Translations under genes and position numbers: made by a program
Part shown: positions 1 to 64,000 of the stretch, in pieces
How the letters are laid out: each line of letters begins with the position of its first letter
How positions within the stretch are numbered: the first letter of the stretch is position 1
DNA from: Scyliorhinus canicula
Lineage: Eukaryota
Length of the DNA: 64,000 bases
NCBI RefSeq assembly: GCF_902713615.1
Contig: NC_052169.1
Coordinates: 18,186,439-18,250,438, forward strand
Direction: 5' to 3'
Notes under the pieces: model-generated
What the model was told of the DNA's origin: nothing
The model's input: the letters and a program-made list of their open reading frames with translations, nothing else
Database searches by the model: none

Positions 1-1353
1 GCATCCCAGGGAGTGTGCACAACAGCTATATCCTGGGGCAGTCGGAGATCACTGGCATCTTCGAGGGACATCCCAGGGTGACTGGCTGGTTCTTGGGGGA
101 TAAGTGGTATCCTCTTCGGACCAGGCCAATGACACCAGTACAGAGACCAGAGACCAATGCAGATACTCGATATAACGAGGCCCATGTGGCCAGCCGGGCT
201 GTCATTGAGCGGTGCATCGGACTGCTGAAAAGTCGGTTTGTTGCCTCAACCGCTCTGGGGTGCACTGCAACACGTCCGGGAGGGTCGCCTGCTTCATGGT
301 GATCTCCTGTGCCCTCCACAACCTTCCACAGCAGCAGGGCGACGTGCTAGAAGGTGGAGGAGGAGAAACATGCGGACATCTCCGAGAATGGGGACAAGGA
401 GGAACCGGAGGTTGGGCCCAGGGAGGACCCATGGGACCAACCAGCCAGAGGGTAAAGGCAGGAGGTGGTGGTGAGGGATTGGCATGGCCAAAGGACCAGG
501 GAGGCCTCATTCTCATAGCACCTGCTTTGTCTGTCATATCACCCCCCTCTCCTTCCCACCCACTGTCCCCCATACCCGTGCTCCACCCAGTCCGCCTCCA
601 CTACCCTTTCCCTTCACTCCCCGACCAACCCCCACCCACCCATTACCTGTCACTGCAACCCCCCCCCCCCCCCCCCCCCCCCATCCCCCCCTTCCCCTGT
701 CCCACCCTTCCAGGGTCTGTGTTCTATCACTTCAGGGAGATGAGCCTGTGTCAGCACTGTTAGCGCCTCAATATACAAGTCAGGATGGTGATGATAACCT
801 GCTGTGAACTGAGCTCTGCCGCTCCTCAATCTATGCCACAGTCTGACCCCTGTCTTTCTGCCTGAGAGCATGTTCACACCCATCACCTGCACGTGGTATA
901 CCTGGGGGGGGGGGGGGGGTCTTGTTGCTGCGAGCCCAGGGGCTGGGCCAGGGAAGGCGGAGGGCAACTAGGGGAGGTGTCGCAGGTAGGCCTGCAGAAT
1001 AATGTGACGGAGGCTTCACATGTATTGGATGTAATGTTTTTAGCCATTGTACATTTGTGACCCTAACTGTCCCTAAACCCTGATGGTGCTGTTCTCACCC
1101 CCCCCCCCCCCCCCGTGCCCTCTCTCGGTGATCCTCCATCTCTTTCGCCCTCCATGTTTTACTGCTACATTTGCCCTCTTTGTGACCTTCCCACAGTACT
1201 TAGCCTTCCACAGAGTGGATTTCCCGCTGAATGGCCATTAATCGGCCAACCAATGCGGAATTGTGCTCCAGGGATGACTACGACCGGGACGGGCTTTGCA
1301 GCCACATCGTGGCCTGCCGAGTGGACGCTTCTGACGGGTGAGAATTTCAGACC
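1..1353 (+). mobile_element. 3' part of a degenerate PIF/Harbinger transposon (DDE_Tnp_4-type transposase C-terminus and right end)
   Basis: GSVHNS, FLGDKWY, YNEAH..R..IERCIGLLKSRF, then frameshift; possible right end near 1335-1353. Confidence 0.75.
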
Positions 1354-1684
1354 ATAAAGCAGTTCTTCATGACAGAAGCTTGAATCAAGCAACAATTGAA
1401 AAGGGAAGTCCGCTGAACGCTCTAAATATAAATCTAACTCAAGGTTAATTGGTCACATTTCACCCACCCAAAGAAAATGTCCCAGCAGCCAAGAAATATC
1501 TGGGGCAAATCATTAAGTGGCAGCAGGCAAACCACTTAAGAGACAGAAACCATTTGTATTTTTGTCTTAATCTCACCCACCTTCGCTCCCAGTAACTGTA
1601 AATAACCGGGGCTGTTGCAATTGCCTCAATGTCAGTTATTCGTTACGATTTCACAATGTTTACCACACTTTCGACCACTATGTA

Positions 1685-1866
1685 TCATAGAATCTACAGT
1701 ACAGAAGGACGTCATTCGGCCCAGCGAGACTGCACCGGCCCTTGGAGAGAGCACCCTACTTAAGCCGACACCTCCACTCTATCCCCATAACCCAGTAACC
1801 CCACCTAACCTTTTTGGATACTGAGGGCAATTTAGCACGGCCAATCCACCAAACCTGCATATTTGG
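1685..1866 (-). mobile_element. V-SINE 3' part / CR1-L2 tail (paralogs ~27449-27627, 55575-55752)
   Basis: CATAGAATC.ACAG..CAGAAGG..CATTCGGCCC tail. Confidence 0.65.
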
Positions 1867-2605
1867 TTGATGATTATCTATGATGTATGGAGGGGGCTTT
1901 AGCAGTAAATTCATGTGGATTCCCTTCATTCCGGTCCTTGTTGTGTGGTGTTCATGTTCCAAACAACATGCATTGGTCCAGAATTAGATTCAAATTCAAA
2001 GGCTGGAAAGTTAGATCAATGGTAATGCGATCTAGAAATAGTTGGAGCTTTTTAACAAATAATTTTCTTGGGATGAGAGCCTTGCTGGCAAGGCTGTCTT
2101 TATTGCCCACCTCTAGTTGCCCTTGACAAGGTGATGGTGAACCTTTTCCTTAGACTCCACACTCTGTGTGGTGTAGGTGCACCCACAAAGCTTTGTTGTC
2201 AGGAGTTCCAGGGGTTTGAATTTGGGGCGAATGAAGGACAAGCAGCAACAGGAAGAGTGTTGTATGTGTGGATATGGAAGACTTGTGCACCTGTACCTGT
2301 CAAGTGTTGGGAAACCTGGTTGAGTTTGATCATCTCTACCTCAGGGGCCTTGAGCCCGATTGCTGTGTCCTCACTGGGATAATTCCATTTACTCCATTAG
2401 CTTGGCATAAAATTCCTGCTTCAATGATAACTCACTTCATCATTTCATTGACATTTAAAACAATTTTTATTCAATGACTTCCCATCACATGGGTTTACAT
2501 TCTGCATAATAGTCCTATATTATGCATATCACACAGCAGCAATGCATTGTTCTAGAGTCCTGCCTGAGTTGTGGTGGGGGTTGGGATGGAATTGGTCCTC
2601 GTTAG

Positions 2606-2856
2606 TGTGGTAGTCGGTATTAGAGGTATTACGGTACCTAGGTTGATGCTGTAAGATCATTGGTGTGGGAGGTACCTGAGACAGTAAGATCATTGGTGAA
2701 GCCTGCCTGCTGGTTCCGCCCAGTAAGGCGGAGTATAACAGCCTGTGTCTCCCTAGCAGCTGCATTCTGTACCTGTGCTGCTGGGGGAAACATCTAGTCC
2801 AATAAAGCCTTCAATTGTACTCCAATCTCGCTTCGAGAGTTATTGATCGTGCATCC
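2606..2856 (+). mobile_element. Solo LTR with (C)GTTAG target-site duplication
   Basis: TGTGG start, AATAAA, flanked by gttag/gttag; empty site at 56449-56454. Confidence 0.8.
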
Positions 2857-3274
2857 GTTAGTGGTGTGAAACTCACAGAGAATCAACAGTCAGTTTCCCC
2901 CGTGTCAAATTTTCATTTCAGTCAAAGTCAAAATTGGCAAAGACCAGTTTCAGCCCCAAATGAATAACCGGCGCATTCTTCAACTGTGTGATCCCACGCT
3001 CTGCGTTGGTGAGATTGGAAACGCAGAATGGGTCGGTCTCTTTGCTTTGTGTTGATAGCCACATAGCCTCAGAACAATCTGTGAAAGCCAAGGAGTTGCT
3101 GCCTGTGATTTGATACCATTTACAGAATGCTCCAGAATATTACAGTCTGCACAAAGTCCTGTGTCTCAAACAGCTTTGATGCTACGGCTGGTGAAACACA
3201 CTTGCTCCCGAGGGTGGCAATTAACTCTGGTGTTCCGTGTGGTTTCCCTTCTCTGGAAATTCTTGGATGAATAG

Positions 3275-3580
3275 AAAGAAGACTTCCAGCTATATCAGGC
3301 CATTCACGACCTCAGGACTTTCCAAGATCTTTACAAATTAGTTTGGATATAATCATTATCATAATGCAGGAAACACAGCAACCAGTTTGCACACAGCAAG
3401 TTCCCACAAGCAGCAATCTGATAACGTCCAGATAAAAATTGGCTCTTGATCGTAATGCCACAGGATCTTTTCAGTCCATCTGACAGAGCAGACAGGTTCA
3501 GGACATTGCCTTCAACAATGCAACACTCCCTTGGTGCTGCACTGAAGTATCTGCCTAGATTATGTGCTCAAATTCCGGAT
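3275..3580 (-). mobile_element. Old Deu-domain SINE relic (paralogs ~29030-29335, 56870-57175)
   Basis: GCACACAGCAAGTTCCCACAAGCAGCAAT and GCAACACTCCCT..TGCACTG..CCTAGATT resemble the DeuSINE core, recognised from memory. Confidence 0.5.
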
Positions 3581-4966
3581 TGTCATTCAAATTTCCCGAT
3601 ATCTATTTTCGACCTGTGAAGTATCATAGCAGGAGTGGGAACCTATAAAATCATCTCCCAGGTTCAGCATGGCTCCAACAATACTTGTTCATTCGAACTT
3701 TTAAAGAGCTTCCCAGTGATAATGGTTTGATTTTCCATTTCCCACACTAGCCTTCATTACAGCCTCCCTCACCTGAATCACAGTTCTGTGCTGTAAGGCC
3801 ATGTTGGCTGCCCTGGGGTAAACTCATTCCATGTCACGATGTTGTGAGCAGTCGACAGAGCAGACTATCCTCTCGACGTTCTGGACTGCGTTTCAGCCCG
3901 GGTACCACGGGGCGAAGGGTGAACGGATATGATACTGAAACTACTATCGGTGCAACATAAACTGACACACAAAGATCACAAGTTCAGGTGATGCAGGAAA
4001 AGCAAAGGGTCACGCACTGGAACATTGGGGCCTTTACTGTGTTTGAGGTCCATGCACCTAGTAGGTGCTGAGTGGAGGAAATTGACACTGTGCCAGTTAC
4101 ATTCTGCACCAGTCCTGGGCCTGCTCAATACGGACGATGGAGCATGGAATTTGGATCCGGGTGTAGCACAAAATGCACACACTCAATTCGGCTGGTGACA
4201 AGAGAACAGTGGATTGAACCCATAGCTTATTCTGATTATACGAAGCAGCCTGTGGGGTCCCAGACATAATGGGGAGTAAGTTTAGGAGGTGGGTTTATGG
4301 GCAGGGGCAACATTCGGAGATATTAATCTGGTTTAGGCCCTGCTGCAAGCATTAAGTGTCTTTATTAGCTTATTAAAGAGGCCTAACTCCTGTCTCAGGC
4401 AGCTGTCAGAGACCCATTAATATAGCAGCATTGATATGGTGCCAGACATGTTTCTGACAATTTGGGAATGGTGGGTTGGTCCCTGTAATACCTCTCACCA
4501 GACTCACCGGGACACCCTGATTCATCTCCCCATGGGACCCATGGAATACAAGCTCCCCCGCTATTGGGCGGAGGTCCATCAGCTGGAGCTCGTAAAGATT
4601 GCCTCATAATAGCCGGCCCGGACTGGACCCGGTGTGAGCAGTAGTGACTGGGACCTTGGGATTGCAAGTCACGTTGCAGCCTTTATTTTTGTTGTTGAAT
4701 TAAACTTCTTTTGGATTTACCCTCTCGGGCCTCCTGAGATTTCATAGTCCCCTAAATTGGACTTCATTTGCGCTATTATTCAGCAGGAAAAATAGTGTAG
4801 CAATAACTAATTCAACCCCTTCAAATGATCCTCCCCATCCCAACCCCCACCTTTCAGGTGTCCACAGTGGGAAAGTGTTCAATATCTAGCTCAGAACATA
4901 AATGTAAAATGTTTGTATATTTGTGAAAAAACTTGCACCACTATGAATTTAAACTTCTCCTTTTTC

Positions 4967-5232
4967 CTATAATTGATTAAGCTCAGGTGCCTCCATTTCA
5001 GAATAAATAGGGTTTTCTTCCATTTTTAGCGGGCCATGTTTTGGGTCATTTTCCTCCAGGTGGGACTGTGTCTCCGTGTTTCTGAGACTCCCAGTCTCAG
5101 GGTAGCTGATCAAAGAGTAATCCTGGTCATCAGATGACACAATGGGATCTTGCTCTTTCAACGGTGACTGGTCATTGAGTTCAGTGGCTGGAGAGGTTTC
5201 AACCTGACGCCCATGGTTCAGGTGGTCTTTGC
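4967..5232 (-). CDS. Copy A exon 10, terminal tail (QDYSLI, NPIYSEM)
   Basis: ctctcttaatacctag acceptor, frame continuous with ORF 4967..5161 to TAG. Confidence 0.8.
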
Positions 5233-5381
5233 CTAGGTATTAAGAGAGATTGTGTTTAATGAGGCTTGCCAGCAATTGAAGGCAAATAATGACAGCGAAC
5301 AGTTTAGTTCCATGAGATAAAGGTTTAGGAGCTTTCGAACAGTTACAGGTTGGATTGTACTGAAAGGTTGAAGCTACTTAC

Positions 5382-5416
5382 GTTTCGCTCCCTGGGTTTC
5401 AGTTTTGTCTCCATCA
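5382..5416 (-). CDS. Copy A exon 9, 35 nt (SDGDKTETQGAK)
   Basis: ttttccgaag acceptor, C|gtaagt donor, phase 2->1. Confidence 0.7.
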
Positions 5417-6156
5417 CTTCGGAAAACAGAAAATGAAAAATGTGAAAACTGAGTCACAAAAGATTCAAGTAATATTTTAACATCTCTCATTGGAGTCTTG
5501 ATTCAGCCACTTTCTCCCCAAGGTCTGGATTTGAACCCAGCCCAGGCTGAAATTCTCTCATTCACATTGCTCCTCTCTCTCGTTGCTCCTCTCTCTCGTT
5601 GCTTCTCTGAACCTCTCTGTCTGTCAGTCTGTTAATTCTCTCCTTGACTTCCTGTGTCTCTCTCGCTGACTCTCTGGCCAAACTGACCAACTGTGGCTGC
5701 CGGGGCGGGGGGGGGGGGGGGGGATGCGTAGACCTGTGAGGGCAGAGGGGTGGGGTAGGGTGAACTACACGCTACCAGCCCATCCATTCAGTTGCAGGTG
5801 ATCCCATAACTCAAAACAAAATGCATGCCAGGCCAAACGCATGTGCAGAAACAACCAGCAAAGGAAGGAATTGGGGACAAAATCCTTCCCTGGAAGGCCC
5901 GAACCACCAGGATACAGATGAAAGGCCGAAATACGGGACAGTCCAACCTGGTCAGGATTTTCTGGCCCAACCAATCATCACGGGCAGGGTGGAAAATTTG
6001 ACAGACCTGCAAAAGATCCATTGACTTTGAACGGGAGGAGAAAATCCCCGACGTGGCTGCCTTTTCTTCCTTGTTTCTTTCTGTGATGGGCTCTCTCCAC
6101 TTCTCTCTCCATTTCTTTTTCTCCCCCACCCCCTCCCTCTCTCTCCCCCACCCCCT

Positions 6157-6406
6157 NNNNNNNNNNNNNNNNNNNNNNNNNNNNNNNNNNNNNNNNNNNN
6201 NNNNNNNNNNNNNNNNNNNNNNNNNNNNNNNNNNNNNNNNNNNNNNNNNNNNNNNNNNNNNNNNNNNNNNNNNNNNNNNNNNNNNNNNNNNNNNNNNNNN
6301 NNNNNNNNNNNNNNNNNNNNNNNNNNNNNNNNNNNNNNNNNNNNNNNNNNNNNNNNNNNNNNNNNNNNNNNNNNNNNNNNNNNNNNNNNNNNNNNNNNNN
6401 NNNNNN
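6157..6406. other. Assembly gap (250 N)
   Basis: Ns, flanked by CT-rich sequence. Confidence 0.99.
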
Positions 6407-6657
6407 TCTCTGTCTGTCTCTCACTCTGTCTCTCGCAGGGTCCTGTATCGGCAGCCACAGCTGCGAGGGGCACTCCGGGGCCCTGCTAGGCCCCTGCAAA
6501 ATGGAGAATCACTCTGGACTACCGCCAGGAAAGTCCAGAGTGATTCGCACCCGTTTTCTCACGGGTGTGGGGACACAGCCCCATTATCATTATCATGTGG
6601 GGACAATCAGGCCTAAAGCTCTGATCTGCAGATTTAAACAGATATAAATGGGAAACC

Positions 6658-6992
6658 CGAGTGGAATTCTCTGATAATGGGGCCATGTCCCCAAGCCCGT
6701 GAGAAAACGGGTGCAAATCACTCTGGACTTTCCTGGAGAAAGTCTTGAGTGATTCTCCATTTTGCAGGGGGCTTGCAGGGCCCCGGAGTGCCCCTCGCAG
6801 CTGTGGCTGCCGATATGGGGCCCTGCACTTCCAGCCGCGGGTCCGTGCATGCGCGCGACGGTCATCTGCGGCGGCGGCCCCATGGAACACCGTAGGCCTG
6901 CCCCGCCAATATAGCCCCCCCCCCCCCCCAACCGAGATCACACTTGCCAGCTGATCAGTGGCCCCTGATCGTGAGCCTGGCCGTCCTGGAGG

Positions 6993-7024
<32 letters not shown>

Positions 7025-7290
7025 TGGTCCGCAGCCGCCACTCCGAATTCCCGCCGGGTGGAACCATGAGTGAACCATGCCGACGGGAACTCGGCCAGTT
7101 ATCGGCAGAGAATCGCCGTGGGGGCCTCTTAAAATGGCCCCCAACTGGCACTGTGTGCGTGATTGGCGGCGATGCTTCGGTCCCCGGGGAATCGAAGGAG
7201 TGGCGTCGGACCCGATCGCGGGTCTGACACACATTCTCCGCCCCCATGCCGAGCGCGATTGCGGCGCGGAGGCTCAGAGAATACCGGCCC
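6658..7290. mobile_element. Older MITE of the same family (paralog ~32345-32898)
   Basis: Degenerate TIRs; copy C runs straight through at ~63449. Confidence 0.7.
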
Positions 7291-7502
7291 TAACTTTTAA
7301 AGTCGGGATTCCCGTCGTGTCAGTGATGGGGACAATCGAGTGGGGAAATTCCACCAGCGTAAAATCCATTTTGGACTCCCGCTCCATACTCCACCCCCTC
7401 TGTTGTTCCTGCCCCCTGAAAACTGGGGTGGCAAATCCTGGTCTATGATTTAAAATTGTTGAATTAATTGTTGAGTCTAGAAGGCGAAAGTTGAAAGATG
7501 AG

Positions 7503-8198
7503 GGGCGGGATTCTCCCCTACCCGGCGGGGCAGGGGGTCCCGGCGGGATGGAGTGGCGTGAACCACTCCGGCGTTGGGCCGCCCCAAAGGTGGGGAAATC
7601 TCCGCACCTTTAGGGGTCAAGCCCTAAAATTGAGAGGGAGGCGGCGCTGGAGTGGTTGGCGCCACGCCGGCCGGTGGGAACGGCCTTTGGCGCCATGCCA
7701 TCCGGTGCCGAAGGGACTTCGCCGGCCGGCGGAAGTCCGCGCATGTGCCGTAGCGTCAGCGGCTGCTGACATCATCCCCGCGCATGCGCAAGGGAGGGGG
7801 TCACTTCCGCCTCCGCCATCGTAAAGACTATGGCGAAGGCGGAAGGAAAAGTGTGCCCCCACGGCACAGGCCTGCCCGCCGATCGGTGGGCCCCGATCGC
7901 GGGGGCCAGGCCACAGATCGCCCCCCCCCCCACCAGGACTCCGGAGCCCACCCGCGCCGCCTGGTCCCACCAGTAAGGTAGGTGGTTTGATTCACGCTGG
8001 TGGGACCGGCATGAAAGCGGCGGGCCGGAGAATCGCCGGGGGGGGGGGGGGGGGGGGGGGGGTCCACCCAAAGGCGCGGCGCGATTCCCACCCCCACCGA
8101 ATCTCTGGTGCAGGAGACTTTGGGAGGCAGTGGGGGCGGGATTCACGCCGGACCCCGGCGATTCTCTAACCTGGCGGAGGGGTCGGAGAATCCTGCCC
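7503..8198. mobile_element. GC-rich MITE, TIR GGGCGGGATTCTCC, 3-bp TSD GAG (paralog 33112-33798)
   Basis: TIRs and TSD seen; near-empty site at ~63655. A 3-bp TSD fits PIF/Harbinger. Confidence 0.85.
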
Positions 8199-8199
8199 G

Positions 8200-8890
8200 A
8201 GGTGCTGGTCCTCGAGCTTGCCTTGAGCTTCACTGGAACATTGCAGCAGGCCAAGGGCCGGGAGGTCAGGGCAAGGTGGAGAATTAAAATGACAAGTAAC
8301 TGGGAGCTCGGGCTCACACTTACAGACTGAATTGAGGTGTTCTGCAAAATGGTCACCCAGTCTGCATTTGGTGTTCCCCAATGTAGAGGAGGCCACACAA
8401 TGAGCAGCAAATACAATATGTTGGCTACATTGTAAAAGGTACAAGTAGGTTGCTGTTCCACTGAGAGTGAATGTTTGGGGCCTCGAATGGTGAGAATGGA
8501 GGAGATAAAAGGAGAATCCTCAGCCGAGGGGAAAGGAAGACACATTGAAAGTGCTTATATAAAAGGTTACATTGTCCACAAAGGTGCGATAGAGATGGAG
8601 AAAATGAACTGGAGTCTTCACATGAAGTAAGGTGGGAGAAAGTGTAGTCAAGGGAGTGATGCAAGTCAGTGTATTTATAGTATTGGTATCCCAGAAATGG
8701 AGGCCACAAAGTCAAGGGAGGGAAGTGAAGAGTCAGAGATGGATGAAGTGAAGGTGAGAGAAGGGTGGAAATTAATGTAAAGTCAATGAAAGTTTCCAAT
8801 TCAGAGGGTGAGAGCTTATAAGGCTGGTCAAAGTGGAGAACAGCCATTGATCAGCATGGAATCCTTCACTATATTAACCATTCTCTAATC
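8200..8890 (-). mobile_element. Penelope-like retroelement relic with GIY-YIG fragment (paralogs ~33800-34480, 63655-63900)
   Basis: LGNTKCRLGDHFAEHLNSV..PELPVTCHFNSP..GLLQC..KLEDQHL. Confidence 0.7.
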
Positions 8891-8963
8891 CTCCACTCCC
8901 CCCTAGAGATCACTGTTGTCAGTTCCGGAAGTTGCTGGAGCTGATGTCTGACACTCTGTGTAC

Positions 8964-9147
8964 CTTTTAACTGCTGATTCATCGATCAAACAGTACACAT
9001 GCTCTGTGGAGGCAGAGGTAGAGTGGGTGTCCTGCCCTTCTCCAGGCCTTGGCTGGCTCAGAGCCATTGGAACACTGGACACTGCGTACGCAACATGTTC
9101 ATTTTCATCTGTCTGTTCCTTCCTGGGAAACACAGAGTATGGTAAAC
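8964..9147 (-). CDS. Copy A exon 8, Tyr-motif exon (LPYSVF, VAYAVS, HVYCLI)
   Basis: ccttccttctag acceptor, AG|gtacac donor, 184 nt, phase 1->2; lies within ORF 8903..9190. Confidence 0.75.
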
Positions 9148-9241
9148 CTAGAAGGAAGGATTGCAACGCAAGGTCTGCTGTCAGTTTCAACTCTCAAAAT
9201 GATAGGCTCGGTAATGTTGGGCAGTAATCCTGGTCACTTAC

Positions 9242-9276
9242 ATTCGTCTTCCTGTGTCAGTTGCACATCACCGTCC
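9242..9276 (-). CDS. Copy A exon 7, 35 nt (DGDVQLTQEDE)
   Basis: ttttttaataactgtag acceptor, T|gtaagt donor, phase 2->1. Confidence 0.7.
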
Positions 9277-9368
9277 CTACAGTTATTAAAAAATAGATTT
9301 GTAAATATTTCATTAAATGGACAGGACAATGCAGAAATGTCCAAAAACTGAGTGAAAACCCTGCCTAC

Positions 9369-9390
9369 CTCTGTCCGGGTGCCGAGGATC
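9369..9390 (-). CDS. Copy A exon 6, 22-nt cytoplasmic micro-exon (GSSAPGQR)
   Basis: gtgaag acceptor, AG|gtaggc donor; supplies the phase 1->2 step the model needs. Confidence 0.6.
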
Positions 9391-9500
9391 CTTCACAAAT
9401 GTAACAAGATTGGAAAGACAAAGTTAAAAATCTTTGGAAGGAGTCTGCATTAAATACAATTTTCCCGATTTAAATTCAATAGTTTATAACTCTGACTTAC

Positions 9501-9611
9501 CGTTGCCCATTTGTCGTTTCCGTCTGATTATGCAAATTGCCCCAACAATGCAAATAAGTGCAATCATACACACTATGGCGATGATCACAGGTTTATTTTT
9601 ACTGTTTGAAT
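9501..9611 (-). CDS. Copy A exon 5, transmembrane (NSNSKNKPVIIAIVCMIALICIVGAICIIRRKRQMGN)
   Basis: ctcctctgcag acceptor, G|gtaagt donor; 21-aa uncharged hydrophobic run followed by RRKR stop-transfer. Confidence 0.9.
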
Positions 9612-9823
9612 CTGCAGAGGAGAAGCAACATTAGATTCAGGTTGTGCAATCCTGTATTATACGTCAGGTTTCTTACACTGCCTACCTAACTTTCTAGTTA
9701 CAATCTGGAATAATAAATGGCGAAGGGAGGAAATTGAACCAATTTACAATGGGTACAAACTGTACAAACAGACCCAGAATTTCTCAGCTGGAGTTATTGA
9801 CATTAAATCATTCATATCGCGGA

Positions 9824-10225
9824 TGATGTGTTGGGTAAGCTGGGTCTGCGAGGACTGCGTTTACTGTAGCAGTGAGAGAGACAGGCTTCCAACACTTGGA
9901 GAAATGCAACTCGATTTTATTGAACTACCAACTATTAAACATACTTAAACTGTGGGTTGACACTATGCTGAGTTGCCTGGAGACCTGAGGCTAATCTGAC
10001 CAGACTATCTTACTACCACAAGGTGTATGTTCTAGTTGTTGCTCACGGGCTCTGACTGTCTCAGAGGCTGCATCCCAAGAGAGCGGGAAAACTAGTGCCC
10101 TCTGGCTTTATAGTGGCCGTGTCCTGTCTGGTGATTGGCTGCTGTGTTCTGTGTTCATTGGTCATCATGTGTGTCAATCAATGTCTGTCTGTGCACCATC
10201 ATATATTTGTGTGTATATTATGACA
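9824..10225 (-). mobile_element. Solo LTR in intron 4, sense to the gene (paralog 35414-35815)
   Basis: TG..CA ends; CCAAT, TATAAA and AATAAA in correct order on the minus strand; TSD imperfect. Confidence 0.65.
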
Positions 10226-10239
10226 GCTTACTTACTTAC

Positions 10240-10347
10240 TTTCACTTTTGAGAGGAGTTACACTGGTGGTCACTGGAGATATTTTGAGTGTTGAGTTGAG
10301 GCTGTCTGACGATACACTACTCCAGATTGCAGTCAAGGTTACCTGGT
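10240..10347 (-). CDS. Copy A exon 4, Ser/Thr-rich stalk (DQVTLTAIWSSVSSDSLNSTLKISPVTTSVTPLKSE)
   Basis: ttccccag acceptor, A|gtaagt donor, 108 nt, phase 1-1. Confidence 0.75.
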
Positions 10348-10492
10348 CTGGGGAACTAACATTCCAGGTAGAATCTGGAATGATAAATGGCGAAGGATGG
10401 AAATTGAGCCAGTTTACAACGGCTACAGACTCCCTCAGCTGGAATTTTTGATATTAAATGATTTATATCATATTGTCCATTGTCTGACTTAC

Positions 10493-11080
10493 CGTCACTA
10501 TTTGTATGAGTTCCACTGCTGGTCACTGAGGATAATCCAGATGTTGAGGTCACAGAGGATAATCCAGACGTTGAGGTCACTGAGGATAATCCAGATGTTG
10601 AGGTCACTGAGGATAATCCAGATGTTGAGGTCACTGAGGATATTCCAGATATTGAGGTTTGAGTCTTCGGAGATTCTGTATTTTCTGTCACAGTGAGGGA
10701 GATGTTTGCTGCAATCTTCCAGACAGGGTTCCCTGAGGCCTGAGTGTGCACAACACAGAGATACCTCCCAGTGTCCATCTCCGTGACTGAGTGAATAGTA
10801 AGGTTGTGAGCCTGGTTTGCATTTGTATGACTGTGTGAGCTTTGGTTAGAGATTCTTTGTGACAACTCTCTATCCACACAGCATCATTTGTTAGAATGTG
10901 CTTTATGATCCTCAATATGTACAGAGTGCAGACACTGGTTAATTTTTCCAGATGTGATCCAAAACAGAGTGAAGGGCCAGGATCCTTTATTCTCAAACAG
11001 GCAGGGTAAAGTCACATTCACTCCCTCTGACACTGACAGCAACGAGGGGATTTCATCAGTGGAAATTACTTTGTCTGAAT
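10493..11080 (-). pseudogene. Copy A exon 3, V-set D2 + mucin repeats, with premature stop
   Basis: tttctag acceptor, G|gtaagt donor; VTLPC, LFW, NLTI, DTGRYLC; TGA at 10884-10886. Confidence 0.85.
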
Positions 11081-11139
11081 CTAGAAACAACATTTAAAAG
11101 AATAATTGTTACTTGAATAATCTCCAACGTTGTACTTTA

Positions 11140-11350
11140 GGGGCTGGTTTAGCTCAGTGGGCTAGACAGTGGGTTTGTAATGCAGAACAAGGCCAGAGCA
11201 CGGGCTCAATTCCTGTACCAGTTGAGAATTCTGAATTCTCCCTCTGTGTATCCGAACAGGCACCGGAATGTGGCGACTAGAGGATTTTCACAGTAACTTC
11301 ATTGCAGTGTTAATGGAAGCCTACTTGTGACAATAAAAGATTATTGTTAT
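11140..11350 (+). mobile_element. tRNA-derived SINE (paralog ~36724-36921)
   Basis: GGGGCTGGTTTAGCTCAGTGG A box; tail AATGTGGCGACTAG..GACAATAAA..(ATT)n. Confidence 0.75.
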
Positions 11351-11804
11351 TGTCAAAGGATTTCCAGAAGTCCATGTTAACCACATTCACTGCATTTCTC
11401 CATCTACCTTGTCTGTTACGTCCTCAACAGTTTGTCAAGCACATCGGGGGGAATTTTCATTTTTTTCTAGCACAACGGCTCAATGCCAGCTTTTCCATCC
11501 AGACGTTTTGAAACTCAGTCAAAAGAAATCCTGGGGGCGGGTCCCAGGACATCACTCTGACGGGATGGGCTCTGATTGAACCTGCCTACCAGAAACTTCA
11601 AGAGACCCGAGCGCCCTTCGATCCAAACAGAATTAAACTAGAGAGAGGTGTCGTCCCTCCCGGAAATGAGGTGCTCCCCCATAAATACACCTCTCGCTCG
11701 ACAAGCCCCACCAAGCACGCAACCCCCGCCCCCTCCACCAGGAATATCCCCCTCCCCATACAGCTCCCCATTATCTTACCCGCACCTCTACTGGGAACTG
11801 CAAT

Positions 11805-21659: not shown

Positions 21660-24600
21660 GGCCTGGTTTCCCTCTCACTGTCCAGTAGCTGCATCCACCC
21701 CAGTCACAGACTGCTGACCACTTCCCAATCAGTACTTCCTGTCCTGGGGGGTGCAAGCGGTCATTGTGCTGGCCAATGAACAGCTTCACCATGGAGCCGC
21801 AGAATGCATACGGCGGATCAGTGTGGGGGAACGAGCGGCAGTCACGTGGCTGTTGTTTAGAACACCTATTTAAACATGTGAAACTAGCACAATGGCTACT
21901 GTGGGGATCCGAGGAGGGGAGTAGCCATCTTCAAAACTGGGAAGTCAGCCCGGGGGCACCGGGTCCACTGACCCACTGCTCGGGGGGAGGCGGAGCCACC
22001 GGGGGGAGGGGGATGGGGGGGAGGAGATAGGCTCGGTTGGGAGGGTGGGCCGCCATCGTTGGGGGAGGGTTGCCCCTGGGCTGGGGGGGGGGGTGAGAGG
22101 GGTCAGCGCCCAGGGGTATGCCATGCCACTCCCCTGGACCATTTATACCCATAACTTGGGCAGCTCCAGCTGCTGCCTGTCTGTCCCACCGAACAGCCCC
22201 TGACAGAGCCCCGTCCGTGGTAATTTGGTGAAGGTCACTTTAACCCTCACAGACCATGGCAACCATTGGCCGCACAGCTGAAGGCTTTTAAAAAAACAAA
22301 ACATTTTTCTCTAAATTTAGATTACCCAATTATGTTTTTCCAATTAAGCAGCAATTTAGCGTGGCCAATCCACCCATCCTGCACATCTTTAGGTTGTGGG
22401 GGTGAGACACAAGCAGGCACGGGGAGAATGTGTAAACTCCACACGGACAGTGACCCGGGGCCGTGATCGAGCCTGGGTACTCGGCGCCGTGAGGCAACAG
22501 TGCCAACCACTGCGCCACCATGCTGCCCTTGCTGAAGCTAATGGTGAATTGGCAATTCTCGGAATGTAAGCACCTCAAAGCTCCCAAGTGGATCCGCGTG
22601 GGTGGACGTGACATGACGCAGGCAATTGTTACTGTCTAGCATCCCAATCAGAATGTGAGGCCTGGACACGTGTCCTGAACTCCGGAAGCATCAACACCAT
22701 AGAGGCAGCAGTCAAAGTTAGACCACCCAAGAGCTGGGACCCAGCACTGGTGCCAAGACCACAAGGACATAGCACATGTGCAATACCCTCTCCTTGTTGA
22801 TACAGAGCCTCCTGCGACCCATGAGGTCCAACGTCTATTCGATGGATGAGCGATGCCTGCACACCATTGGCCGTCACTGGCCTCGGTCCCTCCCTGTCCT
22901 GATGGGCGGCCGTTTCTTTCGGGTGTGAGACAGGACCCTGCACGTGAACCGCCGCGAACAGAGGGTGGGTGTGTGGAGCAGGGAGGGAACCAGTGTCTGG
23001 TCCAGGTCATGTTTCCAGCAGATGTCTGGGGTACAGGGTCTGAGGTCCACTGCCCAGAGGCCTCTGAAGGGGCGAGGGGTGTGTGTGCAGGGCGTGTTGC
23101 ATGACACCCTGAGAGATGGCAGGGAATGTAATGGTTAGGCCGCTTGAGGGCTCAGAGAGCACAGGGTGGAAGCCATACTGATTGTCAGTCTCATGCTATT
23201 TCCAATTCCTTACAGATATTATATGATGGATCATATTTTGGATCCTGCGCAAGTTGCCCTCGTGGTGGTGTTGGAAACCCAGGAGGTAGACAGCAAAGAA
23301 GGCAGTGGCAGCACCGTTTACACAGACTCAAAGTGAAGATTCACATGCAGGGTCCTGTCCCACACCCGGAGGAAACGGCCGTCCATCAGGACAGGGAGGG
23401 ATCGAGGCCAGTGACGGCCAATGGTGTGCAGACGCCACTCATCCTTTGAATAGACATTGGTCCTCGTGGGCCTCAGGAGGCTCTGTCTCAACAAGGACGG
23501 TAAGACACATGTGCTATGTCCTTGTGGACTTGTGGAGGATACCCACTCCTGGTGGCTGTCAAGGTCACCACAGCCCTGAATCTTTACACCTCGGGTTCAT
23601 TCCAGGGCTCGAGCAGGGAATTGTGTGGCATATCCCAACCTACAGCCCAAAAGTGCATCCATGAAGTCATGGATGCCCTGTTTACTCGGCAGCTGACTAC
23701 ATAAACTTTGACCTGGATCAGGCCCATCAAGATGCCCAGGCAGCAGGATTCTCCACCATCATTGGGATGCCCCAGGTCAATGGGGTAATAGATGGTACGC
23801 ATGTCGCCATGCATGCACTGGGCGGTCCGCGATTTACCTTCATCAACAGGAAGGAATTCCACTCCCTAAACTTCCGACTTATATGCAACTACCACCTCAA
23901 GATCATGCACATGTGTGTACGCATCCCAGGGAGTGTGCACAACAGCTATATCCTGGGGCAGTCGGAGATCACTGGCATCTTCGAGGGACATCCCAGGGTG
24001 ACTGGCTGGTTCTTGGGGGATAAGTGGTATCTTCTTCGGACCAGGCCAATGACACCAGTACAGAGACCAGAGACCAATGCAGATACTCGATATAACGAGG
24101 CCCATGTGGCCAGCCGGGCTGTCATTGAGCGGTGCATCGGACTGCTGAAAAGTCGGTTTTGTTGACTCAACCGCTCTGGGGTGAACTGCAACACGTCCGG
24201 GAGGGTCGCCTGCTTCATGGTGATCTCCTGTGCCCTCCACAACCTTCCACAGCAGCAGGGCGACGTGCTAGAAGGTGGAGGAGGAGGAACATGCGGCCAC
24301 CTCCGAGAATGGGGACAAGGAGGAACCAGAGGTTGGGCCCAGGGAGGACCCATGGGACCAGCCAGAGGGTAACGGCAGGAGGTGGTGGTGAGGGATTGGC
24401 ATGGCCAAAGGACCAGGGAGGCCTCATTCTCATAGCACCTGCTTTGTCTGTCATATCTCCCCCTCTCTCCTTCCCACCCACTGTCCCCCATACCCGTGCT
24501 CCACCCAGTCTGCCTCCACTTCTCTTTCCCTTCCCCCCCCGACCATCCCTCCACCCACCAATTACCAGTCACCGCATCCCCCCTTCCCCTGTCCCACCCT

Positions 24601-24777
24601 CCCAGGGTCTGTGTTCCATCACTTCAGGGAGATGAGCCTGTGTCACCACTGTTAGCGCCTCAATATACAAGTCAGGATGGTGATGATAACCTGCTGTGAA
24701 CTGAGCTCTGTCCTATGCCACAGTCTGACTCCTGTCTTTCTGCCTGAGAGCACGTTTACACCCATCACCTGCACGTG
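21660..24777 (+). mobile_element. Degenerate PIF/Harbinger transposon, truncated by the Gypsy fragment
   Basis: PLLVAVKVTTALNLYTSGSFQG, GVIDGTHV, NRKEFHSLN, IERCIGLLKSRF in broken frames; the left end loosely mirrors the right end near 1300-1353. Confidence 0.8.
22345..22529 (-). mobile_element. V-SINE (paralog ~50283-50462)
   Basis: Same head and core. Confidence 0.75.
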
Positions 24778-27439
24778 TGATGTACCATCAATTGGACGCG
24801 AGACACGATGAAGATCCAAACTGTGGCTTTAATCAGCTAGTTGTTAGCCCGGTGGTCGACTACAGAGAAAGACCGACTGCCGGGAAACCTGGGTACTTAT
24901 ACCCTGCCTTGGAGGCGGGGTCTACTTGCCTCTCGACCAATTGGTGAGCAGTCACATGACTAGTCCCAGCCAATCAGACGAGAGGCACATGACCAGCCAG
25001 AGCCAATGGGAAACCAATGCTCTGCACCAATGGCAGTGCTCCCACTCATAACACCACATTCACCCCTTGTGGAGGAACAAGGCGGGGGGGGGTGTGTGGG
25101 GGAAGAGAGAGGGGTGGTCCGAGGACTGGTGGTATGAGTAGAGATAATCGAAGATATGGGCTGCCCACTGGCTCGTGGCAAAAATAAACAATACTACATT
25201 AGGATGCAAAACAAATTACAATAGAGTCCAATAAGGTCCCATGGTTGCATCAGATGGTCACGATCAGCCTGTCGGGTGCCTGTGATGTTCTGGTGGACCA
25301 TCGCAGTGGAGCCGGTGACGTTGGGCCGATGGTCGTCCTTGCCTCTGGGAGCGTCGGTCGTAGATGTGTCTCCGTACCACGGGCCGGTGGTGGAGACGCT
25401 GTAATTGGGGAAGGGGGGGTATATGTGCTGGGTCGTGGGGGCGCGGGGGGCGCTTGGGGGAATTGGGGTTGGGGGGGCGGGTGTTGATGGAAGAGGAGAA
25501 GGCCGCACGCCAGCGGGTGCCAGGTCCCGGAGTGAGACCGTATCCTGCCGATCGTCGGGATACTCCACGTACGCATACTGCGGGTTGGCATGGAGTAACT
25601 GGACTCGCTCAACCAACGGGTCGGACTTGTGCACCCGCACCTGCTTCTGGAGCTAGATAGGCCTGGGAGTGGCCAGCCAGGTCGGGAGAGGGGATCCTGA
25701 GGACGACTTCCTGGGGAAAACAAGAAGACGTTCATGAGATGTTTGATTAGTGGTAGTACAGAGGAGAGACCGGATTGAATGCAGGGCGTCGGGGGTGACC
25801 TCTTGCCAACGGGGCATAGGGAGATCTCTGGACCGTAGAGCCAGCAGGATGGTCTTCCAAATGGTGCCATTCTCCTGCTCGACCTGACCGTTACCCCGGG
25901 GGTTACCCCTGGTTGTCCTGCTGGAGGCTATGCCCCTGCTGAGCAGGAATTGACGCAGTTCGTCACTCATAAAGGAGGTAGAAGTGCGGTTTGCACTCGG
26001 CGCAGACGTGGCAGTCCCTGGTGACGGTCCTGACTTCCTCAACGGAGTAGGGCGGGTTGCGGGTCTTAATAAAATGGTAAAAACGGGTGACCCCTGGATG
26101 GCAGAGGTCCATGTGGAGGGAGCGGAGGCGGTCAATCTGCGCGCTGGCACAGGTACCGCGGGATAGGGCATCGGAAGGCTCGTTGAGCTTCCCAGGACGG
26201 TACAAGATATCGTAGTTGTACGTGGACAACTTGATCCGCCACCGCAAGCTCTTGTCGTTCTTGATCTTGCCCCTCTGTGCATTATCGAACATGAAAGCTA
26301 CTGATCGTTGGTCTGTGAGGAGGGTAAACCTCCTGCTGGCCAGATAGTGCTTCCAATATCGCACAGCTTTGACAATGGCCTGTGCCTCCTTTTCCACCGA
26401 GGAGTGGCGGATTTCGGAAGCGTGGCGGGGTCGTGAGAAGAAGGCCACGGGTATGCCTGCTTGGTTCAGGGTGGCCGCCAGAGCTACGTCAGATGCGTCG
26501 CTCTCGACCTGGAATGGGAGGGACTCATCGATAGCATGCATCGTGGCCTTTGCGATATCCGCTTTGATGCGGCTAAAGGCCTAGCGGGCCTCCATCGACA
26601 GGGGAAAAGAGGTGGACTGGATGAGGGGGCGGGCTTTGTCGGCGTAATTGGGGACCCACTGGGCGTAATATGAGAAGAAGCCCAGGCAGCGTTTGAGGGC
26701 TTTGAGGGAGTTGGGGAGAGGGAGTTCCATCAGGCGGCGCATGCGTTCGGGGTCGGGGCCTATCACTCCGTTCGCACTACGTAGCCGAGGATAGCTAGAC
26801 AGTCGGTGCTAAACACGCACTTATCCTTATTGTAGGTTAAATTAAGGAGTTTTGAGGTTCGGAGGAATTTTTGAAGGTTGATGTCATGGTCCTACTGGTC
26901 GTGGCCGCAGATGGTGACGTTATCGAGGTACGGGAAGGTAACCCGTAACCCATGCTTGTCGACCATTCGGTCCATGTCCCGTTGGAAGACCGAGACCCCA
27001 TTTGTGACACCGAATGGAACCCTGAGGAAGTGGTAGAGGCGCCCATCTGGCTCAAACGCAGTGTGCTTGCGGTCAATCGCGCGGATGGGGAGCTGGTGGT
27101 AAGCAGACTTAAGGTCCACCGTGGAAAAGACTTTGTATTTCGCAATCCTGTTAACCAGGTCGGAAATACGGGGGAGAGGGTACGCGTCCAGCTGCGTGAA
27201 CCTGTTGATGGTCTAACTGTAATCAATGACCATCCAGTTTTTCTCCCCAGTCCGAACTACCAGCACTTGGGCTCGCCAGGGACTGTTGCTGGCCTCGATA
27301 ACGCCTTCCATAAGGAGCCTCTGGACCTCGAACCCGATGAAGGTCCGGTCCTGGGCATTGTATCGTCTGCTCCGAGTGGCGACCGGTTTACAATCTGGGG
27401 TGAGATTAGCAAACAAGAAAGGGGAGTCCACTTTGAGGG
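24778..27439 (-). mobile_element. 5'-truncated Ty3/Gypsy retrotransposon (RT, RNase H, internally deleted integrase, PPT, 3' LTR 24778-25058)
   Basis: DLKSAYHQ, PFGVTNGVSVFQ, YLDN; ESDASD..LAATL; HPGV..CHVCAEC zinc finger; RT-RH-IN order; 281-bp TG..CA LTR preceded by AAGGGGTGAA. Confidence 0.9.
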
Positions 27440-28359
27440 ACTATGTATCATAGAATCTACAGGGCAGAAGGTCATTCGGCCCAGCGAGACTGCACCGGCC
27501 CTTGGAAAGAGCACCCTACTTAAGCCGACACCTCCACTCTATCCCCATAACCCAGTAACCCCACCTAACTTTTTTGGATACTGAGGGCAATTTAGCACGG
27601 CCAATCCACCAAACCTGCACATTTGGATGATGATGATCTATGATGTATGGAGGGGGCTTTAGCAGTAAATTCATGTGGATTCCCTTCATTCCAGTCCTTG
27701 TTGTGTGGTGTTCATGTTCCAAACAACATGCATTGTTCCAGAATTAGATTCAAATTCAAAGACTGGAAAATTAGAACAATGGTAATGCGATCTAGAAATA
27801 GTTGGAGCTTTTTAACAAATAATTTTCTTGGGATGAGAGCCTTGCTGGCAAGGCTGTCTTTATTGCCCACCTCTAGTTGCCCTTGACAAGGTGATGGTGA
27901 CCCTTTTCCTTAGACTCCACACTCTGTGTGGTGTAGGTGCACCCACAAAGCTTTCTTGTCAGGAGTTCCAGGGGTTTGAATTTGGGGCGAATGAAGGGCA
28001 AGCAGCAACAGGAAGAGTGTTGTATGTGTGGATATGGAAGACTTGTGCACCTGTCAAGTGTTGGGAAACCTGGTTGAGTTTGATCATCTCTACCTCAGGG
28101 GCCTTGAGCCCGATTGCTGTGTCCTCACTGGGATAATTCCATTTACTCCATTAGCTTGGCATAAAATTCCTGCTTCAATGATAACTCACTTCATCATTTC
28201 ATTGACATTTAAAACAATTTTTATTCAATGACTTCCCATCACATGGGTTTACATTCTGCATAATAGTCCTATATTATGCATATCACACAGCAGCAATGCA
28301 TTGTTCTAGAGTCCTGCCTGAGTTGTGGTGGGGGTTGGGATGGAATTGGTCCTCGTTAG

Positions 28360-28610
28360 TGTGGTAGTCGGTATTAGAGGTATTACGGTACCTAGGTTGA
28401 TGCTGTAAGATCATTGGTGTGGGAGGTACCTGAGACAGTAAGATCATTGGTGAAGCCTGCCTGCTGGTTCCGCCCAGTAAGGCGGAGTATAACAGTCTGT
28501 GTCTCCCTAGCAGCTGCATTCTGTACCTGTGCTGCTGGGGGAAACATCTAGTCCAATAAAGCCTTCAATTGTACTCCAATCTCGCTTCGAGAGTTATTGA
28601 TCGTGCATCC
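28360..28610 (+). mobile_element. Paralogous solo LTR
   Basis: Copy of 2606-2856. Confidence 0.8.
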
Positions 28611-30727
28611 GTTAGTGGTGTGAAACTCACAGAGAATCAACAGTCAGTTTCCCCCTGTGTCAAATTTTCATTTCAGTCAAAGTCAAAATTGGCAAAGACC
28701 AGTTTCAGCCCCAAATGAACAACCGGCGCATTCTTCAACTGTGTGATCCCACGCTCTGCGTTGGTGAGATTGGAAACGCAGAATGGGTCGGTCTCTTTGC
28801 TTTGTGTTGATAGCCACATAGCCTCAGAACAATCTGTGAAAGCCAAGGAGTTGCTGCCTGTGATTTGATACCATTTACAGAATGCTCCAGAATATTACAG
28901 TCTGCACAAAGTCCTGCGTCTCAAACAGCTTTGGGTCTACGGCTGGTGAAACACACTTGCTCCCGAGGGTGGCAATTAACTCTGGTGTTCCGTGTGGTTT
29001 CCCTTCTCTGGAAATTCTTGGATGAATAGAAAGAAGACTTCCATCTATATAGCGCCATTCACGACCTCAGGACTTTCCAAGATCTTTACAAATTAGTTTG
29101 GATATAATCATTATCATAATGCAGGAAACACAGCAACCAGTTTGCACACAGCAAGTTCCCACAAGCAGCAATCTGATAACGTCCAGATAAAAATCGGCTC
29201 TTGATCGTAATGCCACAGGATCTTTTCAGTCCATCTGACAGAGCAGACAGGTTCAGGACATTGCCTTCAACAATGCAACACTCCCTTGGTGCTGCACTGA
29301 AGTATCTGCCTAGATTATGTGCTCAAATTCCGGATTGTCATTCAGATTTCCCAATATCTATTTTCGACCTGTGAAGTTTCATAGCAGGAGTGGGAACCTA
29401 TAAAATCTCCACACACTCCCAGGTTCAGCATGGCTCCAACAATACTTGTTCATTCGAACTTTTAAAGAGCTTCCCAGTGATAATGGTTTGATTTTCCATT
29501 TCCCTCACTAGCCTTCATTACAGCCTCCCTCACCTGAGTCACAGTTCTGTGCTGTAAGGCCATGTGGGCTGCCCTGGGGTAAACTCATTCCATGTCACGA
29601 TGCTGTGAGCAGTCGACAGAGCAGACTATCCCCTCAACGTTCTGGACTGCGTTTCAGCCAGGGTACCAAGGGGCGAAGGGTGAACGGATATGATACTGAA
29701 ACTACTATCGGTGCAGCATAAACTGACACACAAAGATCACAAGTTCAGGTGATGCAGGAAAAGCAAAGGTCACGCACTGGAACATTGGGGCCTTTACTGT
29801 GTTTGAGGTCCATGCACCTGGTAGGTGTTGAGTGGAGGAAATTGACACTGTGCCAGTTACATTCTGCACCAGTCCTGGGCCTGCTCAATACTGACGATGG
29901 AGCATGGAATTTGGATCCGGGTGTAGCACAAAATGCACACACTCAATTCAGCTGGTGACAAGAGAACAGTGGATTGAACCCATAGCTTATTCTGATTATA
30001 CGTAGCAGCCTGTGGGGTCCCAGACATAATGGGGAGTAAGTTTAGGAGGTGGGTTTATGGGCAGGGGCAACATTCGGAGATAGCTAATCTGGTTTAGGCC
30101 CTGCTGCAAGCATTAAGTGTCTTTATTGGCATATTAAAGAGGCCTAACTCCTGTCTCAGGCAGCTGTCAGAGACCCATTAATATAGCAGCATTGATATGG
30201 TGCCAGACATGTTTCTGACAATTTGGGAATGGTGGGTTGGTCCCTGTAATACCTCTCACCAGACTCACCGGGACACCCTGATTCATCTCCCCATGGGACC
30301 CATGGAATACAAGCTCCCCCGCTATTGGGCGGAGGTCCATCAGCTGGAGCTCGTAAAGATTGCCTCATAATAGCCGGCCCGGACTGGACCCGGCGTGAGC
30401 AGTAGTGACTGGGACCTTGGGATTGCAAGTCACGTTGCAGCCTTTATATTTGTTGTTGAATTAAACTTCTTTTGGATTTACCCTCTCGGGCCTCCTGAGA
30501 TTTCATAGTCCCCTAAATTGGACTTCATTTGCACTATTATTCAGCAGGTAAAATAGTGTAGCAATAACTAATACAACCCCTTCAAATGATCCTCCCCATC
30601 CCAACCCCCACCTTTTAGGTGTCCACAGTGGGAAAGTGTTCAATATCTAGCTCAGAGCATAAATGTAAAATGTTTGTATATTTGTGAAAAAACTTGCACC
30701 ACTATGAATTTAAACTTCTCCTTTTTC

Positions 30728-30993
30728 CTATAACTGATTAAGCTCAGGTGCCTCTGTTTCAGAATAAATAGGGTTTTCTTCCATTTTTAGCGGGCCATGT
30801 TTTGGGTCATTTTCCTCCAGGTGGGACTGTGTCTCCGTGTTTCTGAGACTCCCAGTCTCAGGGTAGCTGATCAAAGAGTAAGCCTGGTCATCAGATGACA
30901 CAATGGGATCTTGCTCTTTCAATGGTGACTGGTCATTGAGTTCAGTGGCTGGAGAGGTTTCAACCTGACGCCCATGGTTCAGGTGGTCTTTGC
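30728..30993 (-). CDS. Copy B exon 10 (QAYSLI, NPIYSET)
   Basis: Paralog of 4967..5232. Confidence 0.8.
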
Positions 30994-33900
30994 CTAGGTA
31001 TTAAGAGAGATCGTGTTTAAGGAGGCTCGCCAGCAATCGGAGGCAAATAATGACAGCGAACAGTTTAGTTCCATGAGATAAAGGTTTAGGAGCTTTCAAA
31101 CAGTTACAGGTTGGATTGTACTGAAAGATTAAAGCTACTTACGTTTCGCTCCCTGGGTTTCAGTTTTGTCTCCATCACTTCGGAAAACAGAAAATGAAAA
31201 ATGTGAAAACTGAGTCACAAAAGATTCAAGTAATATTTTAATATCTCTCATTGGAGTCTTGATTCAGCCACTTTCTCCCCAAGGTCTGGATTTGAACCCA
31301 GCCCAGGCTGAAATTCTCTCATTCACATTGCTTCTCTCTCTCGTTGCTTCTCTGAACCTCTCTGTCTGTCAGTCTGTCTAATTCTCTCCTTGACTTCCTG
31401 TGTCTCTCTCGCTGACACTCTGGCCAAACTGACCAACTGTGGCTGCCGGGGCGGGGGGGGGGGGGGGGGGGGGGGGGATGCGTAGACCTGTGAGGGCAGA
31501 GGGGTGGGGTAGGGTGAACTACACGCTACCAGCCCATCCATTCAGTTGCAGGTGATCCCATAACTCAAAACAAAATGCATGCCAGGCCAAACGCATGTGC
31601 AGAAACAACCAGCAAAGGAAGGAATTGGGGACAAAATCCTTCCCTGGAAGGCCCGAACCACCAGGATACAGGTGAAAGGCCGAAATACGGGACAGTCCAA
31701 CCTGGTCAGGATTTTCTGGCCCAACCAATCATCACGGGCAGGGTGGAAAATTTGACAGACCTGCAAAAGATCCATTGACTTTGAACGGGAGCAGAAAATC
31801 CTCGTCGTGGCTGCCTTTCTTCCTTGTTTCTTTCTGTGATGGGCTCTCTCCACTTCTCTCTCCNNNNNNNNNNNNNNNNNNNNNNNNNNNNNNNNNNNNN
31901 NNNNNNNNNNNNNNNNNNNNNNNNNNNNNNNNNNNNNNNNNNNNNNNNNNNNNNNNNNNNNNNNNNNNNNNNNNNNNNNNNNNNNNNNNNNNNNNNNNNN
32001 NNNNNNNNNNNNNNNNNNNNNNNNNNNNNNNNNNNNNNNNNNNNNNNNNNNNNNNNNNNNNNNNNNNNNCTCTCCCCTTCCCTCACTTCCCTCTCTGTCT
32101 GTCTCTCACTCTGTCTCTCGCAGGGTCCTGTATCGGCAGCCACAGCTGCGAGGGGCACTCCGGGGCCCTGCTAGGCCCCTGCAAAATGGAGAATCACTCT
32201 GGACTACCTCCAGGAAAGTCCAGAGTGATTCGCACCCGTTTTCTCACGGGTGTGGGGACACAGCCCCATTATCATTATCATGTGGGGACAATCAGGCCTA
32301 AAGCTATGATCTGCAGATTTAAACAGATATAAATGGGAAACCCCGAGTGGAATTCTCTGATAATGGGGCCATGTCCCCAAGCCCATTTTGCAGGGGGCTT
32401 GCAGGGCCCCGGAGTGCTCCTCGCAGCTCCGGCTGCCGATATGGGGCCCTGCACTTCCAGCCGCGGGTCCGTGCATGCGCGCGACGGTCATCTGCGGCGG
32501 CGGCCCCATGGAACACCGTAGGCCTGCCCCGCCAATATAGCCCCCCCCCCCAACCGAGATCACACTTGCCAGCTGATCAGTGGCCCCTGATCGTGAGCCT
32601 GGCCGTCCTGGAGGCCCCCCCCCCCCCCGGTGATGGTCCGCAGCCGCCACTCCGAATTCCCGCCGGGTGGAACCATGAGTGAACCATGCCGACGGGAACT
32701 CGGCCAGTTATCGGCAGAGAATCGCCGTGGGGGCCTCTTACAATGGCCCCCAACTGGCACTGTGTGCGTGATTGGCGGCGATGCTTCGGTCCCCGGGGAA
32801 TCGCAGGAGTGGCGTCAGACCCGATCGCGGGTCTGACACACATTCTCCGCCCCCATGCCGAGCGCGATTGCGGCGCGGAGGCTCAGAGAATACCGGCCCT
32901 AACTTTTAAAGTCGGGATTCCCGTCGTGTCAGTGATGGGGACAATCGAGTGGGGAAATTCCACCAGCGTAAAATCCATTTTGGACTCCCGCTCCATACTC
33001 CACCCCCTCTGTTGTTCCTGCCCCCTGAAAACTGGGGTGGCAAATCCTGGTCTATGATTTAAAATTGTTGAATTAATTGTTGAGTCTAGAAGGCGAAAGT
33101 TGAAAGATGAGGGGCGGGATTCTCCCCTACCCGGCGGGGCGGGAGGTCCCGGCGGGATGGAGTGGCGTGAACCACTCCGGCGTCGGGCCGCCCCAAAGGT
33201 GGGGAAATCTCCGCACCTTTAGGGGTCAAGCCCTAAAATTGAGAGGGAGGCGGCGCTGGAGTGGTTGGCGCCACGCCGGCCGGTGGGAAAGGCCTTTGGC
33301 GCCATGCCATCCGGTGCCGAAGGGACTTCGCCGGCCGGCGGAAGTCCGCGCATGTGCCGTAGCGTCAGCGGCTGCTAACATCATCCCCGCGCATGCGCAA
33401 GGGAGGGGGTCACTTCCGCCTCCGCCATCGTAAAGACTATGGCGAAGGCGGAAGGAAAAGTGTGCCCCCACGGCACAGGCCTGCCCGCCGATCGGTGGGC
33501 CCCGATCGCGGGGGCCAGGCCACAGATTGCCCCCCCCCACCAGGACTCCGGAGCCCACCCGCGCCGCCTGGTCCCACCAGTAAGGTAGGTGGTTTGATTC
33601 ACGCTGGTGGGACCGGCATGAAAGCGGCGGGCCGGAGAATCGCCGGGGGGGGGGAGGGGGGGTCCACCCAAAGGCGCGGCGCGATTCCCACCCCCACCGA
33701 ATCTCTGGTGCAGGAGACTTTGGGAGGCAGTGGGGGCGGGATTCACGCCGGACCCCGGCGATTCTCTAACCTGGCGGAGGGGTCGGAGAATCCCGCCCGA
33801 GGTGCTGGTCCTCGAGCTTGCCTTGAGCTTCACTGGAACATTGCAGCAGGCCAAGGCCGGGAGGTCAGGGCAAGGTGGAGAATTAAAATGACAAGTAACT

Positions 33901-36900
33901 GGGAGCTCGGGCTCACACTTACAGACTGAATTGAGGTGTTCTGCAAAATGGTCACCCAGTCTGCATTTGGTGTTCCCCAATGTAGAGGAGGCCACACAAT
34001 GAGCAGCAAATACAATATGTTGGCTACATTGTAAAAGGTACAAGTAGGTTGCTGTTCCACTGAGAGTGAATGTTTGGGGCCTCGGATGGTGAGAATGGAG
34101 GAGATAAAAGGAGAATCCTCAGCCGAGGGGAAAGGAAGACACATTGAAAGTGCTTATATAAAAGGTTACATTGTCCACAAAGATGCGATAGAGATGGAGA
34201 AATTGGAAAAATGAACTGGAGGTGGGAGAAAGTGTAGTCAAGGGAGTGATGCAAGTCAGTGTATTTATAGTATTGGTATCCCAGAAATGGAGGCCGCAAA
34301 GTCAAGGGAGGGAAGTGAAGAGTCAGAGATGGATGAAGTGAAGGTGACAGAAGGGTGGAAATTAATGTAAAGTCAATGAAAGTTTCCAATTCAGAGGGTG
34401 AGAGCTTATAAGGCTGGTCAAAGTGGAGAACAGCCATTGATCAGCATGGAATCCTTCACTATATTAACCATTCTCTAATCCTCCACTCCCCCCTAAAGAT
34501 CACTGTTGTCAGTTCCGGAAGTTGCTGGAGCTGATGTCTGACACTCTGTGTACCTTTTAACTGCTGATTCATCGATCAAACAGTACACATGCTCTGTGGA
34601 GGCAGAGGTAGAGTGGGTGCCCTGTCCTTCTCCAGGCCTTGGCTGGCTCATTGCCGTTGGAACACTGGACACTGCGTACGCAACATGTTCATTTTCATCT
34701 GTCTGTTCCTTCCTGGGAAACACAGAGTATGGTAAACCTAGAAGAAAGGATTGCAACGCAAGGTCTGCTGTCAGTTTCAACTCTCAAAATGATAGGCTCG
34801 GTAATGTTGGGCAGTAATCCTGGTCACTTACATTCGTCCTCCTGTGTCAGTTGCACATCACCGTCCCTACAGTTATTAAAAAATAGATTTGTAAATATTT
34901 CATTAAATGGACAGGACAATGCAGAAATGTCCAAAAACTGAGTGAAAACCCTGCCTACCTCTGTCCGGGTGCCGAGGATCCTTCACAAATGTAACAAGAT
35001 TGGAAAGACAAAGTTAAAAATCTTTGGAAGGAGTCTGCATTAAATATAATTTTCTAGATTTAAATTCAACATTTTATAACTCTGACTTACCTTTGCCCAT
35101 TTGTCGTTTCCGTCTGATTATGCAAATTGCCCCAACAATGCAAATAAGTGCAACCACACACACTATGGCGATGATCACAGGTTTATTTTTACTGTTTAAA
35201 TCTACAGAGGAGAAGCAACATTAGATTCAGGTTGTGCAATCCTGTATTATACGTCAGGTTTCTTACACTGCCTACCTAACTTTCTAGTTACAATCTGGAA
35301 TAGTAAATGGCGAAGGGAGGAAATTGAACCAATTTACAATGGGTACAAACTGTACAAACAGACCCAGAATTTCTCAGCTGGAGTTATTGACATTAAATGA
35401 TTCATATCGCGGATGATGTGTTGGGTAAGCTGGGTCTGCGAGGACTGCGTTTACCATAGCAGTGAGAGAGACAGGCTTCCAACACTTGGAGAAATGCAAC
35501 TCGATTTTATTGAACTACCAACTATTAAACATACTTTAACTGTGGGTTGACACTATGCTGAGTTGACTGAAGACCCGAGGCTAACCTGACCAGACTATCT
35601 TACTACCAGATGGTGTATGTTCTAGTTGCTGCTCACAGGCTCTGGCTGTCTCAGAGGCTGCATCCCAAGAGAGCGGGAAAACTAGTGCCCTCTGGCTTTA
35701 TAGTGGCCGTGTCCTGTCTGGTGGTTGGCTGCTGTGTTCTGTGTTCATTGGTCATCATGTGTGTCAATCAATGTCTGTCTGTGCACCATCATATATTTGT
35801 GTGTATATTATGACAGCTTACTTACTTACTTTCACTTTTGAGAGGAGTTACACTGGTGGTCACTGGAGATATTTTGAGTGTTGAGTTGAGGGTGTCTGAC
35901 GATACACTACTCCAGATTGCAGTCAAGGTTACCTGGTCTGGGGAACTAACATTCCAGGTAGAATCTGGAATGATAAATGGCGAAGGATGGAAATTGAGCC
36001 AGTTTACAACGGCTACAGACTCCCTCAGCTGGAATTCTTGATATTAAATGATTTATATCATATTGTCCATTGTCTGACTTACCGTCACTATTTGTATGAG
36101 TTCCACTGCTGGTCACTGAGGATAATCCAGATGTTGAGGTCACTGAGGATAATCCAGATGTTGAGGTCACTGAGGATAATCCAGATGTTGAGGTCACTGG
36201 GGATAATCCAGATATTGAGGTCACTGAGGATATTCCAGATATTGAGGTTTGAGTCTCCGGAGATTCTGTATTTTCTGTCACAGTGAGGGAGATGTTTGCT
36301 GCAATCTTCCAGACAGGTTTCCCTTTGGCCTGAGCGTGTACAACACAGAGATACCTCCCAGTGTCCATCTCCGTGACTGAGTGAATAGTAAGGTTGTGAG
36401 CCTGGTTTGCATTTGTAGGATTGTGTGAGCTTTGGTTAGAGATTCTTTGTGACAACTTTCTATCCACACAGCATCGTGTGTTAGAATGTACATCCCCTCC
36501 CTCAATATGTACAGAGTGCAGACACTGGTTAATTTCTCCAGATGTGATCCAAAACAGAGTGAAGGGCTGGGATTCTTTATTCTCAAACAGGCAGGGTAAA
36601 GTCACATTCACTCCCTCTGACACTAACGAGGGGTTTTCATCAGTGGAAATTACTTTGTCTGAATCTAGAAACAACATTTAAAAGAATAATTGTTACTCGA
36701 ATAATCTCCAACGTGGTACTTTAGGGGCTGGTTTAGCTCAGTGGGCTAGACAGTGGGTTTGTAATGCAGAACAAGGCCAGAGCACGGGTTCAATTCCCGT
36801 ACACGCTGAGAATTCTGAATTCTCCCTCTGTGTATCCGAATGTGGCGACTAGGGGATTTTCACAGTAACTTCATTGCAGTGTTAATGGAAGCCTACTTGT

Positions 36901-39900
36901 GACAATAAAAGATTATTGTTATTGTCAAAGGATTTCCAGAAGTCCATGTTAACCACATTCACTGCATTTCTCCATTTACCTTGTCTGTTACGTCCTCAAC
37001 AGTTTGTCAAGCACATCGGGGGGAATTTTCATTTTTGTCTAGCCCACCGGCTCAATGCCAGCTTTTCCAGCCAGACGTTTTGAAACTCAGTCAAAAGAAA
37101 TCCTGGGGGCGGGTCCGAGGACGTCACTCTGACGGGATGGGCTCTGATTGAACCTGCCCACCAGGAACTTTAAGAGACCCGAGCGCCCTTCGATCCAAAC
37201 AGAATTAAATTAGAGAGAGGTGTCGTCCCTCCCGGAAATTAGGTGCTCCCCCATAAACACGCCTCTCGCTCGACAAGCCCCACCAAGCACGCAACCCCCG
37301 CCCCCTCCCCCAACCAGGAATATCCCCCTCCCCATACAGCTCCACATTATCTTACCCACACCTCTACTGGGAACTGCAATGCCAGGGGCAGTGCTGGGGG
37401 CAATGCCTGGGGACACTGTCTGGGCACAGTGCCAGGAGGCAGTGTCTGGGGACAGTGCCTGGGGACACTGTCTGGGCACAGTGCCAGGAGGCAGTGAATG
37501 GGGACAGTGCCTGGGGACACTGTCTGGGCACAGTGCCAGGAGGCAGAGTCTGGGGACAGTGCCAGGAGGCAGTGTCTGGGGACAGTGCCGGGGGGAGTGT
37601 CTGGGCACAGTGCCAGGAGGCAGTGTCTGGGGACAGTGCCAGGAGGCAGGGTCTGGGGACAGTGCCAGAAGGCAGTGTCTGGGGACAGTGCCAGGAGGCA
37701 GTGTCTGGGGACAGTGCCGGGGGGAGTGTCTGGGCACAGTGCCAGGAGGCAGGGTCTGGGGGCAGTGCCAGGAGGCAGTGTCTGGGGGCAGTGCCAGGAG
37801 GCAGTGTCTAGGGGCAGTGCCAGGAGGCAGTGTCTGGGGGCAGTGCCAGGAGGCAGTGTCTGGGCACAGTGCCAGGAGGCAGTGTCTAGGGGCAGTGCCA
37901 GGAGGCAGTGTCTGGGCACAGTGCCAGGAGGCAGTGTCTGGGCACAGTGCCTGGGGACACTGTCTGGGCACAGTGCCAGGAGGCAGTGTCTGGGGACAGT
38001 GCCAGGAGGCAGTGTCTGGGCACAGTGCCAGGAGGCAGTGTCTGGGCACAGTGCCAGGAGGCAGTGTCTAGGGGCAGTGCCAGGAGGCAGTGTCTGGGCA
38101 CAGTGCCAGGAGGCAGTGTCTGGGCACAGTGCCTGGGGACACTGTCTGGGCACAGTGCCAGGAGGCAGTGTCTGGGGACAGTGCCAGGAGGCAGTGTCTG
38201 GGCACAGTGCCAGGAGGCAGTGTCTGGGCACAGTGCCAGGAGGCAGTGTCTGGGCACAGTGCCAGGAGGCAGTGTCTGGGGACAGTGCCGGGGGGAGTGT
38301 CTGGGGGCAGTGCCAGGAGGCAGTGTCTGGGGACAGTGCCAGGAGGCAGTGTCTGGGGGCAGTGCTGGGGGGAGTGTCTGGGCACATGCCAGGAGGCAGT
38401 GTCTGGGGTCAGTGCCGGGGGGAGTGTCTGGGCACAGTGCCAGGAGGCAGTGTCTGGGGACAGTGCCAGGAGGCAGTGTCTGGGGGCAGTGCCAGGAGGC
38501 AGTGTCTGGGGACAGTGCCAGGACGCATTGTCTGGGGGCAGTGCCAGGAGGCAGTGTCTGGGGACAGTGCCAGGAGGCAGTGTCTGGGGAAAGTGCTGGG
38601 GGGAGTGTCTGGGGGCAGTGTCTGGAGGCAGTGTCTGGGGGCAGTGCCAGGTGGCAGTGTCTGGGGGCAGTGTCTGGGGGCAGTGCTGGGGGGAGTGTCT
38701 GGGCACAGTGCCAGGAGGCAGTGTCTGGGGACAGTGCCAGGAGGCAGTGTCTGGGCACAGTGCCAGGAGGCAGTGTCTGGGCACAGTGCCAGGAGGCAGT
38801 GTCTGGGCACAGTGCCAGGAGGCGGTGTCTGGGCACAGTGCCAGGAGGCAGTGTCTGGGCACAGTGCCAGGAGGCAGTGTCTGGGCACAGTGCCAGGAGG
38901 CAGTGTCTGGGGGCAGTGTCTGGAGGCAGTGTCTGGGCACAGTGCCAGGAGGCAGTGTCTGGGCACAGTGCCGGGAGGCAGTGTCTGGGGGCAGTGTCTG
39001 GAGGCAGTGTCTGGGGACAGTGCTGGGGGGAGTGTCTGGGCACAGTGCCAGGAGGCAGTGTCTGGGCACAGTGCCGGGGGGAGTGTCTGGGCACAGTGCC
39101 GGGAGGCAGTGTCTGGGGGCAGTGCCAGGAGGCAGTGTCTGGGGGCAGTGCCAGGAGGCAGTGTCTAGGGGCAGTGCCAGGAGGCAGTGTCTGGGGGCAG
39201 TGCCAGGAGGCAGTGTCTGGGGGCAGTGCCAGGAGGCAGTGTCTGGGCACAGTGCCAGGAGGCAGTGTCTAGGGGCAGTGCCAGGAGGCAGTGTCTGGGC
39301 ACAGTGCCAGGAGGCAGTGTCTGGGCACAGTGCCAGGAGGCAGTGTCTGGGGGCAGTGCCAGGAGGCAGTGTCTGGGGGCAGTGCCAGGAGGCAGTGTCT
39401 GGGCACAGTGCCAGGAGGCAGTGTCTGGGGGCAGTGCCAGGAGGCAGTGTCTGGGGGCAGTGCCAGGAGGCTGTGTCTGGTCACAGTGCCAGGAGGCAGT
39501 GTCTGGGGACAGTGCCAGGAGGCAGTGTCTGGGCACAGTGCCAGGAGGCAGTGTCTGGGCACAGTGCCAGGAGGCAGTGTCTGGGCACAGTGCCAGGAGG
39601 CAGTGTCTGGGGCAGTGCCAGGAGGCAGTGTCTGGGCACAGTGCCAGGACGCATTGTCTGGGGGCATGTCGGGGGGAGTCTCTGGGCACAGTGCCAGGAG
39701 GCAGTGTCTGGGGACAGTGCCAGGAGGCAGTGTCTGGGGAAAGTGCTGGGGGGAGTGTCTGGGGACAGTGTCTAGAGGCAGTGTCTGGGGGCAGTGCTGG
39801 GGGGAGTGTCTGGGCACAGTGCCCGGAGGCAGTGTCTGAGGACAGTGCCAGGAGCCAGTGTCTGGGGACAGTGCCGGGGGGAGTGTCTGGGCACATGCCA

Positions 39901-41867
39901 GGAGGCCGTGTCTGGGGGCAGTGCCGGGAGGCAGTGTCTGGGCACAGTGCCAGGAGGCAGTGTCTGGGCACAGTGCCAGGAGGCAGTGTCTGGGCACAGT
40001 GCCAGGAGGCAGTGTCTGGGGGCAGTGCCGGGAGGCAGTGTCTGGGCACAGTGCCAGGAGGCAGTGTCTGGGCACAGTGCCAGGAGGCAGTGTCTGGGGA
40101 CAGTGCCGGGAGGCAGTGTCTGGGCACAGTGCCGGGAGGCAGTGTCTGGGCACAGTGCCAGGAGGCAGTGTCTGGGGACAGTGCCAGGAGGCAGTGTCTG
40201 GGCACAGTGCCAGGAGGCAGTGTCTGGGCACAGTGCCAGGAGGCAGTGTCTGGGGACAGTGCCAGGAGGCAGTGTCTGGGCACAGTGCCAGGAGGCAGTG
40301 CCTGGGCACAGTGCCGGGGGGAGTGTCTGGGGACAGTGCCGGGGGGAGTGTCTGGTCACAGTGCCAGGAGGCAGTGTCTGGGGGCAGTGCCGGGGGAGTG
40401 TCTGAGGGCAGTGCCTGGGGACAGTGTCTGGGGGCAGTGCCGGGGGGGGAGTGTCTGGGCACAGTGCCAGGAGGCAGTGTCTGGGGACAGTGCCGGGGGG
40501 AGTGTCTGGGGTAGTGCCGGGGGGCAGTGTCTGGGGGCAGTGCCAGGAAGCAGTGTCTGGGGGCAGTGCCGGGGGGAGTGTCTGGGGACAGTGCCAGGGG
40601 GCAGTGTCTGGGGGCAGTGCCAGGGGGGAGTGTCTGGGGGCAGTGCCGGGGGGAGTGTCTGGGGGCAGTGCCGGGGGGAGTGTCTGGGGGCAGTGCCGGG
40701 GGGAGGGTCTGGGGGCAGTGGCAGGAAGCAGTGTCTGGGGGCAGTGCCGGGGGGAGTGTCTGGGGGCAGTGCCGGGGGGGAGTGTCTGGGGGCAGTGCCG
40801 GGGGGAGTGTCTGGGGGCAGTGTCTGGGGGCAGTGCTGGGGGGAGTGTCTGGGGGGAGTGTCTGGGCACAGTGCCAGGAGGCAGTGTCTGGGCACAGTGC
40901 CGGGGGGAGTGTCTGGGCACAGTGCCAGGACGCAGTGTCTGGGCACAGTGCCAGGAGGCAGTGTCTGGGGGCAGTGCCAGGAGGCAGTGTCTGGGGGCAG
41001 TGCCGGGGGGAGTGTCTGGGGGCAGTGCTCGGGGGAGTGTATGGGGACAGTGCCGGGGGGAGTGTCTGGGCGCAGTGCCAGGAGGCAGTGTCTGGGGGCA
41101 GTGCCGGGGGGAGTGTCTGGGGGCAGTGCCTGGGGGCAGTGTCTGGGGGCAGTGCCAGGGGGCAGTGTCTGGGGGCAGTGCCGGGAGGCAGTGTCTGGGG
41201 GCAGTGCCGGGGGGCAGTGTCTGGGGGCAGTGCCAGGAAGCAGTGTCTGGGGGCAGTGCCGGGGGGAGTGTCTGGGGGCAGTGCCAGGAGGCAGTGTCTG
41301 GGGGCAGTGCCGGGGGGAGTGTCTGGGGACAGTGCCGGGGGGAGTGTCTGGGGGCAGTGCCGGGGGGAGTGTCTGGGGACAGTGCCGGGGGGCAGTGCCT
41401 GGGGGCAGTGTCTGGGGACAGTGCCGGGGGGAGTGTCTGGGGACAGTGCCAGGAGGCAGTGTCTGGGGGCAGTGCCAGGAGGCAGTGTCTGGGGGCAGGG
41501 CCGGGGGGAGTGTCTGGGGACAGTGCCAGGAGGCAGTGTCTGGGGACAGTGCCAGGAGGCAGTGTCTGGGGGCAGGGCCGGGGGGAGTGTCTGGGGACAG
41601 TGCCTGGGGACAGTGCCAGGAGGCAGTGTCTGGGGGCAGGACCGGGGGGAGTGTCTGGGGACAGTGCCTGGGGACAGTGCCTGGGGACAGTGCCTGGGGG
41701 CAGTGTCTGGAGCACTGTCAGGATACTTACCGGATATAATCCTCCCCCCCCCCCCCTGGGGCTGTATTAACTGTGCCCCCCCCCCCCCCCCCCCCCCTCC
41801 TCCACTCCCCCTGTTCTCTTTACCACATCCCCGTTTGTCAAGCCAACATGACATCACGTCAGCCGGG

Positions 41868-41900
<33 letters not shown>

Positions 41901-44900
41901 ACATGACATCACGTCAGCCGGGTTGGGGGGGGATAACTCAGATGAAATGTGTGACCTGACATTGTGTTAATGGTATTAGGACGGAAGTTGAGATTTTTGT
42001 TCAACCTTCCAACCAGACAGATTGCAAAAGGAGTGGGAGGCTGTGAAGTACCAAGTGTACATTCTGAGTGTGTTTCTGTGCATCAGTGACAGTGAGTAAC
42101 ACCGGGGCAGACCCATCCTTTGAAAAAACGCTGTGATGCAGATACTAACTATCTGAACACTCAAGAGCTTTTAGTCAATGGTAACACTGCATCAACCCCC
42201 TCCATCCACTCTCACAGAGGATTAACATGGAACACAGGTTGAATGTTGGGTCACAATTTCACGTTTCACACGGGTGAGAATGTAACCCATGGCCTGTGAT
42301 TCCACCGGACTGGATCTAAGATAAATTGAAGGTCTGCCTCCCCATGACCTTACCAGCAACAGCCGTCCACATGATTGTCACATGGAAACATTCTTCCCTA
42401 CACCTGTGTTCTAATTTATTTTCACCAGTCTTAGCTCAAATTCCTTGTTCCAGTATCTTAACGTATCTTCAGTAGAGTCTGAACTTGCTGCATGAACGGT
42501 GCTGAATATAATTTTATGATTACTCTTCAGTTCATGTGTGTCACTGGCAATTTGCTATTTGTTGCCCATCACTAGTTGTCGTGGAGAAGTTGATATTCTA
42601 CCTGCCCCGCGGTGTCCATGTGGTGTGGGTACCCCCAAATGCTGTTGGGAGGGAGATCCTGGAGTTTGCCACAGTGAAGGAATGAAGATACAGGCCCCGA
42701 TCTAACCCTGTATCTAACCCGGACCCCGGTGTAAAAGCCTTTTGGGGAATCTTGGGTGGGATTCTCCGCTACCCCGCGAGGCGGGCCGTTCAGGCGCCGA
42801 GGAGTGGCGTGAACCACTCAGGCGTCGGGCCACCCGGAAGGTGCGGAATCCTCCGCACCTTCAGGGGCTAGGCCAGCGCCATCGGAGTTGGCATCGTGCC
42901 AACCGGCACCGAAGGGCCTCCGCCGGCCGGCGTGAGTTGGTGCATGCGCGGGAGCGCCCCCGTCAACCCAGCGCATGCGCAGTAGAGTTATTCTCCGTGC
43001 CGGCTATGGCGGACCGTTAAGCGGCCGGCGCAGAGGGAAAGAGTGCCCTCACGGCACAGGCCCGACCGCGGATCGGTGGGCCCCGATTGCAGGCCAGGCC
43101 ACCGTGGGGGCACCCTCCAGGGCCAGATCCCCCCGCGCCTTCCCTGAGGACACTGCAGGCCGCCCGTAGAGCCAGGTCCCGCCGGTACCGACCTGGTTTG
43201 ATTTACGCCGGTGGTACCTGCCAAAAACAGGTGGCCGCTCGGCCCATCGCGGGCTGGAGAATGGCCGGGGGGGATATTCCTGGTGGGGGATGGGGGGGGG
43301 GGGGGGTTGTGTGCTTGGTGGGGCTTGCCGAGGGAAGGGCGTGTTTATGGGGGAGCTCCTCATTTATAGGAGGGACCAAACCTCTCTTAATTTAATTCTG
43401 TTTGGATCGAAGGGCGCTCGGGTCTCTTGAAGGATTCACTCCGCTCTCCGGCCTAGCGGGGGGGTCGGAGAATCCCGCCCCATGATGGATTCTCCGCTCC
43501 CGCCGCCAATCCCACCTGTCAAAAACATGGGCAGAAAATGCCGGCCATCCTCTTTGGAATCTGTGTTGGTTGCGCCTCACATTCTATTATTTATTTACAT
43601 ACTTGATAATCTCATCTCAGTAAAGAATCTAAAATTGTCCCGAATGCCCACTAACTGTCCTAATGACCCCCGAACATCTCAGCTTAAATCTCTCCAATGA
43701 GCCTGGAATAATTCCCCTGATCTCTCCTGTGCACATACCGCTCAGATCTATCACCAGGAACAGGTCGTAGGTTTCACATCCTTTCTGTGTCAGGCTGGCC
43801 CAGGATGGACATTTTGATGATCCTCCTTTTCGGGTGGAATCTTGAACGGTGCAGGTAAATACCATTGAGTGATCTGGCTTCACAGCAAATGCCTTATCTT
43901 CATTTAATTTGCATTTCTGACACTGCAGTTTCCCTTTCCGATTCTTTTTCCGATTCTTTTTCTGAGGACCGATATTTTCGCAATCACCGTCTCCACGTTG
44001 TTTTCCACATGTTTCCATAGTTGCTGTTTCAGGACTGAAATCACTCATTGTGCACAAGGTTTTTACAGACCCAGCACCGGTACATTGTAGAATGGTGACA
44101 TCTCCTGATCTTCGGGGGAAGAGATAGGTGGATCCTGCAGGGAAAAGGACAGAATCAGATGAAGATAAATAACATTCCACGCAGAAGGATAATTAAATCT
44201 CAATGCCAATCAAAGCCTCGCACAGTAAACGTAAAATTGTAATTTTTGTTACACCACACAACGAGCTGCACAGTTAATTGCTGTTCCATTCATAAATCTT
44301 TGCAATCTATCAATATTTGCCAATTCAGAGCAATAGATTTTACAGAATTTACAGTGCAGATGGAGGCCATTCGGCCCATCGAGTCTGCACCGACTCTCGG
44401 AAAGAGCACCCTGCCCAAGCCCATACCTCCACCCTATCCCCATAACCCAGTAACCCCACCTAACACTAAGGGCAATTTGGACACTACGGGCAATTTAGCG
44501 TGGCCAATCCACCTAACCCGCACATCTTTGGACTGTGGGAGGAAACCGGAGCACCCGGAGGAAACCCACGCACACACGGGGAGAACGTGCAGACTCCGCA
44601 CAGTGACCCAAGCTGGGATTCGAACCTGGGACCCTGGAGCTGTGAAGGATTTGTGCTAACCACTGTGCTACCGTGCTGCCCTGAATAGACTGACTTTTTC
44701 CTGAAGGTAAATAATAATAATGCAACTTCGATCATCATCCTCTCTAAATTTTAAATTGTATTAATTTACAGGATGTGGCGTCACTGGCTTGGGCGGTGTT
44801 TATTCCCCATCCCTAACTGCCCTTGAGATGATGGTGGTGAGCACAGTGCTGCTTCAGTGGGATTTCCACAACTTTGACCCAGTGGCAGTGAAGGAACAGA

Positions 44901-47085
44901 GAAAGGTGGATCCTGCAGGGAGAGGACAGAACCAGATGGAGATAAATAACATTCCACAGAGGAAATATCATTCCAATTCTGTCATCTCCCCTTGATATTC
45001 AATGGCAACAATATTCTCGAGATTACCATTGTTGCTCGTTGTGTTCTCTCTTTAATTGTCTCTGTTTATGGCGGCTAATATGGTCGCCGTTCTTAATTCT
45101 AATTACGTTTGCTCAAGAGTCGCCAGGTATCTCTCGATACCACCACAAGGTTCAAAACCGAATACTGATCAAAGACTCGATACACCAGTTAGTAAGTTCG
45201 AAATCAATGCTCATTTATTTACACACACAGTCAAATATACTCATGCACAAAACTGTACCAACTAAACTATCACTACTACTAAAGCCTATACTTAGCTTCA
45301 GGCGCCCACTCAGTCAGAGGAACAATGGCCGTTGTCCGGTTCTGAGGCTGCTGGGGTTGAGCTGGTACGGAATAGCAGATAAGAGCGTCTGCCTCATAGC
45401 GTGCATTGACTTTGGACTTACCTGTTCTGGTGCAGCTGCTAGGCAGCTCTCTCCTCACTGAGAGCCAAGGCCAAGAGAGCGATTCTCTCTCGGGGGCTTC
45501 TTCTTATACCCAAAGGGGGCTTCGCGCGCTTTTGGGCGGGCCTTGAACTTGGTTCCAATTAATTGGACTGCATCTAGATCATTCCTATCGATTTCCTCCA
45601 ATAAAGGGGTGGCTGCCCTGATCGCTGGGCGGGCCCTAGGTGGCCGTTGGCCTGCTTTGTTCTAGTCTCCTCTGGCACCGGGGTGTCTGCCTTAGTATCG
45701 TTTACCTAAATGTTACCCTTTTGTCCCCGGAGATGGCCCATTAGTATGGCAATGGCTTTGCAGTATCGGCCTAGTCTGGGAGCTACAGCTCCAATCAACA
45801 GACAAACCTTGCACCTGCTTGCTTTCTCAGCATTGTCCATTTTCCCTGCATTCTTTGTAAAGTGTCCATTTTGTAATCGTGACGTGGCCGTCCCAGATGG
45901 CCACACCATTGACCATTGACTGAAGCTCAGTTGGCTGGACAGCTGGTTTGTGATGCAGACCAAGGCTAATAGTGCAGTTCAATTCCGGTACTGGCTGAGG
46001 TTATTCATGAAACTCAACCTTGTCCCTCGCCTGAGGTATGGTGACCCTTAGTTTAAGTCACCACCAGCCAGCTCTTCGCCCCTCAAAGGGGGAAGCAGCC
46101 TATGGTCATCTGGGACTATGGCAAGGTTACCTTTTACATCAAACTGGCTTCCAAGAGCAGGAATTACAAGGCTGGGAATTCTGTGGTGTGTAACTCACCC
46201 CCATGACCTTCAAAACCTTTCCACCATCTGTAAAACAGGTCAGGAGTTGAATTTTGACACAGAAACATGAATATTGCATAGAACAGTACAGCACAGTACA
46301 GCCCCTTCGGCCCACGATGTTGTGCCGACCATTTATCCTAATCTAAGATCAACCGAACCTACACTCCATCAATTTACCGCTGTCCATGTGCCTGTCCAAG
46401 AGTCACTTAAATGTCCCTAATGACTCTGACTCCACCACCTCTGCTGGCAGTGCATTCCACGCACCCACCACTCTCTGTGTAAAGAACCGACCTCTGACAT
46501 CTCCCCTATACCTTCCTCCAATCACCTTAAAATTATGTCCCCCCGTGACAGCCATTTCCGCCCTGGGGAAAAGAATATTGCTGCAAAGTCAGGGTGAAGG
46601 GGATGTATAAACGTGGCAGAATGTGATGAAAATTTGGATTCAATAATACTGAACCATTACTTCTATAAGTATTGTATTTAATTGTGGTTCTTTGCCAGAA
46701 CTAACTGGCCAACTCACTCTCTCTACAGTCCTGTTTCTTTCACAACTTCAAATACTTATCTAATTCTCAGTTAAAAGATGAATGATCTCTGCTTCAACCA
46801 CTGCTTGTCAAAGCATTCCATTGCCCCCACTCTCTGTGTAAAGAATTGCTCCTAGTCTCTCCTCACTCTCTGAATCAAACTGATGGTCCATGATCGCACC
46901 ATGATAAAGTAACACAGCAAACACCATCATTTGACTGTGTTAAACATCTACACAAGAACAGCAATGATTTATATCCTTTTTGTCCAGATGAGGAATATGT
47001 TGAAGATTAATGGAGACTATTCGTCCTTACCTGCAACATGTTGGAACAGGAGAAAAAGACCCAGAAACAAAGTATCGAGAGCCAT
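30728..47085 (-). CDS. Gene copy B: intact 10-exon type I IgSF receptor, ~597 aa (leader, Cys-rich Ig-like D1, V-set D2 + mucin stalk, stalk 2, TM, Tyr-motif tail); CD300/MDIR-like architecture
   Basis: join(complement) 47031..47085, 43739..44134, 36083..36664, 35830..35937, 35091..35201, 34959..34980, 34832..34866, 34554..34737, 31143..31177, 30728..30993 = 1794 nt. All GT-AG, phases 1,1,1,1,1,2,1,2,1 are compatible, no internal stop seen. Confidence 0.85.
31143..31177 (-). CDS. Copy B exon 9
   Basis: Paralog of 5382..5416. Confidence 0.7.
31864..32069. other. Assembly gap (206 N) at the paralogous position
   Basis: Ns. Confidence 0.99.
34554..34737 (-). CDS. Copy B exon 8, Tyr-motif exon
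   Basis: Paralog of 8964..9147. Confidence 0.75.
34832..34866 (-). CDS. Copy B exon 7
   Basis: Paralog of 9242..9276. Confidence 0.7.
34959..34980 (-). CDS. Copy B exon 6
   Basis: Paralog of 9369..9390. Confidence 0.6.
35091..35201 (-). CDS. Copy B exon 5, TM (PVIIAIVCVVALICIVGAICIIRRKR)
   Basis: Paralog of 9501..9611; tgtag acceptor. Confidence 0.9.
35830..35937 (-). CDS. Copy B exon 4, stalk
   Basis: Paralog of 10240..10347. Confidence 0.75.
36083..36664 (-). CDS. Copy B exon 3, V-set D2 + five TSTSGLSSV-type repeats
   Basis: 582 nt, open; Cys-Trp-Cys V-set core with DTGRYLC; N-glycosylation sequons NVT, NQS, NLT, NIS. Confidence 0.9.
37378..41718. repeat. Same minisatellite expanded to ~4.3 kb
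   Basis: Read directly; same flanks as in copy A. Confidence 0.95.
43739..44134 (-). CDS. Copy B exon 2, D1
   Basis: 396 nt, open, same splice sites; within ORF 43629..44180. Confidence 0.75.
47031..47085 (-). CDS. Copy B exon 1, signal peptide
   Basis: Same as copy A exon 1. Confidence 0.85.
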
Positions 47086-49589
47086 TTCAAATTCCACACC
47101 GTCTTTGCTCGGTGAAGAAGTAAAAAAACAGCAGCATGGGGAATTACGAATATTGGTCAAAACGGATTATTTTCTACTACCCGAGTGGTAGGTTCGCCCT
47201 CACATCCTGATCTGTGAGAAAGAGAAGTTGGACTTGCTTCCTGTTTGACCAACTCTGATGAAATGTGTGGCCTGACGTTATGTTAATGGTATTGGGACGG
47301 AAGTTGAGATTTTTGTTCAACCTCCCAACCAAAGAAATGACAAAAGGTGTAGGAGGCTGTGAAGTACCAAGTGTATGTTCAGAGGGTGTTGCTGTGTTTC
47401 AGGTTCCATCCCGCTCTGAGTCACTGTCCGTGTGGAGTTTGCACATTCTCCCCATGTCTGCGTGGGTTTCACCCCCACAACCCAAAGATGTGCAGGATAG
47501 GTGGATTGACCACGCTAAATTGCCCCTTAATTGAAAAAAAAATAATTTGTATATAAAAGAAAGGGGGATCATTACACCAGTGAAAAATAATTGGGCACTC
47601 TAAATTTAAATTAAAAAAAAACATTCTTCCCAACATCTGTGTTCAAATTTATTTTCACCCGGCTTAGTTCAAACTCCTTCTTCAAATTATCTCAATGTAT
47701 CTTCAGAGAGTCTAAACTTGCTGCATGAACGGTGCTCAATATAATTTTGTGATTACTCTTCAGTTCAAGGATATTACTGGCAATTTGCTATTTGTTGCCC
47801 ATCACTAGTTGTCGTGGAGAAGTTGATGGAGAATATTCTACCTGCCCCGCGGTGTCCATGTGGTGTGGGTACTCCCACAGTGCTGTTAGCAAGGGAGATC
47901 CTGGGGATTGCCACAGTGAAGGAATGAAGATAAAGGGCCCGATCTACCAGCCGCAGTGCGCCAGGCGTGAATATGAGTGAGTCGGTTAGCTAGTGGGAGA
48001 GGCCAAAATTGGGAACCACGCTGGGCAGCGATTGGTTTCTGATCTAACTGGCCTGTTCCCGTTGGCAAGATCCAGATCCCGCTGCGGCGTAGTGAGAAAC
48101 CAATAATCACTGATTAAGACCAATCATTAATGTGAAGGACTCCCTATCGCAGTGTTTTCAAACTTTTTTTCACTTTTACCAACCGACGGACCTTTGGGAC
48201 CCACTCCAGCCAACATTCGCAACCCACGCCGGCCAACCTTAGCGACCCACGCCGGCCGACCTTAGCGACCCATGCCAGCCGACCTTTGCGACCCACGCCG
48301 GCCAACCTTAGCGACCCACGCCGGCCGACCTTAGCGACCCATGCCAGCCGACATTAGCGACCCACGCCGGCCAGCCTTAGCGACCCACGCCGGCCAACCT
48401 TAGCAACCCATGCCTGCCGACCTTAGCGACCCACACCGGCCGACCTTTGCGACCCACCATTATTGCTTACCTTTAAAGCGGCAGGTGAGCCTGTTTGGTC
48501 CTCATGATCTCACTTGCTTCGTCATTCAATGTTACATTTCTGCGAAGTCTGACGTCAGCTGACGATTTAAGTTCTTGCTGCATCCTTTGAAAAAAATCAA
48601 GAACTTTGTCTTAGTCTTCAAATGCCATTGAATATTTGAGGGTTTTAAACTTTCATTTGCCAGCACCTCCCTGCATATAACACACATGAACTTTGCATCC
48701 TGACTTCCATTGGCACAATTAAAGCCATACCTCAAGACATCATCTTTATACTGCTTTGTTTCTGATTTCAGTTTCTTCTTCATTGTTTATTCACCAGAAG
48801 TCCTGGAGCTCTGGATACAGCTCACAGCAGCACAGCTTTGTCCTGCTGTGGACTCTCTGTGGAAGCTCTCTCCAGCAGATTCTGTTGTGAGATCCTGGGC
48901 AGTTTGTGTCTCTGCCTCTCTCTTCCTTATTACAAAATATTCCATCTTCAGTTCTTCACACAGTCCTGTTGCTTGCTTGCTGGCAGCTACAAAAAGGAGG
49001 AATCTCTCCTCCATGACTTTCCGCCCAAAGCACAGGCGCACAGGGAGCGTGACATCATATATGTGCTGGGCGCATGACCTTCTCTCAGCTGCTGCCTCTC
49101 GCGGAAAGACTCATTATTCATACTTAAAGGTCTGTCGCAGCCGGCATTCTTTTTTTTACTTTGAAACTTTATTACCAATACCTCATTTTTCTAAGTTTTC
49201 CAAGTGAAACAATTTCAGTTGAACATGCACATCCTTACATTTACACACAAACTTTGTTTTAAATATATTCCCATTTCTTTAGAAATTTGAACAAGTATAG
49301 AAAATGTATGATCTTGTTTTTATTTTGCAAACTATGACTTTAGCCGAGACGAAGTAACTTGTCAAACACACACAATGTCACAATATTTCTTACCGGTTCC
49401 ACTGCATTGCACCATCCAAACATCCAAGTCATCTCCTTCTCCATTCTTACGAAAAGCACTTCAACACTTACATCCTGGATTCCAGAGAGTGGTTACACAA
49501 AGTGATGACTGTGTAGCTTTCTTCCTGACATGTGTCAGCTGCTTTGACTGGCCTCATTTGATCGGTGTTCCTGGCTGACAAACCTGGCC

Positions 49590-52500
49590 TGGTTTCCCTC
49601 TCACTGTCCAGTAGCTGCATCCACCCCAGTCACAGACTGCTGACCACTTCCCAATCAGTACTTCCTGTCCTGGGGGGTGCAAGCGGTCATTGTGCTGGCC
49701 AATGAACAGCTTCACCATGGAGCCGCAGAATGCATACGGCGGATCAGTGTGGGGGAACGAGCGGCAGTCACGTGGCTGTTGTTTAGAACACCTATTTAAA
49801 CATGTGAAACTAGCACAATGGCTACTGTGGGGATCCGAGGAGGGGAGTAGCCATCTTCAAAACTGGGAAGTCAGCCCGGGGGCACCGGGTCCACTGACCC
49901 ACTGCTCGGGGGGAGGCGGAGCCACCGGGGGGAGGGGGATGGGGGGGAGGAGATAGGCTCGGTTGGGAGGGTGGGCCGCCATCGTTGGGGGAGGGTTGCC
50001 CCTGGGCTGGGGGGGGGGGGGGGGGGTGAGAGGGGTCAGCGCCCAGGGGTATGCCATGCCACTCCCCTGGACCATTTATACCCATAACTTGGGCAGCTCC
50101 AGCTGCTGCCTGTCTGTCCCACCGAACAGCCCCTGACAGAGCTCCGTCCGTGGTAATTTGGTGAAGGTCACTTTAACCCTCACAGACCATGGCAACCATT
50201 GGCCGCACAGCTGAAGGCTTTTAAAAAAACAAAACATTTTTCTCTAAATTTAGATTACCCAATTATGTTTTTCCAATTAAGCAGCAATTTAGCGTGGCCA
50301 ATCCACCCACCCTGCACATCTTTAGGTTGTGGGGGTGAGACACAAGCAGACACGGGGAGAATGTGTAAACTCCACACGGACAGTGACCCGGGGCCGTGAT
50401 CGAGCCTGGGTACTCGGCGCCATGAGGCAGCAGTGCCAACCACTGCGCCACCATGCTGCCCTTGCTGAAGCTAATGGTGAATTGGCAATTCTCGGAATGT
50501 AAGCACCTCAAAGCTCCCAAGTGGATCCGCGTGGGTGGACGTGACATGACGCAGGCAATTGTTACTGTCTAGCATCCCAATCAGAATGTGAGGCCTGGAC
50601 ACGTGTCCTGAACTCCGGAAGCATCAACACCACAGAGGCAGCAGTCAAAGTTAGACCACCCAAGAGCTGGGACCCAGCACTGGTGCCAAGACCACAAGGA
50701 CATAGCACATGTGCATTACCCTCTCCTTGTTGATACAGAGCCTCCAGCGACCCATGAGGTCCAACGTCTATTCGATGGACGAGCGATGCCTGCACACCAT
50801 TGGCCGTCACTGGCCTCGGTCTCAACCTGTCCTGATGGGCGGCCGTTTCTTTTGGGTGTGAGATAGGACCCTGCACGTGAACCGCCGCGAACAGAGGGTG
50901 GGTGTGTGGAGCAGGGAGGGAACCAGTGTCTGGTCCAGGTCATGTTTCCAGCAGATGTCTGGGGTACAGGGTCTGAGGTCCACTGCCCAGAGGCCTCTGA
51001 TGGGGCGAGGGGTGTGTGTGCAGGGCGTGTTGCATGACACCCTGAGAGATGGCAGGGAATGTAATGGTTAGGCCGCTTGAGGGCTCAGAGAGCACAGGGT
51101 GGAAGCCATACTGATTGTCAGTCTCATGCTATCTCCAATTCCTTACAGATATTATATGATGGATCATATTTTGGATCCTGCGCAAGTTGCCCTCGTGGTG
51201 GTGTTGGAAACCCAGGAGGTAGACAGCAAAGAAGGCAGTGGCAGCACCGTTTACACAGACTCAAAGTGAAGATTCACATGCAGGGTCCTGTCCCACACCC
51301 GGAGGAAACGGCCGTCCATCAGGACAGGGAGGGATCGAGGCCAGTGACGGCCAATGGTGTGCAGACGCCACTCATCCTTTGAATATCCTTTGAACGGGGC
51401 TGTTTAGCTCACAGGGCTAATCGCTGGCTTTGAAAGCAGACCAAGGCAAGCCAGCAGCACGGTTCGATTCCCGTAACAGCCTCCCCGAACAGGCGCCGGA
51501 ATGTGGCGACTAGGGGCTTTTCACAGTAACTTCATTTGAAGCCTACTCGTGACAATAAGCGATTTTCATTTCGAATAGACATTGGTCCTCGTGGGCCTCA
51601 GGAGGCTCTGTCTCAACAAAGACGGTAAGACACATGTGCTATGTCCTTGTGGACTTGTGGAGGATACCCACTCCTGGTGGCTGTCAAGGTCACCACAGCC
51701 CTGAATCTTTACACCTCGGGTTCATTCCAGGGCTCGAGCAGGGAATTGTGTGGCATATCCCAACCTACAGCCCAAAAGTGCATCCATGAAGTCATGGATG
51801 CCCTGTTTACCCGGCAGCTGACTACATAAACTTTGACCTGGATCAGGCCCATCAAGATGCCCAGGCAGCAGGATTCTCCACCATCATTGGGATGCCCCAG
51901 GTCAATGGGGTAATAGATGGTACGCATGTCGCCATGCATGCACTGGGCGGTCCGCGATTTACCTTCATCAACAGGAAGGAATTCCACTCCCTAAACTTCC
52001 GACTTATATGCAACTACCACCTCAAGATCATGCACATGTGTGTACGCATCCCAGGGAGTGTGCACAACAGCTATATCCTGGGGCAGTCGGAGATCACTGG
52101 CATCTTCGAGGGACATCCCAGGGTGACTGGCTGGTTCTTGGGGGATAAGTGGTATCTTCTTCGGACCAGGCCAATGACACCAGTACAGAGACCAGAGACC
52201 AATGCAGATACTCGATATAACGAGGCCCATGTGGCCAGCCGGGCTGTCATTGAGCGGTGCATCGGACTGCTGAAAAGTCGGTTTTGTTGACTCAACCGCT
52301 CTGGGGTGAACTGCAACATGTCCGGGAGGGTCGCCTGCTTCATGGTGATCTCCTGTGCCCTCCACAACCTTCCACAGCAGCAGGGCGACGTGCTAGAAGG
52401 TGGAGGAGGAGGAACATGCGGCCACCTCCGAGAATGGGGACAAGGAGGAACCAGAGGTTGGGCCCAGGGAGGACCCATGGGACCAGCCAGAGGGTAACGG

Positions 52501-52903
52501 CAGGAGGTGGTGGTGAGGGATTGGCATGGCCAAAGGACCAGGGAGGCCTCATTCTCATAGCACCTGCTTTGTCTGTCATATCTCCCCCTCTCTCCTTCCC
52601 ACCCACTGTCCCCCATACCCGTGCTCCACCCAGTCTGCCTCCACTTCTCTTTCCCTTCCCCCCCCCGACCATCCCTCCACCCACCAATTACCAGTCACCG
52701 CATCCCCCCTTCCCCTGTCCCACCCTCCCAGGGTCTGTGTTCCATCACTTCAGGGAGATGAGCCTGTGTCAGCACTGTTAGCGCCTCAATATACAAGTCA
52801 GGATGGTGATGATAACCTGCTGTGAACTGAGCTCTGTCCTATGCCACAGTCTGACTCCTGTCTTTCTGCCTGAGAGCACGTTCACACCCATCACCTGCAC
52901 GTG
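49590..52903 (+). mobile_element. Paralogous degenerate Harbinger with a SINE insertion
   Basis: Copy of 21660-24777. Confidence 0.8.
51396..51572 (+). mobile_element. Young tRNA-derived SINE inserted in the Harbinger relic, TSD GAATA
   Basis: A and B boxes intact; absent at the paralogous site ~23450. Confidence 0.85.
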
Positions 52904-55566
52904 TGATGTACCATCAATTGGACGCGAGACACGATGAAGATCCAAACTGTGGCTTTAATCAGCTAGTTGTTAGCCCGGTGGTCGACTACAGAGAAAGACC
53001 GACCGCCGGGAAACCTGGGTACTTATACCCTGCCTTGGAGGCGGGGTCTACTTGCCTCTCGACCAATTGGTGAGCAGTCACATGACTAGTCCCAGCCAAT
53101 CAGACGAGAGGCACATGACCAGCCAGAGCCAATGGGAAACCAATGCTCTGCACCAATGGCAGTGCTCCCACTCATAACACCACATTCATCCCTTGTGGAG
53201 GAACAAGGCGGGGGGGTGTGTGAGGGGAAGAGAGAGGGGTGGTCCGAGGACTGGTGGTATGAGTAGAGATAATCGAAGATATGGGCTGCCCACTGGCTCG
53301 TGGCAAAAATAAACAATACTACATTAGGATGCAAAACAAATTACAATAGAGTCCAATAAGGTCCCATGGTTGCATCAGATGGTCACGATCAGCCTGTCGG
53401 GTGCCTGTGATGTTCTGGTGGACCATCGCAGTGGAGCCGGTGACGTTGGGCCGATGGTCGTCCTTGCCTCTGGGAGCATCGGTCGTAGATGTGTCTCCGT
53501 ACCACGGGCCGGTGGTGGAGACGCTGTAATTGGGGAAGGGGGGGGTATATGTGCTGGGTCGTGGGGGCGCGGGGGGCGCTTGGGGGAATTGGGGTTGGGG
53601 GGGCGGGTGTTGATGGAAGAGGAGAAGGCCGCACGCCAGCGGGTGCCAGGTCCCGGAGTGAGACCGTATCCTGCCGATCGTCGGGATACTCCACGTACGC
53701 ATACTGCGGGTTGGCATGGAGTAACTGGACTCGCTCAACCAACGGGTCGGACTTGTGCACCCGCACCTGCTTCTGGAGCTAGATAGGCCTGGGAGTGGCC
53801 AGCCAGGTCGGGAGAGGGGATCCTGAGGACGACTTCCTGGGGAAAACAAGAAGACGTTCATGAGATGTTTGATTAGTGGTAGTACAGAGGAGAGACCGGA
53901 TTGAATGCAGGGCGTCGGGGGTGACCTCTTGCCAACGGGGCATAGGGAGATCTCTGGACCGTAGAGCCAGCAGGATGGTCTTCCAAATGGTGCCATTCTC
54001 CTGCTCGACCTGACCGTTACCCCGGGGGTTACCCCTGGTTGTCCTGCTGGAGGCTATGCCCCTGCTGAGCAGGAATTGACGCAGTTCGTCACTCATAAAG
54101 GAGGTAGAAGTGCGGTTTGCACTCGGCGCAGACGTGGCAGTCCCTGGTGAGGGTCCTGACTTCCTCAACGGAGTAGGGCAGGTTGCGGGTCTTAATAAAA
54201 TGGTAAAAACGGGTGACCCCTGGATGGCAGAGGTCCATATGGAGGGAGCGGAGGCGGTCAATCTGCGCGCTGGCACAGGTACCGCGGGTTAGGGCATCGG
54301 AAGGCTCGTTGAGCTTCCCAGGACGATACAAGATATCGTAGTTGTACGTGGACAACTTGATCCGCCACCGCAAGCTCTTGTCGTTCTTGATCTTGCCCCT
54401 CTGTGCATTATCGAACATGAAAGCTACTGATCGTTGGTCTGTGAGGAGGGTAAACCTCCTGCTGGCCAGATAGTGCTTCCAATATCGCACAGCTTTGACT
54501 ATGGCCTGTGCCTCCTTTTCCACCGAGGAGTGGCGGATTTCGGAAGCGTGGCGGGGTCGTGAGAAGAAGGCCACGGGTATGCCTGCTTGGTTCAGGGTGG
54601 CCGCCAGAGCTACGTCAGATGCGTCGCTCTCGACCTGGAATGGGAGGGACTCATCGATAGCATGCTTCGTGGCCTTTGCGATATCCGCTTTGATGCGGCT
54701 AAAGGCCTAGCGGGCCTCCATCGACAGGGGAAAAGAGGTGGACTGGATGAGGGGGCGGGCTTTGTCGGCGTAATTGGGGACCCACTGGGCGTAATATGAG
54801 AAGAAGCCCAGGCAGCGTTTGAGGGCTTTGAGGGAGTTGGGGAGAGGGAGTTCCATCAGGCGGCGCATGCGTTCGGGGTCGGGGCCTATCACTCCGTTCG
54901 CACTACGTAGCCGAGGATAGCTAGACAGTCGGTGCTAAACACGCACTTATCCTTATTGTAGGTTAAATTAAGGAGTTTTGAGGTTCGGAGGAATTTTTGA
55001 AGGTTGATGTCATGGTCCTACTGGTCGTGGCCGCAGATGGTGACGTTATCGAGGTACGGGAAGGTAGCCCGTAACCCATGCTTGTCGACCATTCGGTCCA
55101 TCTCCCGTTGGAAGACCGAGACCCCATTTGTGACACCGAATGGAACCCTGAGGAAGTGGTAGAGGCGCCCATCTGGCTCAAACGCGGTGTACTTGCGGTC
55201 ACTCGCGCGGATGGGGAGCTGGTGGTAAGCAGACTTAAGGTCCACCGTGGAAAAGACTTTGTATTTCGCAATCCTGTTAACCAGGTCGGAAATACGGGGG
55301 AGAGGGTACGCGTCCAGCTGCGTGAACCTGTTGATGGTCTAACTGTAATCAATGACCATCCAGTTTTTCTCCCCAGTCCGAACTACCAGCACTTGGGCTC
55401 GCCAGGGACTGTTGCTGGCCTCGATAACGCCTTCCATAAGGAGCCTCTGGACCTCGAACCCGATGAAGGTCCGGTCCTGGGCATTGTATCGTCTGCTCCG
55501 AGTGGCGACCGGTTTACAATCTGGGGTGAGATTAGCAAACAAGAAAGGGGAGTCCACTTTGAGGGA
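52904..55566 (-). mobile_element. Paralogous Gypsy fragment (3' LTR 52904-53184)
   Basis: Same junctions and same internal deletion as 24778-27439. Confidence 0.9.
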
Positions 55567-58535
55567 CTATGTATCATAGAATCTACAGGGCAGAAGGTCA
55601 TTCGGCCCAGCGAGACTGCACCGGCCCTTGGAAAGAGCACCCTACTTAAGCCGACACCTCCACTCTATCCCCATAACCCAGTAACCCCACCTAACTTTTT
55701 TGGATACTGAGGGCAATTTAGCACGGCCAATCCACCGAACCTGCACATTTGGTTGATGATTATCTATGATGTATGGAGGGGACTTTAGCAGTAAATTCAT
55801 GTGGATTCACTTCATTCCGGTCCTTGTTGTGTGGTGTTCATGTTCCAAACAACATGCATTGTTCCAGAATTAGATTCAAATTCAAAGACTGGAAAATTAG
55901 AACAATGGTAATGCAATCTAGAAATAGTTGGAGCTTTTTAACAAATAATTTTCTTGGGATGAGAGCCTTGCTGGCAAGGCTGTCTTTATTGCCCACCTCT
56001 AGTTGCCCTTGACAAGGTGATGGTGAACCTTTTCCTTAGACTCCACACTCTGTGTGGTGTAGGTGCACCCACAAAGCTTTGTTGTCAGGAGTTCCAGGGG
56101 TTTGAATTTGGGGCGAATGAAGGACAAGCAGCAACAGGAAGAGTGTTGTATGTGTGGATATGGAAGACTTGTGCACCTGTCAGTGTTGGGAAGCCTGGTT
56201 GAGTTTGATCATCTCTACCTCAGGGGCCTTGAGCCCGATTGCTGTGTCCTCACTGGGATAATTCCATTTACTCCATTAGCTTGGCATAAAATTCCTGCTT
56301 CAATGATAACTCACTTCATCATTTGGTTGACATTTTAAAACAATCTTTATTCAATTACTTCCCGTCACACGGGTTTACATTCTGCATATCACACAGCAGC
56401 AATGCGTTGTTCTGGAGTCCTGCCTGGGTTGTGGTGGGGGTTGGTCCTCGTTAGTGGTGTGAAACTCACAGAGAATCAACAGTCAGTTTCACCCTGTGCC
56501 AAATTTTCGTTTCAGTCAACATCAAAATTGGCAAAGGCCAGTTTCAGCCTCAAATGAATAACCGGCGCATTCTTCAACTGTGTGATCCCACGCTCTGCGT
56601 TGGTGAGATTGGAAACGCAGAATGGGTCGGTCTCTTTGCTTTGTGTTGATAGCCACATAGCCTCAGAACAATCTGTGAAAGCCAAGGAGTTGCTGCCTGT
56701 GATTTGATACCATTTACAGAATGCTCCAGAATATTACAGTCTGCACAAAGTCCTGCGTCTCAAACAGCTTTGGGTCTACGGCTGGTGAAACACACTTGCT
56801 CCCGAGGGTGGCAATTAACTCTGGTGTTCCGTGTGGTTTCCCTTCTCTGGAAATTCTTGGATGAATAGAAAGAAGACTTCCATCTATATAGAGCCATTCA
56901 CGACCTCAGGACTTTCCAAGATCTTTACAAATTAGTTTGGATATAATCATTATCATAATGCAGGAAACACAGCAACCAGTTTTCACACAGCAAGTTCCCA
57001 CAAGCAGCAATCTGATAACGTCCAGATAAAAATCAGCTCTTGATCGTAATGCCACAGGATCTTTTCAGTCCATTTGACAGAGCAGACAGGTTCAGGACAT
57101 TGCCTTCAACAATGCAACACTCCCTTGGTGCTGCACTGAAGTATCTGCCTCGATTATGTGCTCAAATTCCGAATTGTCGTTCAAATGTCCCGATATCTAT
57201 TTTCGACCTGTGAAGTATCATAGCAGGAGTGGGAACCTATAAAATCTCCACACAGTCCCAGGTTCAGCATGGCTCCAACAATATTTGTTCATTCGACCTT
57301 TTAAAGAGCTTCCCAGTGATAATGGTTTGATTTTCCATTTCCCACACTAGCCTTCATTACAGCCTCCCTCACCTGAGTCACAGTTCTGTGCTGTAAGGCC
57401 ATGTGAGCTGCCCTGGGGTAAACTCATTCCATGTCACGATGTTGTGAGCAGTCGACAGAGCAGACTATCCCCTCAACGTTCTGGACTGCGTTTCAGCCAG
57501 GGTACCAAGGGGCGAAGGGTGAACGGATATGATACTGAAACTACTATCGGTGCAGCATAAACTGACACACAAAGATCACAAGTTCAGGTGATGCAGGAAA
57601 AGCAAAGGGTCACGCACTGGAACATTGGGGCCTTTACTGTGTTTGAGGTCCATGCACCTAGTAGGTGTTGAGTGGAGGAAATTGACACTGTGCCAGTTAC
57701 ATTCTGCACCAGTCCTGGGCCTGCTCAATACTGACGATGGAGCATGGAATTTGGATCCGGGTGTAGCACAAAATGCACACACTCAATTTGGCTGGTGACA
57801 AGAGAACAGTGGATTGAACCCATAGCTTATTCTGATTATACGAAGCAGCCTGCGGGGTCCCAGACATAATGGGGAGTAAGTTTAGGAGGTGGGTTTATGG
57901 GCAGGGACAACATTCGGAGATAGCTAATCTGGTTTAGGCCCTGCTGCAAGCATTAAGTGTCTTATTGGCATATTAAAGAGGCCTAACTCCTGTCTCAGGC
58001 AGCTGTCAGAGACCCATTAATATAGCAGCATTGATATGGTGCCAGACATGTTTCTGACAATTTGGGAATGGTGGGTTGGTCCCTGTAATACCTCTCACCA
58101 GACTCACCGGGACACCCTGATTCATCTCCCCATGGGACCCATGGAATACAAGCTCCCCCGCTATTGGGCGGAGGCCCATCAGCTGGAGCTCGTAAAGATT
58201 GCCTCATAATAGCCGGCCCGGACTGGACCCGGTGTGAGCAGTAGTGACTGGGACCTTGGGATTGCAAGTCACGTTGCAGCCTTTATTTTTGTTGTTGAAT
58301 TAAACTTCTTTTGGATTATCCTCTCCGGCCTCCTGAGATTTCATAGTCCCCTAAATTGGACTTCATTTGCACTATTATTCAGCAGGAAAAATAGTGTAGC
58401 AATAACTAATTCAACCCCTTCAAATGATCCTCCCCCATCCCAACCCCCACCTTTCAGGTGTCCACAGTGGGAAAGTGATCAATATCTAGCTCAGAGCATA
58501 AATGTAAAATGTTTGTATATTTGTGAAAAAACTTG

Positions 58536-59865
58536 GATTGGATTGGATTGGATTTGTTTATTGTCACGTGTACCGAGGTACAGTGAAAAGTATTTTTCTG
58601 CGAGCAGATCAACAGATCATTCAGTACATGGGAAGAAAAGGGAATTAAACAAAATTCAAGAAAATACAAGAAAATACATAATAGGGCAACACAAGATATA
58701 CAATGTAACTACATAAGCACTGGCATCGGATGAAGCAGACAGGGTGTCATGTTAATGAGATCAGTCAATAAGAGGGTCATTTAGGAGTCTGGTGACAGTG
58801 GGGAAGAAACTGTTTTTGAGTTGTTCGTGCGTGTTCTCAGACTTCTGTATTTCCTGCCCGATGGAAGAAGTTGGAAGAGTGAGTAAGCCGGGTGGGAGGG
58901 ATCCTTGATTATGCTGCCCGCTTTCCCCAGGCAGCGGGAGGTGTAGATGGAGTCCATGGATGGGAGGCAGGTTCGTGTGATGGACTGGGTGGTGTTCACA
59001 ACTCTCTGAAGTTTCTTGTGGTCCTGGGCCGAGCAGTTGCCATACCAGGCTGTGATGCAGCCAGATGGGATGCTTTCTATGGTGCATCTGTAAAAGTTGG
59101 TAAGGGTTAATGTGGACATGCCGAATTTCCTTAGTTTCCTGAGGAAGTATAGGCGCTGTTGTGCTTTCTTGGTGATAGTGTCGACGTGGGTGGACCAGGA
59201 CAGATTTTTGGTGATGTGCACCCCGACGAATTTGAAACTGCTAACCAGCTCCACCTCGGCCCCGTTGATGCTGACAGGGGTGTGTACAGTACTTTGCTTC
59301 CTGAAGTCAATGACCAGCTCTAGTTTTGCTGGCATTGAGGGAGGTTGTTGTCGCTGCACCACTCCACTAGGTTCTCTATCTCCCTCCTATATTCTGACTC
59401 GCCGTTATTCAAGATCCGGCCCACTATGTTCGCATCGTCAGCAAACTTGTAGATGGAGTTGGAACCAAGTTTTGCCACGCAGTCGTGTGTGTACAGGGAG
59501 TAGAGTAGGGGGCTAAGTACACAGCCTTGCGGGGAACCGGTATTGAGGACTATTGTGGAGGAGGTGTTGGTGTTCATTCTTACTGACTGTGGTCTGTTGG
59601 TCAGAAAATCGAGGATACAGTTGCAGAGTGGAGAGCCAAGCCCTAGGTTTTGAAGCTTTGATATGAGCTTGGCTGGGATTATGGTGTTGAAGGCGGAGCT
59701 GTAGTCTGATGTAGGAGTCCTTGTTTTCGAGATGCTCTAGGGATGAGTGTAGGGCCAGGGAAATGGCGTCTGATGTGGACCGGTTGCGACAGTATGCGAA
59801 TTGAAGTGGGTCAAGGCGATCCGGGAGTATGGAGGTGATGCGTTTCATGATCAGCCTCTCTCGTA
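58536..59865 (-). mobile_element. 5'-truncated Rex1/Babar-like LINE in the 3' UTR of copy C
   Basis: [51 protein letters not shown]; (TCCAA)n tail; absent from units 1 and 2. Confidence 0.85.
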
Positions 59866-59897
59866 GCACCGCTATGAATTTAAACTTCTCCTTTCTC

Positions 59898-60163
59898 CTA
59901 TAACTGATTAAGCTCAGGTGCCTCCATTTCAGAATAAATAGGGTTTTCTTCCATTTTTAGCGGGCCATGTTTTGGGTCATTTTCCTCCAGGTGGGACTGT
60001 GTCTCCGTGTTTCTGAGACTCCCAGTCTCAGGGTAGCTGATCAAAGAGTAATCCTGGTCATCAGATGACACAATGGGATCTTGCTCTTTCAACGGTGACT
60101 GGTCATTGAGTTCAGTGGCTGGAGAGGTTTCAACCTGACGCCCATGGTTCAGGTGGTCTTTGC
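59898..60163 (-). CDS. Copy C exon 10 (QDYSLI, NPIYSEM); the rest of gene C lies beyond the window
   Basis: Paralog of 4967..5232, open. Confidence 0.75.
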
Positions 60164-60311
60164 CTAGGTATTAAGAGAGATTGTGTTTAATGAGGCTCGC
60201 CAGCAATTGAAGGCAAATAATGACAGCGAACAGTTTAGTTCCATGAGATAAAGGTTTAGGAGCTTTCAACAGTTACAGGTTGGATTGTACTGAAAGATTA
60301 AAGCTACTTAC

Positions 60312-60346
60312 GTTTCGCTCCCTGGGTTTCAGTTTTGTCTCCATCA
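60312..60346 (-). CDS. Copy C exon 9
   Basis: Paralog of 5382..5416 with splice sites intact. Confidence 0.65.
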
Positions 60347-61212
60347 CTTCGGAAAGCAGAAAATGAAAAAAGTGAAAACTGAGTCACAAAAGATTCAAGT
60401 AATATTTTAACATCTTTCATTGGAGTCTTGATTCAGCCACTTTCTGCCCAAGGTCTGGATTTGAACCCAGCCCAGGCTGAAATTCTCTCATTCACATTGC
60501 TCCTCTCTCTCGTTGCTTCTCTGAACCTCTCTGTCTGTCTGTCTGTTTAATTCTCTCCTTGACTTCCTGTGTCTCTCTCGCTGACACTCTGGCCAAAGTG
60601 ACCAACTGTGGCTGCCGGGGCGGGGGGGGGGATGCGTAGACCTGTGAGGGCAGAGGGGTGGGGTAGGGTGAACTACACGCTACCAGCCCATCCATTCAGT
60701 TGCAGGTGATCCCATAACTCAAAACAAAATGCATGCCAGGCCAAATGCATGTGCAGAAACAACCAGCAAAGGAAGGAATTGGGGACAAAATCCTTCCCTG
60801 GAAGGCCCGAACCATCAGGATACAGGTGAAAGGCCGAAATACGGGACAGTCCAACCTGGTCAGGATTTTCTGGCCCAACCAATCATCACGGGCAGGGTGG
60901 AAAATTTGACAGACCTGCAAAAGATCCATTGACTTTGAACGGGAGCAGAAAATCCCCGACGTGACTGACTTTTATTCCTTGTGTTTCTTTATCTATTTCT
61001 CTGATGGACTCCCTCCACTTTTCTCTATCTCCCTTTTCTCTCTCTCTCCCTTCCCTCACGCAGCCTGTCCGTCTGTCTTTGCCTCAGTCTCTATCTCTCT
61101 CTCTCTCTCTCTCCATATCTGTCTAACTGTCTGAAATAAAAATAGAAAATGCTGGAAATCCTCAACAGATCTGGCAGCTTGGCTGGAGAGAGAACCAGAG
61201 TTAACAATTCAG

Positions 61213-61960
61213 GGGCAGGATTCTCCGCAAACCGGTGGGGCGGGCCACTCCAGCACAGAGGAGTGGCGTGAACCACGGCGTGAACCACGGTGGGTCGGAG
61301 AATCGCCCGGGGCTGGCGTCAATCCCGCCCCAGACATGTCCCGAATTCTCCGCCACCCGTGATTCGGCGGGGGCGGGAATCGCGCTACGCCGGTCAGCGG
61401 GCCCCCCGCGGCGATTCTCCGGCCCGCGAAGGGCTAAAGTCCCGCTGCTGACAAGCCTCTCCCGCCGGCGTGGAATAAACCACCTACCTTACCGGGATTG
61501 GCAGCGTGGGCGGGTGCCGGGGTCCTGGGGGGGCCGATCTGACCCCGGGGAATGCCCCTACGGTGGCCTGGCCCGCCGATCGGCCGGCGGGCCTGTGCCG
61601 TGGGGGCACTCTTTTCCTTCCGCCTTTGCCATAGTCTTCACCATGCCGGAGGCGGAAGAGACCCCCTCCCCTGCGCATGCGCCGGTATGACGTCAACAGC
61701 TGCTGACGCTCCGGCGCATGCGCAGACTTACGCCGACCAGCGAAGTCCTTTCGGCCCCGGCTGGCATGGCGCCAAATTCCGCTCATGCCAGCCAGCGGAG
61801 CGGGAACCACTCCGGCGTGGGCCTAGCCCCTCAATGTGAGGGCTTGGCCTCTAAAGGTGCGGCGACATCCGCAACTTTGGGGCGGCCCGACGCTGGAGTG
61901 GTTCATGCCACTCCAACACGCGGACCCCCCGCCCCGCCGGGTAGGGGAGAGTCCTGGCCC
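61213..61960. mobile_element. MITE specific to copy C
   Basis: GGGCAGGATTCTCC ... GGAGAGTCCTGGCCC. Confidence 0.7.
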
Positions 61961-62162
61961 ATGTCACTGACCCTTCATCAGGACTGAGGAAAGTGTGAAA
62001 TGTTATAAGTTCTGAACAACTAAATACAGAGGCAGTGTGGGATGGACAGAAGAACTAAAGGTAACTTCTATTGTAGGGGGAAGGGTAGGGGAGGTTAAGT
62101 GACAAAGGTTTCAGGGTAAAATGTCAAAAACCTTAGTAATGGGACAAGCAAAGAAACAAAAG

Positions 62163-62863
62163 GGGCGCGATTCTCCGCACCTGTGGAGATTCGCGGAAGC
62201 CGCCGTGAAAGAGGTCGTCTCTCACGACGGCTTCGGTGCCAGGGACCCGATTCTCCCCCCTGGGCGGGGATAGGCGCAGGGCCCCGGGGTTCTCGGCTGC
62301 GCGGCCTTGACGACTGAATGACGCGCGGCTGGCGCCTGTATGACGCCAGACGCGCATGCGCAGGTTGGAGGCTCCAACCTGCGCATGTGCGGATGACGTC
62401 ATCACGCAGACGGCTCCGACCCGCGCATGCGCGGAGCCGTCTTTTCCCTTACCCACCCCGCAAGACGTGGCGGCTTGATGTTGCGGGCGACGGAGGGAAA
62501 ATAGTGCGTCCGTTTTGGACGCAGGCCCGACAATTGGTGGGCACCGATCGCGGGCCTGTCCCCTCCCGAGCACGGCCGTGGTGCTCATTACCCAAACGGG
62601 CGCCTAGAAGCCCCAAACGGGCTTCTGGCGCCCGTTTCACGACGGCAGCGACCAGGTGTGGTTGCCGCTGTCGTGAAAAGGTCGGGAACGGCCAGCCACT
62701 TGGCCCATCGGGCTGGGAGAATCGCCGTTCACCTTGAAAAACGGCGAGCGGCGATTCGGCGAGCCGGTGGGGGGGGGGGGGAGAAACGCGGGGGGGTCGT
62801 AAAAAATGTCGGAGGCCCTCCCGCGATTCTCCCAGGCCGCGTGGGGAGCGTAGAATTACGCCC
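62163..62863. mobile_element. Related MITE specific to copy C, TSD AAG
   Basis: aag|GGGCGCGATTCTCC ... GAATTACGCCC|aag. Confidence 0.75.
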
Positions 62864-63914
62864 AAGATGTGTCTAGAAGAGGTGTGAATGGCAAAGAACG
62901 ACACAAAGGAAAAAAATTGCAAATAAAAAAGACACAAAACAAACTGAAGACAGAGGATACAGCTGGAATGTTCTAATTTCTTGACAAAGTGTCAATTTTG
63001 GTGGGAAAAGCGGAATGCAGCACAGCGGCTGTGCTGTTGGCTTTTCCTGCCCTATTTTTGACACACTATTAAAAAAACAAATTTAAGGGGTGGAACCCAC
63101 GATGTCCCGCTGGTAAGGGGAGCTCTGAAGCAATTTCAGCTTTCAAAAGATCAGGGTGCCCTTGACAACAAATAAAAATCCCCCCCCCCCCCCCCCCCCC
63201 CCGCAACATCAAACACCCCCCCATCCCCTCACCACTGAATTCCCTCTCTCTAACCCCTAAAACCCCCCCCGACACCTCCCCCACAGAAATTACTCATGCA
63301 CCCCCCCCCCCCCACCACGGAAACCCCCCACCAGGGACAGCCCTGGCACTGGCTCTTGTGTGTTGAATGGACAATTCAACTTGGGGGGATAATCAGACCT
63401 AAAGTCCTGATCTGCAGATTTAAACAGATGTAAACGGGAAACCCCACTTTTAAAGTCGGGATTCCCGTTGTGTCAGTGATGGGGAAAATCGAGTGTGGAA
63501 ATTCCGTCAGCGCAAAAGCCATTTTGGGGCTCCCGCTTCATTCCCCACCCCCTCTGTTGTTCCTGTCCCCTGAAAACTGGGGTGGGAACTCCTGGTATAT
63601 GATCTAAAATTGTTGAATTAATTGTTGAGTCCAGAAGGCTATAAAGTTGAAAGATGGGTGCTGTTCCTCGAGCTTGCCTTGAGCTTCACTGGAACATTGC
63701 AGCAGGCCAAGGGCCGGGAGGTCAGGGCAAGGTGGAGAATTAAAATGACAAGTAACTGGGAGCTCGGGCTCACACTTACAGACTGAATTGAGGTGTTCTG
63801 CAAAATGGTCACCCAGTCTGCATTTGGTGTTCCCCAATGCAGGCCACACAACGAGCAGCAAATACAATATGCTGGCTACATTGTAAATGGTACAAGTAGA
63901 TTGCTGAAATTAAT

Positions 63915-64000
63915 GTTTGGTGTAATTATGATGCCGGCAGTGGAGGGGAGGCTGAGATAGTGGTAGCGCTGGACGCGGAGAAGGCATTCGATAGGGTGGA
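63915..64000 (+). mobile_element. Start of a 5'-truncated L1/Tx1-type LINE RT fragment
   Basis: Translates IMMPAVEGEAEIVVALDAEKAFDRV; interrupts the Penelope relic. Confidence 0.7.

Follow-up and report, generated by a model that had tools for sequence, protein, structure and literature searches.

Several families of type I receptors of the immunoglobulin superfamily (IgSF) combine V-type domains with a tyrosine-bearing tail. The CD300/pIgR/TREM receptors and the skate MDIRs, which are multigene and encoded in clusters, have V-type domains, often a stalk, and variants with either tyrosine motifs or a charged transmembrane (TM) segment. The CD300/pIgR/TREM signature is a cysteine next to the C-strand Trp, which gives a "W-C ... 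C" pattern and a C-C' disulfide. The TIM receptors begin with a V domain that has six cysteines and a metal-ion ligand pocket; it sits on a mucin-like stalk, which is followed by a single TM segment and a tail with tyrosines. Siglecs, including CD22, are defined by an N-terminal V-set domain ahead of C2-set domains, the former having a B-E intrasheet disulfide and an Arg that binds sialic acid; their tails have tyrosine-based motifs.

The window analyzed here (the whole stretch of 64,000 nucleotides of contig NC_052169.1) comes from the small-spotted catshark Scyliorhinus canicula and carries a tandemly copied, non-rearranging IgSF gene encoding a type I protein with two Ig-like domains (D1 and D2), a mucin-like stalk (55% Ser/Thr/Pro), an uncharged TM segment, and a tyrosine-rich tail. 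A preliminary description had recognized this architecture and the cartilaginous fish host, and both stand; the CD300/pIgR/TIM design that it proposed for the protein is not supported, since D2 lacks the cysteine signatures of those families and searches with it returned only generic Ig matches, none of which pointed to CD300/pIgR, TIM, Siglecs, or another known V family in particular.

Judged by its sequence, D2 is an IgSF V-set domain, a class requiring that the Pfam gathering score be exceeded and that the Cys(B)...Trp(C)...D-x-G-x-Y-x-C(F) core be present. It scores 29.8 bits against Pfam V-set (cut-off 26), and C24, W38, D100, Y104, and C106 are invariant across 31 family sequences; L22, C47, C64, and W118 are likewise invariant in the D2 alignment. 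Two of its five cysteines form an extra pair, C47 with C64/65, starting nine residues past the core Trp (+9, +26/27). The catshark genes resemble those of the CD300/pIgR/TREM receptors and skate MDIRs in lying in a cluster, but no Cys adjoins W38, the extra cysteines do not fit a C-C' disulfide, the pIgR profile matches only in the generic E-F strand region (profile positions 80–109), and CD300/pIgR/TREM have no counterpart of D1 (the skate MDIRs are set beside the catshark gene by description only); a CD300/pIgR/TREM V-type identity of D2 was rejected on the missing adjacent Cys and the partial pIgR match. TIM identity was likewise rejected on position and cysteine count, because the catshark V domain stands second, behind D1, and has five cysteines in another pattern, and no TIM chain was among the PDB matches listed. 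Siglecs come closer in that D2 of the intact gene copy (copy B) scores 33.6 bits against Pfam Ig_CD22 (cut-off 27) and the tail contains YSxI-type motifs recalling those of Siglecs; however, the S. torazame orthologue scores 22.7 bits, below that cut-off, and in the catshark D2 the B-F cysteines are canonical, the domain is not the N-terminal one, and no C2-set domains come after it, so that Siglec identity was also rejected.

Gene structure, tandem copies, and transcription

Copy B consists of ten minus-strand exons (47085..30728; Table 1), which were rebuilt independently of the preliminary description and encode 597 amino acids plus a stop. All exon boundaries are AG/GT, the phases are consistent (0,1,1,1,1,1,2,1,2,1), and every motif previously quoted is present in the rebuilt protein, which runs from a leader through a Cys-rich D1, the V-set D2, the Ser/Thr stalk, and the uncharged TM segment to a 188-aa tail. 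The stalk part of exon 3 contains five 27-nt (9-aa) repeats (tandem repeat at 36111–36248). Exon 4 has two acceptors, one at 35937 (108 nt, as in the preliminary description) and one 27 nt upstream at 35964 (135 nt, as in RefSeq isoform X1), and is skipped in RefSeq X2; the 606- and 561-aa forms produced by the RefSeq choices are just as likely as the 597-aa form. An assembly gap lies between the end of exon 8 (34554) and the start of exon 9 (31177). Since the sequences of two RefSeq proteins (P0132 and P0178) correspond exactly to copy B exons 3–10, with exon 8 joined straight to exon 9, no coding sequence is lost in this gap and the reading frame does not depend on it; the alignment with shark orthologues is also ungapped across this junction. 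A scan of intron 8 for cassette exons turned up nothing beyond chance candidates within repeats, and no additional exon is proposed. The minisatellite in intron 2 is the source of huge spurious open reading frames (ORFs).

Table 1. Positions of the gene copies, exons, and other features within the window
Feature	Position	Strand	Description
Copy A	4967..19159	-	All ten exons present; in-frame TGA in D2
Copy A exons 1–5	19159-19105, 16202-15807, 11080-10493, 10347-10240, 9611-9501	-	
Copy A exons 6–10	9390-9369, 9276-9242, 9147-8964, 5416-5382, 5232-4967	-	
Copy B exon 1	47031..47085	-	ATG and signal peptide (MALDTLFLGLFLLFQHVA-G); donor GTAAGG
Copy B exon 2	43739..44134	-	D1, 132 aa, 9 Cys, basic KKNRKKNRK insertion; phase 1 in and out
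Minisatellite	37385..41710	.	26-nt G+C-rich unit, about 168 copies, inside intron 2
Copy B exon 3	36083..36664	-	D2 V-set (about 36662-36270) and first part of Ser/Thr stalk
Copy B exon 4	35830..35964	-	Second stalk exon, alternatively spliced
Copy B exon 5	35091..35201	-	Uncharged transmembrane helix (VIIAIVCVVALICIVGAICII) and RRKRQ stop-transfer signal
Copy B exon 6	34959..34980	-	22 nt, cytoplasmic; matches P0132 and P0178 (RefSeq) exactly
Copy B exon 7	34832..34866	-	35 nt, cytoplasmic
Copy B exon 8	34554..34737	-	Tail motifs ECLPYSVF, HVAYAVS, EHVYCLI
Assembly gap	31864..32069	.	Within intron 8; non-coding in this gene model
Copy B exon 9	31143..31177	-	35 nt, cytoplasmic
Copy B exon 10	30728..30993	-	Tail motifs QAYSLISY, ENPIYSET, then TAG stop
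Copy C	about 59898..60345	-	Exons 9 and 10 only within the window; remainder past the right end or not found

The tandem duplication is young, its unit is 26–28 kb, and it runs on leftward as had been proposed, positions 1–895 matching 23921–24777 and 52046–52903. Three copies are seen in the window: A and B have all ten exons, and copy C is represented there by its last two. In copy A, an in-frame TGA occupies 10886–10884, where copy B has CGA; its intron 2 contains a homologous minisatellite array of only about 1.6 kb (11800–13374), and an assembly gap lies at the homologous place (6157–6406). Between A and B, dN/dS is 0.92 overall, consistent with a pseudogene status of copy A, and 0.28 in the tail, the most constrained part. 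Positive selection on D2 was considered and rejected, the dN/dS of 1.96 (20 nonsynonymous versus 3 synonymous changes) having p = 0.21 and being confounded by the nonsense codon of copy A. Paralogues cluster by species, and the locus would have been shaped by recent duplication and loss, leaving copy B intact and copy A nonsense-mutated; its description as "expanding" has to be qualified, given the nonsense codon in one of the two complete copies.

Copy B is a real gene that is transcribed in the small-spotted catshark. Spliced RNA contigs from three runs in two studies connect exons 1 and 2 (47030/1 to 44133/4), linking the leader to D1; contigs of the D1 exon are identical to copy B (over 43742–44055), where read depth is far higher than over the flanking intron, and one contig extends the 5'UTR to at least 47198. 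The predicted junctions are thus confirmed by RNA at exon 1–2, but in the RNA examined no reads crossed the D1-D2 (exon 2–3) junction, the support for which comes from phase and from the gene models of orthologues. Four raw RNA runs mapped to 30700–36699 gave only repeat-derived reads, with exon depth below 1x and no junctions, a depth too low to indicate silence.

The S. canicula entries in RefSeq (LOC119956791, XP_038640140/41, and XP_038640142) comprise three proteins encoded exactly by exons 3–10 of copies A and B, and all are 5'-truncated, without leader, D1, and most of D2: these are products X1 and X2 of LOC119956791 (copy B) and a "putative GPI-anchored protein pfl2" (3' part of copy A). 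The gene is largely absent from the annotation, as had been noted, because the RefSeq coding sequences begin at Met250, inside D2. This is the sole in-frame Met within exon 3, and a transcript model starting in or near that exon may explain the truncation. The catshark annotation is hereby corrected, with two RefSeq genes 5'-truncated, one of them wrongly named after a GPI protein of fungal type, and one copy likely a pseudogene.

An uncharacterized receptor family from sharks to monotremes

The two-domain form, which the preliminary description did not recognize, is not specific to sharks. Full-length orthologues with both domains are present in 12 shark species, sturgeon, gar, teleosts, lungfish, and amphibians, as well as in turtles, crocodilians, lizards, birds, echidna, and platypus. 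The phmmer E values against family members range from 1e-110 to 1e-11. Shark relatives include those of S. torazame, Carcharodon (LOC121271932), and Rhincodon (LOC125487102), and tetrapod relatives those of Chrysemys (LOC101950452), Alligator (LOC112550110), Anas (LOC101792197), Tachyglossus (LOC119931841), and Ornithorhynchus (LOC103166618). These LOC119956791-like proteins share the plan of D1, V-set D2, stalk, and uncharged TM segment, and a tail with ECxPY(A/S)V; the catshark protein belongs with them by its homologous D1, a V-set D2 with C47/C64, an uncharged TM segment, and the juxtamembrane ECxPY(A/S)V. On sequence grounds, they make up an old IgSF receptor family, unnamed and unstudied, reaching from sharks to monotremes, all members of which are annotated as "uncharacterized". 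Literature searches on the LOC identifiers and on MDIR returned nothing relevant, and the members are without name, paper, or known function. No batoid protein was among the named matches, and no therian homologue emerged when echidna and turtle proteins served as queries, although the word prefilter of these searches limits sensitivity and absence is not proven.

The N-terminal D1 is an unusual domain. No Pfam model matched it, no model in Pfam or NCBIfam covers either D1 or the tail, and phmmer found no match to D1 among PDB sequences. The D1 family profile aligns with the N-terminal domains of non-shark members (hhalign 93%, E 2.6e-7), which makes D1 homologous to the N-terminal domain of the tetrapod and bony-fish members, and it weakly matches TCR V-beta, CD226, and CD8 (E 0.005–0.02). 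Cys17 and Cys94 are nearly invariant (at least 90%) in 51 sequences, and most non-catshark members have a C-strand Trp. An AlphaFold2 (AF2) model based on a single sequence was useless (pLDDT 39); one based on the alignment reached moderate confidence (pLDDT 67.5) with an Ig-like strand order, and a VIA search with the D1 model gave weak matches (best Z 5.5), almost all of them Ig domains of the V type; G6b-B and the V domain of RAGE were among the best. Foldseek with the alignment-based model against PDB and Swiss-Prot returned nothing at E ≤ 0.001 (E ≥ 0.05). These results are consistent, if weakly, with D1 being a divergent, fast-evolving Ig-like domain. Since D1 and D2 are encoded by phase-1 cassette exons, their single or joint use would be possible.

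Tail motifs and signaling

The tyrosine motifs in the tails of copies A and B are LPYSVF, VAYAVS, HVYCLI, Q(A/D)YSLI, and NPIYSE(T/M), copy A differing only in QDYSLI and NPIYSEM, the latter of which adds YxxM. With ITIM defined as (I/V/L/S)-x-Y-x-x-(I/V/L) and ITSM as T-x-Y-x-x-(V/I), a regex scan of the copy B tail found no canonical ITIM, ITSM, or ITAM, and the differing motifs of copy A do not fit either; the role of an inhibitory immune receptor previously proposed for the gene is therefore unproven. Across the family, the tail starts with (D/E)EC-x-P-Y-(A/S)-V, continues with a Y-S-(L/V)-hydrophobic motif, and has a C-terminal N-x-x-Y (sharks and bony fishes) or TVYxxV/L (sauropsids). 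Of the other 39 members scanned, nearly all carry ECxPY(A/S)V, as does the window copy. Tails are about 160–190 aa long in sharks, where they end in NPIY, and 65–130 aa elsewhere. Between S. canicula and S. torazame, identity is 93% in the tail and 72% in D1.

We consider it probable that copy B of the tandemly duplicated gene LOC119956791 encodes a phosphotyrosine-signaling surface receptor of this orphan family. The product would be a type I membrane glycoprotein of 561–606 aa, depending on exon 4, with a mucin-like O-glycosylated stalk holding out the membrane-distal D1/D2 pair, which is presumed to bind ligand; phosphorylation of tail tyrosines would then bring in SH2 or PTB adaptors, NPIY being a PTB-type motif. 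As the TM segment is uncharged, a DAP12/FcR-gamma-type partner is not expected; the protein has neither a charged TM residue nor an ITAM, and its tail is 188 aa long. The output could be either inhibitory or activating, and the signaling partners are guesses, because the copies in the window lack canonical ITIM, ITSM, and ITAM motifs.

A classical ITIM-type inhibitory leukocyte receptor, whose phosphorylated tail would dampen activating receptors by recruiting SHP-1, SHP-2, or SHIP, is a rather unlikely alternative. The uncharged TM segment and the long tail with many tyrosines would suit such a role, as would the tandem arrangement of the locus, its fast turnover, and the rapid change of the ectodomain, which are typical of clusters of immune receptors. 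Some orthologues even have canonical ITIMs at the first motif (LPYSVI in S. torazame, LPYSVV in Carcharodon, and VAYSVV in Rhincodon), and several reptile members end in an ITSM (TVYEVV, TIYALV). However, no tail motif of copy A or B fits the ITIM or ITSM consensus, and none of about 40 family members is a charged-TM activating counterpart.

It is more improbable still that the protein serves adhesion or endocytosis as a mucin-type receptor without a specifically immune role, in which a basic D1 would bind anionic ligands and NPxY would direct clathrin uptake or PTB-adaptor binding. Glycosaminoglycans, nucleic acids, and lipids are the anionic ligands that come into question. Binding of anionic ligands such as heparan sulfate has been reported for the RAGE V domain and G6b-B, and the presence of these two among the best structural matches to D1 agrees with this reading, as do the Ser/Thr/Pro-rich stalk, the strongly basic KKNRKKNRKGK insertion in D1, and the conservation of ENPIY in all sharks; but those structural matches are weak, the insertion is poorly conserved outside sharks, and other Tyr motifs replace NPxY in tetrapods. 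A decaying array of transcribed but functionless relics in S. canicula is very improbable, for although copy A has its nonsense codon, overall dN/dS is about 0.9, depth was very low in four RNA runs, and RefSeq holds only truncated ORFs, the 597-aa frame of copy B is intact over ten exons with perfect splice sites, its tail is constrained in both comparisons, spliced RNA matches its D1 exactly, and the RefSeq truncation could be explained by Met250.

Returning to the phosphotyrosine-signaling receptor, a broader proposal can be made only tentatively: that it represents an ancient orphan lineage, running from sharks to monotremes with no therian member found, in which the tail code ECxPYAV ... 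YS(L/V)hydrophobic ... NxxY is neither ITIM, ITSM, nor ITAM and the Cys-rich, basic D1 is a new Ig-derived ligand-binding module. If true, this lineage would add a previously unrecognized class to the vertebrate surface-receptor repertoire. The analysis defines an unnamed IgSF family that is conserved across jawed vertebrates, with no therian among the named matches. The first domain of this family is unusual, and its conserved tail, with several tyrosines, lies outside the textbook ITIM, ITSM, and ITAM rules. For comparative immunologists and cell biologists, it offers a concrete, testable orphan receptor, with the ligands of D1 and D2, the adaptors of the tail, and a possible loss in therians as its subjects.

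Copy B gene model, annotation and transcripts

The receptor motifs quoted in the preliminary description were found in open segments of the minus-strand reading of 30600-47200, and its ten-exon model for copy B was reproduced exactly when the splice sites were read directly and then assembled by script. All copy B introns are GT...AG with fitting phases (0,1,1,1,1,1,2,1,2,1), which confirms the proposed 597-aa type I product, terminated by TAG. The encoded protein consists of a signal peptide with likely cleavage following HVAG, an N-terminal Cys-rich domain (D1; 132 aa, nine cysteines, a KKNRKKNRKGK insertion), a second, V-set domain (D2), a stalk of 55% Ser/Thr/Pro with five 9-aa repeats, an uncharged transmembrane helix (TM), and a 188-aa tail carrying CLPYSVF, HVAYAVS, EHVYCLI, QAYSLISY, and ENPIYSET. 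The D1-D2 junction, crossed by no read, is predicted from phase compatibility and orthologous gene models.

Exons of copy B, limits of the tandem units, and location of the window
Feature	Position	Strand	Content
Exon 1	47085-47031	-	ATG and signal peptide
Exon 2	44134-43739	-	D1
Exon 3	36664-36083	-	D2 and initial part of stalk
Exon 4	35937-35830	-	Second part of stalk
Exon 5	35201-35091	-	TM
Exon 6	34980-34959	-	Tail
Exon 7	34866-34832	-	Tail
Exon 8	34737-34554	-	Tail
Exon 9	31177-31143	-	Tail
Exon 10	30993-30728	-	Tail and stop
Tandem unit A	~1677-27440		
Tandem unit B	27440-55566		
Tandem unit C	from 55566 on		
Window	S. canicula assembly GCA_902713615.2, 27.3-Mb scaffold		

An assembly gap (31864-32069) lies inside the intron between exons 8 and 9. 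Copy B exons 3-10 encode RefSeq proteins P0132 and P0178 residue for residue, exon 9 following exon 8 with nothing between them, and eleven other shark orthologue proteins align across this junction without insertion; the coding frame is therefore independent of the gap. The gap in copy A (6157-6406) occupies the homologous place, and both gaps adjoin GA/TC-rich low-complexity sequence, which suggests a hard-to-assemble simple repeat.

The RefSeq gene for copy B, LOC119956791, has two products, X1 (357 aa, exon-4 acceptor at 35964) and X2 (312 aa, exon 4 skipped), both beginning at Met250 within D2, the sole in-frame Met of exon 3. Similarly, the annotation gives the 3' part of copy A the name 'putative GPI-anchored protein pfl2' for a 357-aa product, which begins at the equivalent Met, the next in frame downstream of a TGA. 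This 5' truncation likely arose from transcript models whose start lies within exon 3 or close to it. The public S. canicula protein set lacks the leader, D1, and two thirds of D2, so that the gene was fairly described as mostly invisible. Eleven other sharks, S. torazame among them, have full-length two-domain orthologues under the label 'uncharacterized protein'.

Of the predicted junctions, the exon 1-exon 2 splice was recovered from RNA, while four raw runs gave almost no signal over exons 3-10. Among contigs from four other runs placed on 43500-47200, a joint at 44133/4-47030/1 skipping 2896 nt occurred in three runs from two studies, and its CT..AC ends, being GT..AG on the gene strand, identify it as this splice. 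D1-exon contigs match copy B identically over 43742-44055, word depth is 8-52 across D1 vs 0-2 in the stretch of intron 2 next to it, and the 5'UTR reaches 47198 in one contig. Other spliced contigs (43842-44133, 47030-47162) carry variants matching neither copy A nor copy B (43874T with 43895C; 44088C without copy A's 44117T; a shortened KKNR repeat region), and one or more additional paralogues or alleles are thus expressed. Very many RNA reads and contigs of both strands (95-99% identity) also fall on intronic 33100-33900, 35300-35900, 44244-44739, and 45100-46600, which are dispersed transcribed repeats and not receptor exons.

Domain identity and distribution of the family

Copy B D2 exceeds the Pfam cut-offs for V-set (29.8 bits, cut-off 26) and Ig_CD22 (33.6 bits, cut-off 27) and is a bona fide V-set domain, with an additional cysteine pair (C47 with C64/65) conserved in the family. 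The Ig_CD22 match is not repeated in the S. torazame orthologue. Against PDB sequences, the D2 family profile gives only generic Ig matches, over the E-F strands to Robo, CEA, contactin, and pIgR and over the whole domain to TCR V-alpha; these matches therefore support no particular relationship with CD300/pIgR, with TIM, or with Siglec, nor the CD300/pIgR/TIM design first proposed. D1 has no Pfam model. Its AF2 model, built with a 51-sequence alignment (pLDDT 67.5, pTM 0.68), has the strand order A-B-C...E-F-G with the basic insertion disordered, and the top VIA-align matches (Z 5.0-5.5 over 72-92 residues at 2.5-3.8 A) belong almost entirely to Ig V-type domains, including RAGE V, CD79, JAML, 2B4, pIgR D2, and G6b-B. 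Together with weak profile matches over nearly the whole length to TCR V-beta, CD226 D2, and CD8-alpha, and near-invariant B- and F-strand cysteines, these results lead us to accept D1 as a probable, strongly divergent Ig-like domain, in agreement with the two domains originally described.

A phmmer search with D2 against 1.84 billion representatives returned 104 matches, in many of which D2 begins near residue 150. One architecture, running from a signal peptide through D1, V-set D2, a short stalk, and an uncharged TM to a tyrosine tail, is shared by members from sturgeon, gar, teleosts, lungfish, amphibians (newt, axolotl, caecilian, frogs), turtles, crocodilians, lizards, kiwi, duck, echidna, and platypus; no therian member was among the matches of the family searches. 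Shark D1 is homologous to the non-shark N-terminal domain (hhalign 93%, E 2.6e-7), with strands A, B, F, and G collinear. All these non-shark proteins are unnamed or bear automatic misnomers. In ~40 members the TM carries essentially no charge, and none shows the charged-TM, short-tail pattern of activating type. ECxPY(A/S)V almost always opens the tail and is followed by a YS(L/V)-hydrophobic motif; at the C-terminus, sharks and bony fishes have NxxY and sauropsids have TVYxxV/L. Domains are shuffled among relatives: reptile RefSeq isoforms (P0008/P0015/P0111) skip D1, some Pristiophorus (sawshark) isoforms (P0122/P0123) skip D2, and one Heptranchias gene model (P0001) encodes D1-D2-D1-D2, all of which fit a phase-1 cassette exon design.

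Turnover of the tandem copies

Self-comparison of the window gives a tandem unit of ~26-28 kb at 95-99% identity, and 1-895 matches 23921-24777 and 52046-52903, bearing out that the unit extends leftwards of the window. The three or more copies claimed are represented by A and B with all ten exons, and by C, within the window, only as exons 9-10. Copy A retains intact splice sites; an in-frame TGA in its D2 exon (10886-10884; CGA in copy B at 36476-36474), which looks like a CpG transition, cuts the protein off at residue 216. The comparison of A with B gives a dS of 0.037 and an overall dN/dS of 0.92, with 1.96 in D2 (20 nonsynonymous vs 3 synonymous changes; not significant). The shark ectodomain tree groups paralogues by species (S. 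canicula A and B, three of S. torazame, two each of Mustelus and Pristiophorus), a pattern indicative of recent duplication or homogenisation within individual lineages. The cluster described as expanding is thus recently duplicated, but this grouping and the copy A nonsense codon together indicate birth-and-death turnover and not simple expansion.

An inverted ~409-bp copy of the D1-acceptor region (14725-15133) shares 98% identity with copy B 44035-44443 but just 95% with 16103-16518 of copy A itself, which hints at exchange between copies. Intron 2 holds a G+C-rich, strongly GC-skewed minisatellite of 26-nt units, which in copy B extends over 4.3 kb with ~168 repeats (37385-41710) and in copy A over only ~1.6 kb (11800-13374). 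All six of its frames are open, giving spurious ORFs as long as 862 aa. Transposon relics in the intergenic DNA (51892-52290, 53779-54574, 58535-59869) include Harbinger-type DDE transposase, Ty3/gypsy-like RNase H/integrase, and LINE reverse-transcriptase fragments, the last a ~1.3-kb insertion unique to copy C, immediately 3' of its stop codon.

Probable tail signalling and significance

The tail is the part best conserved between S. torazame and S. canicula (93% identity; D1 72%), and this, with a tail dN/dS of 0.28 between A and B, argues for a signalling role. On sequence grounds, the product is best read as a ligand-binding surface receptor that would signal, inhibitory or activating, via tail phosphotyrosines. 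The narrower proposal of an inhibitory leukocyte receptor is possible though rather doubtful: in some orthologues the first tail motif is an ITIM or the last an ITSM, but the tails of copies A and B contain no canonical ITIM, ITSM or ITAM. A mucin-type adhesion or endocytic receptor, whose basic D1 would bind anionic ligands, is improbable. The NPIY of the tail is a PTB-type or endocytic motif. A decaying pseudogene array, as copy A's nonsense codon might suggest, is unlikely for copy B. The preliminary observation is confirmed and its interpretation borne out in part. The locus holds a genuine, expressed gene belonging to an orphan IgSF receptor family that extends across vertebrates, and the catshark gene is under-annotated and lies in a young tandem array that includes one dead copy. 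The receptor is not categorically new but a distinct, unstudied variant on the IgSF receptor theme.

Follow-up and report, generated by a model that had tools for sequence, protein, structure and literature searches.

Tandemly duplicated receptor genes of the shark Scyliorhinus canicula raise the question of why two neighbouring copies, A and B, differ in one immunoglobulin domain almost only by amino acid replacements that cluster in loops. The original prediction proposed diversifying selection; exchange of sequence between the copies, decay of one of them and faulty assembly have to be weighed against it. All coordinates refer to the window, the whole stretch of 64,000 nucleotides that was analysed (contig NC_052169.1).

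The receptor cluster and its V-set domain

The domain in question, D2, belongs to gene B, one of four genes (Z, A, B and C) arranged in tandem on the same strand. These genes belong to a family of type I membrane receptors that extends across sharks and is uncharacterised. Its members are composed of a leader, a Cys-rich first domain (D1), a V-set domain (D2), a Ser/Thr stalk, a transmembrane segment and a tail. Two versions of the tail are found in the family, one long with tyrosine motifs (A and B) and the other short and accompanied by an Asp within the membrane segment (Z, with the transmembrane sequence LVLYVVALICIDGVICII and then the short tail). The D2 of Z differs little from those of A and B, with a pN of about 0.056-0.068, in keeping with a near-identical ectodomain. 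The reading frame of B is unbroken across D2, the transmembrane segment and the tail, and the proteins of S. torazame match the locus exon by exon in tblastn. The exons concerned are the following:

36258-36664, minus strand: V-set Ig part of exon 3 (D2) of gene B, from the open translation, the Pfam V-set match and the AlphaFold model; its counterpart in gene A is 10668-11080
36083-36664, minus strand: entire exon 3 of gene B, V domain and Ser/Thr-rich stalk of 27-bp repeats, 582 nt, phase-1/phase-1, from RNA-type splice joints and the acceptor/donor context
10493-11080, minus strand: exon 3 of the tandem gene A (D2 and stalk), the partner in the comparison, from self-alignment, MAFFT and tblastn with S. 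torazame proteins
43739-44140, minus strand: Cys-rich D1 exon of gene B (gene A: 15808-16206), from tblastn and translation
47029-47085, minus strand: leader exon of gene B (gene A: 19103-19159), the same sequence in A and B, from tblastn with S. torazame proteins
35830-35964, minus strand: cassette exon of 135 nt, in frame and alternatively spliced, which adds Ser/Thr-rich stalk, from splice joints and translation
35090-35201, minus strand: transmembrane exon of gene B (gene A: about 9500-9611), from splice joints, tblastn and translation
30731-30991, minus strand: last coding exon of gene B, cytoplasmic tail with YSLI and NPIYSE, from tblastn with S. torazame proteins

Exon 3 of gene B is bordered by the acceptor TTCTAG/AT and the donor G/GTAAGT. 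The splice joints 35964>36083 and 35201>36083, with CT..AC ends, are present in the RNA-type runs X1, X9 and X12, and neither was found in the DNA run X5. Gaps of N lie at 6157-6406 and 31864-32069 within the window, and another one past its end, at 65463-66940 in window coordinates, covers the expected D2 of gene C. With regard to other species, the family is annotated in S. torazame, with three genes on one contig, and in other sharks, with two to four. It is kept across selachians and has distant unnamed relatives in sturgeon, teleosts, amphibians, reptiles and birds, some of which carry the automatic name 'polymeric immunoglobulin receptor-like'. The literature that was searched held no description of this receptor family. 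Neither a phage database search with this vertebrate locus nor a protein homology search with the 133-aa D2 domain, within a set length range around the query, returned a match.

The D2 of gene B matches the Pfam V-set model (PF07686) at 30.6 bits (curated cut-off 26, E=4e-7) and Ig_CD22 at 34.9 bits (cut-off 27); together with Ig_3, these generic Ig models are its only Pfam matches, and the D1 of gene B has none. D2 presents the hallmarks of a V-set domain, namely the Cys pair of the B-F disulfide, the Trp of strand C and D-x-G-x-Y-x-C before strand F, and its core residues C24, W38, D100, G102, Y104 and C106 are invariant across 48 sequences. The AlphaFold model (pLDDT 87, pTM 0.81) has strands A', B, C, C', C'', D, E, F and G, with C' at 46-54 and C'' at 57-60. 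Comparison of this model to the PDB with Foldseek retrieved generic V domains only and assigned no family, and a phmmer search of PDB sequences gave weak pIgR/CD300-type matches as the best ones (E about 7e-4), limited to the F-G region.

Differences between genes A and B and their rates

Codon-by-codon comparison of the V part reproduced the tally of the original prediction exactly, with 23 base differences, which comprise 21 replacement bases spread over 15 codons, one nonsense change and a sole synonymous one (GTG/GTA), next to a 6-bp in-frame indel. The three clusters that it had described, GSW/ESQ, DHKA/GGDV (8 of 12 bases differ) and TQASGN/AQAKGK, were all recovered:

36568-36576, minus strand: BC-loop differences, E30 and Q32 in B and G and W in A (10978-10986), from the codon count and the model
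36489-36500, minus strand: C'-C'' hairpin patch, GGA GGG GAT GTA (GGDV) in B and GAT CAT AAA GCA (DHKA) in A (10899-10910), from the alignment
36316-36336, minus strand: FG-hairpin differences, A110, K113 and K115 in B and T, S and N in A (10726-10746), from the codon count and the model
36624-36625, minus strand: site of the 6-bp in-frame deletion in B, where A has GCTGTC (11035-11040), from the alignment
10884-10886, minus strand: TGA stop in the D2 of gene A (CGA in B, 36474-36476; CAA in Z), from the codon count

The stop in A is a C>T change at a CpG (CGA>TGA). The indel is a deletion in B, since the third paralog Z retains GCTGTC, which is also kept in A and in 16/16 other shark sequences. 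The C'-C'' patch is derived on the B lineage, because A agrees with Z and other sharks at these bases. A pattern search of the whole 4.2 Gb assembly for a donor of this 8-base patch, with up to 3 mismatches, returned chance matches only; the D2 of gene C sits in an assembly gap, so that it could still hold one. Replaced residues concentrate in the BC, C'-C'' and FG loops as defined by DSSP, with Fisher p=0.003 for strict loops and 0.0015 for loops plus or minus 2 residues, the loop boundaries having been set after the data were seen, though following DSSP.

With regard to the neutral baseline, the non-coding comparison of the original prediction was sound as to its low difference, but it is not a fair baseline, as the region that it drew on is unrepresentative and recently homogenised:

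46048-50046, no strand: near-identical tract between the units (compared with 18122-22113), which spans the leader exon as well as the 5' flank and has 4 mismatches over about 4 kb (about 0.1%), from the alignment

A-B divergence along the unit varies from 0.0% to 7.9%. In the non-coding DNA of the gene body, 224/9551 sites differ (2.35%), while the introns flanking D2 have diverged by 2.3-3.4% and synonymous sites by 3.7%. Mismatch clusters are also seen in introns, with up to 7 mismatches per 12 nt, and once clusters are collapsed the intron event rate is 1.86%. The locus illustrates that flanking DNA, once homogenised, can wrongly pass for a neutral reference.

Replacements also outnumber silent changes in D1, where the earlier count of about 13 against 4 agrees with 12.5 replacement and 4.5 synonymous changes by the Nei-Gojobori method; as evidence for selection D1 nevertheless falls away, with a neutral-like omega of about 0.8 (Nei-Gojobori) or 1.5 (ML). 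In partitioned ML, omega is 1.0 in the stalk/TM and 1.0-1.5 in the D2 framework, and the tail exons have values from 0.28 (Nei-Gojobori) to 0.5 (ML). Outside the loops, change in the ectodomain has been close to neutral in rate, and constraint persists in the cytoplasmic tail. An omega of about 1 in framework, D1 and stalk fits relaxed constraint.

An excess of replacements over the whole of D2 is fragile. For the entire V part, the Nei-Gojobori counts are sd=2 and nd=20 plus one stop, with a pS of 2.3% (2/87 sites), which gives an omega of 2.9 with a Fisher p of 0.19. The ML estimate of 2.48 (p=0.013) decreases to 1.84 (p=0.12) without the 8-base patch, and the locus illustrates in this respect how a single multi-nucleotide patch can drive a dN/dS signal. 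The loops, in turn, stand out in partitioned codon ML with a single synonymous rate common to all exons, with an omega of 18.8 in strict loops (LRT 27.8, p=1.4e-7) and of 12.2 in loops plus or minus 2 residues (p=2.5e-8), in models that count multi-nucleotide changes as independent. With the patch removed, the BC and FG loops still have an omega of 8-9 (p=0.002 and 1e-4). Moreover, when clusters are counted as single events, strict loops hold 4 events against 0.43 expected at the intron event rate (p=0.001), and BC and FG alone hold 3 against 0.34 (p=0.005). In the time since sequence was last shared between A and B, replacements have built up in the BC, C'-C'' and FG loops at roughly 8-19 times the synonymous and intron rate. 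At the DNA level these results compare one paralog pair (A and B) with one outgroup (Z). The A-Z and B-Z comparisons give an omega of about 0.9-1.0, and the Z branch carries 7 replacement and 5 synonymous changes, from three paralogs only. Of the diversifying selection on CDR-equivalent loops that had been proposed, the replacement excess, the location in loops and the above-neutral loop rate have stood, but not the whole-domain signal, the contribution of D1 or the baseline.

Across nine further shark species, the fastest evolution in D2 is likewise seen at the sites at which A and B differ (Mann-Whitney p=3e-4), and the three fastest of the family, residues 55, 57 and 58, lie within the C'-C'' patch. 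In Pristiophorus, differences between paralogs fall in these loops too (odds ratio 15.8, p=1.5e-6), and the loop enrichment between S. torazame paralogs is weak (p=0.048). Furthermore, 10/16 A/B-different positions vary between the paralogs of another species as well (p=0.002). The deletion, E43 and G56 are unique to B among 19 family sequences, and B lacks the near-invariant Tyr56 of the family.

Selection, gene conversion and other explanations

Gene conversion forms the background against which these rates have to be read. In the D2 tree the grouping follows species and not tail type: within a species, the D2 exons of long- and short-tail genes undergo concerted evolution. Four states that would otherwise count as A-derived (I10, W34, E71 and S115) are common to A and S. 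torazame paralogs: I10/W34 occur in A and in S. torazame P0120, and N10/Q34 in B and in S. torazame P0118. K115 is found in both B and Z. Some of the A/B difference therefore arose before the two genes separated or was transferred by conversion, and the rate tests assume a clock that is thereby violated. In addition, public contigs look mosaic, with mixed combinations of states, and the 6-bp indel is apparently absent from the abundant Z-type transcript in run X9. The species-wise tree, the reticulate shared states and the mosaic contigs thus imply that gene conversion is involved.

On balance, we lean towards diversifying selection on the D2 loops amid this conversion. Positive selection would most likely retain and add differences on the contact surface that the loops build, while frequent conversion between paralogs and unequal exchange would homogenise exon and intron sequence around the loops. 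The underlying changes seem to be mixed, with single and tandem double substitutions, a complex 8-base replacement and the 6-bp deletion, and probably include short conversion patches. The premature stop makes A, in this assembly, a null allele or young pseudogene, and part of the change on its lineage may be unconstrained drift. D2 is membrane-proximal, and its 'CDR' loops consequently face D1; they may pack against it instead of a ligand and not form a free binding face. A pathogen as the driver of the loop divergence, which the original prediction had added, is pure conjecture.

Conversion could also account for the pattern with no selection on the A/B pair, if old paralog or allelic loop variants were imported as short patches from Z, C or unsampled haplotypes. 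Since the family differs mainly in loops, any imported patch would look replacement-rich and loop-clustered, and the concerted D2 exons, shared states, mosaic contigs and apparently missing indel just described all accord with such imports. So do the swings in A-B divergence, which show recent conversion tracts, the confinement of Z homology to the V exon and about 60 nt of upstream intron, with a dS of 6-7%, and the hidden D2 of gene C. We nevertheless consider this reading unlikely, although a serious candidate. The lineage labels of the changes, divided between A and B, alternate at almost every site (11 runs in 14 events, 7.9 expected; probability of this few runs or fewer 0.98), and many tracts of less than 15 nt would be needed. 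The 8-base patch is without a donor in the assembly, the three features unique to B speak against import, and a loop-only survival of old variants despite homogenisation would itself require selection. Synonymous divergence in the V part is not above that of introns and is below that of A/B to Z. The competing account named in the original prediction was a lone conversion tract by which synonymous and intronic divergence would be raised as well, and the pS of 2.3% is level with the flanking introns (2.3-3.4%) and the gene body (2.35%); a single large conversion tract from Z is ruled out by this unraised divergence and the interleaved lineages. Quite unlikely, in our view, is a related reading in which the loop states are old 'cassettes' that predate the split of S. 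canicula and S. torazame, are kept by balancing selection and are shuffled by exon-limited micro-conversion between inhibitory-type (long-tail) and activating-type (short-tail) genes. Candidate states are I10/W34 and N10/Q34, G55 and D55, and Q63 and R63. If this were true, the cluster would be a trans-species, trans-paralog repertoire of binding surfaces in an unnamed family, and a germline diversification scheme akin to KIR/MHC.

Decay might likewise be invoked, with neutral change in copies whose framework is weakly constrained and with the patch and doublets as single complex mutations. The stop in A, the values of omega about 1 in framework, D1 and stalk/TM, the loss of significance without the patch, the mismatch clusters of introns and the oddities of B (Tyr56 loss, unique 2-residue deletion) would all agree with it. 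Drift cannot, however, outpace the neutral rate, and loop events run at 9-10 times the intron event rate with clusters collapsed (p=0.001-0.005); together with tail exons that are still constrained, an intact B whose D2 type is found as a contig in the RNA-type run X1, and the variation of the same positions between paralogs of other sharks, this makes relaxed constraint with clustered mutation decidedly improbable. It is scarcely credible that A and B are haplotypes of one gene misplaced in tandem, or that their differences are assembly errors, in spite of the N gaps and of units that are 97-99% identical over long stretches. The B-type patch is present in runs X1 and X5 and the A/Z-type in X1, X9 and X12, and the occurrence of both in independent public runs means that the A/B differences are not assembly errors. 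Moreover, the exon is represented by three different contigs in the DNA run X5, whose library was deposited in another year than the probable source run. Minisatellite length (1.6 and 4.3 kb) and an inverted 410-bp segment distinguish the two units, and S. torazame and other sharks also have several family genes.

Relation to known receptor systems

Paired activating and inhibitory IgSF clusters with fast ligand-binding domains include KIR/LILR, SIRP, CD300 and PILR in mammals, NITR and NILT in teleosts and MDIR in skate. Rapid divergence of binding loops between such tandem receptors typifies arms races of the host-pathogen or self-recognition kind; well-documented examples come from mammals and teleosts and, to our knowledge, hardly any from cartilaginous fish. 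The present locus is a compact case, with four genes, one V domain and three loops. The shark genes resemble these clusters in their tandem arrangement on one strand, with null copies and concerted evolution with conversion, in the pairing of near-identical ectodomains with either a long tyrosine-motif tail (A and B) or a short tail and a charged membrane residue (Z), and in the divergence of V-set loops above neutral DNA. They depart from them in that the shark family has no membership by sequence and a Cys-rich D1 devoid of a Pfam match, the charged residue of Z is Asp and not the usual Lys/Arg, and the fast domain is the membrane-proximal one. Among the translated tyrosines of the long tail (LPYSVF, VAYAVS, HVYCLI, QAYSLI and NPIYSE), there is no canonical ITIM, (S/I/V/L)xYxx(I/V/L), or ITSM, as none fits an ITIM at -2 and +3 together; the tail does contain YxxI and NPxY motifs. 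PMC3022915 and PMC3031540 mention NILT and MDIR. In pIgR/CD300-type V domains, which give D2 its best, if weak, sequence match among solved structures, there is a second, C-C' disulfide. D2 does not have it, because there is no Cys in its strand C (FTLFWITS), its extra cysteines being C47 in C' and C64/C65 in the C''-D loop.

Replacements concentrated in the surface loops of such a domain are a well-known mark of selection for new binding specificities, and the loop divergence described here is thus of a familiar type; the family that shows it is uncharacterised. Duplicated genes with exons more different than their conversion-homogenised introns are known from the red/green opsins, RHD/RHCE and the MHC. 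As in these duplicates, homogenisation has affected part of the introns and flanks (0.0-0.4% over 4 kb) and certain codons remain distinct; in contrast to them, most gene-body introns here are still 2-3% apart, and the contrast is confined to loop codons.

Gene B within the tandem cluster

The D2 exon of B, the gene under study among four tandem same-strand genes (A, B, Z and C), is a single 582-nt exon on the minus strand (36083-36664), in phase 1 at both ends and bounded by the acceptor TTCTAG/AT and the donor G/GTAAGT. Its first 405 nt (36258-36664) encode a V-set Ig domain, for which the Pfam profiles V-set (E=4e-7) and Ig_CD22 (E=2e-8) both exceed their cut-offs, and the remainder encodes a Ser/Thr-rich stalk with 27-bp repeats. 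A tRNA-derived SINE (36720-36910), found in A and B, adjoins the exon. The gene model is based on tblastn with Scyliorhinus torazame proteins and on splice joints in public contigs. The CT..AC ends of these joints correspond to GT..AG on the minus strand; three RNA-type runs contain the joints, and the DNA run contains none of them.

Exons of gene B (minus strand; from tblastn and splice joints, the cassette from splice joints)
47029-47085, minus, leader exon
about 43739-44140, minus, D1 exon
36083-36664, minus, D2 plus stalk exon
35830-35964, minus, optional in-frame stalk cassette, 135 nt, Ser/Thr-rich
35090-35201, minus, transmembrane exon
34958-34979, minus, small exon
34830-34865, minus, small exon
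from 34735 down, minus, tail
30731-30991, minus, last coding exon

Some RNA-type contigs contain the cassette and others skip it (joints 35964>36083, 35201>35830 and 35201>36083). Self-alignment gives a tandem unit of 26-28 kb, and the flanking sequence of the window holds two further genes, Z and C, on the same strand as A and B.

Other genes of the cluster (window coordinates; A from self-alignment, Z and C from flank sequence)
10493-11080, minus, D2 of gene A, the upstream twin of B
15808-16206, minus, D1 of gene A
19103-19159, minus, leader of gene A
-15704 to -20978, minus, gene Z, about 16-21 kb before the window
59901-60378, minus, 3' exons of gene C
67773-68156, minus, D1 of gene C, just beyond the window end

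Gene Z is compact, with a short tail and an Asp in its membrane segment (ALICIDGV). The D1 of gene C is Z-like, unlike that of A and B; DNA and protein searches of the whole genome recover D2 from no gene other than A, B and Z, and a run of N (65463-66940) occupies exactly the place at which the D2 of C is expected.

The family is found in S. torazame, Mustelus, Heterodontus, Cetorhinus, Carcharodon, Hemiscyllium, Chiloscyllium, Rhincodon, Heptranchias and Pristiophorus, where every entry is annotated as uncharacterised, and sturgeon, teleosts, a newt, lizards, turtles, alligator and kiwi have relatives at 30-42% identity that bear either no name or an automatic one ('pIgR-like', 'CD276-like'). 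Literature searches found no paper on it. By analogy, the locus may work like the paired inhibitory/activating IgSF clusters (KIR/LILR, SIRP, CD300, NITR, NILT and MDIR), but membership in any of these is not demonstrable. It differs from them in matching generic Ig profiles and folds only and in having Asp as its charged membrane residue, and from CD300/pIgR in that the catshark D2 lacks the C-C' disulfide; no canonical ITIM is present in the tail.

Divergence of A and B and its neutral baseline

Codon by codon, the D2 V domains of A and B differ exactly as the original prediction had counted, by 21 replacement bases, which affect 15 codons, a single nonsense and a single synonymous change, and a 6-bp in-frame indel, and the replacements fall into the three clusters that it had named: GSW/ESQ, DHKA/GGDV (8 of 12 bases) and TQASGN/AQAKGK. 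The nonsense difference (TGA in A at 10884-10886, CGA in B) is a C>T at a CpG, and copy A is thus stopped in the assembly. With Z as the third sequence, the changes are divided between both lineages. The 6-bp deletion, K43E, the 8-base patch (GGDV), S81N, T110A and N115K are derived in B; N10I, Q32W, the stop, K69E, P82H and K113S are derived in A, or at least set A apart while B equals Z. At the K/E site of codon 45 (36536), every covering contig of four public runs, those with the B patch included, carries the A/Z-type base, so that Glu43 of B is possibly confined to the reference haplotype. The patch (36489-36500; considered with 36510-36520) adds a further TGTACAT 21 nt beyond an existing one, TGTACA being palindromic, which hints that it arose by a templated or complex mutation and not by eight independent changes.

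Non-coding sequence at about 18000-22000 and 45930-49930 had been described as nearly identical between the two units. This is correct for 18122-22113 against 46048-50046 (4 mismatches in about 4 kb), but that tract is unrepresentative as a baseline. It takes in the leader exon and the 5' flank, is bordered by stretches with 2-4% divergence, and has the appearance of a recent conversion tract at the 5' ends of A and B. Measured per 500 nt, divergence varies along the unit between 0.0% and 7.9%; it amounts to 2.35% (224/9551) in gene-body non-coding sequence, 2.3% and 3.4% in the introns flanking D2, and 3.7% (14/378) at synonymous sites pooled over all exons. As the near-identical tract is exceptional, the proper contrast for the 6.5% replacement divergence of the V domain is 2.4-3.7%, not about 0.1%.

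Against the intron rate, the V domain carries 21 replacement or nonsense bases where 7.2 are expected (p=2e-5), or 11 events against 5.7 when changes no more than 3 nt apart are counted as one (p=0.03). Across the whole domain, the evidence for omega above 1 is fragile: Nei-Gojobori gives 2.9 (sd=2, nd=20; Fisher p=0.19), and pairwise codon ML with a shared synonymous rate and kappa gives 2.48 (p=0.013), or 1.84 (p=0.12) once the four patch codons are removed. In D1, the reported count of about 13 replacement and 4 silent changes is matched (12.5 and 4.5), but with an omega of 0.8 (Nei-Gojobori) or 1.5 (ML) this domain adds no evidence of selection. Omega is about 1 in the stalk plus transmembrane segment (ML).

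Replacements in the CDR-equivalent loops

An AlphaFold model of D2 from a 48-sequence alignment (pLDDT 87, pTM 0.81) predicts a standard V fold that includes strands C' and C'', in which DSSP places the BC loop at 28-33, the C'-C'' turn at 55-56, strand C'' at 57-60 and the FG turn at 113-114.

Replaced residues on the D2 model
30, 32: BC loop
55-58: C'-C'' hairpin
110, 113, 115: FG hairpin
81, 82: D-E loop
10: N-terminal segment
43: C-C' loop
62, 63, 69: C''-D region

The three CDR-equivalent loops hold more of the replaced residues than expected by chance (p=0.003 with strict loops, p=0.0015 with loops +/-2 residues). Partitioned ML gives an omega of 18.8 (p=1.4e-7) for strict loops, 12.2 (p=2.5e-8) for loops +/-2 residues, 8-9 (p=0.002 and 1e-4) for BC plus FG with the patch removed, and 1.0-1.5 for the framework; at the DNA level these values describe one pair and one outgroup, and multi-nucleotide events weigh heavily on codon models.

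Other sharks appear to vary at the same places. Among 16 non-canicula D2 sequences, residues 55, 57 and 58 are the fastest sites, and the sites that separate A from B evolve faster than the rest (Mann-Whitney p=3e-4). Paralogs differ in the same loops in Pristiophorus (odds ratio 15.8, p=1.5e-6) and weakly in S. torazame (p=0.048), and 10 of the 16 A/B-different positions also vary between paralogs of another species (p=0.002).

D2 has five cysteines, an odd count, including C47, C64 and C65 (about 36470-36525), and a disulfide between D1 and D2 is plausible. Such a bond would be relevant to how free the D2 loops are. D2 is membrane-proximal, and its loops therefore face D1.

Selection and gene conversion

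The proposal of diversifying selection on CDR-equivalent loops is supported in part: the loop-specific replacement excess is real, but the whole-domain test is weak, D1 adds nothing and the baseline was exceptional. The excess is best explained, with a little better than even confidence, by diversifying selection that would act on the D2 loops in the setting of a tandem cluster prone to gene conversion. Relaxed constraint with clustered mutation seems improbable. Loop events run about 9- to 10-fold above the intron event rate (p=0.001; p=0.005 without the patch), and since neutral decay cannot outpace the neutral rate, the loop changes were either selected or imported; moreover, the low omega of the tail (0.28 by Nei-Gojobori, 0.5 by ML) implies that A and B were both constrained for most of their separate history. 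An artefact is scarcely credible, as both patch versions occur in independent public runs and are therefore real sequences rather than assembly noise.

Conversion alone, although rather unlikely, has more in its favour. Long-tail and short-tail forms are both present in distant shark lineages and yet the D2 tree clusters by species rather than by tail type (support for species groups 86-100%), so the D2 exon evolves in concert within species. Protein states are also shared in a reticulate pattern among A, B, Z and the S. torazame paralogs: I10 and W34 (whose codon is two bases away from Q) are common to A and the short-tail S. torazame protein P0120, N10 and Q34 to B and the S. torazame protein P0118, and K115 to B and Z, with S in A and almost all other sharks. 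Public contigs show mixed combinations of states, and an abundant Z-type transcript (RNA-type run X9) apparently lacks the 6-bp segment of the reference Z. Part of the A/B difference therefore either arose before A and B separated or was transferred from gene to gene. Simple import is nevertheless at odds with several results. Synonymous and intron divergence around D2 is not raised, and the lineage label switches at almost every site, with 11 runs over 14 events where 7.9 are expected; both results also speak against the single conversion tract that the original prediction named as a refuting condition. No donor of the patch was found in the assembly, and in a set of 19 family sequences the B deletion, E43 and G56 occur in B only.

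The part of Z that can be aligned with A and B is limited to the V exon and some 60 nt of the intron upstream, with a dS of 6-7%. About 60 nt upstream of its D2 exon, a short duplicate of the acceptor region (..CAATGTTGTTTCTAGATTCA..) lies just before the real acceptor and may be a conversion or insertion footprint, as homology to A and B begins about there; A and B carry the tRNA-derived SINE instead. The Z D2 has one extra base in the assembly that causes a frameshift near codon 117, which may be an assembly error or a polymorphism because a high-depth Z-type contig from X9 is gap-free against B. The D1-D2 intron holds a G+C-rich minisatellite with a period of about 26 bp, which covers 4.3 kb in B (37376-41723) and 1.6 kb in A (11800-13374).

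Follow-up and report, generated by a model that had tools for sequence, protein, structure and literature searches.

Among lineages with adaptive immunity, that of the cartilaginous fish is the oldest and, to our knowledge, its innate receptor families of the Ig type have barely been described. V-type innate receptors such as CD300, TREM and RAGE bind lipids or polyanions, and in Siglecs the D1 and D2 domains are joined by an inter-domain disulfide. The stretch of 64,000 nt of the Scyliorhinus canicula genome analysed here (the window) carries a receptor gene whose layout would be leader, D1, V-set D2, Ser/Thr stalk, transmembrane (TM) segment and Tyr-motif tail (Table 1). A preliminary description had taken D1 for a disulfide-stapled, polycationic, ligand-binding Ig-like domain. 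Taken together, our results make it probable that D1 is the membrane-distal, most likely strongly diverged Ig-like domain of a type I receptor, that this receptor belongs to a shark-restricted, tandem, paired-receptor-like family, and that D1 bears a fast-evolving charged loop. No paper on the D1 receptor family was found in the literature.

Table 1. Features of the D1 receptor locus (positions in the window)
Feature	Position	Strand	Description or basis
Leader (signal peptide) exon	47031..47085	-	18 codons + 1 base, donor GTAAGG; scan, 94% identity to S. torazame P0018 N-terminus, spliced contigs
D1 exon, gene copy B	43739..44134	-	396 nt, phase 1-1; nine Cys in 131 whole codons
Perfect tandem duplication of 12 bp (2.3 copies), source of KKNR-KKNR	43935..43962	-	Tandem Repeats Finder, period 12, 100% matches
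Exon 3, encoding the V-set Ig domain D2 with its five Cys and a Ser/Thr-rich repeat stalk	36083..36664	-	Phase 1-1; Pfam, tblastn, donor GTAAGT after 36083
Transmembrane exon, uncharged TM then RRKRQ	35089..35201	-	3' boundary approximate
Cytoplasmic exon, conserved Tyr motifs PYSVF, VAYAV, HVYCLI	34556..34735	-	Matches annotated S. canicula product P0025
Final coding exon, with AYSLI and NPIYSE followed by the stop	30731..30991	-	Sequence comparison
D1 exon, gene copy A	15807..16202	-	92% amino-acid identity to copy B, nine Cys, same KKNR duplication
Inverted partial copy: D1 acceptor region and first ~36 codons	14725..15133	+	98% to 44035-44443, query residues 1-36

In the minus-strand translation, a single open frame spans the whole D1 exon of copy B, which is bounded by an acceptor AG (44135-6) placed after a pyrimidine tract and by a donor GTATGT starting at 43738. 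As in the usual layout of Ig exons, one exon of phase 1-1 holds all of D1 and lies between those of the leader and the next Ig domain. The nine cysteines formerly listed for D1, at exon codons 18, 28, 43, 52, 72, 75, 95, 109 and 120, were verified; numbered from the first whole codon, as hereafter, they are residues 17, 27, 42, 51, 71, 74, 94, 108 and 119. All nine are common to copies A and B, as had been noted, and also occur in two more copies that lie immediately beyond the window. The 77-residue spacing between C17 and C94, their GDVTILQC and HSMVFTC contexts, the sequence LCTMSDF, devoid of Trp, at the C-strand Trp position, and the KCPSW..GC pair were found as described, and so were the five cysteines of D2, all of them invariant. 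The L-Q-C context of residue 17 and the S-M-V-F-T-C context of residue 94 are those of canonical B- and F-strand cysteines. When 22 D1 sequences from 11 shark species were compared, five cysteines proved invariant or nearly so (C17 in all 22, C94 in 20) and four more were kept in most sequences, indicating that the cysteine pattern is not due to chance.

The D2 domain exceeded the Pfam cut-offs of Ig_3, Ig_CD22 and V-set. An end of its exon at 36260 was discarded, since the exon continues through the Ser/Thr-rich stalk to the downstream GTAAGT donor. Transcript-like contigs (X1 record 2 and X16 record 17) joined the leader to a D1-type exon, from 47030/1 to 44133/4, and contigs with the copy-B-specific bases at 43806 and 43887 covered the D1 exon, with a depth confined to it. 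Exon-restricted depth and leader-D1 spliced contigs came from three runs of two studies, so the objection that D1 might be left out of transcripts does not hold. The D1-to-D2 splice was not seen among the S. canicula contigs examined. The raw oligo-dT RNA run X20 had zero reads on the D1 exon, a result that does not show the exon to be silent. Among public protein models of S. canicula, P0025 and P0026 both begin within D2 and lack D1.

Only four D1 copies, arranged in tandem, were found in the 4.2-Gb genome, and copy A contains an in-frame TGA stop codon in D2. The domain was found only in sharks (11 species, all entries annotated as 'uncharacterized') and fell into five 50% clusters among 1.84 billion representatives; no contigs encoding the S. 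torazame protein P0018 were found. Copies A and B combine an uncharged TM with a long Tyr-motif tail, and the upstream copy has an Asp-containing TM (LICIDGVICII) followed by a short tail, an arrangement also seen in S. torazame P0017, among others. Both long-tail and short-tail forms exist in S. torazame, Mustelus, Heptranchias and Heterodontus. With related ectodomains carried by long Tyr tails or by short tails with a charged TM, all in one cluster, the gene family looks, from its sequences, like a paired receptor set. None of the tail motifs of the window copy (PYSVF, VAYAVS, HVYCLI, AYSLI and PIYSET) strictly follows the (S/I/V/L)xYxx(I/V/L) ITIM consensus; VAYSVV, in the tail of Rhincodon P0004, fits a canonical ITIM. 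A rule pairing basic D1s with long tails and acidic D1s with short tails was true in two Scyliorhinus species and was abandoned, as it fails in Mustelus and Heptranchias.

The cysteines were lost in pairs on two occasions, C27>W with C74>H in Heptranchias and C51>Y with C71>H in Hemiscyllium, and these two co-loss events suggest that residues 27-74 and 51-71 form disulfides in the predicted map. Exceptions to this pairing are Carcharodon, Mustelus and two sawshark paralogues, each of which has lost a single cysteine. Together with cysteine conservation, the co-losses back the earlier view of D1 as disulfide-stapled. In the model that we propose, the canonical B-F disulfide (C17-C94) would be retained in an Ig-like beta-sandwich, Cys27 would stand in place of the C-strand core Trp and probably form a second core disulfide with C74, the long charged loop running from C42 to C74 would be tethered by C51-C71, and the FG loop would be closed by C108-C119, leaving C42 as the odd cysteine. 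As to the D1-D2 disulfide suggested earlier, the ESMFold2 complex of D1 with D2 scored 0.02, a value that speaks neither for nor against contact or a disulfide between the two domains.

An assignment of D1 as a strongly diverged Ig-like domain is plausible and is the best reading of these sequences. Sub-threshold Pfam matches among the 22 D1s were to Ig_2 (8 sequences), ig (5) and I-set (3); those of the orthologous D1s aligned on the D-E-F strands, at profile positions ~35-84, and peaked at 13-18 bits, under the respective cut-offs of 27, 21.8 and 23.7. Weak matches in the PDB were to Ig proteins in 8 out of 8 cases, with the F-strand cysteine (C94) in register, titin I-set giving E = 0.2 with the D1 profile and 0.013 with the Rhincodon D1, and language-model features gave Ig-family clusters at 0.88-0.89. 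One-off Pfam matches such as GPR15L, GF_recep_IV and Fusello_VP2 were dismissed as noise (1-3 members each, E of at least 0.014, mutually inconsistent), as was the match of the Heptranchias D1 to a trypanosome VSG in the PDB (E = 1.2), caused by low complexity only. We consider it unlikely that D1 is instead a non-Ig, lineage-specific N-terminal module, either cysteine-knotted or largely disordered and disulfide-tethered, that is, a new small fold with a charged low-complexity loop. Such a module would agree with the three structure predictions, which stayed near 30 pLDDT throughout D1 (mean of 31.3 and 32.5 for AlphaFold2 with alignments of 4 and 22 sequences, respectively, and 29-32 for ESMFold2) while D2 reached 68-69 in the same ESMFold2 run. 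It would also agree with the lack of any Pfam family for the window D1 even at E = 10, of similarity between the D1 and D2 V-set profiles (hhalign probability 0.08%) and of a usable match when the window D1 was searched by features in the ESM Atlas, and with a content of nine cysteines per 131 residues plus a K/E/N/Q-rich stretch of ~30 residues, atypical of Ig domains. However, a low pLDDT is to be expected for an orphan family of 22 sequences, the recurrent weak matches are all to Ig families and in register with the F-strand cysteine, the phase 1-1 exon occupies the slot of an Ig exon, and conserved alternating hydrophobic segments fit strands A, B, C, E, F and G. Moreover, one orthologue does have a Trp at the canonical position, on strand C and ~12-14 residues past the B-strand cysteine: Heptranchias, the only D1 with Trp there, reads TWWS where the window copy, which lacks it, reads TLCT. 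The Ig-like nature formerly attributed to D1 is made plausible by exon phase, B/F cysteine contexts and sub-threshold matches, but is not backed by a Pfam match of the window copy or a confident fold.

The KKNRKKNRKGK stretch had been ascribed to a 12-bp tandem duplication, and both Tandem Repeats Finder and a nucleotide alignment, in which copies A and B carry 12 extra bases compared to the two flanking paralogues, confirmed this origin. We think it rather improbable that a polycationic character is conserved across the D1 family and serves to bind polyanions (phosphatidylserine, heparan sulfate, LPS or nucleic acid), despite the lipid or polyanion ligands of other V-type innate receptors, the D1 net charge of +10 in copy A and +7 in copy B, and the fit of QKKNRK and RKKNRK, twice in tandem, to the Cardin-Weintraub XBBXBX motif. 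The loop is also basic in Heptranchias (loop +7, D1 +3 overall) and in S. torazame P0018 (+6), but it is acidic in the two flanking paralogues (-3 and -10; D1 net charge of -4 in the upstream copy and -13 in the downstream one) and neutral or acidic in Mustelus, Pristiophorus and Hemiscyllium. The duplication was not found beyond copies A and B, being absent from both flanking paralogues, XBBXBX or XBBBXXBX motifs are missing from these paralogues and from most other sharks, and copy A has the stop codon in D2. Hence conservation of the cationic patch does not extend to the domain as a whole, and of the polycationic, ligand-binding D1 formerly proposed there stands the basic patch of copies A and B. 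Judged from sequence comparison, the D1 loop is a fast-evolving charged surface rather than a conserved polyanion site, given the restriction of the patch to A/B, the range of charges from +10 to -13 and the excess of amino-acid-changing substitutions. The dN/dS among D1 paralogues was 0.8-4.7, the two outer copies differed by 17 non-synonymous vs 1 synonymous change (binomial p = 0.08), and copies A and B diverged by 4.3% in the exon vs 2.1% in its flanks (Fisher p = 0.013), values only suggestive of positive selection on D1. The same dN/dS near or above 1, the TGA in copy A, the omission of D1 from public S. canicula gene models and the lack of X20 reads would be compatible with relaxed constraint on an exon that is decaying, in a cluster partly turned into pseudogenes, and that has no current function in S. 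canicula. We hold this to be very unlikely, because the open frame, both splice sites and the nine cysteines are intact in all four copies, the framework is kept in 11 shark species of both superorders, transcripts were detected in three runs from two studies, and the changes are grouped in one loop with a directional charge shift, which fits selection over drift.

The fast-evolving surface may have arisen as follows. In the common ancestor of A and B, recent replication slippage would have produced the KKNR duplication, making the D1 of these copies strongly cationic and providing two heparin-type XBBXBX motifs, while the neighbouring paralogues carry an acidic version. The charged loop would then act as a fast-evolving recognition surface, and ligand contact would probably be electrostatic and copy-dependent, since the loop is cationic in A/B and acidic in neighbouring paralogues; polyanions would be candidate ligands for copies A and B only. 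A further proposal, which we regard as distinctly unlikely, is that D1 is a shark-specific recognition module, its fold perhaps no longer recognisable as Ig, in which selection drives the disulfide-tethered loop to opposite charge extremes (+10 to -13) between adjacent genes of a paired-receptor cluster. If true, the locus would hold a germline 'charge-switch' repertoire, a single gene family covering both polyanionic and polycationic ligands. The nine-cysteine scaffold has been kept over a divergence of more than 200 million years while one loop flips charge between tandem paralogues, in the distal domain of a shark-only family that escapes Pfam and two structure predictors. The four natural D1 variants at one locus could serve as a test system for electrostatic surface diversification in germline receptors, and the analysis of this locus flags exons that are missing from the public protein models found for this catshark.

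Compared with Ig domains of the I-set/C2 type (titin I-set, CEACAM, MuSK Ig), D1 shares B/F cysteines ~77 residues apart, the motif L.F.V...S.VFTC, which falls on strands D-E-F when aligned with the ig, I-set and Ig_2 profiles, and a phase 1-1 exon placed after the leader. It differs from them in falling under every Pfam threshold, in having no C-strand Trp in S. canicula, seven extra cysteines, a charged insert of ~30 residues between C' and D and a long disulfide-closed FG loop, and in not being foldable by AlphaFold2 or ESMFold2. Unlike established Cardin-Weintraub heparin motifs, that of copies A and B comes from a recent 12-bp duplication, is missing in the flanking paralogues and most other sharks, and is a sequence match, which by itself does not demonstrate binding. 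As to Siglec/CD22, D2 scores above the cut-off of Pfam Ig_CD22 (36.4 bits vs 27) and the odd cysteine counts of adjacent D1 and D2 recall the Siglec inter-domain disulfide, whereas the CD22-like match lies on D2 instead of D1 and the domain order differs. With respect to CD300/TREM/pIgR-like receptors, teleost NITR/DICP and skate MDIR, D1 has no detectable sequence similarity to their V domains, the charged TM residue in sharks is Asp rather than Lys/Arg, the Tyr motifs of the window copy are not canonical ITIM/ITAM and the family is confined to sharks. Yet the likeness to these families, which is no proof of orthology, extends to a type I receptor in a tandem multigene cluster, long tails with Tyr motifs alongside short tails with a charged TM, a V domain with extra cysteines and a distal domain that diversifies rapidly.

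The D1 exon of copy B, which encodes the predicted membrane-distal domain of a receptor, was translated as a single open frame of 396 nt, bounded by an AG acceptor at 44135-6 with a pyrimidine tract and by a GTATGT donor from 43738. It is in phase 1 at both its 5' and 3' ends, the usual arrangement in exons of Ig-superfamily domains. The translation contained everything reported in the preliminary description: nine cysteines, the GDVTILQC and HSMVFTC contexts, LCTMSDF, the KCPSW..GC pair and KKNRKKNRKGK, the last arising from a 12-bp tandem duplication (TRF: exact 12-bp unit, 2.3 copies, 43935-43962). A very high-copy SINE-like repeat adjoins the exon (44269-44691), with contig depths of up to a million in every run and abundant raw RNA reads from both strands.

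Proteins of S. torazame were the nearest relatives of the one encoded here, and one of these homologues (P0018) served as a guide to locate the other exons of copy B. The adjacent domain, D2, scored above the Pfam cut-offs for Ig_3, Ig_CD22 and V-set. Copies A and B derive from a tandem segmental duplication of ~28 kb inside the window, and when the entire 4.2-Gb assembly was searched in six frames only four full D1 exons emerged, all in tandem on NC_052169.1, namely A, B and the flanking paralogues L003 and L004. The Ser/Thr-rich stalk (36083-36260) is a tandem SGLSSVTSTS-like peptide repeat, longer in A and B than in S. torazame, and it earned a Heptranchias homologue the label 'serine-rich adhesin for platelets-like' in one source. 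A G+C-rich satellite with a ~26-bp period fills much of intron 2 in A and B; this intron is merely ~1.5 kb long in the upstream paralogue. The D1 acceptor region and first ~36 codons recur as a partial copy in inverted orientation (14725-15133), which was 98% identical to copy B and just 95% to the adjacent copy A. A run of 1,478 N (window-equivalent 65463-66940) separates the L004 D1 exon from its 3' exons (59901-60378).

Features of the receptor cluster, in window coordinates unless indicated, with net charges of D1 and of its C42-K80 loop
Feature	Copy	Position	Strand	Length	D1 charge	Loop charge
D1 exon	A	15807-16202			+10	+11
D1 exon	B	43739-44134	minus	396 nt	+7	+8
D1 exon	L003 (upstream)	~18 kb upstream of window			-4	-3
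D1 exon	L004 (downstream)	~4 kb past window end; window-equivalent about 67773-68156			-13	-10
Leader exon	B	47085-47031	minus
D2 + Ser/Thr-repeat stalk exon	B	36664-36083	minus
TM exon	B	about 35201-35089	minus
Small cytoplasmic exons	B	between TM exon and last exon	minus
Last coding exon	B	30991-30731	minus
Intron 2 satellite	B	37376-41723		4.3 kb
Intron 2 satellite	A	11800-13374		1.6 kb
TM exon + tail	upstream paralogue	contig about 18165400-18165600 (ext 25261-25377) and ext 22008-22037
Compared D1 exons	L003 vs L004	L003:1497-1877 vs L004:1497-1877

Contigs from three sequencing runs of two studies (including X1, X15 and X16) were placed on window 43000-47200, where depth was restricted to the D1 exon (14-50) and the leader/5'UTR, falling to about 0-5 in unique intron sequence beside the D1 exon. 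Two contigs (X1 record 2 and X16 record 17) linked 47030/1 straight to 44133/4, exactly the predicted leader-D1 splice, and so these runs behave as RNA. These junction contigs derive from a paralogue or allele, as indicated by a C at 44088, and X1 record 2, whose loop is 9 nt shorter, belongs with the L003/L004 type. X15 and X16 also yielded zero-mismatch contigs carrying the B-specific bases 43806 T and 43887 A and crossing the KKNR duplication. Therefore, the D1 exons of the cluster, B among them, are transcribed, and splicing joins this type of exon to the leader; the possibility raised earlier that D1 is absent from transcripts was not borne out. The public S. canicula models P0025 (LOC119956791 isoform X2, 312 aa; gene B, 30731-36476) and P0026 begin at a Met within D2, and no S. 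canicula protein with D1 was returned by any search, so that public proteins of this species seem to lack the leader and D1 exons despite the spliced contigs. Models covering leader, D1, D2 and TM in full are available from S. torazame and ten further sharks. The D2 exon of copy A carries an in-frame TGA (10884-10886, minus strand; CGA in copy B, 36474-36476) within the conserved SNTRCC motif, and P0026 ('putative GPI-anchored protein pfl2') begins at the next Met. Because of this stop, copy A would be either a pseudogene or a source of only D2-skipped products.

The fold of D1 had been proposed to be Ig-like. The D1 of copy B gave no Pfam match, and profile-profile comparison detected no similarity between D1 and D2. 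Nevertheless, sub-threshold matches to Ig_2 (8/22), ig (5/22) and I-set (3/22) were obtained among 22 D1 sequences, covering strands D-E-F of the profiles, and residues 11-115 of the Heptranchias D1 aligned to Ig_2, also below threshold. A titin I-set domain was matched at E = 0.2 with the D1 profile and at 0.013 with the Rhincodon D1, and each of the eight PDB matches up to E = 10 was to an Ig protein, the F-strand Cys being aligned in register. The language-model neighbours of the Heptranchias D1 were Ig clusters (0.88-0.89), a lead only. In other sharks 13 residues separate the B-strand Cys from the L-C pair, which is the canonical distance to the core Trp, and Heptranchias has W-W at that position. 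AlphaFold2 (two alignments) and ESMFold2 produced no confident model, with a pLDDT of about 30 for D1 and of 68-69 for D2 in the same ESMFold2 job. We attribute these low scores to the orphan status of the family and do not take them as proof of disorder, which would not be expected to show nine conserved cysteines and a conserved alternation of hydrophobic segments (STYLF, VTxLQC, TLC, [S]LTFAVK, SMVFTC, LFxVI). An Ig-like fold is thus likely, on support that is consistent but weak, and stands as an unconfirmed prediction.

Among the 22 sequences, C17, C108 and C119 (numbered from the first whole codon) were invariant and C27, C42, C71 and C94 nearly so; single losses occurred in Carcharodon, Mustelus and two sawshark paralogues. 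Joint losses in Heptranchias (C27>W with C74>H) and Hemiscyllium (C51>Y with C71>H) suggest 27-74 and 51-71 pairs which, with the canonical 17-94 and the adjacent 108-119 pairs added, would leave C42 unpaired. C71 and C74 lie three residues apart in L-Q-C-Q-K-C-K-L and on a strand would point to opposite faces, which fits one of them pairing into the core with the Trp-replacing residue and the other tethering a loop. Since D2 also has an odd number of cysteines (five, all invariant), a putative inter-domain or inter-chain disulfide is possible.

Searching 1.84 billion representative proteins with a four-copy profile returned five clusters, exclusively from sharks, in four of which D1 starts at residue 20. 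Word-indexed searches added Pristiophorus, Heptranchias, Heterodontus, Cetorhinus, Carcharodon, Mustelus, S. torazame, Rhincodon, Stegostoma, Chiloscyllium and Hemiscyllium, almost every entry being titled "uncharacterized protein"; neither search found D1 proteins of rays, skates, chimaeras or bony vertebrates. For D1, identity to the window copy was 70-73% (S. torazame) and 43-56% (other genera), compared to 85-87% and 60-73% for D2. This range and the lower D1 identities show that D1 is old, common to both shark superorders, and changing faster than D2.

The preliminary description had also assigned the KKNR patch to polyanion binding. The patch is real and creates two XBBXBX motifs, but the flanking paralogues are acidic and the loop net charge ranges from -3 to +7 in other sharks. 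Nucleotide alignment of the four D1 copies confined the 12 additional bases, and hence the duplication, to A and B, so that it postdates the separation of A and B from their flanking paralogues and predates the ~2% A-B divergence. Among paralogues, D1 dN/dS was 0.8-4.7. L003 and L004 differed by 17 non-synonymous and 1 synonymous changes (12:0 in loops; one-sided binomial p = 0.08), and A and B showed twofold faster divergence in the exon than in its flanks (4.3% and 2.1%; p = 0.013). The L003/L004 exons are 4.7% diverged (95% identity), far less than their flanking introns (~20%, ~80% identity, many gaps), which suggests recent homogenisation by gene conversion limited to the exon, followed by amino-acid change. 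The patch therefore lies at one end of the charge range of a fast-changing surface and is no conserved site for binding polyanions; the earlier observation stands, and its interpretation holds in part.

Copies A and B encode a TM without charge and, in a long tail, several Yxx(I/V)-type motifs, and the upstream copy encodes a TM with Asp (LICIDGVICII) and a short tail ending in VMEANVKFRK, as in S. torazame P0017. This upstream paralogue is the P0017 orthologue and the short-tail partner of the long-tail A and B, and both forms also occur in Mustelus, Heptranchias and Heterodontus. As judged from sequence, the architecture is that of a paired receptor family. Its distal domain, D1, is best characterised as specific to sharks, strongly derived, disulfide-rich and probably Ig-like in fold, with a loop of variable charge; it should interest chiefly comparative immunologists and, as a 'dark' domain, those who determine structures.
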